Part shown: piece after piece, positions 1 to 64,000 of the stretch | Position numbering within the stretch: position 1 is the stretch's first letter | Layout: the number at the start of each line of letters is the position of its first letter | Assembly (NCBI RefSeq): GCF_052425735.1 | Contig: NC_135758.1 | Location: 4,154,001-4,218,000 of the forward strand | Source: Oculina patagonica | Lineage: Eukaryota | DNA length: 64,000 nt | Reading direction: 5' to 3' | Translations under genes and position numbers: made by a program | The notes under the pieces: model-generated | What the model was told of the DNA's origin: nothing | The model's input: the letters and a program-made list of their open reading frames with translations, nothing else | Databases searched by the model: none

Positions 1-506
1 TGCTTAGTCACCAACCGAAATATTGTATTAATGTCAGTTTTCTTGAAATAATATTATGATATTTATTCAGCTATAAGCCGAGACCGTAAACCTTTGGTTT
101 TTTAGAGCCAGTTAGAAAAAAACTAACCCAAAACACTCAGCTAAAGATGAATTTATTTCAGTACGATTTGGTGAAAAAAAATCGCTCGACTTATAGCCAA
201 TGATATTATTATTATTATTATTTTTCGTAACCTTCAAATAACAAAAAGGAAAAATAAAAAGAAAGAAATCAATTTGTAACAGATGGGAACTCTATCTCTT
301 GGCCTTTCGGTCTGCTCTCGATCAGTATTTGATGACAATCAAAGTGAAGTAAACAGAAGTTTGGATAGTATAACATCATTTGTATTAGCAAACCTTTATT
401 TGTCAGTTTGTTGTTTTCGATTCTTGTTTCATAATAACTTTTCCGAGTTTAGTGGCTTATAGCCACTTTTAGTTATTGTGATTTCGAAATAACCCAAGAT
501 CAAAGG

Positions 507-3500
507 TTGATAGCATGCAACATCTGCAATAACTATTATCATAATAATAGGCATTGTTTACGTATAACAAATCTGTCTTGCACAGATAAGGAATTCATTT
601 GTTATCAATGCGTAGATGCTTGCTTGCCGTTCAATAATCTTAGTGATGACAGCTTTCTTGAAACATCCGAAAATGGAATATCTTTACTTGACCGAAGCAG
701 GATAGAAAATATTGAGTTTAGCCCATATCAACATGATCTACTAGAAGTCCAGGAGAATATCAATGACAGAGATATAGTACCAAATTCTACATCTCATTTC
801 TACACATCATCCGAATTTAATAGTTTAGTCGCAAAAAGACAACTGACTGAGAACAAGTTATCTTTTTTACATTTAAATATTAGAAGTATGAGAAATAAGT
901 TTGACGCTTTGTTAAATTACTTACATTTGTTAACCCATAAATTCTCAATAATTGCGCTTACTGAAACTTGGTTAAATGATATGGATGGTGACAATTTTAA
1001 AATCCCTGGGTATAACTTAACTAAAATTAACAGGCAGAATAAAGGTGGAGGGGGGATTTGTATTTTTACTAGGGATTATATTAAAATCAAAATACGAAAT
1101 GATCTAGTCAATGAAGGGAACAATAGCAATACAGAATTTCTGTTTATTGAAATGTTAAATGAAAAATGTAAAAATATTATCGTTGGCATAATGTATCGAC
1201 CACCAAGTAGCAACTTCAATGGTTTTAAAAATGATATTAATACGATTTTAACTAAATTAGACAAATCGGATAAGCCGTGCTATATTTTGGGCGACTTTAA
1301 TATTGACCTTTTAAAATACGAATGCAGTAACTTCTCAAATATCTTTTTTAACCAGTTGTCATCCTCAGGCTTCATACCACTTATTACAAAACCTACTAGG
1401 ATTACCAAATCAACTGCGACATTAATTGACAACATCTTCACTAACAATGCTAACAAAATAGGGCATCAAAGTGGCATCTTATTAAATGATATATCCGATC
1501 ACCTTCCTATCTTCACTATTACAGAACTCGAGACGAAAAATTGCCCTGTAATACCAAATTCAGGTAGTTACACAACAAGGAAAATCGGTAAAAAATCTTT
1601 AGAACTTTTTGCTGACAAAATAAAAAATTGTGATTGGCAATCTACATTATCGAAAAGTAACCCAACTGAGTCGTATGAATCATTCTTTAAAGAATTTTTC
1701 GAAATATATGATAATTTTTTTCCACTTTAAAAGTATAAATCAAAAAATATTAAAAGGTCTAACAATCTATGGATATCTAAAGGCCTAATAAAATCTTCAA
1801 AAACAAAAGAAAAATTATACAAAAAATTTATCAAGAGTCCTACAATAAATAATGAACAAAAGTATAAAAAATACCGCAATAAATTAAACCATTTAATACG
1901 AATTGCTAAAAAGAATTATTATTGTAAAAAATTTAGTCAAGCTCAAAATGATATCAAATCTACCTGGAATACAATCAATCAATTACTTGATAAACAAAGA
2001 TTAAAAAGCTCCTTACCAAGGTTGTTCTTAAATGATAAAAACGAAGAAATAAATGATTCAAATTTGATTGCAGATAATTTTAATGATTATTTTGTTAATG
2101 TTGGGCCCAAACTCGCTAAAGAATTCAGCCATGATACTGATAAGTTTTATAAATATCTTAAAGGTAATTATAAAGATTCAATTTTTTTATATGACACAAG
2201 TCCTGACGAGGTCAACAGAATAATAGATAAACTAGAATGTAAATCTAGTTGTGGTATTGATGAAATTAGAAGCAAAGTTATAAAATATGTGGCTCCTTAT
2301 GTATCTGTTCCATTAACTCACATTTTTAATCTGACTTTTGCTACCGGTAAAATCCCAAATGATCTTAAAGTAGCATTGATAACACCAGTGTATAAGGCAT
2401 CCGAAAAAAATGTATTTTCGAATTATAGACCGATCTCCGTACTTCCATTTTTTTCTAAAATACTTGAAAAACTAATGCATAAAAGACTGACTGACTATAT
2501 AAATAAAAATGGAATACTTACTGACCGTCAGTATGGATTTCGAAGTAAAAGTTCTACTAATCATGCGATAATTGAACTTGTCGATAAGATAACAAAAGCC
2601 ATTGAAAATAACGAATTCACAGTAGGGATATTTCTTGATTTATCAAAAGCATTTGACACGGTAAATCATGATATCCTTCTAAAAAAACTTTATTTCTATG
2701 GTATTCGTGGCAAATGTCATGCTTGGATCAAAGATTATCTTTCCAACAGAAAACAAATTGTTAAATATAATAACATAAGGTCAAAAGAAAAGATAATTAC
2801 TTGTGGGGTCCCACAAGGATCTATTCTTGGACCGTTACTATTTTTAATATACATCAACGACCTTACCGACTCAACCAGTAAATTATCTACTATTCTATTT
2901 GCTGATGATACTAATCTTTTTTGTTCAGGTAAAGACCTAGATGAACTAGAATTGTTAATAAATGAGGAATTAGCTCATGTCCAAGAATGGCTAACGCTAA
3001 ATAAACTAACTCTAAATGTAAAAAAATCAAATTTTATTATTTTCAAATCTCATAAAAGGAAACTGAAAAAACATTTGAGTCTAAAATTAAACAACGAGAT
3101 GCTACAACGGGTTGAACACACCAAATTTCTGGGAATCATAATTGACCAACACCTGACGTGGAAAAACCATATAAATTATGTCACTAAAAAGATCATTAGA
3201 ACTACAGGTGTCCTTTGTAGAATTCGCTTTTACATTAGTCAACCACTCCTGAGAATGTTGTACTATAGTTTAATATACCCATACCTTTATTATGGAAATA
3301 TCGTATGGGCTAATACTTATCCAACGCGATTGGAAAAGTTGTTTAAATTACAGAAGAAAATATTAAGAATAATAACTTTTTCATCATACACTGCACCATC
3401 CCTTCAAATTTTTAAGAAACTAAATCTTTTAAATATACACCAAATAAATGATCTACTTATCGCCTCATTCAGTTTCAGCCTTAATAGCAAAGTACTTCCA

Positions 3501-3722
3501 CCTTATTTTGAAGACTTCTGCATAGAGAACTCTAAAGTGCATAGCTATAATACTAGAGGATCAAAGCAGCTTCACAAGACATTTAACAGAACAAATTATG
3601 GGAAATACTCCACTAGGAAAAAGATAATTAACATCTGGAATGAAATACCAAAGACTATCAAATGCTCTGCATCTTTAAAAATCTTTAAAACGAAAATGAA
3701 GCAATTCTATTTGCAAAATTGA
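507..3722 (+). pseudogene. LINE ORF2 (endonuclease-reverse transcriptase) with one in-frame stop
   Basis: Same-frame ORFs 507-1730 and 2022-3722; the intervening sequence reads through as Lys-rich ORF2 linker. Confidence 0.85.
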
Positions 3723-3970
3723 TACTGACATAGATCTTATTTTGTTAATCGACTACATAGCTTAGCTCAACATCATTTGCAATGGTTTGTTAATTTTTTA
3801 TATAATTCCAATCTCTGATACCATCTGACTAAAATTAGATAGCGTACTTTTATAAGGGAGACTACTTTGTAAAAGCCCGCGAGGGTTTCCTTAGTCTTCC
3901 TCCCTAATGCAGATTGTAACAGACAAATATACATGCTGTATTATTCTATTATGGGAAATAAATAAATAAA
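507..3970 (+). mobile_element. Non-LTR retrotransposon (L2/CR1 group, Crack/Daphne-like), ORF2 APE+RT with 3' UTR and (AAAT)n tail
   Basis: ORF 507-1730 has a Cys-rich N-terminus and APE endonuclease motifs (LNIRS, LTETW, GDFNID, IDNIF, SDHLP). ORF 2022-3722 has RT motifs (YRPISVLP, DLSKAFD, GVPQGSILGP, FADD). Both are in the same frame and separated by one TAA at 1728-1730. The tail is AAATAAATAAATAAA at ~3956-3970. The 5' end is not resolved. Confidence 0.92.
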
Positions 3971-5317
3971 GCGCGGGACAAACAAGAGTTTAGTCACGTG
4001 TAACCAAGTTCACAAAACACGCAATCCACTGTAGGACTCTAATGTTCATTTATAAAACAAACTGACCCTTTGTACTAGTAACAAAAAGGAAGTTTGAATT
4101 AAAAAAGAGTGGGGTCAGAAATTATTTGCAAGTTATATGTCAAAAGGTAGTTTTATAAAACACCAGGGGGAGGGGGAAGAAACTTCCTTTGTTACACGAC
4201 TTAAAAAGTGGACATAGCGGTACCAGGCAACCAAGAATGCGCAGTAGCTATCAAATGGTTGCTAAGGGTGTAGTGAATAGCTTGACAAAGTTCATTGTTT
4301 AGTTCGCATGCTTTGGTCTTAACCATGCACAAAACACAATAGCTATTTGCATTTTGATTGTTTCTTTGAAGTTTGCCGGACATCAAAACAACAAACAGTG
4401 ATAACGGTGTCCAGTCTGGCAAAAGTAAGGCTTGCCAATTATACTAATTAAAAATAACTTCACTGATTCTAAAATGATTTACAATTTTTTGGTTGTTAAA
4501 TGTCAACCGTGACAAATTTTTCGCTTGTTGTCCTACGCCACCAAAACATTCTCAGTGACGTGAAACATCAGGTGATAAATCTTGCTGAAAATGCAAAAAA
4601 CAATCTCGGCGGCGTGAAACATCAAACGCAAACACCGCCACAATTCGCATTTCACACGCATACAGTCATTGATATTTAAATCTTTCTGAGATAACAAAAC
4701 TCTGGGTGACGTCTTTCTTAGCAACGTTTGATTGACATAGACTCTCACCGTTTCCAGGCACTGCTATGTCTTCAAAGAAAAGTGCCGAGTGTCTCCCCTC
4801 CCCCCCCTGTAAAACACGGAACAGTTAATTCCCTGCAGGCAAAACTGGTTTACTGTGTTCAATTCGTCAGATGTAGCAACCGGTCTTCTTTAATAAAAGT
4901 GTTTTGTTTTCATTGAATGTTTTTTTATCTTATTTTTACATATTACGCATTCTACACCTCGATCTTCTTTGCCAGGCCTTCTCCGCTTGGCAGTGTTTGA
5001 AAGTCAGACAAGATGGCGATAATCCTAAGCATTCTTCTGGTACTGAGGCCAACACGAGAGGCACTTACCAATGAACAGTGATATACAGAAGCATTTCAAA
5101 TCACTGGTGTAGTGCGATTCAACCAAGCTCACAAATCGCTCACTAATCGCGGACAATGTTACTGTGCAAAGCTAGAGCGATTATCGATCGATTTTGGAAA
5201 GCTTAGCGCATAGCTTTGTAACTGATAAAAACAACTCGCGCAACGTGCCCTAACCAATTAGTGCAATCTTGCTGATATTTCCACCTATCAGAAGCAAAGC
5301 CAAGACCAATCGTGGCT

Positions 5318-5412
5318 GGGCTTTCGCGTGTTTTCCCGCGCTTAGTGCCGGTCGCATGTTTTCCCGCGCTTGGTGCCGGTTGCATGTTTTCCCGCGCTTG
5401 GTGCCGGTTACA
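5318..5412. repeat. Minisatellite, ~3 copies of GTTTTCCCGCGCTTGGTGCCGGTTGCAT-like unit
   Basis: Direct tandem repeats are visible in the sequence. Confidence 0.8.
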
Positions 5413-7708
5413 TGAACCGGGCTGGCTCGGGTCGCCGAGAAGACTTCCAGCCCGATATTTAGTACATGAACCCAGCCAGCCCGGGATGGACTACATTTGG
5501 CACGAACAATGGTTTAAATTTAGCACAAATGATTTTGGCGCGAAAAATGAATGTGTTTTATTTGGTGTATAATTGTTTCTACACTTATGCAGCAATATGA
5601 GCTGCATTGCCTCCACAATCTATTTTTTGTTCGGAGGAACGAGACAGGGATGCTCGTTACACTTGGGAAAATGTAATCAACTTAATTTCTTGGAACCTGG
5701 CTCAAGTTCATTTTTACTCCATGAGAAGTACAAAAGTATATTGTTTCGGTTCCTCTTTCTCCTCTTCCTATAAGTTTTGTTTCATCTTGTTATAATAATA
5801 ATGTTTAAAAATAAAGTTTTTTTTGTAAGTAAATAAATAAATAAGTAAGTAAATAAATACATAAATACATAAATAAATATATAAATTAGTTAAAACCTAT
5901 ATAATGTTTTCTATAACAGTAATAAATAAAATAAATGAAATAACTTATTTAAAATCAAGGTATGATGAAAGCTAGGTGCGGCTTCAAATTTAAAATAAAT
6001 CAAAAATAAAATTTCCGAAACAAAAATGTTATGCGTCGACATCTTCGATTTCCTCAATTTGAACTGATGTGTTGCAGATGAAGTCGCGCTCGTTCATGTT
6101 CTAAGAAGTTTCCACGAAATTTCAATAAACTCTCTTCCATTAGCTAAATAAAGAGCGTAACAAAGGCTGAAATCAGTTAAAAATTCTTAAGGTTTTTCAA
6201 GAAAATATATGTTCTCTTGGGTTTAAGATGTGTTTACTAACGGAGTCCATTTCCTGAACAGAATGTCAATTTCAAGAACTTGAAATTAGAGCAATTCTAT
6301 TTGATACCCTTATATTTCGCTCCCTGAATCAAATTTAGTCTCCTCTAAAAGAGATAGTTTAAGAAACAAACTGTCCAGGCCGCTGTTTTTCATCCTGCAT
6401 ACCGCCACAAGAAGTGTGTATATTCGACCTTCGCGATGATATTTTCATCCCGTATCCCGCCATTTTAAATTTCACGTATCCCGCATCCCGCCAAACCAAA
6501 ACCTTCTAGAAACCCAGTAACACCTGCCGCATCATGACGTTATAAATGTTTTCTCGGAATGTTGAGTGTTTCTAAGTTTCACTTTCGAAAGCGAACTTCG
6601 CCGTGGTAAGTACATGTAACCTTGTATTAAATATTGGCAATAATTTTTCTGATAGCCTCGAGATTCACAAAATCGCCGCCAAAGCGACGATTTAATAATT
6701 GCCGATCTGATTTTCATTTAGATACAAAAATGTTTGTTTCTGTGATCTCATGTCTGTTTCTATGGAAAGGCCTGAAAGAATTAAATCGATCAAATCGTAC
6801 AAAATACATTATGAACTAAACACAAATAGAAAATTCACGTGGTTTTGTGTCTTGAAATAAGAATGAAGAATTACAACAGACCGAGGAAGATCGGTGTTTC
6901 TTTGATTGCCTTATTTGTCTTGAAAGCAAGTCGGTCTTTCTAAAAAGTAATGCTATTAACAAGTCAACAACAAAATGAAAATGATTTTAAAAATGTTTGG
7001 ACAATCCCATCTGCATTTAACAAATGGACACGGCAAAGGATATAACACACTTTAGAAGAAATGCTTCTCCTTGTCATCCTTGTGTTTTTACATAGTTTGA
7101 AATTTGCATAGTTGTTTTTAATTTGTATTTGTCTTTGTCTCACGTTTGTTTCTCAGGGAAAGTCTCTCAGTGTTTTTACACTTAATTATAACTTTCAGAA
7201 AATATGGAAACTAAACACGGTAAGTTTATATCATATTTGAAATCGTCGCTACTACAACTTTTATCGGGTAAAAAGTTCAAACGAAACGGCGAACCTGGTC
7301 TTATATGAAGAAAAAAATAAAATAACAAATTACAATAAGTGTGACAGAGAATGTTTTAGAATTTTTAATGACAGCTAAAACAATAGCGTAACAAAGGCTG
7401 AAATGTTTTTAGAAATTCTTGAGGATTTCTTTATACGTTGGAAAATATGTGTTCATTAACGGAGTTAACACCTTCAAGAAGTGAAATCAAAGCAATTCTT
7501 TTTTCACCTTTCAAAACCCGTTTCGAACTCCACGAGTCTAATGTACGCTTCTCTTTAAACAGATATTTGTAGAACCAACTGTCCAGGCCTTAGGACGCGT
7601 GATTTGATGTTTTTCATCCCGCATCCCGCCTCCCGTAATGTGCATATTCGGCCTCCACCATGATATATTCTTCCCGTATACCGCTGTTTTAAATTTCTCG
7701 TATCCCGC

Positions 7709-8093
7709 TGTAATCAAACCACACGGACAACTTCAAAATACGCACTTTAACCAGCGATTTGCTGAAATAACAAACAACACAGACAAACTAAACTTACAGC
7801 GAAAGAAACAAACCGAAATCTAAAACAGAAAGCGAAAAAATAACGGAAAAACACGAAACTTACAAGATTTGTGCGAACACTTCGGCGACTTTAACATACT
7901 GACAACGAAAACTTAAAAAACACCGCAGAAAACGCTAAGCGAAACAATAGATATAAAAATGCACACGAAGATATAACAAGTAATGAACCTAAAAATAACC
8001 GACAAAGCTTATTACAAGAAAAATATGCGCGACAAAAACGGAAACAAAGGACTCGACAAATAAAAACGAATAATAAGGGGCTCCGTGGCTACA
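7709..8093 (-). repeat. 3' LTR of BEL/Pao element
   Basis: TGTAATC...GGCTACA, near-identical to 14787-15171. A PPT-like GGGGCCGG lies just inside on the minus strand (~8096-8103). Confidence 0.95.
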
Positions 8094-8292
8094 TACCGGC
8101 CCCAATGAACCAATTAAATTCTAATTGTTCATTAACTGATAAACGTAATTATAGACACGAGCATGTCCTTAAGAAACTGAATTAATAAATACGCAACTTA
8201 AATGAGTCCTAAAACAATGAATGTTCTAATTTAGTGTTCTCGCAAAGTTCTCTGAAATAGTCTCTAAACGAGTTCAGTTCACTGTAGACTTG

Positions 8293-11200
8293 TTACTCGT
8301 CATGCTCAAGAAAGCACAGTTTTGAAATCGGTCTAACGAATGTCGAGGTGTTTGTGCGAACTCTTGCCGATCTGACCAATCCATCCTTTCCACGATGAAC
8401 TTCAACAATTCTGGCCAAAGGCCTTTTGCCTCGATGAACACTTTCATCCGCGACCAGGACTAAATCGTTAACCGCAAAACAACGACGAGGAGTGCACCAT
8501 TTCTGCCTCAATTGAAGAGTTGGTAAATACTCTTTTAGCCAGCGGCTCCAAAATACATCTGACATGTATTGCACCTGTCGCCAACGACGCTTGCAATAAT
8601 TGTCTTCCATTGCGAAGACTCCAGGAGGTAAGTTAGGGTTTGCTCGTAGAAGCAGTAAATGGTTGGGCGTCAGGGGCTCTAGATCCTTGGGATCATTGCT
8701 GACCGGCGTTAAAGGTCTGCTGTAAAGGATTCCTTGCACCTCGGCCATCACGGTACGCAACATCTCTTCGTTTACCAGTTGTTGCCCTAGCAACGCCGTC
8801 AAAATCTTGCGGATTGATCTGATCACGCGCTCCCAAACGCCGCCCATATGCGATGCGGATGGTGGGTTAAATTTCCAGGTGACGTTTCTTTGACGGAGAA
8901 ACTCAGTGATGGCTCTCTGATTCCAATCTTCTATGGCTATACGCATTTCTTGCTCCCCGGCGCGAGAATTGGAACCATTGTCGCTGTAGACTGTCGTTGG
9001 GTTCCCTCTGAAACTGGTGAACCTACGCAAAGCATTAACAAAGGAATCTGAATCCAGAGAGCACGTAATCTCGATATGAACGGCCCTGGTCGTTAAACAC
9101 GTAAACAAACAGCCGTAACGCTTCACGTTGGAACGCCCTTGCTTAACGTACAGGGGACCAAAATAATCCACGCCAACTGAGGTAAATGGAGGATCTTCAG
9201 GAGACAACCTTTCCTTGGGTAAATTAGCCATTAACTGTTCTCCACGGGCTGCACCAAGTTTCCTGCACAGGAAACATTCACTAAGAACTCGACGCACGGC
9301 CGATCGTCCTTTAACAACCCAATATAGTTGACGGAGATTGGACAAAACGTATTCTTGTCCGAGATGACCTGCATCTTGATGGTACTTTCGAATAATCAGG
9401 TCCGTGACGCGATGACGATAAAGCAGAACTATTTGGTGTTTTGCGTCAAAATTGATGCCAGCATTCTCTAGCCTTCCTCCAACCCGAAGAATTCCGTAGC
9501 CATCCAGCACTGGACAGAGCTTGCGTAAGGGCAAGGCAGACTTCAATTTCCTTAGATGGGGTTTAACTTGGCGTGCTGATACTTGATTTCTGGAAATTCT
9601 TCGAAGAGCTTCAAATGCTTTCGGGAAGGATAGCTTTTGTAAATGCCTGATTATCTCCATTTCGGCTACTCGAACTTCATCGACAGACAATTCTCCTCGA
9701 GGTGATTGACTAACGGAGGAACTGCTGTTCACTGAAAGACCACGATGCCTTTGAACCGACCAATTCTTGAATCTCAGCAGCCATGCAAATGCTTTTCTCA
9801 GCTTATCCCAGGAGGAATACTGATGAAATAACCTTGAGAGAAAATCTTCTGCTGGTTGATTTAATACAGCCTGGCTGAACGTATGAACATCTCGTTTGAG
9901 TTCTGGATCGTCTACAGATAGTTCTTTCAGTTGGTGGGAAGGATCACGAGGCCAAAGGCCCTCTTCTCTCGACAGGAACTCTGGGCCACACAGCCATTTA
10001 CTTGAGATCATCCCATCAACTGTCAATCCTCTGCTAGCGTGATCAGCGGGGTTAAGCTCAGAGTTCACGTATTTCCACTGCTTTGGCTCGGAATGTTCGT
10101 GAATTACCGTGAGGCGGTTAGATACAAACGTATGGAATCTGGAAGACTCATTCCTAATATACTGGAGCACTGTAGTAGAATCTGACCAAAATACAGATTG
10201 TTGCACTGGTATTTCAAGCTCGGTCTTCAGTGTCTTGTCCAATTGGACGGCCAGAACCGCAGCTGAAAGTTCTAGTCTCGGAACTGTCATCGGCTTGATG
10301 TGCGCAAGACGGGACTTTCCCATGAGAAACGAGCAGCAAGCATTATCCTTCGTGTCCACCAGTCTTAGATACGAGACAGCACCAAAGGCAAACTGCGAGG
10401 CGTCAGCGAAGTTATGTAACTCGACGGTCTTCAATTCTCCGAGATCGGCAGGTTTGACACACCTCTTGACAGCTAACTGTGAAAGTTTGGGCAATTCTTC
10501 TTTCCATTTCTCCCATCTCTGACTTTCTTTCTCGTCAACCGGATCATCCCAGTCTAGCTTTAGCTTGCATAAATCCTGAAGTAATTGCTTCGCAGGAAGA
10601 ATGATTGGCGCCAGGAACCCTAGTGGATCGTAGATCGAGCTTTTCAGAGACAATATATCTCTGCGCGTGTTGGGCTTATCTTTCAGAACGGCATTGAAAA
10701 TGAACATATCCTTCTGCATGTCCCATCTTAGACCCAAGGTCCGCTCAACAGGAAGTCTTTCCTTGTCCAAGTCGAGGTCGAGGACTGACGAAGCTCTCTC
10801 ACTTTCAGGTATCGTCTCCATAACTTGGGGTCTTTTACTGAGCCACTTGTGAAGACGGAACCCACCCCTGGAGAGAAGATCTCGTAGTTGAGCCACAAGG
10901 TTAACAGCGTGAGTAGATGATTCTACCGACTTGAGGCAATCATCCACGTAAAAGTTCTTCTTTACAGTCTCCACAACCTCTTTGCCAAATTCATTGATGT
11001 TATCTTCTGCAGTTTTCCTGAGGGCGAAGTTGGAACAAGCCGGCGACGACGTGGCCCCAAATAAGTGAACCTCCATGCGGTACTCAACAGGTTCCTGATT
11101 CAGGTCATCGTCCGGCCACCATAGAAATCTAAACGCGTCATAATCGTCTGGCGACACTCTCACCTGGTGGAACATGGCTTCCACGTCTGCTGCTAGTGCG

Positions 11201-14200
11201 ACTTGTTCGTGACGAAATCTTGTCAACACACCCACGATACTGCTTGTTAGATCTGGACCACTTAGGAGATGATCATTCAAAGACATTCTTCTAAACTTTG
11301 CCGCACAATCAAAGACCACTCGCGTCTTTCCGGGCTTGTTAGGATGGAACACGGGGTGATGAGGTAAGTACCACAACGGTTTATCTTCGACTACAAGCTC
11401 ATTCTCTGGAACTCTTTTTGCGTGCCCCTTGTCTACGTAATCTCTAATTGTTGCTTTGTACTTTTCAAACAGTTCGGCATCTTGCAGGAATCTCTTCTTC
11501 AACGACATCAACCTACGTTCCGCCAAAACCCGATTATTAGGAAGGTTAGGCACTCGCTCTCTCCAGGGAAGAGCCAGTTGATAACGACCGTCAACTAACT
11601 TGGCTGAACTCTCCATCACTGCTAGAGCTCTTTTGTCTTCAACGGACATGGAAACCTTGCAATCAGGGATCAGACCAGCATAGTCAGTCTTCCAGAATCT
11701 TTCAAGTTGTTCCATGAAGATATCTTCTTTTTCAACATTTGCAATTCTCGTGAAGTTAACACAGTGATGGCCTTTCTTACATTCCATTCTGTCTATGGGG
11801 CTCATTAACGTCCATCCCAGCGGTGAACGAATAGCGTACGGATCACCTTTGTTGCCACGCCTTTCTTCCAATACCCAAAAGGCCTCTGGGACATTGCATC
11901 CATTGTGATCAGTTCGATGTTAGTCTCTTCGATGCTTAGCAGATTGATGTCTTGCAAATGAGGCCAACTGCTAATGTCTTGGTTGGTTGGAATGCTGTGG
12001 CTAGATGCATTTACTTTGTCAACTGTCCAAAGTCTCTGAATTTCTAACTTGTCTGACCCGTCCAAGGCTTCAACCGTTAGGCTTATCTCTTGACCCGACT
12101 TCGGACTGTCTTCCTTCTCTTGCGTTGTTAAGTAAAACGTTTTCTGCTCTCCTTGAACCCCCAGACGCGCTGCCAAGCCTTTAGTACACAGGGAGACATC
12201 CGACCCGTTGTCAAGAAGGGCGTAGGCTAACAACTTCTCGCTCGAGTTCTGACATTGGACTTTCACTGGCACGATCCTGAGACACACTTTACCACTTCCC
12301 GCTTGGGTACTGTTCAACTGTCCACCTTGGGCACCTTGAGTAGGCGTAGGAATAGTAGCTTGTGTAGCTTGGATACCTTAGGAAGCCTGTGATATCTTGG
12401 TAGCTTGAGTAGTTTGGGGAGCCTGTGGTCTCTGGGTAGCTTGAGTAGCTTGGGGAGCCTGCGGTATCTGGGTAGCTTGAGTAGCGTTACCTCCACTGGC
12501 CTGGTTACCGTTCGGAACTTGTTGACAGGAAGGATGGAGCAGAGTGTGATGCTTTCTCGTACAACCATCAACTTGACATGCACCTCTGGATAGGCAACCC
12601 CGTGCGATATGACCATATTGGAAGCAATTGTGACAAAGATGAGCCCTTCTCATAATCTGAACACGTTCATCAAAGGTCTTTCTTCCAAAGTTCTGACATT
12701 TCATCAAAATGTGATTGCCGCTGCAAGCTGGACAAACACGGGTCTTCACCCTTGAATTAACAGTTCCTTGGGTGTTAAGCGTAGTGATACGGTTAGGCGA
12801 TGGTTCACTCGTTTTTGAACTCGGTGGCCTTTGTTTTGAAGTTCCCCGTTTGCTGTCAGGCGTAACGTCCATAACGCTTCCAAATACTGGATTATTTGCT
12901 GCTCTTGCTTTGACTGCAACAAACGACGAGATGTCCTTGATGTTTGGTCTCTTGCCAGATTGCTGGATACCGTCTGCGACTTCGACAAACTTTGTACGAA
13001 GATGACATGGTAATCTTTGTACTATTCTTCGGAGGTTGTCAGCACTGTTGACCTCATCAATGTAGCCTATCGACTCGAGGGTGTGTTCACAGTTTTTTAG
13101 CTGGTCGGCAAACGCAAGTAATCCCGAACGATCAGACGCCTTAATTGGAGGACCCTCAGTAATCTTGCTTACAAACTTAGCCGCAATTGTATACGGATGG
13201 CCAAAACGCTCTTTCAGCAATTTCCTCGCGGACTGATATCCCTTTGAAAGATCCATAACAACGCAACAATCAATCGTCTTCTTCGCTTCGCCCGTTGTGT
13301 ATTGCAATAGGTACATGAGCTTCTCACTTTCACTCGTTGCGTTTCGTTCAATAGTGTTCTCAAACGACCGGATAAAACTCCGATATTCCATTGGGTTGCC
13401 ATCAAAGGTGGAGAGGTCAGGTTTAGGCAAGGCAAATCCCTGTCTTATTGTCGAGCCCAGTTTATCAAGCACGTCTTCAACGATGGCAAATTCGGAATCC
13501 ACGGAATCAGTCTGAGAAAGTTCATTATCTGGAATCGGCGGGGCGTACGTAAACTCCCTCGCGTGCGGGTTCAGCCGAGAACTATAACATCATTGTCGTA
13601 AGGAACTATTTTGAGGTCGTCTTTGGTTTTGGTCACAACTCCGACATCTTTAACTTTGGATTCGCCATCGCGCTGTGAACCAAGTTCTCCAAAAGATGAA
13701 CCAGTTTGCTTCGACATTTTCGGTATTGCTCCATCAATAACGGAATGATCTTCTTCGAGGATTTTTACTTGAAGAGCCGCCTGCTCTAGTTCATATTTCG
13801 CCTCTAGAATTTGACGCTCCATTTTCATTTCCTCTTGCTTTCTTAAAAGTTCTTGTTCCTCTAAGGCCCGGTTCAGACGCCGTACTTTTCATGAGCCGAA
13901 CTCAATTCGAATTTGGACCGACCCAAATTGACAAAAGTATGCCTCTTGATTCAGACGCCGTACTTTTTGGCCGTTCCGAGGCCGTTCCTAATACAGTTCC
14001 AATAAAACCAGTCAAAATACATTATTATAATTTATGAATTAGGATCGGCACATGAAAAGTACGGCGTCTGAATCAAAGCTGTTCCAAAGGCATTCCACAG
14101 GCGAAATTCTCGGCCAAGCCAGGCGGGAAGAACGGGTGAGCCGTTCCAAATTGAAATAGCCGTTCTAATTTGATTCAGACGCCGATCTTTTCATGTACTT

Positions 14201-14753
14201 AATTCAAGGAATTAGGTTCGGCTCATGAAAAGATCGGCGTCTGAACCGGGCCTAACAGTTGTTTCACCTTGAGGCGTGCCAACGCTTCCTTGGCCTTTAA
14301 CTGCTTAATAGAAACACTAGAAGAGATGCGACTTCGACGAGAGCCAGCCTCGCTTACGGAATCTTCAGGACGGATGTCAGTTTCTTCACGAGTTTCAGAA
14401 CGAATTTTGACATCATCGATCCATCGCTTGATGTTTAGATCGAATTGGTCCTTTCTCTGACAATGTTCCTGGAAATAACGTCCTTCCTTTGCCCACTCTT
14501 CGAGATCTCCGGATAGCGATGCGATGTATGAAAAATGCGATTCCTCGAAGCGGCTAAATGCTTCATTAATTTCTAACAGTTTCTTCGAGACTTCTTCGAC
14601 GTTTCTCGCATCCACAAGGAGGGCCTCAGTTGCCCGATACAACGTTGTAATTCTCGACAAATGTCCCGATCTTGAATTCTTTAATCGAAGACTGTCGAGG
14701 GCTTCTGCGGAATGGATTCTCCTTCGACCAAACTCATCCATAACGCGTTCCAT
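8293..14753 (-). pseudogene. BEL/Pao gag-pol polyprotein, broken by a MITE, two frameshifts and a stop
   Basis: ORF pieces 14223-14753, 13571-13828, 12378-13502, 11805-12317 and 8293-11871. MITE at 13865-14252, frameshifts near 13590 and 11900, in-frame TAA at 12378-12380. Confidence 0.9.
13865..14252. mobile_element. PIF/Harbinger-type MITE inserted in gag
   Basis: TIRs GGCCCGGTTCAGACGCCG / CGGCGTCTGAACCGGGCC with TAA TSD at 13862-13864 and 14253-14255. Removing it restores gag as ...KVKQLLEEQELLRKQEEMKMERQ. Confidence 0.9.
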
Positions 14754-14786
14754 AACGAAGTTCCATACAAATCTTCAAATGAAATA

Positions 14787-15171
14787 TGTAATCAAACCAC
14801 ACGCACAACTTCAAAATACGCACTTTAACCAGCGATTTGCTGAAATAACAAACAACACAGACAAACTAAACTTACAGCGAAAGAAACAAACCGAAAACTA
14901 AAACAGAAAGCGAAAAAATAATGGAAAAACACGAAACTTACAAGATTTGTGCGAACACTTCGGCGACTTTAACATACTGACAACGAAAACTTAAAAAACA
15001 CCGCAGAAAACGCTAAGCGAAACAATAGATATAAAAATGCACACGAAGATATAACAAGTAATGAATCTCAAAATAACCGACAAAGCTAATTACAAGAAAA
15101 ATATGCGCGACAAAAACGGAAACAAAGGACTCGACAAATAAAAACGAATAATAAGGGGCTCCGTGGCTACA
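14787..15171 (-). repeat. 5' LTR of BEL/Pao element
   Basis: Second 385-bp copy, immediately upstream of the minus-strand gag ATG at 14753. Confidence 0.95.
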
Positions 15172-15924
15172 CCCGCATCCCGCCAAACCTAAACCGGTGA
15201 CACCTGCTGCATCATAACATGATAATCTGTTTTCTCGGGATGTTAAGAAAGCGAACTTCGCTAGCTAGCCTTGCATTATATGGCCTCTAAATAGTTGGAT
15301 TTTTCTAATAGCAACCATATTCATAAAACAACAAAGCGCCAACGATTTAATAATCGCCAACTTAAACATATGCTTTTACGTACAAAGTGTTTGCCGGAAT
15401 TCTGTGTTCTCAATATAGTCCGCAAGAATGATGACAGTAATAGTGGTGTGGCCTGCAGAACAGGGAGGAGGGGCATTTATTTTGTGTCACCCTTCTCTCG
15501 CGCTTTGTCGTTTTGTATTGCGCTCCCCCTATCGCCCGTTCTGCAAGCGGTGTGTGTGTGTGTGTGTGTGTATGGGGGGGGGGGGGGGGGGGGAGTCGCC
15601 ATTTTTTGATGACAAAAATAACACTTTTCTGCTTTGTATCATAGAAAAAAAGAATTTGGAATGCTGACTCTTTAATATGTAGTCGGCTTCTTAGACAAAA
15701 TTCGGATAACTTGTTCAGCCGTTTAACAGCAATTTTGTCAAAATCGTTCCAGACTTGCTGGTTGTTAAGTATAAACAAAGATAAATATGATCCTTCAGCT
15801 GCCATTAGGAACTCAGTCTTTAAAGCAAAATAGAAGAGGAAGTCCGGTTCGAATCTTAACTCAGGATAATTAGCAAGTATTGGATGAGGCAGAGTATGAT
15901 ATGAAAGCCGAATTCAATAACTGT

Positions 15925-16590
15925 TTTATTATTCATTCAAAATATTTCCAGAGCTCCAAATGCACAACATGAATTTAATAGGGTTTTGACAGTAGGCAAA
16001 GTACACAAATACACAACAACGTTCTGATTTAAACTTCAAAAACTCGGTTACCTTCATTAAATTTCTTGTCTATTGAAGCAAAATCTGATGACACAAAGCG
16101 ATGTTTTCGAGTACAGGTTTCCATCGTTCTTGCTTACTTCGACGTAGAATTTTCGTAAAACCGCTCCAAGTCCTCCGCTGTGGCTGGATCAGGGATTTTT
16201 TCCTCTTGAAGATACGCTTTCAAAATCGATCGACTCCCCTTCCTTGCTTTTTCCGTGTTTTGACTTTCCTTGCCTTCTAATGACTTAAATATTTTACCTC
16301 TTCGTAATGCTTAAATCTAGCGGCCATTTTCGCGCTTTCAACCTGCTCGGCAGCAAAGCCTTTCAGTTGCGTGACGTCAGCGATCCTTGGGAGCGAGGTT
16401 GCGATCGGTTAATCATCCTTGGGAACGAGGTTGCGATCCATTAATTTTTTATATTGGACGATTGACGTCATTTTTGCAATCGTCCTATAATTGGACCTTC
16501 TTCCAAATTTGGTCGGCGCTAGCCGGTTAGCTGGAATTAACCGGGGATCGAAAGCCAATCAGAAACAGAGAAATATTTTGAATGAATAGC
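15925..16590. mobile_element. Non-autonomous inverted-repeat element
   Basis: TATTCATTCAAAATATTTC (~15930) is inverted at ~16570-16588. The element interrupts an upstream block that is contiguous before copies B and D. Confidence 0.55.
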
Positions 16591-17034
16591 AATGAACAAT
16601 ATTAGTCAAAGAGTGGCGATGAACAAAACACGGATTTCCTGTAGCTTACTATTGAAACTGAACGATACAAGACGATTTCTGCAGATGAGATTTTTGTCCA
16701 TTGTGTAGTCGTCTATTGCTGACGAGTTCCACTGTTTATCATTAATTTAGGAATGTCGTCTTGAAGTGCAACGTATTTAAAGATGTGATGTGTGTGATGC
16801 TGAAAACGTAAACCAAGTGTTAAAATATTGTCGTAATGTTCAATTATGAAATTGTAACTTTTGGATTTTATTTGTCCTATATGCGCTAAAATTTTCAAAT
16901 TCAAGATTCATTTAGTCAATAAACTTAAAGCTTTTTGCTAAACGGTGTTTATTTCCAGCATTTTATTATTCAGTAACAATTGAAAATGATTCTCCTTTGA
17001 TTATTTCTTTACAATGATTACAGAATAGAACATC

Positions 17035-20000
17035 ATGAATGACATAGCAGAAGTTATAGATGCCATTTTTATTGGCTCAGTTGTTGCTACTTTCCTTCTC
17101 AACACTGGTCGTGCTCTCAAAGCTATCGACGTATGTGAAGAATGTATTATTTTCCTAAATATTAAAGCACTGGGGAAAGGAAATCAAATTGGTAAATTAC
17201 TTTACAGCACGATCTACATTACAGTGTTCACGGCATATCGTATAATCCCTGATTATACAAGTGCAATAAAATACGGCAAGAAACTTCTTGACATTTACCG
17301 CGAGGGTGGTGAAACAGCCAACAAATGGAACAGAGCGAAAGAAGCAGCGGCTAACGAAAACCTAGGAACTGTGTTTGAATCTCTTGGGGAATATGACAAA
17401 GCTAAAGAATACTTTGAGAAAGCGCTTGCTATCAAACTTGCAATTGGCGACAGAGCCGGAGGAGCAGTAGATTACGGAATCCTTGGGATTTTGTTTAAAT
17501 CTCTTGGTGACTATTTAAAAGCTAAAGAATATCTTGAGAAAGCACTTGCGATCAGAATTGAAATTGGGGACAGAGCAGGAGAAGGTAATTCTTACGGAAA
17601 CTTAGGAACTCTGTTTTCATCTCTTGGTGAATATGACAAAGCTGAAGGATACCTCGAGAAAGCACTTGCGATCAAAATTGAAATTGGTGACAGAGCAGAT
17701 CAAGCAGAAGTTTACGGAAACCTAGGAACTGTGTTTCAATCTCTTGGTGAATATGACAAAGCTAAAGAATACCTCGAGAAAGCACTTGCAATCAGTATTG
17801 AAATTGGCGATAGAGCAGATGAAGCAGAAGTTTACGGAAACCTAGGAACTGTGTTTAAACTTCTCGGTGAATATGATAAAGCTAAAAAGCATCTCGAGAA
17901 AGAACTTGCAATCAGAATTAAAATTGGCGATAGATTAGGAGAAGCAAGCTCACACGAAAAGCTAGGGACTGTGTTTCGATCTCTTCGTGAATATGACAAA
18001 GCTAAAGAACATTACGAGAAAGCACTTGCTATCAGAATTGAAATTGGCGACAAAGCAGGAGAGGCAAGAGTTTACGGAAACCTAGGAACTGTGTTTCGAT
18101 CGCTTAGTAAACATGACAAAGCTAAAGAAAATCTCGAAAAAGCTCTTGCGATCAGAATTGAAATTGGCGAGAGAGATGGAGAAGGAAGGTCTTACGCAAA
18201 CCTAGGGATTGTGTTCAGATCTCTTGGTAAATATGACAAAGCTAAAGAATGTCTCGAGAAATCGCTGGCAATCTGCATTGAAATTGGTGACAGAGAAGGA
18301 GAAGGAAGGTCTTACGCAATTCTAGGCATTGTGTTCAGATCTCTTGGTAAATATGACAAAGCTAAAGAATGTCTCGAGAAATCGCTGGCAATCTGCATTG
18401 AAATTGGTGACAGAGAAGGAGAAGCAAGGTCTTACGAAAACCTAGGGATTGTGTTCAGTTCTCTTGGTAAATATGAAAAAGCTAAAGAATGTCTCGAGAA
18501 ATCGCTGGCAATCTGCATTGAAATTGGTGACAGATCAGGAGAATCAGCAGGTTACGGAAACCTAGGAAGAGTATATCAGTCTCTTGGTAAATATGACAAA
18601 GCCAAAGAAAACCTCGAGGAAGCACTTGCTATCAATATTGAAATTGGTAACAGAGAAGGAGAAGCAGCAATTTACGGAAACCTTGGAACTGTGTTTCACT
18701 CTCTTGGTGAATATGACAAAGCTAAAGAATATTTTGAGAAAGCACTTGCGATTACAAATGAAATTGGCGACAGAGAAGGAAAAGCAAGATCTTTCGGAAA
18801 CCTAGGGGCTGTGTTTGAATCTCTTGGTGAATACGACAAAGCTAGAGAATATCTCGAGAAAGCACTTGCGATTACAATTGCAATTGGCGACAGAGCAGGA
18901 GAAGCAGCAGTTTACGGAAATCTAGGAACTGTGTTTCGAGTTCTTGGTGAATATGACAAAGCTAAAGAAAATCACGAGAAAGCACTTGCTATCAATATTG
19001 ATATTGGCGACAGAGCAGGAGAAGCATCAGCTTACGGAAACCTAGGAGTTGTGTTTCGATATCTTGGTGAATATGACAAAGCTAGAGAATATCACGAGAA
19101 AGCACTTGCGATCAGAATTGAAATTGGCGAAAGAGCGGAAGAAGCAACAGATTACGGAAACCTAAGTGTTGTGTTTGGATCTCTTGGTGAATATGACAAA
19201 GCAAAAGAATATCTCGAGAAAGCACTTGCTATTAAAATTGAAATTGGCGACAGACAAGGAGAAGCAGCAGGTTACCAAAACCTTGGGTGTTTGTTTGATT
19301 CTCTTGGTGACCATGTCATGGCCGAAGGTTATCTGGAGAAAGGACTTTTAATTAATCAAGATATTGGAGACGCCCACCAGGAGTTTTCATGTTTATGTAA
19401 CCTCACATTTGTGAAGTTATTCCAAAAAAAGATCCAGGAAGCTTTTCACTATCTGTTTCTGAGTGTGCAAAAAAGCGAAGATTTGCATGGTTTTCTGCGA
19501 GACAATGATGAATTTAAGACAGCACTATCAGACGTTCACGAATTTCCACACCAGGTTCTTAGTGCACTATTTTGTTCTCTTGAAAATCCTAACAATGCCC
19601 TTTATGTCCTAGAGCTGGCACGGGCTAGAGCCCTTGCAGACTTGATGACGACTCAGTATTCTGTTGAAAGGCAAATCTCAGCTGATCCGCAATCGTGGGT
19701 GGGTATCGAAAATACTATGAAGAAAGAAAGTAACTCTGCTTGTCTATACATTTCTTATTATGGTGCAGATATGTTTTTGTGGATTCTCAAGATAAGCGGA
19801 GTCATTCTTTTTCGAAGAATAACAGTTAATGAAAACATCGTAGGTGTCAGATTAGTTTCCAGTTTACATGATTTTTTCTCCAAAAGCTTTCGAAGCCTAG
19901 GTATTTTGTCCCAGCAAAATTGTGAAGATCGATCTTTAAATGGCATTGAAACAAAAAAGATTTTTTCTCAGGAAGAGGTACTCCCAGATTTGCGCCTTGT

Positions 20001-20895
20001 AGAAGATGATGACGACGGCAATCAAGATCCTGAACCGAGTCTTTCTTTGTTGTACAAAATGATCATCGCTCCTGTGGCTGACTTGCTTGATAAGCCTGAA
20101 ATCATCATTGTTCCTGATCGCTCTTTGTATCAGGTTCCATTTGCAGCATTAACTGATAAAGGCGGGAATTATTTATCAGAGACTTTCAGGATCCGCATCG
20201 TTCCTTCACTGTCGACCCTCAAGCTCATTCAGGACAGTCCAACAGACTATCACAGTCAGACTGGTGCACTGATAGTGGGTGATCCTGTGGTTGGCCGGGT
20301 GCGTTACAAGGGATGTCGTAAGACGTTTAACCCATTGCCATGTGCAAGAAAGGAAGCAGAGATGATTGGACGACTGCTGGACGTTGAGCCTTTGTTAGGA
20401 GAGCACGCAACGAAACAGGCAGTTTTTGACAAGATAAATTCAGTGGGTTTGATACATTTTGCTGCTCATGGTAATGCCGAAAGAGGAGAAATTGCTCTCT
20501 CGCCCTTATGCACTGCTACTGGAATTCCACACGAAGAAGACTACCTGTTGACAATGTCTGACATTTCACAAGTTCGATTACGAGCTAAGCTGGTAGTACT
20601 TAGCTGTTGTCACAGTGGGTGTGGTCAAATTCGAACCGAGGGAGTTGTTGGAATCGCTCGAGCGTTCTTAGGATCCGGTGCACGTTCAGTACTGGTGGCA
20701 CTGTGGGCTATAGAGGATAGAGCAACAGAGCTGTTTATGAAAAATTTCTACGAACACCTTGTTCGTGGGGAAAGTGCCAGTGAATCTCTTCATGAGACCA
20801 TAAAGTGGATGAAAGGTAACGGCTTTACCAAGGTTTCCGAGTGGGCACCGTTCATGCTGATTGGAGACAACGTGACATTTGACTTTGGAAAATAA
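17035..20895 (+). CDS. TPR-CHAT protein copy A (TTC28-like), 1286 aa, intact; 17 x 40-aa TPR units plus caspase-like CHAT domain
   Basis: Uninterrupted ORF with repeat GEAxxYGNLGxVFxSLGEYDKAKEYxEKALAIxIEIGDR. CHAT motifs IIVPD...VPF, IHFAAHG (His codon 20467), VVLSCC (Cys codon 20608), GARSVLVALW and WAPF. Confidence 0.93.
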   Translation: MNDIAEVIDAIFIGSVVATFLLNTGRALKAIDVCEECIIFLNIKALGKGNQIGKLLYSTIYITVFTAYRIIPDYTSAIKYGKKLLDIYREGGETANKWNRAKEAAANENLGTVFESLGEYDKAKEYFEKALAIKLAIGDRAGGAVDYGILGILFKSLGDYLKAKEYLEKALAIRIEIGDRAGEGNSYGNLGTLFSSLGEYDKAEGYLEKALAIKIEIGDRADQAEVYGNLGTVFQSLGEYDKAKEYLEKALAISIEIGDRADEAEVYGNLGTVFKLLGEYDKAKKHLEKELAIRIKIGDRLGEASSHEKLGTVFRSLREYDKAKEHYEKALAIRIEIGDKAGEARVYGNLGTVFRSLSKHDKAKENLEKALAIRIEIGERDGEGRSYANLGIVFRSLGKYDKAKECLEKSLAICIEIGDREGEGRSYAILGIVFRSLGKYDKAKECLEKSLAICIEIGDREGEARSYENLGIVFSSLGKYEKAKECLEKSLAICIEIGDRSGESAGYGNLGRVYQSLGKYDKAKENLEEALAINIEIGNREGEAAIYGNLGTVFHSLGEYDKAKEYFEKALAITNEIGDREGKARSFGNLGAVFESLGEYDKAREYLEKALAITIAIGDRAGEAAVYGNLGTVFRVLGEYDKAKENHEKALAINIDIGDRAGEASAYGNLGVVFRYLGEYDKAREYHEKALAIRIEIGERAEEATDYGNLSVVFGSLGEYDKAKEYLEKALAIKIEIGDRQGEAAGYQNLGCLFDSLGDHVMAEGYLEKGLLINQDIGDAHQEFSCLCNLTFVKLFQKKIQEAFHYLFLSVQKSEDLHGFLRDNDEFKTALSDVHEFPHQVLSALFCSLENPNNALYVLELARARALADLMTTQYSVERQISADPQSWVGIENTMKKESNSACLYISYYGADMFLWILKISGVILFRRITVNENIVGVRLVSSLHDFFSKSFRSLGILSQQNCEDRSLNGIETKKIFSQEEVLPDLRLVEDDDDGNQDPEPSLSLLYKMIIAPVADLLDKPEIIIVPDRSLYQVPFAALTDKGGNYLSETFRIRIVPSLSTLKLIQDSPTDYHSQTGALIVGDPVVGRVRYKGCRKTFNPLPCARKEAEMIGRLLDVEPLLGEHATKQAVFDKINSVGLIHFAAHGNAERGEIALSPLCTATGIPHEEDYLLTMSDISQVRLRAKLVVLSCCHSGCGQIRTEGVVGIARAFLGSGARSVLVALWAIEDRATELFMKNFYEHLVRGESASESLHETIKWMKGNGFTKVSEWAPFMLIGDNVTFDFGK
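17338..19380 (+). repeat. Coding tandem array of 17 x 120-nt TPR units
   Basis: Exact 120-nt periodicity (units at 17341, 17461 ... 19261). The units at 18181-18540 are nearly identical to each other. Confidence 0.95.
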
Positions 20896-21816
20896 AAGTA
20901 AGTTTAGTTAACAAAGGAAACACCATTATCATAGCGTTCTTAAGATGGAATCTACCAGGACTTCAAGTATTAATTAGAGAAAATTATGTACCAAAATTAT
21001 TAACATCTTATTGCAAACTTCTGTGTTACTGTTTCAAATACTTTATCAAAAGAAAGCACTTCTAACGGCACCAAACATCGAAAAGGACGATATTGCAAAA
21101 TAGGTACACGTGAGATTTTACCTATATAGTTTCATTTCTTTTAAAGTGTTTGTAGACTTTGAAATTCATTTTCCCAGGTTTCTGATAAAGAGTTGTTGTT
21201 GGTGTTATCACGGATAATAACTTACGTCTTAAGTTTTTAAAGACTTTAAAATGAGTAGAAAATAACGCAATAGGATTTTAAATTATTTGGGTACTCGATT
21301 TTTGTTCAAATAAAATGAATGTTACTCAATTTCCTGATGGATTCCGTCTTAATTAGAATTTGCTTTGCAAGTTGTATCAAAATTCAACTTTTATTTCATT
21401 TCGTAAAGCATGGTAAGATTACTATTGTAACTGTTGTCTTCGGTTCGGCGTATCAGTAAATTTGCTTATCTCTGACAATCATCTTCTGATGGGTGAAAAC
21501 TAGTTTCAGTTGTTTTTGTTAAGATATTCATTCTTCTAACTTGCCTCGGTATCTTTTTTTCTAAAATATTACATTATGCTGTTACCATACAAGTAGTTAC
21601 ATTAAAAAAATTCTCTATCGTATACTCGACTGTCGTTGAAGGCTTTCCGACATTTCCTCCGTGGGAGGTCGAGTCATTAGGGAAAATTAGTAGTGGGACT
21701 GGACTCAAGCGAGCCTGGATGGGGAACTTGTGCCTAACCGCTTTTATCCACTGCCCTAAAGAAAATGGACATAATTTAATGACTTGGTTTGTCTTTCTGT
21801 GTTTTTCGTGTTTTAG

Positions 21817-22110
21817 GAAAGAAAGAAAAACCTATTAGCAACTGTGGAGGGCTTCAGGCACACATCAAGGAAGCAATGAGCTGAGAATCTTTTTGCAAAT
21901 GTAAAATATCAAGGACTTTATTGATTTTCCTTCGTGCAGTAGTCTAAGAAAGGCACCGCATGACGAATGTCTGATCTAGTGATGTACCACACAGAATTTA
22001 TTATTTCAATCGAGAAGTTGAAGAGCTCTCTTGTTCGTTTCAAAAATGTAACAATGTAAAAATGCATTTAGTTAGTAATTTAGTTTTCAGTGTACATAGA
22101 CGACATTTAT
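21817..22110 (+). other. Probable non-coding 3' exon of copy A
   Basis: GT donor at 20898, 2 nt after the stop, and polypyrimidine TTTTAG acceptor ending at 21816. The exon-like sequence recurs after copy C (52611-) and weakly after copy B (33715-). Confidence 0.55.
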
Positions 22111-25100
22111 CATAAACGGTCAGTATACAGTGTGAGAACGCGCATAAATTATTAGAACAAGGCTTAAACAAAGTAAAATGGAAGTGGTTTTTTATCTTAG
22201 GAGTGCGGAATACTAATTAAAAGATAGAGACTTTACGGATAGTTACTCGAGTTTCACACACAAGACAATCATCACACTGTGCCGTTAGTGGCTTTGTAGC
22301 ATAGAACGTACCAAGTTTACAAAACACTATTTCTACTGTAAGATTTTTCTGGTAATTTATAAACTGGAATAAGGAAAGTAAGAATTTTTTGTAGAGTGAG
22401 GTCAAAATTGTTGGCAATAACTGGTTCACTTTTAAAGTAAAGTAAAGGCGGGGACAACATTTCTGGCCACTCGTTTCGTAGTCGTCGTCGTAGCACACTT
22501 TCTTCAGAGCGTAGCTTCTCTCACAGCAGCTCGCTATACTGATCTGTTTTGTGCCATTTTTGTTGCCTTTCCTATTATCTTTGAATTCCATTGACTGCAG
22601 AATTGTGTTTTATATGATGTGCGCGCTGTATAATTGAGTCGGAGAGATTGCGTATACTGTGGGTGGGGGTAATAACTCGAGGGGTGCTCATTCCACTTTG
22701 AAAATTTATTGCTTACTCTGAAGACCAGAAAGTATTTCTACATCTGCGAAAAAATTATTTTTGTCTAAAAAGTATTTGCATGCAACTTGATTTAGTCACA
22801 GCTGTAATTATAAATAGAAATTGCAATTGATTATGTCGCCGAATTTTTTTCGAATCACAAGTACTGTGAACCTTACTCCCTCTTAAGTGCACGAATTTTA
22901 ATAGCAACAAACTGTTTGGGTGTGTTAAGAGTTGCTCTCGGTTCTAAATCTCGATGAGTTTGATTTAGCCTACATGAAATGATCTGATGACCCAAGTACG
23001 CCCGACTCCTGCACTTCTCGGCAGTGAACAAGGAAAGAAAATAGAGCACAAACAATTGCTTAAGTAGATACAACAACAACAACAACAACAACACTATATT
23101 GCATTCCCAGTTACAAATGGTATTGCATACAAGAAAAAAAGATAGTAATAAGAAATAAAACTTAAGACAAGGTAAGTAATAAAATCAATTAATTGACAAT
23201 TGTTGCGACTGTCGATTCATTTCTTAGTGTGAAAAACAAAACACAAGTTGAACCAAGCGTTTTAGTCCACTACGCATAGGGAAATCGAAAACTTTCTCTA
23301 CAACAACAAGGGTAATATAAATTCTATTATGGGTCGACAAATTTAAGATGTTAACAAAATAACATAGCGAACGCGAGCCTAATGCACGAAGTATTCTCTA
23401 TATTTTGAGCAATATTTATTCTACTCAGTATTTCTTCAAAGGCGTATAGAATTGGTCATCATGATTAAAATAATTTCCAGCGTTTTCAGAAACAACTCGA
23501 AATTGTTAAAATTGCTTTAGTCATCCCAATTTTTTGCGGTACGTGTAACTAGTTAAAAAAAATCTCAAACGTCCATTGTGTTTGGAAAATGAAAAAACTT
23601 GCACTTCCTCATTCTCTAGAATCATACTAGAAAATTTCATTTTCTAATGTCCAGAGGAACGAATCACGGATTTCTGTTTTTTTACTTTCCAAACTAAACA
23701 GAATAAAATGAACTTAACAGTGTAGTTCATTCGATGCAAGGAATACGAGCAAGTCAGCTTTAGGCTTTCGTTTCAGCGTTGGCGTGGTAAGTACAACTAA
23801 CCTGGTATTGTTTACATTATCTTGAACTAATATATAGATTTAGGCAAGGCAATTAATTCTGAATTTACGTAATGACATCATTAAAAGTTTTGTTAATGGG
23901 AGAAATGTCGATTAACGCGACGTTGTCGTCGCTGTTTTTGTTCTGTTTTTTTTGGATACGAATTTGTACTTGACATCGCTATTCCTCGCTTATGCGTCAA
24001 AATTCAAAACGTTTCTTCATAGCTAATTTTCACAGTTCCACCAACGGGTTATTTTACACAAAATTCACCTTAACATCATATATTTAGAAAGGGAAGCCGA
24101 ATGTAAGTCAGTGTAAAGCAGTTTTTAGTGTGTGCGAGAATTAATTTTGTCAGTATTGACATTTGTAATTTGCGCATGTGCTCGCTAGAACGGTGTAACG
24201 TTGTTTTGAAGCGTTTCGGTTTGGTAGATTAATTTTATTTAGGTCGAATTATTCTGTTTTATAATTGCTCAATACTTTCTGGAATTTTATGTAGATAACT
24301 GAGTGAATATCCTTCGTTTGTGGTAAGCAATGTGAGCTTGAAAGAATCTAAACTCAAGTAACTCTCAACGAAACCGAAAATGTTTTGGCGTTAATATTTG
24401 TTAACGACTGCAAATGCACGTGTATAAAATTCAATTTACTAATAAAAATACAAGCGAGTAAAATTGAGCAGTTGATGAAATGAAAAATGCAGTTTTGGAA
24501 TGCTAACTCCTATGTAGTGCTCTTAGGCAAGCATTTGGATAACATGGGTGGACATTCTCGTTTTACTATTTCGATTTACTATTTGATTAGATGCCGGATA
24601 CTACGGTTGTCTTGATTTTTCACACTTTCTGAAGGCAGTCCTTATTTTATACCGTTGTTTATTTTTTCACATGGCTCGTTTTCCTTTGTTCTTCCAGGCT
24701 GATTATATTGAATAAACCCGGCTAATTAGCAACTGTCTGAAAAGCTGGGGGCGGCTTTGATTGTAACAGGGGAGAGCGGGGCTGATATCTAATATTCCCC
24801 TAGGGGATTATTAAAGTTGATAATCCCCCAGGGGAATATTACGATAATATTTCCCTCGTAGCAAAGCCACAAGCCTCGCATTACAAACAAAACACAACTT
24901 TACTTTAACTAGTAATAGTTCTCACTATAAAGCTGCCCCCGCCTTTTTATAATTTGTTTTACAGCAATAATCTAGGATTAGTGGAGTCTTTTGTCGTCAT
25001 GACATTGTTTGCTGCGGAATTTCTTGTTGTGTGACACCGTTGCATCCTAAAAATATTAATTCACAAGTTCAAGTCGAATATATTACCTAGCGCGCGGAAA

Positions 25101-26629
25101 TATTAACCTAGCGGAAATACACACAACACATTATTCGTGGTGACAACACGCAAGCTTATTTCCTGGCTTATAACATTCAAAATAATTTCCAGGCCAAAAA
25201 GCCTAAAAATTCCGCGAGTAACAAAATATGGCACAATTCAAAGATTCGAGAAAACAATTTTTGATTCTTTTTCAACCAACTCTTTGGATCAAATAATCTG
25301 ACAGTTTGTTAGCGAAACGAATTACCTTGTATTACATTTTTGTTTATTACTTGTATACGATACAAACCCCCGAAAGCAAACGTTGACGCTCGAACCAGCT
25401 CTTGGAACACACGTAGCCAAGAACACGAAACCAATTGCTCGAAATCTTTCGACGTATTACTAACAACTGCTTCAAATATCACTTAAAGCAGAGAAACCGC
25501 TCGAACAAATCTGTGAACACGCGTAAACCAAAACCGGAAAACGAAATGCTGCTAGAAGATGGCGAAGCTCGAAGGTGACGAAACGCGACCTCGTGGTTGC
25601 AAGTACCCGACACCACCGTGCGCGCTTGCTAAAATATTACCCGTCACGACCGTGCGCGCCTAGTTTTGTCAAATCGAGAACGCTTCGCCCATTACAAACA
25701 CATTTCTTACTTTTTCAACAAATATTCTTTGTCCTTGTATGTATACACCCGGGGACTCCTAGGGTGCCTCCTCGGGTTTGGCCTCTGGGCCAAAACCCTG
25801 CGGGGGCAATAACGTTATGACTTATTTTACCTTGACTGTTGTTACATTTTAAATACTACTGAGCAATTGCTTAATTGAAAACACGAGAAATGCGTTCCGG
25901 TACTCATGCCTCAGTCGACGTTTGCTCTTTTTCAGAATTCCGTTGCAGTTCAATCGGTTCGGTTGCTAACACACTCCAAACATTCAAACACCATAAGGTT
26001 ACCTTTTTTAGTGTTCTTCGGGATCCTTTCACTGTTCCTGGCCAGCAGCTCTTTAATTTGTCATCTTCGACGACGATATCTCTAGCCTCTTCGACGTTTT
26101 CTTCCCATTTGTTTCCGCCTGGTTAAAGCTAAACAACCCTTCTGTCGCCTCCTAAGTGCTGAACTGAGCGTTTTCGCAGTCCTCTTCGAGATTCTTTGAG
26201 GATAGCAATTTCTCCAAGTTATTGCCTGGATTTGTCGCAAAATAAAAACTTTCCTTCGCAGACTCGCTCACCTCTGCCAACTTTGCAGTAAAGTGGTGAA
26301 AAATGTGGTTACAAAGTTGTCGGAACTATCAGGCAATTACAAAATCCCAATGCGTACTTTCGGAATCTTTAATCTATTGTTAAGCTTGTTTGGCAAGCAT
26401 ATTGATTGTTTTGGTCGGCGTATCAAAAACGAAAACATAACTTGTTTATTATAAAATTTAACAATGTGGAAACCCCAGTGCGTCTTTTCGGAACCTTTTT
26501 CCTGTTGTTAAGTGTGTCGGGAAAAACATTTCAGCGCATTTCAGCGCAACTACATCAAAACAACGAAGAAAAAAATCTTTCTTATTGTTTGAGCCACTGT
26601 TGATACCTCGCCCATGTGAAAAATAAGCC

Positions 26630-26710
26630 GGTTATTTTTAGGCACCTCGGCGATATGTGATTTATTCACCGAGGGCGCAGCGGGCTGCGCCCTCGGTGAA
26701 TAAATCACAT

Positions 26711-26735
<25 letters not shown>
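26630..26735. repeat. ~105-bp near-perfect palindrome (hairpin, MITE-like)
   Basis: GGTTATTTTTAGGCA...GATATGTGATTTATTCACCGAGGGCGCAGC-GG-GCTGCGCCCTCGGTGAATAAATCACATATC...TGCCTAAAAATAACC. Confidence 0.8.
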
Positions 26736-26743
<8 letters not shown>

Positions 26744-26976
26744 ACAACAATCTTTAAAAATAATTCCAGATCTACTGGTTGGAAAGTATGACGAAAGATA
26801 CATTTCGTCCCTCATTTGCCACTGAAGAAACTCAGTCTTTATAGTAAAATGAAAAGAGGAGGTTCGAACCTTACCTCAGTAAAATAAAGAATGTTAGTCA
26901 AAGAGTGGCGGTGACCACAATGCGGATTTCCTGTCCCTGACTATCTAAACTAGAATATACAAGAAGGTATAGTACC

Positions 26977-27199
26977 TTCTCGTCCCTAGAGTCTACGATC
27001 CTTCTGGTCTGCGCTAGAGATCGAGACCTCTGGCCGGCTCTAACACCGGAAGTCCACGGCGGACTCATTTTCAAATCTAATAAATCTAATTGGCTGAAAA
27101 TACAGAACGAGTACTCTGCGCATGCTCACAAATCGGGACAGGCCAGAGGTCTCGATCCCTGGCGCAGACCAGACGGATCAAGGACTCTACGGACGAGAA
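26977..27199. mobile_element. MITE with long imperfect TIRs (TTCTCGTCC...GGACGAGAA)
   Basis: Inverted arms include GATCGAGACCTCTGGCC / GGCCAGAGGTCTCGATC. Confidence 0.75.
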
Positions 27200-27277
27200 T
27201 GCCTTGGGACGAGAGACTTTTGTCGATTTTGTGAGTCGTCTATTGGTGAGGAGTTCCACTATTTATTATTTTGTAAT

Positions 27278-27447
27278 AGACCATATTCGTATTCTTGGTA
27301 TTGGACTGGAACTAGCTTGCAATGTAGGCTAAAACGGGTAATCTTTTCAAATGCAAATGGGATGAAGCTCTTTTTAATGATATTCCACCGCATTAGCCTC
27401 CATTGCAAGCTAGTTCACGTCCAATACCGAGAATACGAATATGGTCT
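27278..27447. mobile_element. Palindromic MITE (AGACCATATTCGTATTC...GAATACGAATATGGTCT)
   Basis: Long inverted arms are visible. Confidence 0.75.
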
Positions 27448-27474
27448 TTTATCTTTTTTTTTTTCATTTAACTT

Positions 27475-30400
27475 ATAAGGCGCTATCATAGCGGAGCTCC
27501 CACGCGCCGAAGGCGCGTAGCGTAGCTCCATTGGTAACATGCGGGTACAAGGGAACAGACAGGGCAAATGGTATCCTATCGAACCGAGAAATTTTGGTTG
27601 TCGCGTACGTACGTCCGTACGCACGGATTAGGCCTGGGAACGAGCTAGGCTCCGGTGGCAACGGTCCGCGTCTTTTGGCGGGAAAAATCATTACTATCAG
27701 GCCCTCAGCAAATAAGTTTTTTAAAATCGATTTCTACTCAGCTAAGCTTATATAGTAGACGGTTTTAAACGCGAGGGAAAAAAATCATTCTTAGCTCTTG
27801 TTGACAATGTTAGAATTACATGAAGGGGAGACTAACTTGAGGAAGTCCGCTGTTGGCTGTCCGGCTCGTCTGGATTTATCAGCTTCTAAGCGAGCTTATT
27901 TTAAACTTGTGCATGGATTGATTTGCCAAATGTTCTGGTTCATACGTGATAAGCTCTCGGGAAACGGTAAGGTGAACAGCAGAATTTTGAATATGGTTCA
28001 GAGTCAAAAGTCAGGAAACAATCTCACAGCATGCCGATTTACCAAGCGTACGCATGAGTTCACTACTAAGCATGAAGACTCCGCGATTGAAAAGCACACG
28101 AAAGACTCAGTTTTAAAGACAGTTTATTACAGATACATTATTTCTGGATATATTTCTCGTTTCACCCGCGATGACAACCATAGTTAGTAGAGGAGTAAAG
28201 ATTGTGGCCGATCGAAATGGAAATCTTCCAAGCTTCTTGGTGAGTTTGAAGCAAAGACGGTCAAAGACAACATTCCTTTTATACGAAAACAAGGTGAGCT
28301 ATTGATGTTCATTTTTTTTAACAGATTAGAAAAGTCTTTGGTATTTAGATTAACCAGCATTCAACCTAATACATTATTTTTAAACGAAGCTGGGTTCTAG
28401 CCCATGTACAACAAGTTTTTTGAGGTCAATTCAGTGAGAAGTATTTATAGAGGGTGTAAGATGCAGTTTGAAGTTGTCATTTATTTTGGTAAATCTGTTG
28501 TCTTTCTAAAACTTGCTATGATAGGATTTCCATACTTTTTGCCAGGATGCAAGTTAAGAATTTTACAGGTTTTTGATATGTATAAATTTTGTTTTCAGTG
28601 CAGGGAAAACAGTCAAGGGGTGCAGTTAGTGAAATTGGTGATGCAGGTAATCATAACATTAGTGTCAGCTTATACCTTTCTTTATCTAGATATTAAAGAA
28701 GCTCCATGACACATTAGTGCATGAAACTTGTTTTTCAAGTGTAAAGCTTTTGGGTGTGAAAAATGGTATGTGTTTTAACCCCTTGGTAAGTTTACATTGT
28801 ATGTTTCCCTAAAATCCTCGTTCAATTGAGGAATTTAATATACACAATTTATATGTAACAGCACATGTACATAAAATGTTTTTATTGTTCAAGAAAAATG
28901 TTTTCGTTGTTCATACAATGCACCCCTCCCCCACCATGGAGGAGGGGTATGAGGGCAAAGACCCAACAAGATCTGCTACCTGACCCGAAAAAATACCGGA
29001 ATACTTGTAATGATTTTGTGGGAGAAGTGCAAATTGACCTGTTGTGTTTGAATTCCTTTTGTTAATACCTTAAACCTTAATAGCTAATAAGATCAAGCCC
29101 TAACTTAACATAAATTGTCTTGTTGTGGTACCAGGAAAAAATGTAGAAATAGAACTTAAACTCAGCTGAAATTTTACGTGAACACAAAGACTTAGTAAAA
29201 TTTTAGAGCTGCTTAGGCCAGAAAAGCCAGCTGGGCTTGTTGATGAGCCGGCTTAGTGTTTTCTTAGCTATATCCCTGATAAAAGTTTTAGGGAGAATAT
29301 GTAAGCTTTCCTGGACTTAATCACAGTACTTTCAACAGCACCTGTCAGAGATAAATATAAGAGTCTTAAAAGACACATCATTTTGTAGGGAACTCTTGAA
29401 TTAAGCCGGTGTTTCACACCCCAAAACATTCATCAAAGCCTCGCCATGTGCCGGGTCTTATTGATAGCACTATTAGTGTCTTCAGTAGTTAAAAAAAGGT
29501 TTTCCTGACACACTCACTCTGAAAGGACTTTTTGGTTCTAAACATATCCCCCAACACATTCCCTGGCCCATGCAAAAATTGGAAAAATAACTCTCTTTTT
29601 TATGTATCTGTATAATGTTCTGAATAAATTAAATTAAAATTATAAATATTCATTTGATGTCAATGATCATCAACAAAATGGTATCTGTTATTTTCCCTTT
29701 TTCAGGGTTAACACGAGTAGCAGAATTTCCACAGAGAGTTGCAGACACAGAGAGAGATCAATGAACAATCAGAATATATTATTTCTTCATTGCATGTACA
29801 ACTAATACTTATGTACTCTGTGTGAAAATATACAATTTATGTAGTCAGGTGTAATTTTAAAGTTAATGAAATAGAGCCAGATAAGGTTCAACCATGTACG
29901 TATTTCTTAAGAGATCTCTGACAACACAATATAGATAGATAGATGGATAGATGCTTTATTAAAACTAAATTGCAACCCAAGGGTTGAATAATATAGTTTT
30001 TACAAAAAAATTACAATGGTTAAAAAGGTTAAAATTACTTATATACACAAAATGAAATATACAGCTATAAAAAGTCAAACATTTAAAATTTGAGCGCATT
30101 GCTAAAATAAAAAAATATAAAAATCATCCGGCTACCCAAACATTTGTGGGAGGTGTGGTGACCTAATGGTTATTGTGCTGGACTCCGGATCGAGCAGTCC
30201 GGGTTCGAGACTTGGCCCGGGCACTACGTTGCGTTCTTAGGCAAGACACTTTACTCTCATAGTTCTTCTCGTCACCCAGGTGTATAAATGGGTACCGGCT
30301 TACTTTACTGCTGGGGGGGATTAACCCTGCAATGGACTAGCATCCCATCCAGGGGGAGTAGAAATACTCCTAGCCGCTTAATAATGCTTCAGAAACCTGG

Positions 30401-31418
30401 TTACGCTCCAGCCTGATGAGCCACTTGGCTCAACAGCAGGCTTTACCTACCCAAACATTTAATTCCCAGTGCCCACACTGTGAAGAACAGTAATCATGAT
30501 AATGAGATACACAGTTCATCAATCTCTAAATTAATATCACATGTTGCAATACAATAATAACTGATGAAATATGTGTTGTTCATAGGCAAATTTTTACTTC
30601 ATCACCAAAACCAAACTCAGTCATTAAATAATAAAACATTAAACACAGCTGTTTTGTTTTGTGGGTGTGTCTCACAGATCAGTTATTTGTTGTTAAGCCT
30701 TTTGTTTCAGTAGAACTAATTTAATAGCCATGTTTTTTTCTCATGCTTGCATGGTTTAATATACAAGCAAATGCATGGTAACATTTTTGCCAAACAATCT
30801 ATACAGACTATACCTGAGTTTAGGACTAACAAACAGTATGTCTGCCTCTCCAGAATTTTTCTTAGTTTACATGCAATTAAGTAAAGTGAAGCCCCTCAAG
30901 GACAAAGGGACTCATATGAAGGGAAAATGGTGTTATCATTTTGGGGAAACCTATTTGGCAGAATGATAAATGCTACTATTTTGCTTGCGGCTGGCTTTTA
31001 CTCCGGTTTGCTAGCAGACAGCTGTTATTTTTAGTATCGGGAAATAATACTGTCACTGTTCCAATAGGGGGGGGGGGGTGGGACAAGCTACATGCAAAAC
31101 TTTCCAGTTGTATGCTTTGTACAGCTATAACATACCAGTTATGGTGGGTGTATGGATATTTTCTAGAGCAACGCTTTCTTTGTTCTAGTTTCTCTTTGAG
31201 AGTTTATATACCTTTGGGAGGTTATGCACAAACTGCTAGATGATTATCCTCTTTTGATTGATCAACTATTTTTACTTTTATTTGGTGCTGTTGTTCATGG
31301 TGAAAAACAATACATAATATATATAAAGAAAATAACACGAATAAAAAATCATTCTAAAAAAGATGTAAAGGGCATATAACCTGGGAGCTCCGCTTTTAGG
31401 CTTGCCTAAATCTATATA
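27475..31418. mobile_element. ~3.9-kb non-autonomous insertion with subterminal inverted repeat AGCGGAGCTCCCA/TGGGAGCTCCGCT
   Basis: Inverted motif at 27490-27502 and 31382-31394. The host sequence on either side matches a nearly contiguous stretch upstream of copy D (~58050-58230). Confidence 0.5.
30146..30446 (+). mobile_element. tRNA-derived SINE
   Basis: A-box-like TGGTGACCTAATGG and B-box-like GGTTCGAGAC head, a body of ~300 bp, and a 14-bp TSD CTACCCAAACATTT at 30132-30145 and 30447-30460. Confidence 0.88.
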
Positions 31419-31666
31419 TTATTTTGGCTATTTGAAGAGGTGACGAGCATTTAGAGTAAGCTGGTTGTTTAAATCTTTAGTTACAGTTTTGTTATATTGT
31501 TGCAATATGTAGATTGTAACTTTTGGACTTTTATTTGTTCTAGTAGCACTGAAGTTTTAAGTTGAAGATTCAGTCAATATCCAGCATTACGTTATTCTGT
31601 AACAAGACAAATTGATTGAATTTAATTTTGTTACAGTTTCTTACAATGCTTACAGAATAGTACGCC

Positions 31667-33373
31667 ATGAATGACATAGCAGAAGTTATCCAAGCCATAT
31701 TTACAGTATCTATCGGCCTATATGTTTCTATTTTCCTTCTCAACACTGGTCGTGTTCTAAAAGCCGTCGAAATATGCAAAGAATGTTTGATTTTCCTAAG
31801 TACTAAAGCACTAGGGAAAGAAGAGAAATTTGGCAAACTAGTTTACGGCGCTATCTACAATACAATGTTCAGGGCATATTGTGTAATCTCTGATTACACA
31901 AATGCAATAAAATACGGCAGGAAACTTCTTGCTATTTACCGCGAGTGTGGTGAAACAGCCGAAGAAGGGAATATTACCAAAGCTCTAGCCGGCATATATG
32001 AACGGCGGTGTGAATATGCAGAGGCAAGAGAACTTTATGAGAGAGCGATCAATATAATGATAGAAATTGACGACAGAAAAAGACAAGCAAACGCTTATGA
32101 AAAACTCGGAACTATCTTATCACCTTGGCGAATATGTGACAATTACGATTTTTCACACCAGGTTCTTAGTGTATTCTTTTGCGTTGTTTATGAGAATCCT
32201 AACAATGCCCTTTATGTTGTAGAGCTTGCACGGGCTAGAGCCCTAGCAGACTTGATGGCGACTCAGTACTCTGTTGAAAGTGAAATCTCAGCTAATCCGC
32301 AATCGTGGATTGGTATTGAGAATATCATGAAAAAAGAAAATAACTGTACTTGTCTTTACATTTCTTGTTATGCCCAAGATATGTTTTTGTGGATCCTCAA
32401 GACAAGCGGAGAAATTTCTTTTCGAAGAATAACAGTAAATGAAAACATCATTGGTGTTGGCAGTTTGGATGAGTTTTTTGCTAAATGCTGCCGCAGCGTA
32501 GGTGTTTTATCCCAGCAGGACTGTGAAGATCGATCCAATGAACCGAGTCTTCCCTTGTTATACAAAATGATCATCGCTCCCGTGGCTGACTTGCTTGAGG
32601 AGCCTGAAATCATCATTGTTCCTGATCGCTCGTTGTACCAGGTTCCAGTTGCAGCATTAACTGATGAAGGTGGGAAGTATTTATCAGAGACTTTCAGGAT
32701 CCGCACTGTTCCTTCGTTATCGACTCTCAAGCTCATTCAGGACAGTCCAGCAGACTATCACAGTCAGACTGGTGCACTGATAGTGGGCGATCCTGTGGTC
32801 GGCCGGGTGCGTTACAATGGTCGTCGTAAAACCTTCTTACCATTGCCTTGTGCAAGAAAGGAAGCAGAGATGATTGGGGAACTGCTGGGTGAACAGCCTT
32901 TGTTAGGACAGCACGCAACCAAACAGGCGGTGCTTGAAAGGTTAAATTCAGTGAGTCTGATTCATTTTGCTGCACATGGAAATGCTGAAAGAGGAGAAAT
33001 TGCCCTTTCCCCTCTACGCTCTACTAAAAAGATTCCACGTGAAGAAGACTACCTATTGACAATGTCGGACATTTCACAGGTACCACTGCGAGCTAAACTG
33101 GTGGTACTTAGCTGCTGTCACAGTGGACGTGGACAGATTCGAGCGGAGGGAGTGGTTGGAATCGCTCGAGCGTTCTTAGGATCTGGTGCACGTTCAGTAC
33201 TGGTGGCACTGTGGGTCTTAGATGATCTGGCAACAGAGCAGTTCATGAGATGTTTCTACGAGCACCTTGTTCGTGGGGCAAGTGCCACTGAATCTCTTCA
33301 CGAGACTATGAAGTGGATGAGAGCTAATGGCTTTACCAAGCTAAGGTTTCCGAGTGGGCACCGTTCATGCTGA
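31667..33373 (+). CDS. TPR-CHAT copy B: TPR array and acidic loop deleted, C-terminal frameshift (possible pseudogene)
   Basis: N-terminus is homologous to A and D. It jumps at ~32120-32145 from the second TPR unit straight to the post-array linker. AAHG and LSCC are retained. A 5-nt insertion (CTAAG, 33341-33345) removes the WAPF terminus. Confidence 0.75.
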   Translation: MNDIAEVIQAIFTVSIGLYVSIFLLNTGRVLKAVEICKECLIFLSTKALGKEEKFGKLVYGAIYNTMFRAYCVISDYTNAIKYGRKLLAIYRECGETAEEGNITKALAGIYERRCEYAEARELYERAINIMIEIDDRKRQANAYEKLGTILSPWRICDNYDFSHQVLSVFFCVVYENPNNALYVVELARARALADLMATQYSVESEISANPQSWIGIENIMKKENNCTCLYISCYAQDMFLWILKTSGEISFRRITVNENIIGVGSLDEFFAKCCRSVGVLSQQDCEDRSNEPSLPLLYKMIIAPVADLLEEPEIIIVPDRSLYQVPVAALTDEGGKYLSETFRIRTVPSLSTLKLIQDSPADYHSQTGALIVGDPVVGRVRYNGRRKTFLPLPCARKEAEMIGELLGEQPLLGQHATKQAVLERLNSVSLIHFAAHGNAERGEIALSPLRSTKKIPREEDYLLTMSDISQVPLRAKLVVLSCCHSGRGQIRAEGVVGIARAFLGSGARSVLVALWVLDDLATEQFMRCFYEHLVRGASATESLHETMKWMRANGFTKLRFPSGHRSC

Positions 33374-34860
33374 TTGGAGATAACGTGACATTTGACTTTG
33401 AAAAATTAAAGTAAGTATAACAGAAAGAACAAGATGTTCATTTAATGAAACATGGTTAGGGTGCAGTTGTAACAGTATGTTTTTTTACTTAATTGTATGT
33501 GAATGTGTTCAAACCGATGAATGATGAATGTTTGCGCTGCAAGTGGAGTTAAAAAGTGAAGAAGGGTGGTTGGGGAACTTGATACGGGCGACCATTGACA
33601 TGTAGTGAAATGGTGACTAAGATTTAATGCACTTCCTTGATCACTCCCCAGAAAGCCAGAACTGGCTTATAAGTGAAATGACTTATAACTGGGTTTATCT
33701 TTTTCTTGTTTTAGGAAAGCAAGAGAGCTCGAGCCAGACCCTGCATGCAGCAAGTAATGAGATGTGAATTATGTACAAATGTAAAATAGCAAAGCCTTTG
33801 TTATTAGCTAGGCGAATAGGCCGTTTGTCTCTGTTTCAAAGCGCGCCCCGTGAATACTTTTTTTCATACGAAATGAGGAGTTCATCTGCATGAAAATGAA
33901 CGTGCGGGTAAATCGCATTTGCATCGGAATTGTTCGTACAGAAAGGCGGCTCGAAAATGGTCTCTTCCGGGTCTCCTTGGAAAATCTTTTATACGAAAAT
34001 GAGTTTCACTAAGTCAAATACACGTTCATTTATGGAAATCCAATTCATTTCAATATTAAAACATTTGCCCGATAACTCGTTTTGAAACAGTGCAAAGCTG
34101 AGGCAACCCGGAAATGACCTATTGTATTTTGTGTCATTGCCTTTCCTTTTCAATTTTAAAGACATGCCTTTCAGTGCTTTAACCAATCATGTGTATTTGG
34201 TTGTGTAGTGAAGGCAAAATACGTAATTTCTAGTGTGCATATCATAAGTAGCGTGTTAAAGCCGGACTGATTTAGTTATTGGAAGTTATAATGACACCTC
34301 ACACGAATGGTCATTATAGTTTCCAATATTTAAATTTCCATTTACAATACTAAATGCTCATCGAAACGTACTCAATGAAAGTTAAGTTACTTTTTTGTCA
34401 AATGTATATAGGAAGCAAACGTTTTATTATAGCCCTAAAACGCGGGCTAAGCCTTTGAATGGTTTGAAGGGTTTTGTTACAAGTAACCAAGTTCATAGCC
34501 TGCGTAGCAGACGACACAGTTTCGAGCTCGCGTATAGGAAACGCGAAAGGCGCGAGGGGGCCACGACTTTTCCTCGCGCGGCCTTCTCGCTATCGCGCAC
34601 TCTTTTAAAGGGATACTCTATGCCTTATATGAAGTTTTGCTTAAAAGGTAGTATTTGCCCTATAATATTGGATTTATGACGAAAAATGTGAAGACTGATC
34701 GAAGGTTAAGAAAGGAAAAATCGGTGTTCAAAAGCGCAAATTTGCTGTTTTCGAAGACCGGAAGTGAAAATGCTTTGAAGGCACGCACGTGACTAATGAC
34801 GTAGATGTGAGAACTCGTGCTCAGCTGGATGTTTTGCACGTAAAGCAATTACTGGCAATT

Positions 34861-35735
34861 ATGGATTCCGATGCTTCGCGTAGTTCTGCTTCTTCTCTCT
34901 CTTCTTCGTATGAAAGTACCGATGAAACTGCGTTAGAGGACTGTGAAGGTACGCAACCGTATATGTTTGAGCCTTACGACAGCGAAGCAAGCTCAGGTAC
35001 GGATTCATCAAGCGAGTCCGAGGAGCAGACGTTCGAGCGATTGCAAAACACAGACTGGTAAGATCGTGTCGCAAAATACAGAAAATAAACCTTATTCATT
35101 GTAAACTTTTGATTGTTTAATCTGAAGTACGAACAGTATAACAATAAAGTTTCTTGTGATAAACACATTGGCTGTTCTGTTGTGTAGATAGAGTGCATAT
35201 TAGTTAATTTCTGCTTGTATGTTTTCCTGTTTGTTTTTGTACGCTCGAAGTTATATTTTCGGTATACATGCAAGCGAGAAGTGTGAGCTTATGATAAAAT
35301 CGTATTTTAAAACCTAGGTGTAACTGTGGGAACTGCCAGCGCCTAAATAGAGTGGAGGAGTGCATATGTTGCTCGGAGATCGACTGTGTGGTTGCAAAAT
35401 ACTACGAAGCGGTCGAAGCCGAAGGACTGGACGAGCCCCCGGCATGTATCACCCAGCACCCAGGGTTTCGTGCCGTTTGTTTGAATCGCTGGGTTCTTCA
35501 AACGGCATGGTATCAATATAAGCAGCAGTATACCGATGCACATGAAGGGCCAGACCACAAGCAGAAGAGGCATATAGCCTATAGGCAGTTGGCGAGGTGG
35601 TGTTGGGGACTGCTGGGGAAGCAAATTAGAGTAGTTCTGCCATCATGTGCAGTTTGTTGTATTCGAGCACACTTTCCTCCCCCAGGGAATGAGGATGATT
35701 TTGTATTTGAGGGATTTCGATTTCCCGACGAGTAG
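34861..35735 (+). CDS. Transposon accessory protein (KolX-like) with a P2X7 cytoplasmic ballast / nanor-like Zn-binding domain; 2 exons (34861-35057, 35318-35735)
   Basis: A GT-AG splice joins RLQNTDW to CNCGNC...EECICCSE...CITQHPGF...AYRQLARWCWGLLGKQIRVVLPSCAVCCIRAHFP...GF, the motif series of the P2X7 C-terminal domain. The N-terminus is acidic and Ser-rich with a PYMFEP motif. Confidence 0.85.
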
Positions 35736-36197
35736 ACAGCTGCATTCATTCTATCTATTGAATTGACTTGATTGTTTATTATCATAGGTAGTGTTTTTCA
35801 CATACTAACATTTGCTGACAATAAAACAGTACTAAAATGTAATTATAAATTGGCAAACATTTGTTACTTATTGAAGGCTATGCATTCGGGAAAACGTTTT
35901 TCTTTATGCCGGACGTAGCCTTTATTTGAAGTAATTTCACGATCTAGAAATTAACTGTGATTCAGTGTATCATTATTAATTAAACCTCCCTAATTATTAT
36001 TTCCAAAGGTTGATCTGCTTCTATTATCTGTATTATTCATCCTTCACGTGCAATTTATCAGTTGCTAGAGGTATTGAAATTATAAACAAGCCCAAACAAG
36101 GAAATAAAACTCAATATATTGAGCTTGGCTCTGGTAGGATTGATAGTTATTTTCTGTGAAGCAATTACTTGTGCTTTTCACAACAGCTTAGAGGCAA

Positions 36198-39100
36198 TTA
36201 ATTGTTTTTAAATCTTGACTTTAAGGCATTTACAGCAGCCTGCTTGTCAGGGCGGTCAAAATCTGCTGACAGTGGCCGAGGGGCAGCAACTCTTTCTAAG
36301 ACACGTGTCTCATTTCCTTCAAGAATTTGCAACACTCTTTCCTTCAGATCATCAACATATCCTGAATAAAACAATCAGAGGAATAAATATTTCAGTGGCC
36401 GAAAAGTAAACGAATGCCATAAATGCAGACTTTCACTGAGATCACATTAAAGACAAACCAAGGAGCTTAAATGCACCTTCAATCGATAGTTTCTAAGGTG
36501 GTTTAAGCATGATTCCATATGATTTCAATACTCCATATGATTTTAATTGTTCTTGCTAACAGTGTATGTGTGATTTGTTTACAATAGATTTTTCTAATAT
36601 TGTATTGGTTATTGTCATGCACACATTGTTAAAGTATTATCTTTAAACGAAAATTGTGCAAATTGCATCAATACTTACTATATGTGCATTTAACTAAGAT
36701 CTTCTTGACTGTATACTCCCCTTTCTTGTATTTTGGGAATGCAATGTTCACCCTCTCAGTACCATCTTGTAATGTTGCATGTTCTCGGTCACTGTTCTCA
36801 TTAAAATGTAGAATAGAAATCTGCAACCTGGAAGATTGATTTTTAAATATTGAGAAAACTAGATCTAGGTAAAATGATAGTGATGGGATAAGTGATTGTT
36901 GCTTGAAAAAAAATAAAGAAGTTATGATCACGCAGTAGTGACTCCACTACCATTAATTTTTGTAGTCATGTAATTATGTTAAGCGATTACCTGCTTGTCA
37001 TTCCATGGTAAGAGAAAGCCAAACGTTTGGTTGCAAAGTGGTTTTGTACCGAATGAAAGGCCTCGAGTGATGATGTGGCATGCATTCCAGATATCTGCTT
37101 GATATCCTTTAGCAAAGAGCCCTTTGTCAATACCTCGCTCAGTTTCTCAAAGGGGGGTGTACCTGAAGGATAGTAAATTATAAATAACTGTTAAACTGTA
37201 ACTTCTTTTCATGGAAACAAAACTTTACATTGAGTTCATGATTCACAGTCATAACAAGTAACCTGGTTTGAGCCATTTCTTCTTGCGTTCTCTGCCATGC
37301 AATCTTCCATGAAGACACTGGGGAAACAAAGGATTGTCGTGCCCTGAATGCTTGTTCATTATGTGATTTGTGATTGACAACCACTTTGCCTCTTTTAAGT
37401 CTTCATCATCATCATCGGTTGATGCAGCACACCAGAACATGTGATTTACCACACTTTTTTTCCATTTGGAAACCACATCACAGTCTTTCTTTTTGGCAAG
37501 ACTGTCAATCTTTTTACCAAGACCTGAAAGAAATTACAGTCATTTTAAGAATTAATATCATTAACGTTCTGTGTTAAAAGCTTAATTGTCATTAAGCCAA
37601 CCAACCTTTGCCAGCATGCCAGCCATCCAACCTGTGCTTAATAGCAGGCCGTGTTTCCCTCATGTATTTTCTGATCTGTACATGTCTGTCCGTTATTAGA
37701 GTGCTTACTGATAGTCCCTCATCAGATAAAAATTGCAAGGATCTTATCAGGCCTTCTTTTTCCATGGCATTTGAGTTTTTTACTTCATTACTCTGTGGAT
37801 ATGTAATAAAAGAAAAAGCATCGTTAAATTAAGTCCAGTTTTTAATTAATTTTCAATGTTTATATACCAACCTGCACTAACTGGGAATCCAAAATTTTGT
37901 TTTGCTCTAAATCCATGAGAGAGTAAGAGCCATACTTTGCAGAATGCCCTGGGCTGTCGCAGCGACCGTCACCTCCCAATATCAATTCTTTTCCCTCAGC
38001 CTTTATGCCATCCAGTAGAGTGGACTGTTGTTGCCTGTACGTTCTCTCTACTGCAGGGTGTAAATATTCTTTTTGGTGTTTCATAAATGTAGAATATCCA
38101 ATGGTCAGGACATTCATATGCCTCATTATTTTAAGAACCTTTGCTGGGCTTCCACCACCAAAAAGAATTCCACAGGACATCATAATGTTGCCAACAGGAG
38201 TATCACCAATGGATGGCTGAGAATCCCAGCTTCTGGTGTACGAGCAAGACAGGCACTGCTGCCTCACCGTTATCTTGGTTCCAATCCTCGAATTGACACG
38301 CCTATCACATTCTGACCGGCACACAGGACAAAACTCAAACAAACTCAATAAAGAGGATTCCGCCACGAGGAACAAGTTTTGCTGGTGGGCGGGCGCGTTT
38401 GTTGGAGACTCTCTGTGAAAAAAGAATTGCATTTTTTTCAGTCTTTTTTTGCTATTATTGAAAATGCTAAACTTTATATTGTTATTTTGTATTACGTAAT
38501 GTGTAACTCACTTGTACAAACAATCGTCGAAGTCATCAAAATCATCATCTTCATCTATATCGTCGTCGGGGTCAGGAACGTACGAGGGATCGTCAACTGC
38601 GTCCATCTCCTCTTCAGAATCTGATGCTTCATCCTCACTTGCACAAGGTGTTGATGTGGCGAACACTTTGAGAAGAGTACATTGAGTTCCTTGACTTTTA
38701 GTGGGGACAGTAGTTTGAATACCTGCAAAATTATCATAAAAACTTTCTTTACAAACCTACAATTTTTACATTGTATACACAACGGAATACTGTATAAACG
38801 TACCTCTCGCAGTGCTTTTCGTTCGAAACTGTACGGAAACGTTTTTGTTGTTGTGCTGCGTCTGTGTGGATGCCTCCTGTACCCGAGATAAGAACTCGGT
38901 TGCATTTGCTGTTTCCAACCCTTCGACACTGTTTTCATGGGAAGTGGATTCGTGTTTCTCATGTTCAGCGATGATCTTGGAACAAGAACAAGGTAAGTTT
39001 TTAGTACTGTATTTCCGAGTTTCACAAGAATAACAATGTCATTTCATATATATTTATAATCTTTGATACATACCCTGGCAGCTTCTCTTTTTCTGTAAGC

Positions 39101-39490
39101 GCTCCTGGGTTGGTTTTTGGACTGCTGAGTACACGACCCTTGCGAAGACGACTCTTTCGTGACTTCTGCAAGTGAGCTATCATCCCGTCTTTGCTTTTTT
39201 TGTGGCGGACCATTGTTACGGTTAAATATGGTTGGAACAGCGTCGGGTTTTAAAATTCTTTTCATGTTTAATCCTAGCGACACAGCAATTACCGTCTGTG
39301 CTTCAAATGAGTCGTCTGCGAAGTGACTACTGCAGAGTTTGCTTGAAGCCGTCTGAGAAAAATCAGATCGCGTGTTTCTCACGGCATTCGTCCATTGGCG
39401 AGCAACTTGAGGATCTGAAGGCCAGCCATGGAGACTTACATCGTTCTTATTAGTATTGGAACATCCACCGGCTACACAGCGATGTGGCAT
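36198..39490 (-). CDS. THAP-domain DDE transposase (Kolobok), ~9 exons
   Basis: Exon 1 is a THAP domain (MPHRCVAGGC...W...LCSSHF...AVPTIF). Later exons give a CPVC/CLSC Zn module, GDGRCDSPGHSAKY, ITDRH, DGWH, NHMFWC, TSSLEAFHS, HFNEN and a terminal PRPLSADFDRPDK...SRFKNN*. Approximate exons: 39490-39074, 38975-38804, 38722-38511, 38413-37870, 37792-37606, 37522-37262, 37161-36991, 36827-36679, 36361-36198. Confidence 0.85.
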
Positions 39491-40719
39491 GATCAAGTTT
39501 TAGACTGAATTAAGAAGGTTATTTTCGTTTAGAAGTAAAAAATCAAGACAATCTTCGCGAGCGATCTCCACTTGTTTATTAATGAATCCTACCGGAAATG
39601 GCTTACGAGTTCTCATATCTACGTCACTTCCGTTTTTCGCCCCGAGCGCTAAGTTCAAATCGCACGTTCGCAATTTTTCCAGTTTTTACGAAAATGAAAG
39701 ACAAATAGACAGCTTTTTCTTGCAAATATCTTTTATTAAGGTTATAAGGTATCAATTTATGAAATTTCGTTTTGGGGTGTAGAGTATCCCTTTAAACGCG
39801 CTAAAAAACACAGACGCCTGCCAAGTTCACAAAACACTCATTCCACTGTAGGACTCTACTGGTCATTTATAAAACAAACTGACCCTTAATTAGTAGTAAC
39901 AAAAAGGAAGTTTAAATTTAATTAGAGTGGGCTCAGAAATTATTTGTAAGTTATATGTCCAGAGGAAGTTTTATAATACACGAAACAGTTGATCCTTCTG
40001 CAGGCAATAACTGGTTCACTGTGTTCTCATCTTTTATTGTAATCAGCCATATGTAACAACCGGTCTTATAAAAGTGTTTTTGTTTTCATGGAAGTTTTAT
40101 CTTATTTTTACACATTACGCATTCCACACTTCGATCTTGTTGACCAGTCCCTCTTCGATTGTTTGGAAGGCAGACAAGATAGCGATAATCCTAAGCATTC
40201 TTCTGCTCTTAGTTTGGCTGGGAGAACATGACGAGAAGAAGGTTTCATTGATTGATCTTGTTTTTGAAGGCTCTAAACGGCTCGATTGACTGGGATTTTA
40301 AATTTTTTTATAGTTTTAAACACATTGATATATAGTTACAACACGAGAAGTCAAAACAGGCGGCATTTGAAAGCCTCAGTCACATCACTTCTGGAGCCAA
40401 AACCGTGTCGTTTATCACAGCGATAATGATTGGAACAATTTACCAGATAAAGTGAAGAACGCTGCTGACATCCTCTTCTCATTCTCCTCATCATCCTCTT
40501 TCTGTAAGTTATTTCCCTCTTTTTTCTGCGTCGATGTCTTTGTCTCAATATGAACTGATGTATTGCAGATAATATCGTGCTCGTTTACTATAAATATGTT
40601 ATATCCTTTTAACTACAGTGACTCAAAATTAAGAGGCTTCCACGAAATTCCAACCACCTCTCTTCCATATACAAACAGCCGTTCCGTACTCAAATCGTTT
40701 CGTACTAAAATAGTTCTTA

Positions 40720-42211
40720 CAGTCAACTCTCGTTATAGCGGAGACGGTCGGGGCACCGTTTAGTGTCCGTAATAGCGAGAGTCCGTAATAGCGGGGTGCG
40801 AGGGAAAAAAGTGCTGTTAACATACATTAAATAATATTATAGACTATGGCGAGCTTATCAAACAGTCAACAGTGTTGAAACAGCTAAGTAGTCGTTGGGG
40901 ATGGAGGATATAGAGTCTGGATGGAAAAGGCCAAGCTGAAGCGAAAAGGCAAACTTTTTTGTAACGTTCAGTACTGAAGGAATTGATTGACAAATAACCC
41001 GGCCTGACCACGGCGATGAAACCGATAATCGATGATAATCGATACCAATCGATAATAATCGATGCCAATTAATCGATTGATATTGGAAATCGATGACCAA
41101 TCGATGACGGAAAATTTTGTGACTTTTAATTTAATCGATTTTCATCGACTATCATCGATTATCATCGATTACCATCGATTTTCATCGATCGTTTTTTATT
41201 TAGTCAGGTCTTTAAAGCGATCAATACCTCATTTATTCATTTTCGTGACATACTGTTATGTCTGTTATGCATCAAAAACAACGTTACGAAGGAATGGGGC
41301 AAGGTTTACACTAGCGTATAGATTACTTGAGAGATACAACAGCAAAAGTTCTGACATGTGCAGGTACAATATATGACGTAAGCTAAACAAGCCTAAAAAA
41401 TATAAACTTGAATAAACTGCAACAGGAAAATAGCTTGGGATAAGTGGCTTGGTCTAGGTAGATTCCTATAATCTCAAAAAGGAAAAACAAGTGAAGGAGC
41501 AAATACCACGGTCGATCTTTCTTCGCATCGAAGTAATATACTGGATAGCGAAAAAACAATCCACGGATATTTTCTGTAGTATGTTCATTGCCAGGTCTAT
41601 TTGTCGAGTAGGAGCGCTCGGCCAGCTCACGATCAGTCGTTTTAGGATTGCGAAAATCTATTTCCGGATATCCTGGAGAATTGTCCTGGGGATGCCCAAG
41701 TACACCTCAAGATATGGATAACAATCGATGGCAATCGATGAAAATCGATAGCAATCGATGACAATCGATGCAATTAAGGAAATTTTATTTGTGACTATCG
41801 ATTGGTTATCGATTGGCCGATGCCGATCGATATCAATTAACTAACCATCATCGATTGATATCGATTGATTGATTGATTTCCGATCATCGATTTTCATCGA
41901 TTGGTCAGGCCGGGAAATAAACATTCCAGAAGTCTATTGAAGCGTGGTTTGCCAAATAACGAACGACAGACTGTAATCTTACTTAATTATGTTATATGAG
42001 AAGCTCATGGTGTCCGCTTTATCGAGAGTCAAAACAATAAAAACTGTTATGTTGGTGCCACGAAAGTGTCCGTAATTTCGTAATTTCCGTAATTTCCATA
42101 ATTTCGAGTCACTTCCAGCCAAACCTTTTTAGCTTTCGCCGGGGATCTGGATTTTGTCCGTGATAGCGATTGTCCACAATAGCGGGGTGTCCGTAAGGCG
42201 AGAGTTGACTG
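40720..42211. mobile_element. Tc1/mariner-type MITE (TA TSD) containing a nested element
   Basis: TA|CAGTCAACTCTCG ... CGAGAGTTGACTG|TA with internal GTCCGTAATAGCG repeats. Confidence 0.85.
40998..41914. mobile_element. Non-autonomous TIR element with ATCGAT-rich subterminal arrays
   Basis: 13-bp TIR CCCGGCCTGACCA / TGGTCAGGCCGGG with AAATAA duplicated at 40992-40997 and 41915-41920. Confidence 0.85.
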
Positions 42212-43833
42212 TACTCATCTTTGGTCGGTTTGTACTCACTAACGCTCTTGACAATACCCTTTTATATACCATTTTGACAGAAATTGTACCCCTTTCGTAT
42301 AACTTTCACTTAAAAAAGGTGCCCCTTTCAGATATAGACTTAGAAAATTACGTTTTCTTGTCATTTTCATGTAGCGCTTAATAAATTAAAATAATACAGC
42401 CGTAGATTGCATCTGTTCGAAATATTTCAATTAAAGGCCCTTTGAAAAACCTAAATGACAGATTTCCATACCCCTTCATATACCTAAACTTGTGAAATCC
42501 CTACCCTTGTATATACCTGAAGCCTGAAAAAGATACCCCTTTCGAGCGGAGCCTCCCCGTATAGGCCATTATAGGGAGTACCCCCCCCCCCCCCGGGCAA
42601 ACGCTTCACCAAGAGGTCAGACACTACTTGGTTTTCTTGCGTTCTTTTTTAACACCACGTGTTCTTGGTAATCACTTAAGAAAGCCTAAGGATGGCGCTT
42701 CTATTTGAATCTATACCTGTAATATAAATCATATCTCACCAAGAAGGGAATCTTTCAAGCTTCAAGAAAGAAAAGTTGAGCGGGATTCGATCCATTAACG
42801 ACCTGTTCCACGGTAATCATTGACGTTTAGGGATTTTAAATTGTCCTTAATTCGTCAGTTAATTTTGTTTACAGTTTTCAATTTTAACTCTAATGACAAA
42901 TATTAGGAGAGGGGCCTGAAGGGGTAAAATGGGATTTGGGTAAATGTTCACTAGGAAAATTAGATTTAGGACACTGGGACTGGGAATTACAAACAAATAA
43001 ACAATAGAACATGGACTGGGATTTGGAAAATTAACAAAACAATAGGCTGGGAAAAAGGATTTGGGCCCTCGTAATAAATAAAGTGTGTCACAGGTTCTTT
43101 GGGGGATAATGGTGGGAAAGGGCATTGGAAGGGGAATGCGGGGATCCGAGGAAAGGGAGGTTTGATGTGACATATAGGATGGCAAATCTTGAATACGTAA
43201 TATTCTCATGATTTCATTTCGAGCTAGTTCGTTTTTTTTTTCGTCCAGAGTTTTAACTCTGCTTTTTGAACGACCATGGATGTCTGCCACCCGGGTCTGC
43301 CGTTCGTTGGCCGGGTTTCCACAAAACAATAAGGACAACCTCCAGAGTTGGAGGTGACATTGACTCAAATTTCTCATTAAAGCAAAGAAGGTTTAATGGC
43401 TCACTTACGACATGTAGAGACGTCACGCAATTCACAAAAAGAACTCTAAATTTCTCAGAAATGTCACCGCAGTTTGCTGTATGTATGCGTGACGTAATAT
43501 GATAAGCAGTGTTTTCTCGGAATCTTGAGTGTTTCGTAGTTGCACTTTCCAAAGCGAACCTCAATCGACGTGGTAAGTACAACTAACTTTGGTTTTTAAC
43601 CCCCGTTTAGAATAACTAGTTCGACTTATAAGATAGCTAAGACATTCATAAATCCACAAAGCGATATTTAACAATCGTGGAGCAAACATTTGCTTCGAGA
43701 CACAAAGCTGTTTGGTTCTGTGATCTCGTCTGATATCACCGAGAAAGACAGAAGAATGAAATCGATCAAATCATGCAAAATACGCTATGAAGTGAACACA
43801 AATAGGAAATTTACGTCGTTTTGTGTCTTGTAT

Positions 43834-44073
43834 CATCGGCATCCTCGTCTCGGAGAGGCGATGGTCAGCGCATCAGTGTCGACAGGCTCTTGAGTGACTC
43901 AAAAGCCCGATTCTAGAGTGGCAGTCTTTGTTGAAGCTGGTACAGATGTAGTTGGTGGCCTCTCGAACTGATACTTGTCGTTCCTTTCTCGCTGCCCCCT
44001 TGATTGTCGTCTCAGCCCTGGCCTTCGTCTCGGCCCTGAGTGCCCCCTCCTTCACACCGTGACGCCAGGCATC
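43834..44073 (-). mobile_element. 5'-truncated RTE-type LINE fragment
   Basis: Encodes a LINE C-terminus (WRHGVKEG...YICTSFNKDCHSRIGLLSHSRAC). 10-bp TSD TGTCTTGTAT at 43824-43833 and 44074-44083. Confidence 0.75.
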
Positions 44074-45833
44074 TGTCTTGTATAAGAATGAAGAATTACA
44101 ACAGACCGAGTAAGAGCAGTTCTTCAGATATTCAAATCGTTCTCTACGTGAGGCGGAAACTGTGATGTGAGTTGAATAATAAGTTCAAATGCAAATTGAA
44201 AATGACTTAAAAGAAGATAGCAAAGCACAGACTGTGTAAAAAGCACTTTTTGGTAGTTCTGAGAATTTCAGTTTCAAGTTCAGTGTATTTTTCTTCGTCT
44301 GCTCGTTGTCTTGCATGGAAAGTCCTTCAGTAGTTGTTTCAATTTACATGTATTGCTTTTGGTTTCACCTTTGGTTTTTGTTTATATGATATTTTTTATC
44401 CTAAGCTGTTCTTGACTGATATCTCTGCATATATGTACTGTATGGCTGATGTTGCCGATGTTAACACTGTAAATTTGTAGTGGGACTAAACATCATGATA
44501 TTGATATCGCGTGACTGATTTTATTTCGTGGTTTGCGCGCTAACAATGGGTGACGTTTGGACACTTAGCAAGGAATTTAAAATGTTTGGTTTTCCTTTTA
44601 CCTTTCGTTGTTTCGTTTTACAAACAACAAAATGATGATTTCCTTCTTGGGAAGTGTATGAACAGGATCGGTTAGCTTGTTTACTGTCTAAACCATGATA
44701 TCATTGTGATTACTCTTGGTTTCTAAGAAATGTACATCCGTGACGTAATATGATAATCAGTGTTTCTCGAAATTTGGGGAAATCCCCGAATTGTTTTAGT
44801 TTCATCTTCCAAAGCGAACTTTGCCTTGGTAAGTACAACTAATCTTGGTTTCTAGCCTCCGTTTTAACTAGTTTAGAATATATAGTTCGATTTCTCTGAT
44901 AGCTAGGACATTCATAAATCCTCAAAGCGAAGATTTAATAATCGCGAACCCAAACATTTGCTTTCAAATCGTTCAACTCGAGCAAAAACCACTACGAAGT
45001 GAACACAAATAGTAAATTCACGGTCCTTCATGTCTTGAAATAATCAAGAATGAAGAATTACAACAGACCGAGCAAGTCAGATAGTCCCAATTAATATTAT
45101 GACCAGTCAAAATGATCTGATCCAATGATGTGACCCGATGTGTGGGCAACTTTAGCGAGGGATCAAAACTATTCGGTTTTCTTGTCGTGCAGACGTCATT
45201 TTCATTTATTCATTTTACCAACATGGTCCTCTGTAAGGGTCAAGAAAATCGTGATTGCTTAGAAACAACACAAGGCGCCAAGTGTTTTAGACTTGATAAA
45301 GCACGAACTGCGAGTTTATTGAACGGTTTCAAAACCTCTGATTTAGATCTTTTCATTCTTACACTAATATTTAGATTTTTGGTTATTTTAGCCAAGAATA
45401 TTGGACATGAACTTCAGCAGTGTCTTTATCAGATTTATAGACACTCATTAAACAATAATTTTCTTTGTATTTTCTAAATAAATTATTAATTAGTTTTTAA
45501 AAGGCATTTCATGTATTGGCTCGGTGCTGTCAAAGAATTAGCGCTCCGTTCCAGAGGGTTTTCGCGCTACTCACAATAGAGACATGATCGACAACGGAAA
45601 GCGCGCAAGAGAAACCTTTCGCACCCAGGGTAACCATGTGGCCAAAAAATCAGGAAATTTCGGTTTGAAGTCAAATGGAAAGGTAATTTTCCAGAAATTC
45701 CCTTCGGAAATTGCGAATTACGTTTTGTACTCAGTTTAATTCCGGTTCGAACGAACCGTCGTAAATTTTCTTACTATTTGAAGGAATCTTCCGTTTTCAG
45801 GCCCTTTTCAGAACCTCCGTGCGGTTTTAGTTA

Positions 45834-46002
45834 CAGCAAGGCGCCCAAAAGTGTGACCACTTTTAATTTATTCACATTCTTTCATGCAGATTTAATCGAA
45901 TCAGAAGTCAACTGCAAGCTATCCACGGCTTTTGATTGGATTAAATCTGCACGAAAGAATGTGAATAAATGAAAAGTGGTCACACTTTTGGGCGCCTTGC
46001 TG
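45834..46002. mobile_element. Palindromic MITE with TA TSD
   Basis: TA|CAGCAAGGCGCCCAAAAGTGTGACCACTTTT...AAAAGTGGTCACACTTTTGGGCGCCTTGCTG|TA. Confidence 0.85.
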
Positions 46003-46015
46003 TAATTGTCTTTTT

Positions 46016-46454
46016 ATGTATCAGTCAAATCGAAGGTTCAACATTCCCCCGGGCATACCCCGGTGGGGGAATTTGAACACTAACCTTGATTTCGTGCTAC
46101 GTGTCCCAGTGAGTAAACGTGAGTCGATAAATCATGGCGGGGGGCCGAAATAAGGTCCGAAATGGTGAGTTTAAGGATTTTAAAAGAAAAGATTGCCGCT
46201 TTGTGACAACTTGGATAAAAAGCGAAGGGTTACAAAGGCTTTTCCCTGTATTTTAGACTTGTCTGCAGACTTAGCGCGTGAATTATTCTCGGAAAAAAGG
46301 CATTTTTAATGAACTGAAATGGATCTATGGTGGGGCATTTGAACGGCTGATTGGCCCGGGGGGGGGGGGGGGATTTGAACACAAATTTTTCAAAAATTCA
46401 AATACCCGGAGTGTTGCCCGGGGGGATGTTGTACCTTCGATTTGACTGGTACAT
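46016..46454. mobile_element. MITE (ATGTATCAGTCAAATCGAAGGT...ACCTTCGATTTGACTGGTACAT)
   Basis: Terminal inverted repeats of ~30 bp. Confidence 0.75.
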
Positions 46455-47849
46455 TAATATGGCGTCTTTCCCAGTCTATACGACTTATATCGAAGTGCAC
46501 TGTGTATTTTACCTGGACTTAATAAACCCTAGCACTTCTTTAACAACAGGAATAGGCTGCCTGCCTCTGGTAGTCCATGTTGGAATCGTTCATGAGTATT
46601 TCTCTGCACAGGATCTCGAACGTGCCAATTGTCGCTAGAATATGACTGCGAAAATTCACTCAGTGCGTAGGTGGAAATAGTTTCCTAAAACTAACCATGT
46701 ATACTGTTTAAATCGCGTCTCATGAAACAGCTGATGGCACTAAACAGCATCCACCCATCTTCTTCGTCAAAAGGGTTGTTTTCTACCTCAAAATATGCAG
46801 TTATATCGACAGAAAAGGACACTGAATTTCGCGCTAGATCGAGTGAGCGGGAAGGAACACTTGGTAAGCGACATCTCATGTTAACCGATTGGTTGGTATA
46901 TTCGGGAAATCGCTTACCATTATGCAACGGTCACACTAGCCGGACTGTTTTTGCTACAAATTGTAAGAGGAAGTCGTCTGAAATTTAGACTAGCTACATG
47001 TAGCAGATAGATATACGCCATGTTACAAGAGCAAACCAAGCGAGCCTGACCTTAATACAATGCACATTTGAAAAGGTCTCTCTTTTAAGAGAAAATACAC
47101 ACTCTAAACACTGCATGTAAACACTACAACTGTGTTAAAAGAAAGGGAGGCTCTTTGTGCACCCCCATCTCTCCTCTGCTCCAGCCAGGCTTAGGAGCGC
47201 CAAAAACGCTCAGGCAAATATCAGGGTGGTCGAAATGTGGGGTTCCACTATTTTTGGTCGTCAAATGTAACAAAATATTTTGAGTGTTTTTTAAAAAAAT
47301 ATACCGGATAGGAAGCTTCAATCTCTTCATTCACCACCGGTTTCTTATTAACTTAGCATCTGAATGCAGTAGTCATACTTTACATCTCCGCGGTCTGGTT
47401 TGGTCAGAAGGCGTCAGAACCTGTAAGCCCCGGGCTGTAAGCATGCGCCAAACCAAACGTACAGGTTCTGGCGAAATCGTAGAGATGTGTAGCGTGATCA
47501 TTGCATTCAAATGGTTTCTTATCAACTAACATTTGCAAAAACAATCTCCACTTTTATCTATCACACTGAAAAAGGATCACAAACTGAAAACGTATTTTCA
47601 CGATGCATTCAGTATAGAAAAACACGTAGCCTCATGTACACATTGTGCATTTTATATTTAGAGTGCAACATCCTGCTGGCATGCATAGATTCCTTTATGT
47701 TCGAAGACGAAAACTAAGAAAGGGCAGATTTAAAATGTTTATTTGCCTAATGCTACAATTTTACGTTATTTTTTATAACTAATAAAATTGATTTCATTTT
47801 CTTTTAAAATCTTTTCTATTCTTTTCGAAGACTTCTAGAATAGGACGTC

Positions 47850-50519
47850 ATGAACAACATAAAAGACGTTTTACAAGCCATCTCTATCGGCGTAATTGTC
47901 GCTACGTTTCTTCTTAACACTGGTCGTGGTTTAAAGGCAATCAATTTATGACAAGAATGTTTGATTTTACTAAGTACTCAAGCACTGGGGAAAGAAAACT
48001 CGAAGAAAACCAATTTGGCAAATTAGTCTACGGTGCGATGTACTTCACAATGTTCAGCGCATAAAAAATTGTGTCATCCCTGATTACACAAATGCAATAA
48101 AATACGGCAGAGAAGTTCTCGCCATGTACCGTGAGCCGGGTGGTGATACAGTGCGCGAAGGTAAATTTTCGATAAAGTTGGCAAAGATATGTGAAGATCA
48201 ATGTAATTACGTACAGGCAAAAGAGTTTTATGAGAGCGCGATCAAGATCATGAGAGAAAATGACAAAAGCAAAGAAGAGGCCTACGCCCAGGAAAAGCTG
48301 GCAGGTATATTTCGTTCTCTTGGTGAATATGTCAAGGAAAAAGAACATCTTGAAAAAGCACTTGCTCTCAGAATAAAAATTGGTGACAAAATGAGAGAAG
48401 CAGCAAACTACGGAGACCTAGGAAATGTGTTTGAACATTTTGGTAAATATGTCGAAGCTAAAAATTATCTCGAGAAAGGACTTGCGATTTGTGTGGAAAT
48501 AGGTCACAAACAAGGAGAGTCGTCATTTTATGGAAACCTAGGAATCGTGTTTTATTCTCTTGGTGAATATGTCGAAGCTAAAAGATATATCAAAAAAGCA
48601 CTGTCTATCGAAATAGAAATTGGTGACAGAAAAGGACAAGCATCATCTTATGGAAAGCTAGGAGCCGTGTATCGAAATCTTGGGGAATATGACAAGGCTA
48701 AAGAAAATCTTGAAAAAGCACTTGCGATCAGAATAGAAATTGGCGACAGAAAAGGGGAAGCATCATCGTATGGAAGCCTAGGACAGGTGTTTCAATCTCT
48801 TGGTGAATATGTCAAAGCTAAAGAATATCACGAGAAAGCACTTGCGATCTTTACTGATATTGGTTTCAGAGAAGGTGAAGCAACAGTTTGCGGAAATCTA
48901 GGAATGGTGCACGTATCTCTTGGTGAAAATGTCATGGCTGAAGGTTATTTTGAGAAGGCGCTTCCAATTTGTCAGGATATTGGAGACGGTGATGGAGAGT
49001 TTCGATGTCATTGTAATCTTTCATTTGTGAAGTTGTCGCAAGGAAAGACCAATGAAGCCTTTTTTCATTTGTCTCTTAGCGTAAAGAAATGCGAAGATTT
49101 ACGAAGTTTTATTCGAGACAACGATCAGTTTAAGATATCTCTCTCAGACATGCACACGTTTCCCTTCAAGATCCTCAGTGCAATGTTTTGTGCTACTGAA
49201 AGTCATCGTGAAGCTCTATATGTTGTGGAGCTAGGACAGCTCGAGCCCTAGCAGATTTGATGGCAGCTCACTACTCAGTTGACAAACAACTCTCAGCTGA
49301 TCCGTATTTACTCGCATTGGTGGGCATTGAAATTGATGTTATGAAGAAGGAAAGAAACTGTTCTTGTCTGTATATTTCTTACTATGGTGAAGAGGTATTT
49401 TTGTGGATTCTCAAAGCAAGCGGATTCGATTTTCGAAACCTAAAAGTAAACAACATTGTTGACGTTGCATCAGCTAGAAATTTAGATGAATTTATAGCTG
49501 CGAGCTCCCTCGTCTTTGGTATTTTCACCGATGAGGATTGCGAAGATCGATCCTTAAATGACATTGAACCAAAAACAAAATCTTCTCCGGGAGAGCTAGA
49601 GAGACCTGCAGCTTTACAAGAAATAAAAGATGACGATAAAGAAACCCTATTGTCTGCGTCGATTCTTTCTTTGTATTCTAAGATGATCATTAGTCCTGTG
49701 GTTGACTTACTTGTGGAACCCGAAATCATCATTGTTCCTGATCCCTCTTTGTATAAAGTGCCATTTGCAGCTTTACGCGATAAAAGTGGGAAGTATTTGT
49801 CAGAGACTTACAGAATCCGAATCGTTCCTTCATTAATGACTCTCAAGCTCATTCAGGACAGTCCAGCAGACTATCACAATCAGACTGGTGCTCTGATAGT
49901 GGGTGATCCTGATGTTGGCAAAGTGCTTTTCAAGGGTCGTCGTATAACCTTCCTACCATTGCCTTGTGCAAGAAAGGAAGCAGAGATGATTGGACAACTG
50001 CTGGGCGTTGAGCCTTTGTTAGGACAGTGCGCAACCAAGCAGGCGGTGCTTGAAAGGTTACATTCAGTGAGTCTGATACACTTTGCTGCTCATGGTAATG
50101 CCGAAAGAGGAGAAATTGCTCTTGCACCTGTGTGCACTGCTACTGCAGTTCCAGGAGAAGAAGATTACCTGTTAACAATGTCAGACATTTCACAAGTTCA
50201 ACTGCGAGCTAAATTGGTAGTACTAAGCTGTTGTCACAGTGGTCGTGGACAGATTAGAGCCGAGGGAGTGGTTGGAATCGCTCGAGCGTTCTTAGGATCC
50301 GGCGCACGTTCAGTGCTGGTGGCACTGTGGGCCCTAGATGATATAGCAACAGAGCAGTTCATGAGACGTTTTTATGAGCACCTTGTTCGTGGGGAAAGTG
50401 CCAGTGAATCTCTTCACGAGGCCATGAAGTGGATGAGAGGTAACGGCTTTACCGAGGTTTCCGAGTGGGCACCGTTTATGCTGATTGGAGATAACGTGAC
50501 ATTTGACTTTGGAAAATAA
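47850..50519 (+). pseudogene. TPR-CHAT copy C (~7 TPR units), disabled
   Basis: ATG at 47850 (MNNIKDVLQAI...), stop at ~47949 and further N-terminal lesions. ORFs 48124-49251 and 49257-50519 are separated by a 1-nt frameshift in ELGRARAL. The CHAT domain is complete (AAHG, LSCC, WAPF). Confidence 0.85.
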
Positions 50520-50531
50520 CTGAAGTAAGTT

Positions 50532-50773
50532 CAATGTTGTAATGTATATAAAATTATTCATATTTGAACATCGGATGTATATGGAAGTGATAAATGATCA
50601 TTGCAGTGAATTTCCAATTTAAGCAATTTGAATAAAAAAGCCAGACAAAAATTCAGGGCTTCAACAAAATTCGAACCCGTTACCTCCTGTTGAAGCCCTG
50701 ATTTTTTTTTCAGGTTTTTTATTCCAGTTGCTTAAATTGGAATTTCGCTGCGATGATTATTTATCACTTCCAA
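50532..50773. mobile_element. Palindromic repeat with a tRNA-like core inserted at the 3'-UTR splice donor of copy C
   Basis: Inverted arms GAAGTGATAAAT...CAGGGCTTCAAC / GTTGAAGCCCTG...ATTTATCACTTC. AAGTAAGTT is duplicated at 50523-50531 and 50774-50782. Confidence 0.65.
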
Positions 50774-53700
50774 AAGTAAGTTTAGTTTACAGAGGAAACA
50801 CTTTCTTAAGTGTTGAAACGAAGTGCATTTGCTTTGCAAGCCTGATCAAAATTAAACTAACTGTTACTTCAATTTGTGAAGCATGGTTGGAATACAAGTA
50901 CAATTGTTATGTCTCCGATTTGGCGTCTCGGTAAATGCTGTTTCATTTAATTCCCCGTGTTTGGTAAAGCCAAAACACGTCTATTGCATCCTTTCATATT
51001 AAAACAAGGGTTCAAAGCCTCCATTGAGTCCAAGTTTTAATACTTTTATTATTATTGCTGTAAATAATGACAGCCTATTAAAAGTACAGCTGATTGTGAT
51101 AATAGCTTAGTGAGCTCACTAAGAGAATAGTTATCAGCATAGATTGATAAAGAAAAAAACACGCAAGTCTGCACTCAGGAAGCCTGTCATTCTCATCAGG
51201 GGCACAGTGACAGACCAGTTAGAGAATTCATGCATAATTTTGACGACAAACGTAGGGTGAAAGCGCGCGCGCGGGGAGACGTTACATTCATCTTTGTATC
51301 CGTTCTGTAACGAACTGTTCAACGAAAAAAACCAACCCAGGGTGAATCTCTCTAACCACGTTTCAAACTGCGGTACCACAGCTGGCCCTACGCGCCTGAG
51401 CCGACAATTATCAATCTATGTAGACTAATTTTCTATACAATATTTGCAAATAGCAAAAGTTCAGTGTCCGAGGTGAAACAGGAAAAGTTCGTTATTTGCG
51501 TTTAAAGTTTCGTCGATAAAATAAAACAAATAACATGAGCAAAAAGTATTTCAGACCCGACAAGCGTTCACAACTAAGTTGTATATACTATTACAAGGCT
51601 TGCTTTTCAAAAATAAATTAACATACAGCAAAAAATAATAATAAACTTACCCACGGAAGGATAAGAGCCAGTCGCGGAACAATCTCGTTTGGTCGTTTTT
51701 ATTTACAGGCTTGCGACAGTAACATGCACGCGCGTACCTTGTTTAAATGATCGCGTTGTGAGCGCGCGCAACCTGGATCGCACACAGTTATGCAATAGAC
51801 AGAAAGAGGAATTCCTTTGAACTTTGAAATTGTTATGTTTTAAAGTTTGGTTTTTGATTATTAGAAGCGAAGAATTAGTTCCATCTTTTTGGGCTCCATT
51901 TTGATATTCAAACCAAGTAGTATTGGAACTGACTAGGTTCCAATATCTTGGCTTTAATCGATCGCTGACAAGCGTCTGGTAGAATTGATCATATTATAAT
52001 ATGAAGTAAACACTTTACTGAATATTATGTTGTCAGACATCTAGGTATTTTTTGATACGTGGAAACTAGTTTCAGTTTTTACAGATGATCGCATCGTTCA
52101 TTCTTCTAACCTTTCTCAGGCCATTTTTTACTGAGGGTGGTAAAGGGTTTTTTCGTGATCCGTGAAAGGCCACTTTATCTCCCGTGAATCGTGAATAGGA
52201 ATCGTGAACCCCGTGGATCGGGTATTTTTTCTCGTATAACGTGATTTGGTTATATGGCCGTGAACCTAAATCAATTTTTTTTCTCGCGGAATGTGACTGT
52301 TAACCGTGATTCTTTCTTCCTTCCAAAAAGTTATCCAGCAAGCGTTTGACTACAAGACTACGTGAGGCAAATAGTAAAAGTCCAAAATTAAAACAAGGTG
52401 TCGCTCTAGAGTGATTTCCCACGTGATAATCATCTCTTTTAAAGCCCTTCCTTATGCACATGCTCACTTGAACTGGGCTAGCTCCAGTCCCCACTGCTCT
52501 AGTGCCGAAGAAATAATTCACGTTGTTTCCGGCTAATTCGTATTCAACAGTCATTCACTCAAACGTCAGAAATTCCATTTTATATAATAACTTGGTTTGT
52601 CTTGTTTTAGGAAAGAAAAGAAGAAAAAAAAACCTATTATCAATGAAGGGCTTCAGGCAGACATCAAGGAAGCAATGAGCTGAGAACCTTCTTGCAAATG
52701 TAAAATATCAAGGCCTTTATTGATTATCTTTTCGTGTCATTGACCGAGAAAGGCATCATATGACGGATATCTGGTGATGTACCACGCATATATTTTTTTT
52801 CAATCGAGAAGTCGAGGAGCTCTCTTTTTCTCCTCAAAATTTTAACGCGTTCTTTACAATGCAATAAGTTAGTCACTTTGATTTCAGTGTATAGAGATTT
52901 CACGATAATAATCATAGTCAGTTCGCATCTACAATCTTTGACAAAACCTTGGCGCAATTGCTGTTTTTCTTACATGAAACATGAAAAATTAAGTAATTTC
53001 CCCTCACCCCCCCCCCCCCCCTTTACAATGTTGCTTAACATGCAAAAAAATAATGCCGTCAATTTCTGCCTACTTTTGCTCACAAACTGAAACGCACTGC
53101 ACAAGGAGTTTGGGCACATTGCGCTATCCAACACTTAAACCGGTGGATGGGGGTGGGTGTGCCAACGAATTTTGTCAATGATGGTAGTCTGCAATCTGAT
53201 CAGTTGAGCTATCGTACACTATATATCAGTCATTTTTGTCCAGTGACTGGAGGTCGTCTACTAAATAGGGACGTTTTCTTGTTTCTCTGAACTTTTGGAA
53301 ATTACTTGATAATTCAATTCCCGGGTATACTAAAAGAAGGACAGTTACCGTTACGCGAGTTTAAAATTTTGAAATTTGCTGGATGAGCGCGTTTACACAG
53401 CTGTTTCAAATGATAATTCAGCCTGTGCGTGATTTTGCGAACTGTGTCAAGTTTATACTTAACATGCAGAGAAATAATTGAAATTCGTTATTTGATAAAA
53501 CTTTAGTGAGAATTCTACTAAAACAATAATGTTATTCGCTCTCGTTTTCTAGATGGTGATAGTTGATACGGCCTTCGGGCCACCTCACTAATTATCACCT
53601 CATAGCAATCTCGAGCTCACAATCAAATTTTTAGTTGGTCCAAGGCTTATAAATATTACACTCTTGTATGATTTGAAGTTGTGTTGCGTATAACCAAGTT

Positions 53701-55645
53701 CAATAAAACACAAATCCACTGACGGACTATTCTGATCTAAAAACAAGCTGACTGTTAAAGGGGCATTGACACGATATTTTAAGTCATTTTTCTGATTACT
53801 TCCAAATTGAAGGAAACCTCAAAATAATGGTTGTGTAATGTAGAAAAACAACAAAGGAGTAATCAAAACCCGAAAATAACCAAGGATGGTTTCGTCTGAC
53901 GAAGATTAAGACAGATTACGACTGACAAACTTGAAAAAACTTGCCAGTTTTTTCAAGATGAGTTGTCCGTGACTGAGCTTCACCTGACTGACCACTTCAA
54001 GGCCTGCTTGGTGGTGTCAGTGCCTGGTTTTCTTAGTGTATGACCTATCGAAGCCCATTTCCTTCTTGCTATCTCGGTTGGTATATGCTCTTGACCTGTC
54101 CTGCTCCAAAGGTCTTTGTCACTAATATTGACAGAGCTTGCGTCACTTCCAGGCCTCACAGAGACATAGAAGAGTGTATATTCACATAAGTAGTAAAGAT
54201 GCGCAACTTGGTTTTGGTGGAAATCGAGGAGGCATTCTAGCTCTGGACCTGTTTGGACTAAAAAGACGCAAAAAAGATATCACCACCACCTAAATTATTG
54301 CCTAACTATAAGCAATGATATAATAAAGAAGAATTTTAAATCCCTGGTGCAATTTTATGGACCTATTCCATTCTCTGAAGACACAGATATCGCTGTAGCT
54401 TAGTGACCAACCTTTTCACTTGTTTGAGGAGGACTGGTTACTGGCATCTTGTACTGCGCATGTAGCACCTGATAAACACAATCACATTACAAATTAGACT
54501 CTTAGGATTGAAAACAGAAGCGGTTACAGATTGGTTCAAGAATTTAGCCCATCGAATTTCAGAGCTAGTCAATATTCAATTTTCAGCACTCGTTTACAAA
54601 CCTATTATCTTTGATTTAATTTGACTGAAGAATTTGGTTTTACAATGATGTGCGTCCAGTATAACTGATACTTGACAAAGTCTTGGATTACTTTTTTGGC
54701 ATCTTGCGGCAACTATGTTTTGATCAATGATAATCAATACGTTTGATGGGGGAGGGGAAGGCGATAGAGTTAACACGAAACGTATCAGAGATATTCAGCC
54801 AGCTCGTGTTGCCATGTAAACGCTGAGCCGCATTTTGATTGGTCAAGACAAACAGAACACAACTGCAAGATATGGAAAGGAAGTAAAGACCAGTTTCATC
54901 TTAATTGATCAATTCATTCATTGTTATGTCGTGCGTATTTAAACATTTTATGACGGGGTATGTATCTAGGAATTGATCAAAGGATTCAGAATAAAAGGCA
55001 TAAAACAAACTGTTGCTTGTACTTTAAACTGGGCTGGCTTTTTCACTCGTTGGCCGTTCATAACCTAGTATTTACGGTGTGCGTCAAGACATAACTAGAG
55101 CAACGGTGCTCATTCCCCTTTAAAAAATAGTTGCTAAATTAACAGACCGAAAAGAATGTCTCAATTACGAAAAAGTTCTTTTCGTCCTAAAAGGATTTGC
55201 ATATAGCCTGATCCAATCACTATACCGTAATAATAATAAATAGAAATTCTTACATCGCTAATGTCAGATTTTCACTTTCCAATCACAAGTAAACTTCCTC
55301 TCTCTTGCGCGAATTTTAATAATTATAGCGACGAACTGATTGGACGTAAAGACTTGCTTTCGGTTCTAAATCTCAATAAGTTTGATTTAGCCAACATGAA
55401 ATGATTTGATCGAAGTGAGCCCGACTGCTTCACATCTCAACAGTGAACAAGATGAGAAATAGACCACAAACACTGGTTTAAGAATTCCCAAAACGCCCAT
55501 CGGGGTAAAAGAGGTCGTCCCAAGTTGAATGTGTAAATTGATGGTGGACCAAAATTCTCATAACGAACAGACGATATAATAAGTAGATGATTTAGATGTG
55601 GACATTTTGAAATCTAATGAGAGAACATTTTGATATACAATTAAG

Positions 55646-56165
55646 TATAAAAATTAGCGAAAATAAGCCACGACGTTTCGAACTCATCTTGAGTTCATTA
55701 TCAAGTAGATAAGAATAAAATAACGGTCGAGTTTAAGTTTAAATGCAAATAGAGGTAAAAGAAGTGTTTCGCGGTCATTAGCGTTCACAGTGTTAGTGCG
55801 TGCTGCATTCAAATCCACGGTGTCGTGAGTCCTGACATAAGAAATATGTTTTCCGTTTTAAAGAAATGCCAAGGGAAACTGGATTGTTTAGTAGACGAAA
55901 TGCTTTTAATTCGCGAGAGAAAACCAGCACTAAACACGCAGGCGGACTCAATACGTGCGAAAGTATTTTCCTAATTAAATGCAGCACGCACTAACACTGT
56001 GAACGCTAATGACCGCGAAACACTTCTTTTAAAATATTCTTATATACTCTATCACCTCTATTTGCATTTAAACTTTAACTCGACCGTTATTTTATTCTTA
56101 TCTACTTGATAATGAACTCAAGATGAGTTCGAAACGTCGTGGCTTATTTTCGCTAATTTTTGTAC
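55646..56165 (+). mobile_element. Penelope-like element 3' fragment with an inverted pseudo-LTR
   Basis: ~165-bp inverted arms flank a + strand peptide FSVLKKCQGKLDCLVDEMLLIRERKPALNTQADSIRAKVFS*, typical of the PLE GIY-YIG C-terminus. Confidence 0.8.
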
Positions 56166-57114
56166 ATTTTGAAATGTTTAAAGAATAAATACAATATCGA
56201 ACAAGAATCCAATCCATCACTGTTTTTGAGCGAATTATTCCCTGTAGAAATTTCAATTGATGATTTATTTTTCGATCACGCGACTCTTTCTGATATCGAA
56301 AATCTTTTCACAATATTCGTATGTTATACATCTACACTCGTTCGTAATTATTCACCGATAATTCCGTTGATCTACACCCTTTCATGATGCACTTCACTCT
56401 AAAATCCAAAAATTCTCCTTCGGTTGACGTTTGTTCTTGAGTCAATAAGTCACGTATAATTTATGCCCATAATTAAGTTCTTACATTTTCTTTCGGCATT
56501 TCTTTAAAAACGCTTATAACAGAAGTCATCATGAACAAAATAAAAGAACTGAAGCGGATCTGGCAGGTTAAAGAACGGAGTTGGAGAAAACGAATCCCCT
56601 TGGGGGTCCAGGCCTTTGGAAATGTGATTTTCTAGCGTTTTGAGAAGAAATTGGGAGTTTTGTGGTACATGTAACTAGTTGAAAAATAAATTCTCAATCA
56701 TCCATTGTGTTTTGGAAAATGAAAAACTGACACTTCCTTGTAGGTAGGATCTGACTAGGAAAATTTCATTTTCTAATTTCCTAGAGCAACGAATCACGGG
56801 TTTTTTGGTATTTTTACTTTCCAAAGCGAACAGTATAAAATGAACTTGACAGTGTAGTTCATTCGATGCGAGGAATACAAGCAAGCAAGCTTAAGACTTT
56901 CGTTTCAATGTCGGTGTGGTAAGTGTAACAAACCTTGTACTATATTCATTATTTTTACCATTTAAACGAAATAGAAGTATTACAAAACTTGTTGTATAAG
57001 GAGACGTTTTGTGACAATAGTTTACATGTATGACGTGAATGTGTACAGTCAAGCTGGTATTAAATGGACAGCCTTTATTACTAGCATCTAGTTTAGTTGC
57101 AGACATGGTAGCAT

Positions 57115-57340
57115 AATATAGACCTCCAAAACCGCTTAGTTCTTCGTCAGCAAATCAACTGCAAGTTCCTGGATCAAATTTCAAAACATAGGGTGACAAA
57201 GCGTTTAGTTTAGCCTCTCTCTCGTTATGGAACTCTCTTCCCAGGAGCAATACTTGCTCAGCCACTAAGTATACTATACCACAACACTCACAATTTCTTC
57301 TCAAAAAAAATAAAAAAGTCCTCTTGAGACAAACATTCGG
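57115..57340 (+). mobile_element. Degenerate L2 LINE ORF2 3' fragment
   Basis: Translates as YRPPKPLSSS...KT*GDKAFS...LWNSLP. Confidence 0.6.
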
Positions 57341-58249
57341 ATAAAATGGGTGGACATTCTCGGTTTACCACTATTTAGCATCTATTGCGATTTACTAAGT
57401 TAGATGTGGGAAAATACGGTTGATTTCTTTACTTATGAGAGCAGTAAAATCCCTTATTTCAAAATCGATCCAGACCTATTAGTACAAAAGTATAAACGAA
57501 GGTAAATTGGATCCCTCACTTGCCATTACAGTAAAATCAAAGAGGAAGTTAGGTTCGAACCTCATCTTAGGATAATAAAGGATGTTAGTCAAGGAGTGGC
57601 GGTAACCAGAATGTGGATTTTATGTAACTTACTATCGAAACTACCGACTGCTAAATGTCTTGGCATGTCGTTGTACTGTTTTCCCGTATCGTTTAGGTTC
57701 TTTTAAAGGGATATTTGTGTAAACTAACACAGTTAAATCTTTTCGGATTTACTAGCTGAATATTTTAGTGGTAGAAACTTTTAGGAAACAAAATCTCACT
57801 ACCCGAAATTGCGAGCTGTTGTAACCTTTCCGAAAATTGAAGCTGGCTTTTTTCCGTACCGAAAAACAACATTTTTACCCTCTCCGAAAACAACAGGTGT
57901 TATATTTCCCATATTACGAAGGTTCGAGGTGACGTTTCACTAAAGAAAATCTCAGGGGATAACAGGCCGAACAGATATTTACCAAAATGATAAGTTGTGT
58001 GCCCCTGAAACTAGTTCAGGATGTCTGGAGATAAGACTACTGTCCATTGTGTGAATCGTCCACTGGTAACGAGTTCCATGATCTCATTTCGCATCAGTAA
58101 ACGTGTCTTCTCCAAGTATATTTTATTTTATTTTCATTGAACTAGCGAGGCGCTATTTTCTATATTTTGGCTATATAAGTGGGAGGAAGCATTTAGAGTT
58201 AACTAGTTATTTTAAACCATTGTAACAATTTTGTTATATTATTTAGTTC

Positions 58250-58630
58250 CCGTATTTATTCAATTAAGCGCCCTGGGCGCTTATTAAATTTTTGGATCTT
58301 CAGAGAGGGCGCTTATTCGAGGCTGGGCGCTTATGAAATTTTCACCATTTTCAGCAAGTATTAAGTTTAATTTGCAACAAAACAATAAATAATAACAAAA
58401 CGTGAAGATGTACCAAAACAGAATTTTAACTGTTAATTGAAAGTTTCTGTAAAATACTAAGAAAACTCGGTCTTCGGGGAAGTCTCTCAGTAGTACTTAG
58501 TCACTTTTCAATCTCTTTGTAACTAAGGTCAATCAGCAAACTCTCCGAGGCTGGGCGCTTATTAACTATTCCTACCTTCATGCAGAGTGGGCGTTTATTC
58601 GAGATTGGGCGCTTAATCGAATAAATACGG
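58250..58630. mobile_element. Tc1/pogo-type MITE
   Basis: CCGTATTTATT...AATAAATACGG|TA with internal GGGCGCTTATT repeats. Confidence 0.75.
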
Positions 58631-58814
58631 TATGTAGAATGTAATTTTTTATTGCTATATTAGCAATGAAATTTTCAAGTTGAAGAAAAAGTCATTTAAG
58701 ATTATTTTTTTAACTAAGCGGTGGAAATTACAGTATCAGGTTATTCTGTAACGACAACGGTTAATTTTACTTTAATTTGTACATCTTTTTATAATATTTA
58801 CAGAATAGGACGAC

Positions 58815-61088
58815 ATGAATGACATAGAAGAAGTACTTCTTGCGCTCTTCATCGGCTTAGTTGTTGCTACTTTCCTTCTCAAGACTGGTCGTACTCTAAA
58901 AGCCATCGAGATATGCAAAGAATGTTTGTTTTTCCAAAATAATGAAGTACAGAAAAAAGAAGCTCAACTTATCAATTTATTTACCATTGGTGTCTATCGA
59001 GCAATGTTCGACGCATATTGTCTTCTCACTGATTACACAAATGCAATTAAATACGGCAGGGAACTTCTTGTCATTTACAGGGAATGTGGTGAAACAGCCG
59101 AAGAAGGAAATATTACCACAGCACTAGCCGACATATATAAAAGACAATATAAATATGTGGAGGCAAGAGAACTTTATGAATGAGCGATCAACATCATGAA
59201 AGAAATTGGCCATAGAAAAGGAGAAGCATACGCGTATGGACAATTCGGAATTATGTCTCATCGTCTTGGCGAATATGTTAAAGCTAAAGAATATCTTTAG
59301 AAAGCTCTTACAATCATAATTGAAATTGGCGACAGAGTGACAGAAGCAACCTGTTACGGAAACCTAGGGGCTGTGTTTAGATCTCTTTCTGAAAACGTCA
59401 AAGCTAAAGAATATCACGAGAAAGCACTTGCGATAAGAATTGAAATTGGTGACAGAGAAGGAGAAGCAACTGGTTATGGAAACCTTAGATCTGTGTTTCA
59501 ATCTCTTGGTGAATATGACAAAGCCAAAGAACATCACAAGAAAGCACTTGCAATCAGACTTCAAATTGGCGACAAGGTAGGAGAAGCATCATCTTACGGA
59601 AATCTAGGAACTGTGTTTAGTTATCTTGGTGAATACGACATAGCTAAAGAACATCTTGAAAAAGCACTTGCCATCAGAATTACAATTGGTGACAAAGCAG
59701 GAGAAGCAACAAATTACGGAAACCTAGGAACTGTGTTCTTTTCTCTTGCTGAATATGATAAAGCTAAAGGATATCTAGAAAAATCACTTGCAATCGGAAT
59801 GGAAATTGGCGACAGAGCAGGAGAAGCAGTAGCTTACGGAAACCTAGGAACTGTGTTTCATTCTCTCGGTGATTTTCGAAGGGCTAAAGAAAATATTGAG
59901 AAAGCACTTGCGATCAGAATTGAAATTGGCGACAGAGAAGGAGAAGCAAGAGATTACGGAAACCTAGGAGCTGTGTTTCAAAGTCTTGGTGAATATGATA
60001 AAGCTAAAGAATATCACGAAAAAGCACTTGTGATCAAAATTGAAATTGGCGACAGTGCAGGAGAAGCAGCAAGTTACGGAAACCTAGGGATTGTGTCTCA
60101 ATCTGTTGGTGAATATGTCGCGTCCGAAGGTTATCTGGAGAAGGCACTTTCAATTAGTCAAGATACTGGAGACGCCCACCAGGAATTTTTATGGTATTGT
60201 AACCTCACATTGTTGAAGTTATCCCAAGAAAAGATCCGGGAAGCGTTTCACTATCTGCTTCTGGGTATTAAAAAAGGCGAAGATTTGCGCGGTTTCCTGA
60301 GAGACAATGATCAGTTTAAGATAGCATTTTCAGATGTCCACGATTTTCCCTACCGTAAGTTTAGTGCATTCTTTTGTGTTTATGGGAGCCCTAACAATGC
60401 CCTTTATGTTTTAGAGCTGGCGCGGGCTAGAGCTCTAGCAGACTTGATGGCGACTCAGTACTCTGTTGAAAGACAAATCTCAGCTAATCCGCGATCGTGG
60501 ATTGGTATTGAGAATATTATGAAAAAAGAAAATAGCTGCGTTTGTCTCTACATTTCTTATTATCGAGAAGATGTGTTTTTGTGGATTCTAAAGACAAGCG
60601 GAGTCATTCACTTTCAAAGAATAACAGTAAATGAAAGCATTTTTGGTGCCGGATTTGTTTCCAGTTTGCATGATTTTTTCTCCAAAAGCTTTCGCAGCTT
60701 AGGTATTTTATCCCAGTAAGACTGTGAAGATCGATCTTTAAACGGCATTGAACCCAAACCGAAATTTTCTCAGGAAGAGATACTCGCAGATTTGCGCCTT
60801 GTAAAAGAGAAAGATGATGATGAAGACGACAATCAAGATCCTGAACCGAGTCTTCCTTTGTTATACAAAATGATCATCGCTCCTGTTGCTGACTTACTTG
60901 ATGAGCCTGAAATCATCCTTGTTCCTGATCGCTCTTTGTACCAGGTTCCATTTGCAGCATTAACTGATGAAAGTGGGAAGTATTTATCAGAGACTTTAAG
61001 GATCCGCATCGTTCCTTCATTGACGACTGTCAAGCTCATTCAGGACAGTCCAGCAGACTATTACAGTCAGACTGGTGCACTGATAGTG
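58815..61088 (+). pseudogene. TPR-CHAT copy D (~9 TPR units), three in-frame stops, interrupted before the catalytic core
   Basis: Same-frame ORFs 58815-59183, 59337-60719 and 60792 onward. Stops at 59181, ~59298 and 60717. Homology to A ends at GALIV (61088). Confidence 0.88.
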
Positions 61089-64000
61089 CACTATGAAGTT
61101 AAAACCCATGAAAAACCACTGAGTTTTTTCATGGAAAATTCATGGCTTTTTCATACGTTTTTCAGGAGATTTTAATGGTTGAATTTTCATGGGTTTTTCA
61201 TTGAAAATAACCATGAATACTACATGAAAATCTCATGAGAAACCCATGAAAATCCCCTTAATATTCAACGTTTCAGGACCCATGAAAAAACTCTAATGAA
61301 CAAAATACCCATGAAAATGCCATGAAACAAAATGGAGCCCACCATGGTTTTTTAATGGCTTTTTAATGATGATGAAAAACCCATGAATCAAAAAGCTCAT
61401 TTTTCATGGTGTTGGAATTAATGGGGTTTTCAGGATGGCATTAAATTCATGCCCCATGAAAAACCCATTGTTTTCCCGTGAACGGTAGAATATTAATGAG
61501 TCATGAAAAAAGTAATGGCTTTTGATGACATTTTCACTACCCATGAATTTGGCCCCTCACTTGCTTTTCATGAGGCAGACAAAGACATTACCACCATGAA
61601 AAATTAGTCTTAAACTGCTTTTCCAAAGTTGAATCAAGTACATGTACAATGTACTGTACATGTGATTCTGGTGGTTGTTAAAATGAAAATGGAAATCATA
61701 ATAATTTATCAACGTAATGAAAAAAAGAAAACATACAAAAACTTACCAAATTGGTGAGATCATACATTTGCTGAAGTGTAAATGTATAATAGATGTAGAA
61801 ATAGATGTACAGTCTTCATTTCATTATCACATACTGTAGCTTCCATTCACTTGAGCAAGCTCAGGTTTTCCAAACAAGCAAACATCTTCAGAAGTAACAC
61901 AGGTTACTTGCAATTGGCTGCTCATTGTCAGATACTCTTGTCATGATGATTTTGTTGCAAAAAGCAAGTTAACTTGTTACAGTCACCTCTTTTAATTAGT
62001 TTCTGATGCCTACTGCAAAATTAAATTAAATGCCTGCCAAAGTAAGACGACACGTTTTTTGCCTCTTTATTCCAAAATTATTAGAATAAATCCACTTAAC
62101 CAAACAATTTTCATTTTTCAACATTGATACAAAATAAATCATAGCATCATCTAGGTATTGTAATTTTGATTAGTTTTAGAAATTAAAATTACATTTGATT
62201 AATTTTTGCCTCTTAAAATAACACAGGAAGGATGATTCGGGGACAACAATTAGTGGTTACAACTGCTGGCCTGCAATATTTTTTTGACACTTGAAAAAAT
62301 TATTATTATATTATTAATTATTATTATTGAAAAATTTGAAAAATTCCCTCATGGTACATCTGCAAAAAAGTAAAAACAACAGTACATGTATATTAGTATT
62401 GACGACAAACTTAAATCTGTACATTAAATCTGTAAACCCCTAGGTAACTAAGTCCTCAGTTTTATTAACATTTATTCACCAAAGTGGGGGTGAATAGTGG
62501 TGGATATTTACCTCGCCCCGCGGTAAATATCCACCACATTGACCGACCCTGAGGTGAATAATAAGTATACATGTATACCACGCAAGTTGAATAACTAGAG
62601 GACTAAAACATCACTTTTAGTAAACAAAGCGATGCGCAAAGGTGTGAATATACACTGTACATTGTATAGTACTGGTACTTTGCTAATTAACCAATCAGCA
62701 CACGCAAAAAGCACTATTCACTTGTGTGGTACATGACAGTACATGTATATATACTAACAAAAGATATTTTCCACACCAGTTACAGGGATGTAGCTAAGGA
62801 AAAACTAAGCCAACGTATGAATGTGGTCACTCACTTGAACACATACAGACCGATTGTACTTTTTAAGATCTGGCAAAAATGGCATGGCTCACAAAAGTAC
62901 CAAATATTCTATTTAAAGAACACAAACAAAATAATAACTGTGCAATAAAATGCACTACAGTTTATAAATGTAAGCTTGATGCAGTGACTGCAGTGCCACT
63001 CCTAGTTAAAATAACTGAGGGCCTTCTGTGTAAGAATTTTTAAAATGCAGCCTTCACTTCAGAGCAGATTTCAATCTGAACAGAAATGACAAAAAGCTGA
63101 CTTCATTCACCCATTCAAGTACAGAGCTGCCATTTTGAAATAGAACTGTTGATCAATTGGACTTTTAATCTTGACTTTGGAATAACTACATTTAGTGTTG
63201 TTTGCTTCGCCATTCAATAAAAATTTTCAAAAAATTTTCTGTAATGTGGTTGATAAAGTTTTCATGTGACAATAAAATATTATTCATGGTCCACTCAGGC
63301 TACAATCCAGACTGGATTAGCTTCTGTTAATGTCTGATTGTTTTGGAACCAGTCTGGTAGGGATCCAAAACTGGACCCGCAAAATACCATGTCCAGTTTA
63401 ATTTGGATCCATTCCAGACTGGTTCCAAAATAGTCTGATGTAAAGGCTTATCCAGTCTGTTATTTTGACCCAAATCTTTTGGAACTGGTCCCTTGTATAC
63501 CCCAGTTAAGTAGGCTACTATCTAAATACAGAAAGCTTACTACTGTATGACAGTCTGGCTTCATGTGCATGTACAGTACATGCATTTATCCCATGCTTTG
63601 AAGATTACAGCCAAACCAAAACCTAAGCCCCTAGTTTGCTGTTTTTTTTAAACCAGCTCAGTTTAGATTTTTGGAGGAAATTTCTGAATATGAATGAACA
63701 ATTAAATTGAATCAATCTCTCGAATCCGACATTCAAAATATTAAATCTTTGGAAAAAACCTGATACATGTTATGTACTAGAGATGAAAAACATTGTGCAG
63801 ACATCATGGAATTTGCCAAGCAGCGAACAAAACCCAGGAACGCATAAGTAAACAGCTGTACATTGCGACCATTCTCACATCCAAACACAGGCAGACAAGT
63901 CTCTGTGTTTGAGGTGGCATGACGTAAGCGTCACGTTATGCACTATTTGATCCCATACATTACAATCACTGTAATTTGTAACAATTGACCTCGGCTTGAG
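61089..64000. mobile_element. CACTA/EnSpm-like transposon left end (right end not seen in window)
   Basis: The insertion starts CACTATG exactly where TPR-CHAT homology stops, followed by ~500 bp of CCCATGAAAA subterminal repeats in both orientations. The extent beyond ~61600 is uncertain. Confidence 0.6.

What the first reader, a model, noticed from the sequence alone, without database searches (positions are those of the whole stretch)
17338..19380. Hypervariable codons embedded in highly conserved 120-nt repeats
Seen: scaffold codons such as AACCTAGGA, CTTGGTGAATATGACAAAGCTAAAGAA and GAAATTGGCGACAGA are conserved even at silent sites. A fixed set of helix-A positions varies in almost every unit. 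The two residues before Y are AA, VD, NS, EV, SS, RV, RS, AG, AI, AV, SA and TD. The residue after LG is T/I/R/A/V/C, and the residue after VF is E/K/S/Q/R/H/G/D. At the position before Y the codons are GCT/GAT/TCT/GTT/GGT/ATT, so bases 1-2 change while base 3 almost always stays T. Copies C and D vary at the same positions. Inference: diversifying selection (or targeted mutation) on the concave ligand-binding face, combined with concerted evolution of the scaffold, as in LRR/VLR or fungal HET repeats.
Basis: partly seen in the sequence, partly recalled or inferred. Interest (0 to 1): 0.8.

Follow-up and report, generated by a model that had tools for sequence, protein, structure and literature searches.

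The report
Coral TPR-CHAT gene with hypervariable repeat positions
The repeats are the 17-unit sensor arm of an intact coral TPR-CHAT (caspase-like protease) gene, one of several hundred copies in this genome, and seven fixed positions per repeat change amino acids about twice as fast as silent sites, as expected of a fast-evolving receptor surface.

Summary
Window 17338-19377 holds 17 in-frame 120-nt units inside one intronless 1286-aa ORF (17035-20895, +). The ORF reads N-terminal cap, 17 LGN/Pins-type 40-residue TPRs, linker, then a CHAT protease with an intact His/Cys dyad.

By database names the genome is the coral Oculina patagonica. The gene belongs to the published, massively expanded coral TPR-CHAT (TTC28-like) family, with at least 474 candidate copies here.

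On 140 independent unit pairs from 31 arrays, dN/dS at these columns is 2.2 (CI 2.0-2.4), against 0.6 for the scaffold and 0.3 for CHAT. It exceeds 1 in all 27 non-redundant arrays, and a maximum-likelihood test gives 1.67 (P = 4e-4).

Synonymous change is not clearly raised at these codons, so targeted mutation is not supported. Five of the seven columns lie on groove-lining helix A, and two match LGN residues that salt-bridge its ligand.

Concerted evolution is only partly supported. Units of this gene are no more alike than units of other paralogs, but some paralogs are 92% homogeneous and near-identical gene copies differ in unit order.

Function as a sensor-protease is inferred. The scan's first readers flagged the same family elsewhere in this genome.

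The parts
17035..20895 (+). Intact intronless ORF (1286 aa plus stop) of a TPR-CHAT protein, called gene A here. An in-frame stop lies 9 nt upstream of the ATG.
   Evidence: The NCBI model of the same locus (1138 aa) is identical in sequence but removes two stretches inside the repeats.
17035..17337 (+). N-terminal 101-aa helical cap (degenerate TPR-like helices). No other domain was found.
   Evidence: It is conserved at 56-65% identity at the start of paralogs B, C and D.
17338..19377 (+). Seventeen 120-nt units encoding 40-residue TPRs; unit 17 is a divergent C-terminal cap. Hypervariable codons are unit columns 4, 5, 11, 14, 26, 33 and 40, i.e. nt 10-15, 31-33, 40-42, 76-78, 97-99 and 118-120 of each unit.
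18178..18537 (+). Units 8-10, a recent three-fold unit duplication with 3-9 nt differences between copies. The NCBI gene model splices most of this stretch out.
19378..20034 (+). Helical linker between the TPR array and CHAT. It is the unique part of the gene and is found nearly unchanged in contigs of independent runs.
20035..20892 (+). CHAT caspase-like protease domain (PF12770, E = 1e-57). Dyad motifs are HFAAHG at 20455-20472 and LSCCHSG at 20599-20619.
   Evidence: Both motifs are invariant in 30 of 30 paralogs. dN/dS of linker plus CHAT is 0.30-0.37.
31667..33405 (+). Paralog B: cap, 2 degenerate units, shortened linker, and a CHAT domain with a frameshift near its end.
47850..50516 (+). 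Paralog C: 6 units and at least two frameshifts (in the cap and in the linker). Probable pseudogene.
58815..61088 (+). Paralog D: 8 units, an in-frame stop in unit 1, and a CHAT domain truncated after about 81 aa. Probable pseudogene.

Best explanation
The region is the ligand-sensing arm of an intact member of the coral-expanded TPR-CHAT (TTC28-like) family.

Shown: (1) the architecture is cap, 17 LGN-type 40-residue TPRs, linker, then a CHAT protease with a conserved His/Cys dyad; (2) the protease half evolves under purifying selection; (3) seven fixed positions per TPR unit accumulate amino-acid changes about twice as fast as silent changes, while the other 33 positions are constrained; (4) most of these positions lie on helix A around a conserved Asn, the arrangement LGN uses to hold an extended peptide in its inner groove; (5) arrays are remodelled by unit duplication, loss and replacement, even between gene copies whose protease halves are 99.5% identical.

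Inferred: the TPR superhelix binds a peptide or protein ligand. The Asn ladder would hold the ligand backbone and the hypervariable neighbours would read its side chains. Binding would control the C-terminal caspase-like protease, by relief of autoinhibition or by clustering. Hundreds of diversified copies would then form a repertoire of intracellular sensor-proteases, most likely for non-self or danger recognition. Diversity would arise in the germline through ordinary mutation plus selection and unequal recombination among units and paralogs, not through a dedicated mutator.
For: Architecture and family: relatives named TTC28-like in Oculina, Orbicella and Stylophora; 474 candidates, 85 scored, all E < 1e-209. 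Published coral expansion: PMC12314368 and PMC9145168.

Selection at the hypervariable columns: dN/dS is 2.2 (pair bootstrap 2.0-2.4). With the codons' own synonymous rate it is 1.76 (1.57-1.99). For pairs with 10 or fewer nt differences it is 3.0. The scaffold is at 0.6. On 27 non-redundant arrays the gene-level CI is 1.97-2.43, and 27 of 27 arrays exceed 1. GY94 maximum likelihood gives 1.67 against 0.40, with LRT 2dlnL = 12.6 against omega = 1.

Recent duplicates L017/L019: 9 replacements in 42 hypervariable codons, 4 in 198 scaffold codons, 6 in 504 linker+CHAT codons.

Other corals: the same columns top within-protein entropy in 97 proteins of several corals.

Structure: helix boundaries; LGN is the closest natural solved fold (E = 1e-46, TM 0.76-0.79); LGN contact residues map to columns 4, 8 and 14; TPR positions 2, 9 and 12 are canonical ligand positions (PMC1261162).

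Protease half: dyad conserved in 30 of 30 paralogs and dN/dS 0.3.

Unit remodelling.
Against: No ligand, protease activity or expression was shown. No run on record as RNA holds the gene.

Columns 26, 33 and 40 were picked from the same data that tested them. Columns 26 and 33 lie on helix B, which is the outer helix in LGN.

Only the C-terminal 12 or so units of each paralog could be read. The maximum-likelihood test assumes one tree although units recombine.

If short gene-conversion tracts reset silent divergence while selection merely preserves old differences, dN/dS would overstate ongoing change.

The scaffold dN/dS of 0.4-0.6 is high, so the whole array is only loosely constrained.
Confidence: 0.7

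Rival explanations
1. Conversion plus preservation. Frequent gene conversion among units keeps the scaffold and its silent sites similar. Purifying selection only protects long-standing differences at the specificity positions of each unit. Under this reading dN/dS above 1 reflects maintained diversity, not ongoing adaptive change.
For: Unit-to-unit silent divergence is flat (p4 0.22-0.31) and does not track CHAT divergence (0.09-0.31, rho = -0.38). Units show no positional orthology between paralogs. Several arrays are 92% homogeneous.
Against: Hypervariable codons sit only 3-20 nt apart, so tracts would have to be implausibly short. Silent sites inside and next to those codons change at normal rates. 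dN/dS rises to 3.0 in the youngest unit pairs. The near-identical genes L017/L019 already differ at 9 hypervariable codons.
Confidence: 0.15
2. Relaxed constraint only. The variable columns are simply the unconstrained surface positions of recently amplified repeats and drift neutrally.
For: The same positions (2, 9, 12) are the most variable across TPRs in general (PMC1261162). The scaffold dN/dS is itself high at 0.4-0.6. Three of the four copies in the window are decaying.
Against: Neutral drift cannot exceed dN/dS = 1. Every confidence interval excludes 1, 27 of 27 arrays exceed 1, and the likelihood test rejects omega = 1 at P = 4e-4.
Confidence: 0.08
3. Programmed diversification. A targeted mutator, or somatic cassette assembly of the VLR or DGR kind, rewrites these codons, with neighbouring pseudogene copies as donors.
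For: Broken paralogs with arrays varying at the same columns lie within 45 kb. Unit order differs between near-identical genes. Reverse-transcriptase elements are nearby.
Against: The germline ORF is complete. The synonymous rate at the hypervariable codons is only 1.3 times the scaffold rate, and in gene A the third base is almost fixed. Changes show no base-specific bias: 122 transitions and 179 transversions, spread over codon positions 1 and 2. There is no template/variable repeat pair. Contigs of four runs gave no sign of variants, but they were too short to judge.
Confidence: 0.03
4. Assembly artefact. The array is mis-assembled from reads of many paralogs, so its mosaic of units is not a real allele.
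For: Short-read contigs break up over the array and pile up at family-wide words. The NCBI model skips units 8-11.
Against: The array is an uninterrupted ORF in perfect 120-nt register, in a window without N on a piece of tens of Mb. Unique stretches of the gene recur with 0-3 differences in four independent runs and with 92% of words in five runs of two studies. The same statistics hold in 26 other arrays.
Confidence: 0.02

Closest known systems
Coral TPR-CHAT domain-containing proteins / TTC28-like expansion (Acropora, Montipora, Pocillopora; PMC12314368, PMC9145168)
   Same: Same architecture: a long N-terminal TPR_12 array plus one C-terminal CHAT domain. Copies number in the hundreds and sit in tandem clusters in transposon-rich regions. 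TPR length is highly variable. Database relatives are named TTC28-like.
   Different: Those papers report copy number, haplotype variation and TPR length. In the parts read they give no per-site analysis, no dN/dS on the repeats and no unit-level remodelling. This report adds those, for a different coral, Oculina.
Highly internally conserved TPR/ANK/WD repeats of fungal NLRs (HET-E/HET-D/NWD, Pa_2_10340; PMC4986451)
   Same: Nucleotide-similar tandem repeats. A few positions per unit are under positive selection and map to the concave face. Repeat number changes, and units are exchanged within and between paralogs (one search compared).
   Different: There is no NACHT or NB-ARC module and no HET or other death domain; the effector is a CHAT protease. 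Internal conservation in this gene (68% aa) is below the fungal 85% criterion, although several paralogs meet it. The host is an animal, and allelic polymorphism was not tested.
LGN/GPSM2 and Pins TPR domain (PDB 3SF4, 3RO2, 4WND, 7EP7)
   Same: Same 40-residue TPR subtype, aligned without gaps at 32-33% identity and TM 0.76-0.79. Both have a conserved Asn in helix A. Helix A lines an inner groove that holds extended peptides (PMC6525239).
   Different: LGN has 8 repeats fixed across species, GoLoco motifs and no protease. Its repeats share no nucleotide-level similarity of this kind. In LGN column 11 is a conserved Asn; here it is hypervariable.
Human TTC28 (TPRBK)
   Same: TPR array followed by a CHAT domain; the presumed ancestor of the family (PMC9145168, PMC12314368).
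   Different: One or two copies per genome, with a proposed role in cytokinesis. Whether its repeats show any of this pattern was not tested here.
Bacterial type III-E Craspase TPR-CHAT (Csx29)
   Same: A TPR arm controls a CHAT caspase-like protease that is switched on by a binding event. This is a precedent for a sensor-protease logic (PMC11089037, title and abstract only).
   Different: It works bound to Cas7-11 and crRNA, has a short irregular TPR region, and is not known for a hypervariable repertoire. No sequence comparison was made here.

Membership tests
Coral TPR-CHAT / TTC28-like family | N-terminal array of TPR_12/TPR_1-type repeats | tested here: met
   PF13424 E = 1e-203 with 15 stretches; 17 units of 40 aa
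Coral TPR-CHAT / TTC28-like family | Single C-terminal CHAT domain with the caspase-like His/Cys dyad | tested here: met
   PF12770 E = 1e-57, full length; HFAAHG and LSCCHSG are invariant in 30 of 30 paralogs
Coral TPR-CHAT / TTC28-like family | Lineage-specific tandem expansion in transposon-rich regions | tested here: met
   474 candidates and 85 scored hits, many on C1 at 4.1-5.9 Mb. Four copies lie in this window among LINE, BEL/Pao and Mutator/THAP elements.
Coral TPR-CHAT / TTC28-like family | Close relatives in other scleractinians carrying that name | tested here: met
   56-82% identity over linker+CHAT to proteins named TTC28(-like) in Oculina, Orbicella and Stylophora
Fungal-NLR-type highly internally conserved repeats | More than 85% amino-acid identity between units over at least 100 aa | tested here: not met
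   Gene A: 68% aa and 80% nt. The criterion is met by paralogs L007, L009-L012 and L027-L029 (85-89% aa).
Fungal-NLR-type highly internally conserved repeats | Positive selection at a few positions per unit | tested here: met
   Seven columns with dN/dS 1.8-2.7; class value 2.2 (CI 2.0-2.4); ML 1.67 with P = 4e-4
Fungal-NLR-type highly internally conserved repeats | Selected positions lie on the ligand-binding (concave) surface | tested here: inconclusive
   Five of seven lie on helix A. Columns 4 and 14 match LGN ligand-contact residues. Columns 26 and 33 lie on helix B. No coordinates were available.
Fungal-NLR-type highly internally conserved repeats | Repeat-number change and unit exchange | tested here: met
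   This holds between paralogs: L009, L010 and L011 (CHAT 99.5% identical) differ by unit indels and replacements, and units 8-10 of gene A are triplicated. Allelic polymorphism could not be tested.
Fungal-NLR-type highly internally conserved repeats | Central NACHT or NB-ARC nucleotide-binding module | tested here: not met
   Pfam finds only TPR families and CHAT. An upstream in-frame stop closes the ORF 9 nt before the ATG.
VLR/DGR-type programmed diversification | Incomplete germline gene completed from donor cassettes, or a template/variable repeat pair | tested here: not met
   The germline ORF is complete. Broken paralogs are nearby, but there is no cassette arrangement.
VLR/DGR-type programmed diversification | Raised mutation at the target codons irrespective of coding effect | tested here: not met
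   The synonymous rate at hypervariable codons is 1.3 times the scaffold rate. Single changes fall at codon positions 1/2/3 in counts of 98/131/72.
VLR/DGR-type programmed diversification | Somatic sequence variation within an individual | not testable with these tools
   Only short contigs of public runs were available, and they fragment over the array.
LGN/Pins orthologue | Eight TPRs followed by GoLoco motifs | tested here: not met
   Same TPR subtype and fold, but 17 units, no GoLoco hit, and a CHAT domain instead

The most novel reading that the evidence does not exclude
Corals may run a large germline-encoded repertoire of NOD-less sensor-proteases. In it, hundreds of TPR-CHAT genes and pseudogenes would swap and duplicate 40-residue recognition units. 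Each colony would then carry its own set of specificities. That set could underlie pathogen or symbiont discrimination, or the still unexplained genetics of coral allorecognition. It would be an animal counterpart of the fungal HET/NWD system with a caspase-like executioner.
Probability: 0.12. Interest if true: 0.85.

Novelty: new variant of a known kind. Interest (0 to 1): 0.55.

Why it matters
The coral TPR-CHAT expansion is published, but only as a copy-number curiosity with an assumed cell-cycle or generic ligand-binding role.

This analysis shows a constrained protease half joined to repeats whose groove-lining positions evolve at dN/dS of about 2. Arrays are also remodelled between near-identical copies. 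That combination is the evolutionary signature of a recognition repertoire, and it gives a concrete hypothesis: a peptide-binding TPR groove gating a caspase-like protease.

It names the exact residues to mutate or swap. It also offers candidates for coral innate immunity, symbiont sorting or allorecognition, in a species long used to study Vibrio-associated bleaching (own knowledge, not checked here).

The regime matches fungal NLR repeats, here joined to a CHAT protease and without a NOD module.

Tried and rejected
Only the C-terminal 12 or so units per paralog (L001-L030) were analysed.

2. Allelic or somatic variation. The runs are kept as short contigs that fragment and pile up over the family. 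They show only that the gene exists in four independent runs, plus two silent differences in unit 2. They say nothing on repeat-number alleles.

3. Expression. No run on record as RNA holds the gene's unique part. One run guessed to be RNA holds 20% of its words. Expression is unresolved.

4. Within-array concerted evolution in gene A. Rejected, because within-gene and between-gene unit distances are equal.

5. Recent inter-paralog transfer of single units. For example, A unit 12 and L002 unit 2 differ by 7 nt. Given the many comparisons this is not significant, so it is left as suggestive.

6. CpG or transition hot spots as the cause. Rejected, because hypervariable codons show more transversions than 4-fold sites do.

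7. IQ-TREE edge-linked partition run. It did not print omega and was replaced by separate runs on a fixed, scaled tree.

8. Residue-level LGN contacts from the NuMA and Inscuteable papers. Those papers are not held; the Whirlin complex paper was used instead.

9. Surface mapping on the AlphaFold model. The tool returns no coordinates, so only secondary structure and fold matches were used.
Full report
**What is there**

The window is G000:C1:4154001-4218000 of a 529-Mb assembly. The names attached to its closest database proteins identify it as the stony coral Oculina patagonica.

TRF reports a 120-nt period, 16.4 copies and 82% matches at 17340-19310. The array lies inside a single open reading frame, 17035-20895 on the + strand (1286 aa). 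An in-frame stop sits 9 nt upstream of the ATG.

Pfam finds TPR_12 (E = 1e-203, 15 stretches) and a full-length CHAT domain (E = 1e-57) and nothing else. Sliced from 17338, the array is 17 ungapped 40-codon units, the last a divergent cap.

The NCBI model of this locus (1138 aa) is identical except that it removes 31 aa in unit 1 and about 117 aa across units 8-11. The genomic frame is open throughout, so these are probably spurious introns called inside repeats.

**The family**

The linker+CHAT half finds 474 candidate places in this genome. All 85 that were scored have E < 1e-209, most with long open frames, and many lie on the same chromosome at 4.1-5.9 Mb.

Within the window only gene A is intact:
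- Copy B (31667-33405) keeps two degenerate units and has a frameshift.
- Copy C (47850-50516) has at least two frameshifts.
- Copy D (58815-61088) has a stop in unit 1 and a truncated CHAT domain.

The neighbours are a LINE-like element (507-3722), a BEL/Pao element (8293-13502) and a Mutator/THAP element (37860-39496).

This is the coral TPR-CHAT (TTC28-like) expansion already described in Acropora, Montipora and Pocillopora. Copy numbers there reach 276-362, in transposon-rich non-syntenic regions (PMC12314368, PMC9145168). In the parts read, those papers make no per-site or dN/dS analysis of the repeats.

**Checking the observation**

In gene A the most variable columns are 4, 33, 14, 5, 40, 11 and 25. 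The top seven of 40 columns carry 43% of all amino-acid differences.

Canonical TPR numbering is column minus 2, because column 6 (Y) is TPR W4.

Silent-site conservation is relative, not absolute:
- Third-base identity is 74% at invariant columns.
- Silent divergence between units is pS 0.28 and 4-fold p4 0.28.
- Unit identity is 80% nt and 68% aa: 24% at hypervariable columns, 78% elsewhere.

**Is it selection?**

I extracted 327 ungapped in-frame units from gene A, copies B-D and 29 paralogs. To avoid pseudo-replication and a single-tree assumption, I paired each unit with its nearest unit in the same gene, using each unit once. That gave 140 independent contrasts.

With kappa = 2.34 estimated from 4-fold sites, seven columns exceed neutrality. 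These are 4, 5, 11, 14, 26, 33 and 40, with dN/dS 1.8-2.6 and P from 1e-6 to 1e-17.

| Test | dN/dS at the seven columns | Source |
|---|---|---|
| As a class, pair bootstrap | 2.2 (2.0-2.4) | |
| Using only those codons' own synonymous changes | 1.76 (1.57-1.99) | |
| Pairs with 10 or fewer nt differences | 3.0 (2.4-3.9) | |
| 27 non-redundant arrays, gene-level bootstrap | 1.97-2.43; all 27 above 1 | |
| GY94+F1X4, fixed scaled tree, 126 units | 1.67, against 0.40 for the scaffold | |

The other 33 columns give 0.6 in the pair analysis. The maximum-likelihood run rejects omega = 1 with 2dlnL = 12.6 (P = 4e-4).

The other 26 arrays are an out-of-sample test of those four columns. Columns 26, 33 and 40 were found post hoc but pass any multiple-test correction.

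The protease half evolves at dN/dS 0.30-0.37. Its His and Cys motifs are invariant in 30 of 30 copies.

**Not a mutator**

Synonymous change at the hypervariable codons is only 1.3 times that of scaffold codons. Single-base changes there fall at codon positions 1, 2 and 3 in counts of 98, 131 and 72, with 122 transitions and 179 transversions.

So there is no CpG or base-specific signature and no excess at the third position. The observation that base 3 stays T is a gene A detail; family-wide that third base varies.

**Concerted evolution**

Units of gene A differ from each other by 26.5 nt on average, and from units of other paralogs by 24-29 nt. Fourfold divergence between units is flat (0.22-0.31). 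It does not follow the divergence of the attached CHAT domains (0.09-0.31; rho = -0.38). Nearest neighbours show no positional orthology.

Gene A's array is therefore not homogenised internally. Its units look drawn from a family-wide pool, apart from the recent triplication of units 8-10 (3-9 nt differences).

Other paralogs do have arrays about 90-93% identical in nt and 83-89% in aa. Three genes whose CHAT halves are 99.5% identical differ by unit insertion, deletion and replacement.

The pair L017/L019 is 99.3% identical in CHAT. Its six orthologous units differ by 9 replacements in 42 hypervariable codons, 4 in 198 scaffold codons and 4 silent changes. The 504 linker+CHAT codons differ by 6 replacements and 4 silent changes.

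**Where the sites sit**

A single-sequence AlphaFold model (pLDDT 80) gives these boundaries:
- helix A: column 39 of the previous unit to column 16
- turn: columns 17-18
- helix B: columns 19-36
- turn: columns 37-38

Columns 40, 4, 8, 11 and 14 follow an i, +4, +4, +3, +3 pattern, which is one face of helix A. Column 8 is the conserved Asn of GNLG.

The closest natural solved relative is the LGN/Pins TPR domain. It aligns without gaps at E = 1e-46 and matches structurally at TM 0.76-0.79 with 32-33% identity. In LGN, helix A lines the inner groove that holds extended peptides and helix B faces outward (PMC6525239; PMC9187228).

I fixed the chain-to-residue offset at +8 using five residues of known type. 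The LGN residues reported to contact Whirlin then map as follows:
- R136 and R236 map to column 4.
- K106 maps to column 14.
- N100, the backbone-bonding Asn, maps to column 8.
- Y139 maps to column 7.
- D81 and R221 map to column 29.

TPR positions 2, 9 and 12 are also among the seven most variable, ligand-contacting positions of TPRs in general (PMC1261162).

Columns 26 and 33 are seven residues apart on helix B. Their exposure could not be determined without coordinates.

The same columns (14, 40, 4, 33, 5, 11) top within-protein entropy in 97 database proteins, including ones from Orbicella and Stylophora.

**Mechanism**

Shown: the architecture, a constrained protease with an intact dyad, positive selection on helix A groove positions, and unit remodelling.

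Inferred: a peptide-binding TPR groove gates a caspase-like protease, multiplied into a repertoire. The Asn ladder would hold the backbone and hypervariable residues would set specificity.

Not shown: any ligand, activity or expression. No run on record as RNA holds the gene. Short public contigs could not address alleles or somatic change.

**Comparison and novelty**

The gene is a member of a published family. The evolutionary regime matches that of fungal NLR repeats, which combine positive selection on the concave face with repeat-number change (PMC4986451).

It differs in lacking a NOD module. Gene A also falls below the 85% internal-conservation criterion. It is not an LGN orthologue, and nothing supports VLR-like assembly.

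The per-site selection and unit remodelling in coral TPR-CHAT genes were not found in the literature searched. First readers of this scan flagged the same family elsewhere in this genome.

Noticed in passing
window 17035-20895 compared with protein P0002: The NCBI gene model for this locus (1138 aa) removes 31 aa in unit 1 and about 117 aa across units 8-11, although the genomic frame is open. These are probably spurious introns called inside near-identical repeats, so family-wide TPR lengths taken from annotation may be underestimates.
   Followed up: partly
window 507-3722 (+): Two adjacent ORFs in a 30% GC stretch encode an APE-type endonuclease (PF03372) and a reverse transcriptase (PF00078). 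This is a LINE-like non-LTR retrotransposon.
   Followed up: partly
window 8293-13502 (-): A BEL/Pao-type LTR retrotransposon at 45-47% GC. Its pol ORF carries Peptidase_A17, RT, integrase and DUF5641, and a gag-like DUF1759 ORF lies upstream. It was observed only.
   Followed up: no
window 37860-39496 (-): ORFs with a Mutator-like transposase hit and a THAP domain, inside the stretch that another first-reader note (s1-274314) calls a DNA transposon carrying a P2X7-tail-like gene.
   Followed up: no
L009, L010, L011 (G000:C1 4.67-4.81 Mb): Three TPR-CHAT genes have 99.5% identical linker+CHAT halves but different unit order and number. Their arrays are built from two alternating unit types (AAD...RA and ASS...KK/KN/RR). 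L011 carries one in-frame stop in its array and one in the linker+CHAT half.
   Followed up: partly
L024 (G000:C1:4282280-4286512): This is the closest CHAT relative of gene A (4-fold divergence 0.09). Its TPR units are nevertheless as distant from A's as those of any other paralog (0.27). The two halves of the genes therefore have different histories.
   Followed up: partly
window 12355-12485: A 9/36-nt tandem repeat lies inside the gag-like region of the BEL/Pao element (TRF).
   Followed up: no

Follow-up and report, generated by a model that had tools for sequence, protein, structure and literature searches.

A Kolobok-type DNA transposon in a stony-coral genome encodes a homologue of the P2X7 cytoplasmic ballast

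Introduction

The question raised by this locus of the stony coral Oculina patagonica is what a gene resembling the cytoplasmic tail of the P2X7 receptor is doing next to a transposase gene. The window analyzed here is a 64,000-nucleotide stretch of contig NC_135758.1, and all coordinates refer to it. From the DNA alone, the original prediction placed the gene inside a transposon, described it as a transposon accessory gene, suggested that the P2X7 tail could be a domesticated transposon gene, and allowed that the link might already be on record. That link is indeed on record: according to Kojima & Bao (2022, Mob DNA 13:24, PMC9587614), the KolX proteins of Kolobok transposons adopt the ballast fold, and domesticated KolX proteins gave rise to both Nanor and the P2X7 C-terminus. 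The connection between the P2X7 ballast and KolX has been known since 2022, and the coral element is a member of the known Kol0 kind of Kolobok. Small additions from the present analysis are the retention of a transposase intron in one RNA contig, deletion derivatives that keep THAP and KolX, and the conservation of three of the five residues that contact GDP in P2X7.

A TTAA-flanked element with short inverted ends

The stretch 34609-39791 of the window is a DNA transposon of 5,183 bp, flanked by TTAA at both ends (Table 1), exactly within the limits originally proposed. Its perfect inverted ends are just 12 nt long, AGGGATACTCTA on the left and TAGAGTATCCCT on the right, and its termini, 5'-AG..CT-3', are of the RR..YY type of Kolobok. 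The element inserted into a TTAA within an older high-copy repeat. Contigs from other copies of this host repeat read ...CTCTTTTAAA|CGCGCTAAAAAA..., with the two flanks, left and right, meeting at one TTAA; because these contigs cross a single unoccupied TTAA, both the boundaries and the target-site duplication are confirmed. The empty sites seen are all paralogous and none is allelic. The repeat of the right flank recurs in the window as a copy of 139 nt, at positions 4004-4141. A search of the window for a second copy of the element found none, and an Rfam scan of positions 34300-40100 with E-values up to 1 gave no match, to a twister ribozyme or otherwise.

Internal to the inverted ends, two subterminal motifs are mirrored between left and right, forming inverted pairs of 22 nt at 95% (I1) and 16 nt at 88% (I15). 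They lie 43-109 nt upstream of the KolX start codon on the left and ~115 nt upstream of the transposase start codon on the right, and are candidate promoter or transposase-binding sites.

Table 1. Coordinates of the features of the coral element within the window
Feature	Position	Strand	Evidence or remark
Left target-site duplication, TTAA	34605-34608	.	Sequence; paralogous empty-site contigs join 34609 to 39797
Left TIR, AGGGATACTCTA, terminus 5'-AG (RR)	34609-34620	+	Pair I5, 100% complementary
Left subterminal motifs, CGAAGACCGGAAGTGA and TGACGTAGATGTGAGAACTCGT, mirrored at right end	34752-34818	+	I1, I15
KolX exon 1	34861-35057	+	Ser/Glu/Asp-rich N-terminus ending ..NTD-W; donor TG|GTAAGA
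KolX intron, GT..AG	35058-35317	+	Gene model; zero RNA depth in bin 35148-35334
KolX exon 2	35318-35735	+	Ballast-like domain; acceptor ag|G; stop codon 35733-35735
Transposase exon 9, including stop codon	36198-36361	-	Spliced joint 36360/36678 in X8, X14
Transposase exon 8	36679-36827	-	Gene model; RNA joints
Transposase exon 7, candidate third catalytic residue E630 in SSLEAFHS	36991-37162	-	RNA joints; collinear with Kolobok_1_BF1p LEVYHN
Transposase exon 6, NHMFW and H..H..C.H zinc-finger-like stretch	37263-37523	-	Model; RNA joints
Transposase exon 5, candidate second catalytic D482 (TDRH), D503xxH506 signature	37606-37792	-	Weak MULE match; RNA joints
Transposase exon 4, CxxC..CxxC and candidate first catalytic D (GGDGRCDSPG, residues 413-422)	37872-38412	-	Weak Mutator match
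Transposase exon 3, acidic linker	38512-38722	-	RNA joints 38412/38512, 38719/38801
Transposase exon 2	38804-38975	-	Gene model
Transposase intron 1	38976-39073	-	Retained in the single RNA contig covering intron 1
Transposase exon 1, THAP zinc finger	39074-39490	-	Pfam THAP, E 1.8e-16
Right subterminal motifs, mirror of 34752-34818	39605-39639	-	Pairs I1, I15
Right TIR, TAGAGTATCCCT, terminus CT-3' (YY)	39780-39791	-	Sequence
Right target-site duplication, TTAA	39792-39795	.	Sequence; empty-site contigs

The transposase and its superfamily

The convergent THAP-DDE transposase gene anticipated from the DNA comprises 9 exons on the minus strand, which encode a 757-aa protein uninterrupted by stop codons; all of its introns are of the GT-AG type, and seven of the eight are confirmed by RNA. 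Downstream of the THAP domain (E 1.8e-16), the match to the Pfam Mutator family PF20700 is weak (E 8e-6; 25.4 bits, below the cut-off of 26.5). The candidate core residues are D415/D419, D482, D503-G-W-H506, and E630. A stretch rich in His and Cys, NHIMNKHSGHDNPLFPQCLHGRLH (residues 562-585), sits between the DxxH signature and the last Glu and resembles, at the level of motifs, the HIANRHTF..KKCAHHRL stretch of Kolobok_1_BF1p. A zinc-finger motif in this position, between C/DxxH and the last Glu, is found in all Kolobok lineages except Kolobok1 (PMC9587614). Named Kolobok sequences were compared motif by motif from the supplement of that paper, as Pfam holds no Kolobok model. In this motif-level comparison, made without a scored alignment, the core blocks are collinear with those of Kolobok_1_BF1p (PMC9587614, Data S5), and the GDGRCDSPG motif of exon 4 is identical in the two proteins. 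Judging by these motifs, the core appears to be an RNase-H-like DDE domain with a Kolobok-type signature (GDGRCDSPG, TDRH, DxxH, zinc-finger-like stretch, and LEAFH).

The other superfamily that duplicates TTAA is piggyBac, a few families of which code for a protein that resembles KolX's C-terminal part (Kojima & Bao, PMC9587614), so that a piggyBac-type identity had to be weighed. However, the 5'-RR..YY-3' termini that Kolobok combines with its TTAA duplication are what separates it from piggyBac (Kojima & Bao 2022, PMC9587614), and those of the coral element are of the Kolobok type. The Pfam search returned THAP, Mutator, and MULE and no piggyBac transposase family, the core motifs match Kolobok_1_BF1p, and the KolX-like proteins of piggyBac elements lack most of the seven cysteines (PMC9587614), all of which are present in the coral protein. 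By its termini, Pfam matches, core motifs, and cysteine set, a piggyBac identity is refuted, and we give it practically no weight.

Because of the TTAA duplication, the AG..CT termini, the Kolobok-type core motifs, and the presence of a KolX gene, the element is assigned to the Kol0 lineage of Kolobok, and very probably it is a structurally intact, transcribed autonomous transposon of that lineage. The Kolobok parallel drawn in the original prediction, with KolX as the second ORF, was borne out, and the KolX motifs match those of Kolobok-1_NV2p, Kolobok-1_Aqu_2p, and Kolobok-1_XT2p (PMC9587614, Fig. S6). With the known Kol0 Koloboks (Kolobok-1_XT, -1_NV, -1_Aqu, and -1_BF; Kapitonov & Jurka; Kojima & Bao 2022) the coral copy shares TTAA, RR..YY termini, and KolX; a DDE transposase that bears the C/DxxH signature and, ahead of the last Glu, a zinc-finger-like stretch; and the KolX series WCxCGxC...ECxCC...CIT...AYRQ...LPSC. 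There is no categorical difference between them. Specific to the coral copy are the tail-to-tail arrangement of a 9-exon transposase gene and a 2-exon KolX gene, the 12-nt perfect TIR, the subterminal motifs that mirror each other upstream of the two genes, and the keeping of intron 1 in one RNA contig.

A ballast-type protein encoded tail to tail with the transposase

The KolX gene, on the plus strand, has 2 exons and a 204-aa product that carries every motif originally listed for it: WCNCGNC, EECICCSE, AYRQ, LG, R..LPSC, and IR..FP. Its N-terminal head is disordered and rich in acidic residues and Ser, and exon 2 carries the seven Zn-site cysteines and the RH...R trio. Homology to the P2X7 ballast, also proposed from the DNA, is upheld by profile, sequence, and predicted fold. 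Exon 2 matches the Pfam family P2RX7_C (PF20478) with E 3.2e-13 and 50.5 bits (cut-off, 23.5), and among solved P2X7 chains KolX matches residues 501-591 of human P2X7 with E 2.5e-5. The AF2 model of KolX is of medium confidence (pLDDT 75.9; pTM 0.70). In Foldseek, P2X7 accounts for all of the top 14 matches to this model, with modest E-values (6e-3), and the next match has E 3.8. VIA-align gives Z 10.0 for the model against P2X7, and Z 7.2-7.5 for model residues 1-135 against P2X7 chain residues 477-595, with unrelated chains at ≤2.8. Residues 67-204 of KolX align with P2X7 477-595 at 28-33% identity. On this sequence and model evidence, the body of KolX is homologous to P2X7 477-595, i.e., to the half of the cytoplasmic ballast that holds the zinc cysteines and the guanine-nucleotide site. 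A similarity of KolX exon-2 residues 70-100 to the hepatitis B core antigen (E 0.003-0.9) is weak and was taken as chance.

Cysteines 67, 69, 72, 83, 84, 109, and 176 of KolX align with C477, C479, C482, C498, C499, C506, and C572 of P2X7, which were taken as zinc ligands from PMC9587614 (7 conserved Cys) and from motif reading; most of the seven are invariant or nearly so among 40 homologues. The guanine-nucleotide site of rat P2X7 consists of R546, H547, R574, R578, and K583 (Rump et al. 2020, PMC7016195). Comparison of these GDP-contact residues, which the original prediction had called for, gave a divided result: R546, H547, and R578 are kept as R150, H151, and R182, which are invariant or nearly so across the coral family, whereas V178 takes the place of R574 and P187 that of K583. 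The GTP/GDP-sensing control of transposition that the original prediction suggested is its one unsupported part. KolX also keeps A549, Y550, P570, and F581-P582 of the P2X7 ballast (PDB 6u9v/6u9w, 9e3m-q; PF20478). It differs from that ballast in being a soluble stand-alone protein without the channel, anchor, or cap domains, in lacking residues 393-476, the ballast's first half, and in having ~20 additional residues that separate the CC pair from the ACIT motif. The Nanor and nanor-like (ZCD) proteins (PANTHER PTHR36981) are likewise short, stand-alone, and ballast-like, and align with KolX over their whole length (PMC9587614, Fig. S6). Unlike Nanor, which Kojima & Bao regard as a domesticated host gene (PMC9587614), the coral KolX gene lies between transposon ends and beside a transposase.

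Distribution of KolX homologues and the direction of transfer

The 325 KolX homologues include a best match of 91% in Montipora capricornis, and the best protein matches of the element come from Montipora. All eight independent clusters examined have their KolX homologue in a Kolobok context: six have a convergent Kolobok transposase or its remnant less than 4 kb away, one is a TTAA-flanked 2.95-kb THAP+KolX derivative, and one shares the left TIR of the coral element. Homologue locus L002 has this left end in common with the coral element. The count covers clusters with a gene on record, which the closest named homologues, P0001 (Montipora capricornis) and P0044 (Acropora millepora), lack. 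The TTAA duplication recurs at loci L005, L006, and L008, and deletion derivatives without the catalytic core still keep THAP and KolX. With the coral gene inside TIRs and tail to tail with its transposase, these contexts agree with the claim that the ballast domain is a transposon gene. They likewise favor the suggestion that many invertebrate "P2X7-like" annotations are transposable elements; NCBI labels such homologues "P2X purinoceptor 7-like."

The reverse course of events, in which the ballast/ZCD domain was first cellular and was captured by an ancestor of Kol0, with P2X7 and Nanor descending from the cellular lineage, would accord with the one to few ZCD genes per species found across Metazoa without expansion (Rump et al. 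2020, PMC7016195), and the present data do not polarize the direction. However, given the Kolobok context of all eight clusters, many "cellular" ZCD genes probably belong to transposons; Kol0 elements of sponge, cnidarians, amphioxus, and frog contain KolX (PMC9587614, supplement); and Kojima & Bao make the case that the transfer ran from transposon to host (PMC9587614). We regard the reverse course as improbable.

Transcription, splicing, and the state of the copy

RNA contigs show that the transposase gene is transcribed and that its transcript is spliced, and in the same runs contigs lie over the two KolX exons and not over the intron. Spliced contigs of runs X8 and X14 confirm seven transposase introns at the predicted bases with 0 mismatches; in run X1 spliced joints are absent and all contigs are unspliced. 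The sole RNA contig across intron 1 (X8 record 16) is unbroken over 38801-39277, with intron 1 retained and intron 2 spliced out, and no end-to-end contig represents the full-length transposase mRNA. Retention of intron 1 leads to a predicted 148-aa THAP-only product. For KolX, contigs of X8 and X14 span 34846-35059 with 0 mismatches, covering exon 1, and stop at 35059; exon 2 is covered and depth is zero in the intron bin. No listed contig bridges the exon junction, which is supported indirectly by exon cover and zero intron depth. One RNA contig joins the convergent 3' ends of the two genes. In the small-RNA run X22, which carries a different organism label, one read matched, which is no evidence either way.

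Two intact, transcribed reading frames could also be those of a fixed, immobile copy whose genes are kept by the host, i.e., of a KolX/transposase pair at an early stage of domestication. The identical insertion is present in every organism-A run compared, with its flank junctions in runs from two studies; near-identical sequence occurs in runs under several organism labels (sampled-word shares, 0.5-0.89); and no allelic empty site was seen in the runs compared. Such shared presence is weak evidence, because the best-matching run may be the window's own assembly sample. Against fixation, a young insertion would be expected to show intact TIRs and an intact target-site duplication, as this one does; the same DNA-like run contains related copies that differ at several positions per 100-200 nt; and the existence of many near-identical KolX clusters, of up to 266 member sequences, suggests that the family is active. 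We consider host retention very unlikely and treat the copy as an autonomous transposon.

Possible modes of regulation

In the proposed workings of the element, the THAP domain would presumably recognize the element ends, the DDE core would presumably perform the cut-and-paste reaction, and KolX would act as a zinc-stabilized cofactor or regulator of the transposase. A speculative possibility, to which we assign a low probability, is that a pair of small trans-acting products, a THAP-only protein and KolX, lets Kol0 elements regulate themselves. On this view KolX would be a putative cofactor binding zinc and guanine nucleotide; the R-H...R half of the GDP site of P2X7 is preserved in it, and even the derivatives that have lost the core retain it. 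The THAP-only protein could come from retention of intron 1 (148 aa) or from derivatives like the 2.95-kb THAP+KolX element, and would be a counterpart of the repressors of the P element. Small-RNA silencing could also be fed by the convergent 3' ends, which one RNA contig joins. In the literature searched, we found no description of such two-product self-regulation or small-RNA feed for Kolobok.

The Drosophila P element resembles the coral element in that its DDE transposase, from the same C/DxxH group, carries a THAP domain at the N-terminus, and it forms truncated repressors through intron retention and through internal deletions such as KP. In the coral family, the parallels are one retained intron that would yield a DNA-binding-only product and a deleted derivative, L006, that keeps THAP. 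However, the P element belongs to a different superfamily: it duplicates 8 bp, its TIRs are 31 bp long, and its transposase itself contains a GTP-binding insertion domain. A repressor role of the coral THAP-only product would be pure analogy.

Implications

The idea of a P2X7 ballast that arose by domestication of a transposon protein, and of invertebrate "P2X7-like" genes as Kolobok KolX, matters for P2X7 biology and for genome annotation; both points were made by Kojima & Bao (2022). The coral copy offers a clean example, being complete and having a transposase gene whose splicing follows the model, in a coral where such genes still carry the NCBI label "P2X purinoceptor 7-like." It may serve as a template for work on the role of KolX in transposition and on its binding of zinc and guanine nucleotide. 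That role, if learned, might illuminate the role of the ballast in P2X7.

Structure and classification of the element

The original prediction placed at window positions 34609 to 39791 a DNA transposon in which a gene for a protein resembling the ballast (the cytoplasmic zinc- and guanine-nucleotide-binding C-terminal domain of vertebrate P2X7) is convergent with a THAP-DDE transposase gene inside TTAA-flanked terminal inverted repeats (TIRs), and this arrangement was confirmed. The element is 5,183 bp long, starts with AGGGATACTCTA and finishes with TAGAGTATCCCT; past 12 perfect bases, the similarity between its ends is scattered. It resides in an older, very high-copy repeat (flanks 34380-34608 and 39796-39960), with a second piece of the right-flank repeat, 90% identical, at window 4004-4141. 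In X1, a DNA-like sequencing run of organism A, depth is ∼4,000 in the left flank and 200 to 1,000 in the right flank, versus ∼25 to 30 within the element. In other copies of the host repeat, contigs pass uninterrupted from ...CTCTTTTAAA into CGCGCTAAAAAA... of the right flank, and these paralogous empty sites with joined flanks fix the boundaries of the element and demonstrate the TTAA duplication. Relative to the window, the organism A contigs lack 3 nt at 34695 (RNA run X8 and X1) and 10 nt at 35908 (RNA runs X8 and X14 and X1 alike), both in non-coding parts of the element; apart from these, the best-matching contigs show no mismatches. An Rfam scan of the element detected no ribozyme.

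Coordinates of the element's features in the window
Feature	Position	Strand	Remark
TTAA target-site copies	34605-34608 and 39792-39795		directly outside element ends
Mirrored subterminal motif CGAAGACCGGAAGTGA	34752-34767, partner 39624-39639		inverted-repeat pairs I1/I15
Mirrored subterminal motif TGACGTAGATGTGAGAACTCGT	34797-34818, partner 39605-39626		inverted-repeat pairs I1/I15
KolX exon 1	34861-35057	+	donor TG|GTAAGA
KolX exon 2	35318-35735	+	acceptor ag|G
Transposase exon 1	39490-39074	-	
Transposase exon 2	38975-38804	-	
Transposase exon 3	38722-38512	-	
Transposase exon 4	38412-37872	-	
Transposase exon 5	37792-37606	-	
Transposase exon 6	37523-37263	-	
Transposase exon 7	37162-36991	-	
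Transposase exon 8	36827-36679	-	
Transposase exon 9	36361-36198	-	

At each end, the subterminal motif pairs precede the start codon of the inward-reading gene by 43 to 150 nt and may represent promoter or transposase-binding sites. One motif is the ETS-like box GGAAGTGA and the other the box TGACGTAGAT(G/A)TGAGAACTCGT; the two are contiguous at the right end (39605-39639) and separated by ∼30 nt at the left end (34752-34818).

The transposase gene encodes 757 amino acids in nine exons, with no stops and with GT-AG boundaries in all 8 introns. Its product has an N-terminal THAP finger (E = 1.8e-16) and is weakly matched in Pfam by the Mutator (E = 8e-6, slightly below the cut-off) and MULE families, as is to be expected because the C/DxxH signature of the Kolobok superfamily is common to MuDR, P, and hAT (PMC9587614). 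The core blocks GGDGRCDSPG (residues 413 to 422), LITDRH (479 to 484), DGWH (503 to 506), VNHMFW, an H/C-rich stretch (562 to 585), and SSLEAFHS (627 to 634) are, in a motif-by-motif comparison, collinear with LGDGRCDSPG, VTDHRH, DVFHMAK, KNHLWY, HIANRHTF..KKCAHHRL, and LEVYHN of Kolobok_1_BF1p (Data S5, PMC9587614). In the definition of Kojima & Bao (2022, PMC9587614), a Kolobok element duplicates TTAA, has termini of the form 5'-RR..YY-3', and encodes a DDE transposase bearing C/DxxH; the original Kol0 group is set apart by a second protein, KolX. All of these are found in the element, and its sequence suggests that the Kolobok zinc finger is probably present as well. The other TTAA superfamily, piggyBac, is ruled out by the termini and the transposase type. 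By its termini, TTAA duplication, motifs, and KolX, this copy is a typical, well-preserved Kol0 element.

KolX is a homolog of the P2X7 ballast

The KolX product comprises 204 amino acids encoded by two exons; residues 1 to 66 form a Ser/Glu/Asp-rich segment, and the remainder holds all the motifs on which the original prediction of a stand-alone P2X7 ballast homolog was based. That assignment was borne out by both profile and structure comparisons with the P2X7 C terminus. Exon 2 matches Pfam P2RX7_C (PF20478) with E = 3.2e-13 (50.5 bits versus a cut-off of 23.5), and a search among all solved chains matched residues 501 to 591 of human P2X7 at E = 2.5e-5. With an AlphaFold2 model built from an alignment with 40 homologs (pLDDT 75.9, pTM 0.70) as the Foldseek query, all 14 top hits were P2X7 (probability 1.00, E = 6e-3 to 6e-2, 28 to 33% identity), with the first non-P2X7 hit at E = 3.8. 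VIA-align gave Z = 10.0 for the model versus P2X7 residues 505 to 595, and Z = 7.2 to 7.5 for model residues 1 to 135 versus P2X7 chain residues 477 to 595, compared with at most 2.8 for unrelated chains. Residues 70 to 100 of exon 2 (window 35526-35618) also weakly resemble residues 37 to 66 of the core antigen of hepatitis B virus (single chains, E = 0.4 to 0.9; a tandem construct, E = 0.003), probably by chance.

All seven zinc-site cysteines are present in KolX (C67, C69, C72, C83, C84, C109, and C176). GDP is contacted in rat P2X7 by R546, H547, R574, R578, and K583 (Rump et al. 2020, PMC7016195), and here the correspondence is partial: three of the five have equivalents in KolX (R150, H151, and R182, all invariant or almost so in the 40-sequence coral/cnidarian alignment), whereas R574 and K583 are replaced by V178 and P187, respectively. 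Beyond deuterostomes, only R546 and R578 were reported as conserved (PMC7016195); the cnidarian KolX family differs from that pattern in additionally conserving the histidine.

The suspicion that this link might already be in the transposon literature proved right. Kojima & Bao (2022, PMC9587614, sections 12 and 16) described the clear similarity of Kol0 KolX to P2X7 residues 476 to 595, implying the ballast fold, in which 7 cysteines are conserved and 2 zinc ions are bound. They concluded that the ballast-like proteins of metazoans belong to Kolobok elements, a connection overlooked by Rump et al. (2020), that a P2X4-like gene fused to KolX gave rise to P2X7, and that Nanor is probably a domesticated KolX. 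The interpretation of the ballast domain as a transposon accessory protein, with the P2X7 tail possibly domesticated from it, is supported and has been known since that work. Among the papers searched in full text, no other biological publication mentioned KolX, and no functional study of it was found.

Genomic context of KolX homologs

A word search returned 325 stand-alone KolX homologs, the best being from Montipora capricornis (91% identity); several are labeled "P2X purinoceptor 7-like" by NCBI. The loci of eight independent clusters, a small and mostly cnidarian sample, were searched with both proteins of the element. In six of them, a convergent Kolobok-type transposase or its remnant lies within 4 kb downstream of KolX: L001 (Xenia), L003 (Exaiptasia, THAP only), L007, L008 (with boundaries TTAA|AGGG...CCCT|TTAA), L009 to L012 (coral metagenomes), and L013. 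The L007 transposase (L007:9407-12117) aligns as two long unbroken blocks, residues 230 to 513 and 524 to 754, indicating far fewer introns than in the nine-exon gene of the window. In another cluster, L004 to L006 are three near-identical copies (at least three in one assembly; L006:5971-8920) of a 2.95-kb element that is flanked by duplicated TTAA, terminates in AG..CT, and has TIRs of 160 bp; it is a Kolobok deletion derivative that retains KolX and a THAP remnant and has lost the catalytic core. Locus L002 shares its left end through KolX with window 34604-35738 (74% identity) and diverges beyond. Cluster by cluster, these findings place KolX in a transposon context in all eight.

Transcription and splicing

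At introns 2 to 8 of the transposase gene, contigs from the RNA runs X8 and X14 are joined at the exact predicted bases with no mismatches, and the spliced joints show CT..AC ends as read on the plus strand. None of these joints is present in the X1 contigs, which shows an RNA origin rather than a processed genomic copy. Intron 1 (38976-39073, minus strand) is kept in the sole RNA contig covering it (X8 record 16), even though intron 2 is spliced there; its retention, seen in one contig of one run, would end translation after 148 residues, with a predicted THAP-only product. RNA contigs also cover both KolX exons: they end at 35059, depth is zero in the intron bin 35148-35334, and exon 2 is covered, with the junction unbridged among the contigs listed. 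A single unbroken contig (X14 record 9) runs from spliced transposase exons to 35605 within KolX exon 2 (region 35605-36360), indicating that the convergent transcripts overlap or abut, two arrangements that contigs lacking strand information do not distinguish. Such transcripts are a possible source of double-stranded RNA.

Possible roles of the encoded proteins

By analogy with their families, the THAP domain would bind element DNA and the DDE core would carry out cut-and-paste transposition at TTAA. The conservation of KolX throughout Kol0, from sponge to frog, and its retention in core-less derivatives weakly suggest that it may act in trans on transposition. Sensing of GDP/GTP is a candidate role, with three of the five contact residues present. 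The predicted THAP-only product of intron 1 retention and the derivatives combining THAP with KolX recall the repressors of the Drosophila P element, and by this analogy they may be likened to such repressors.
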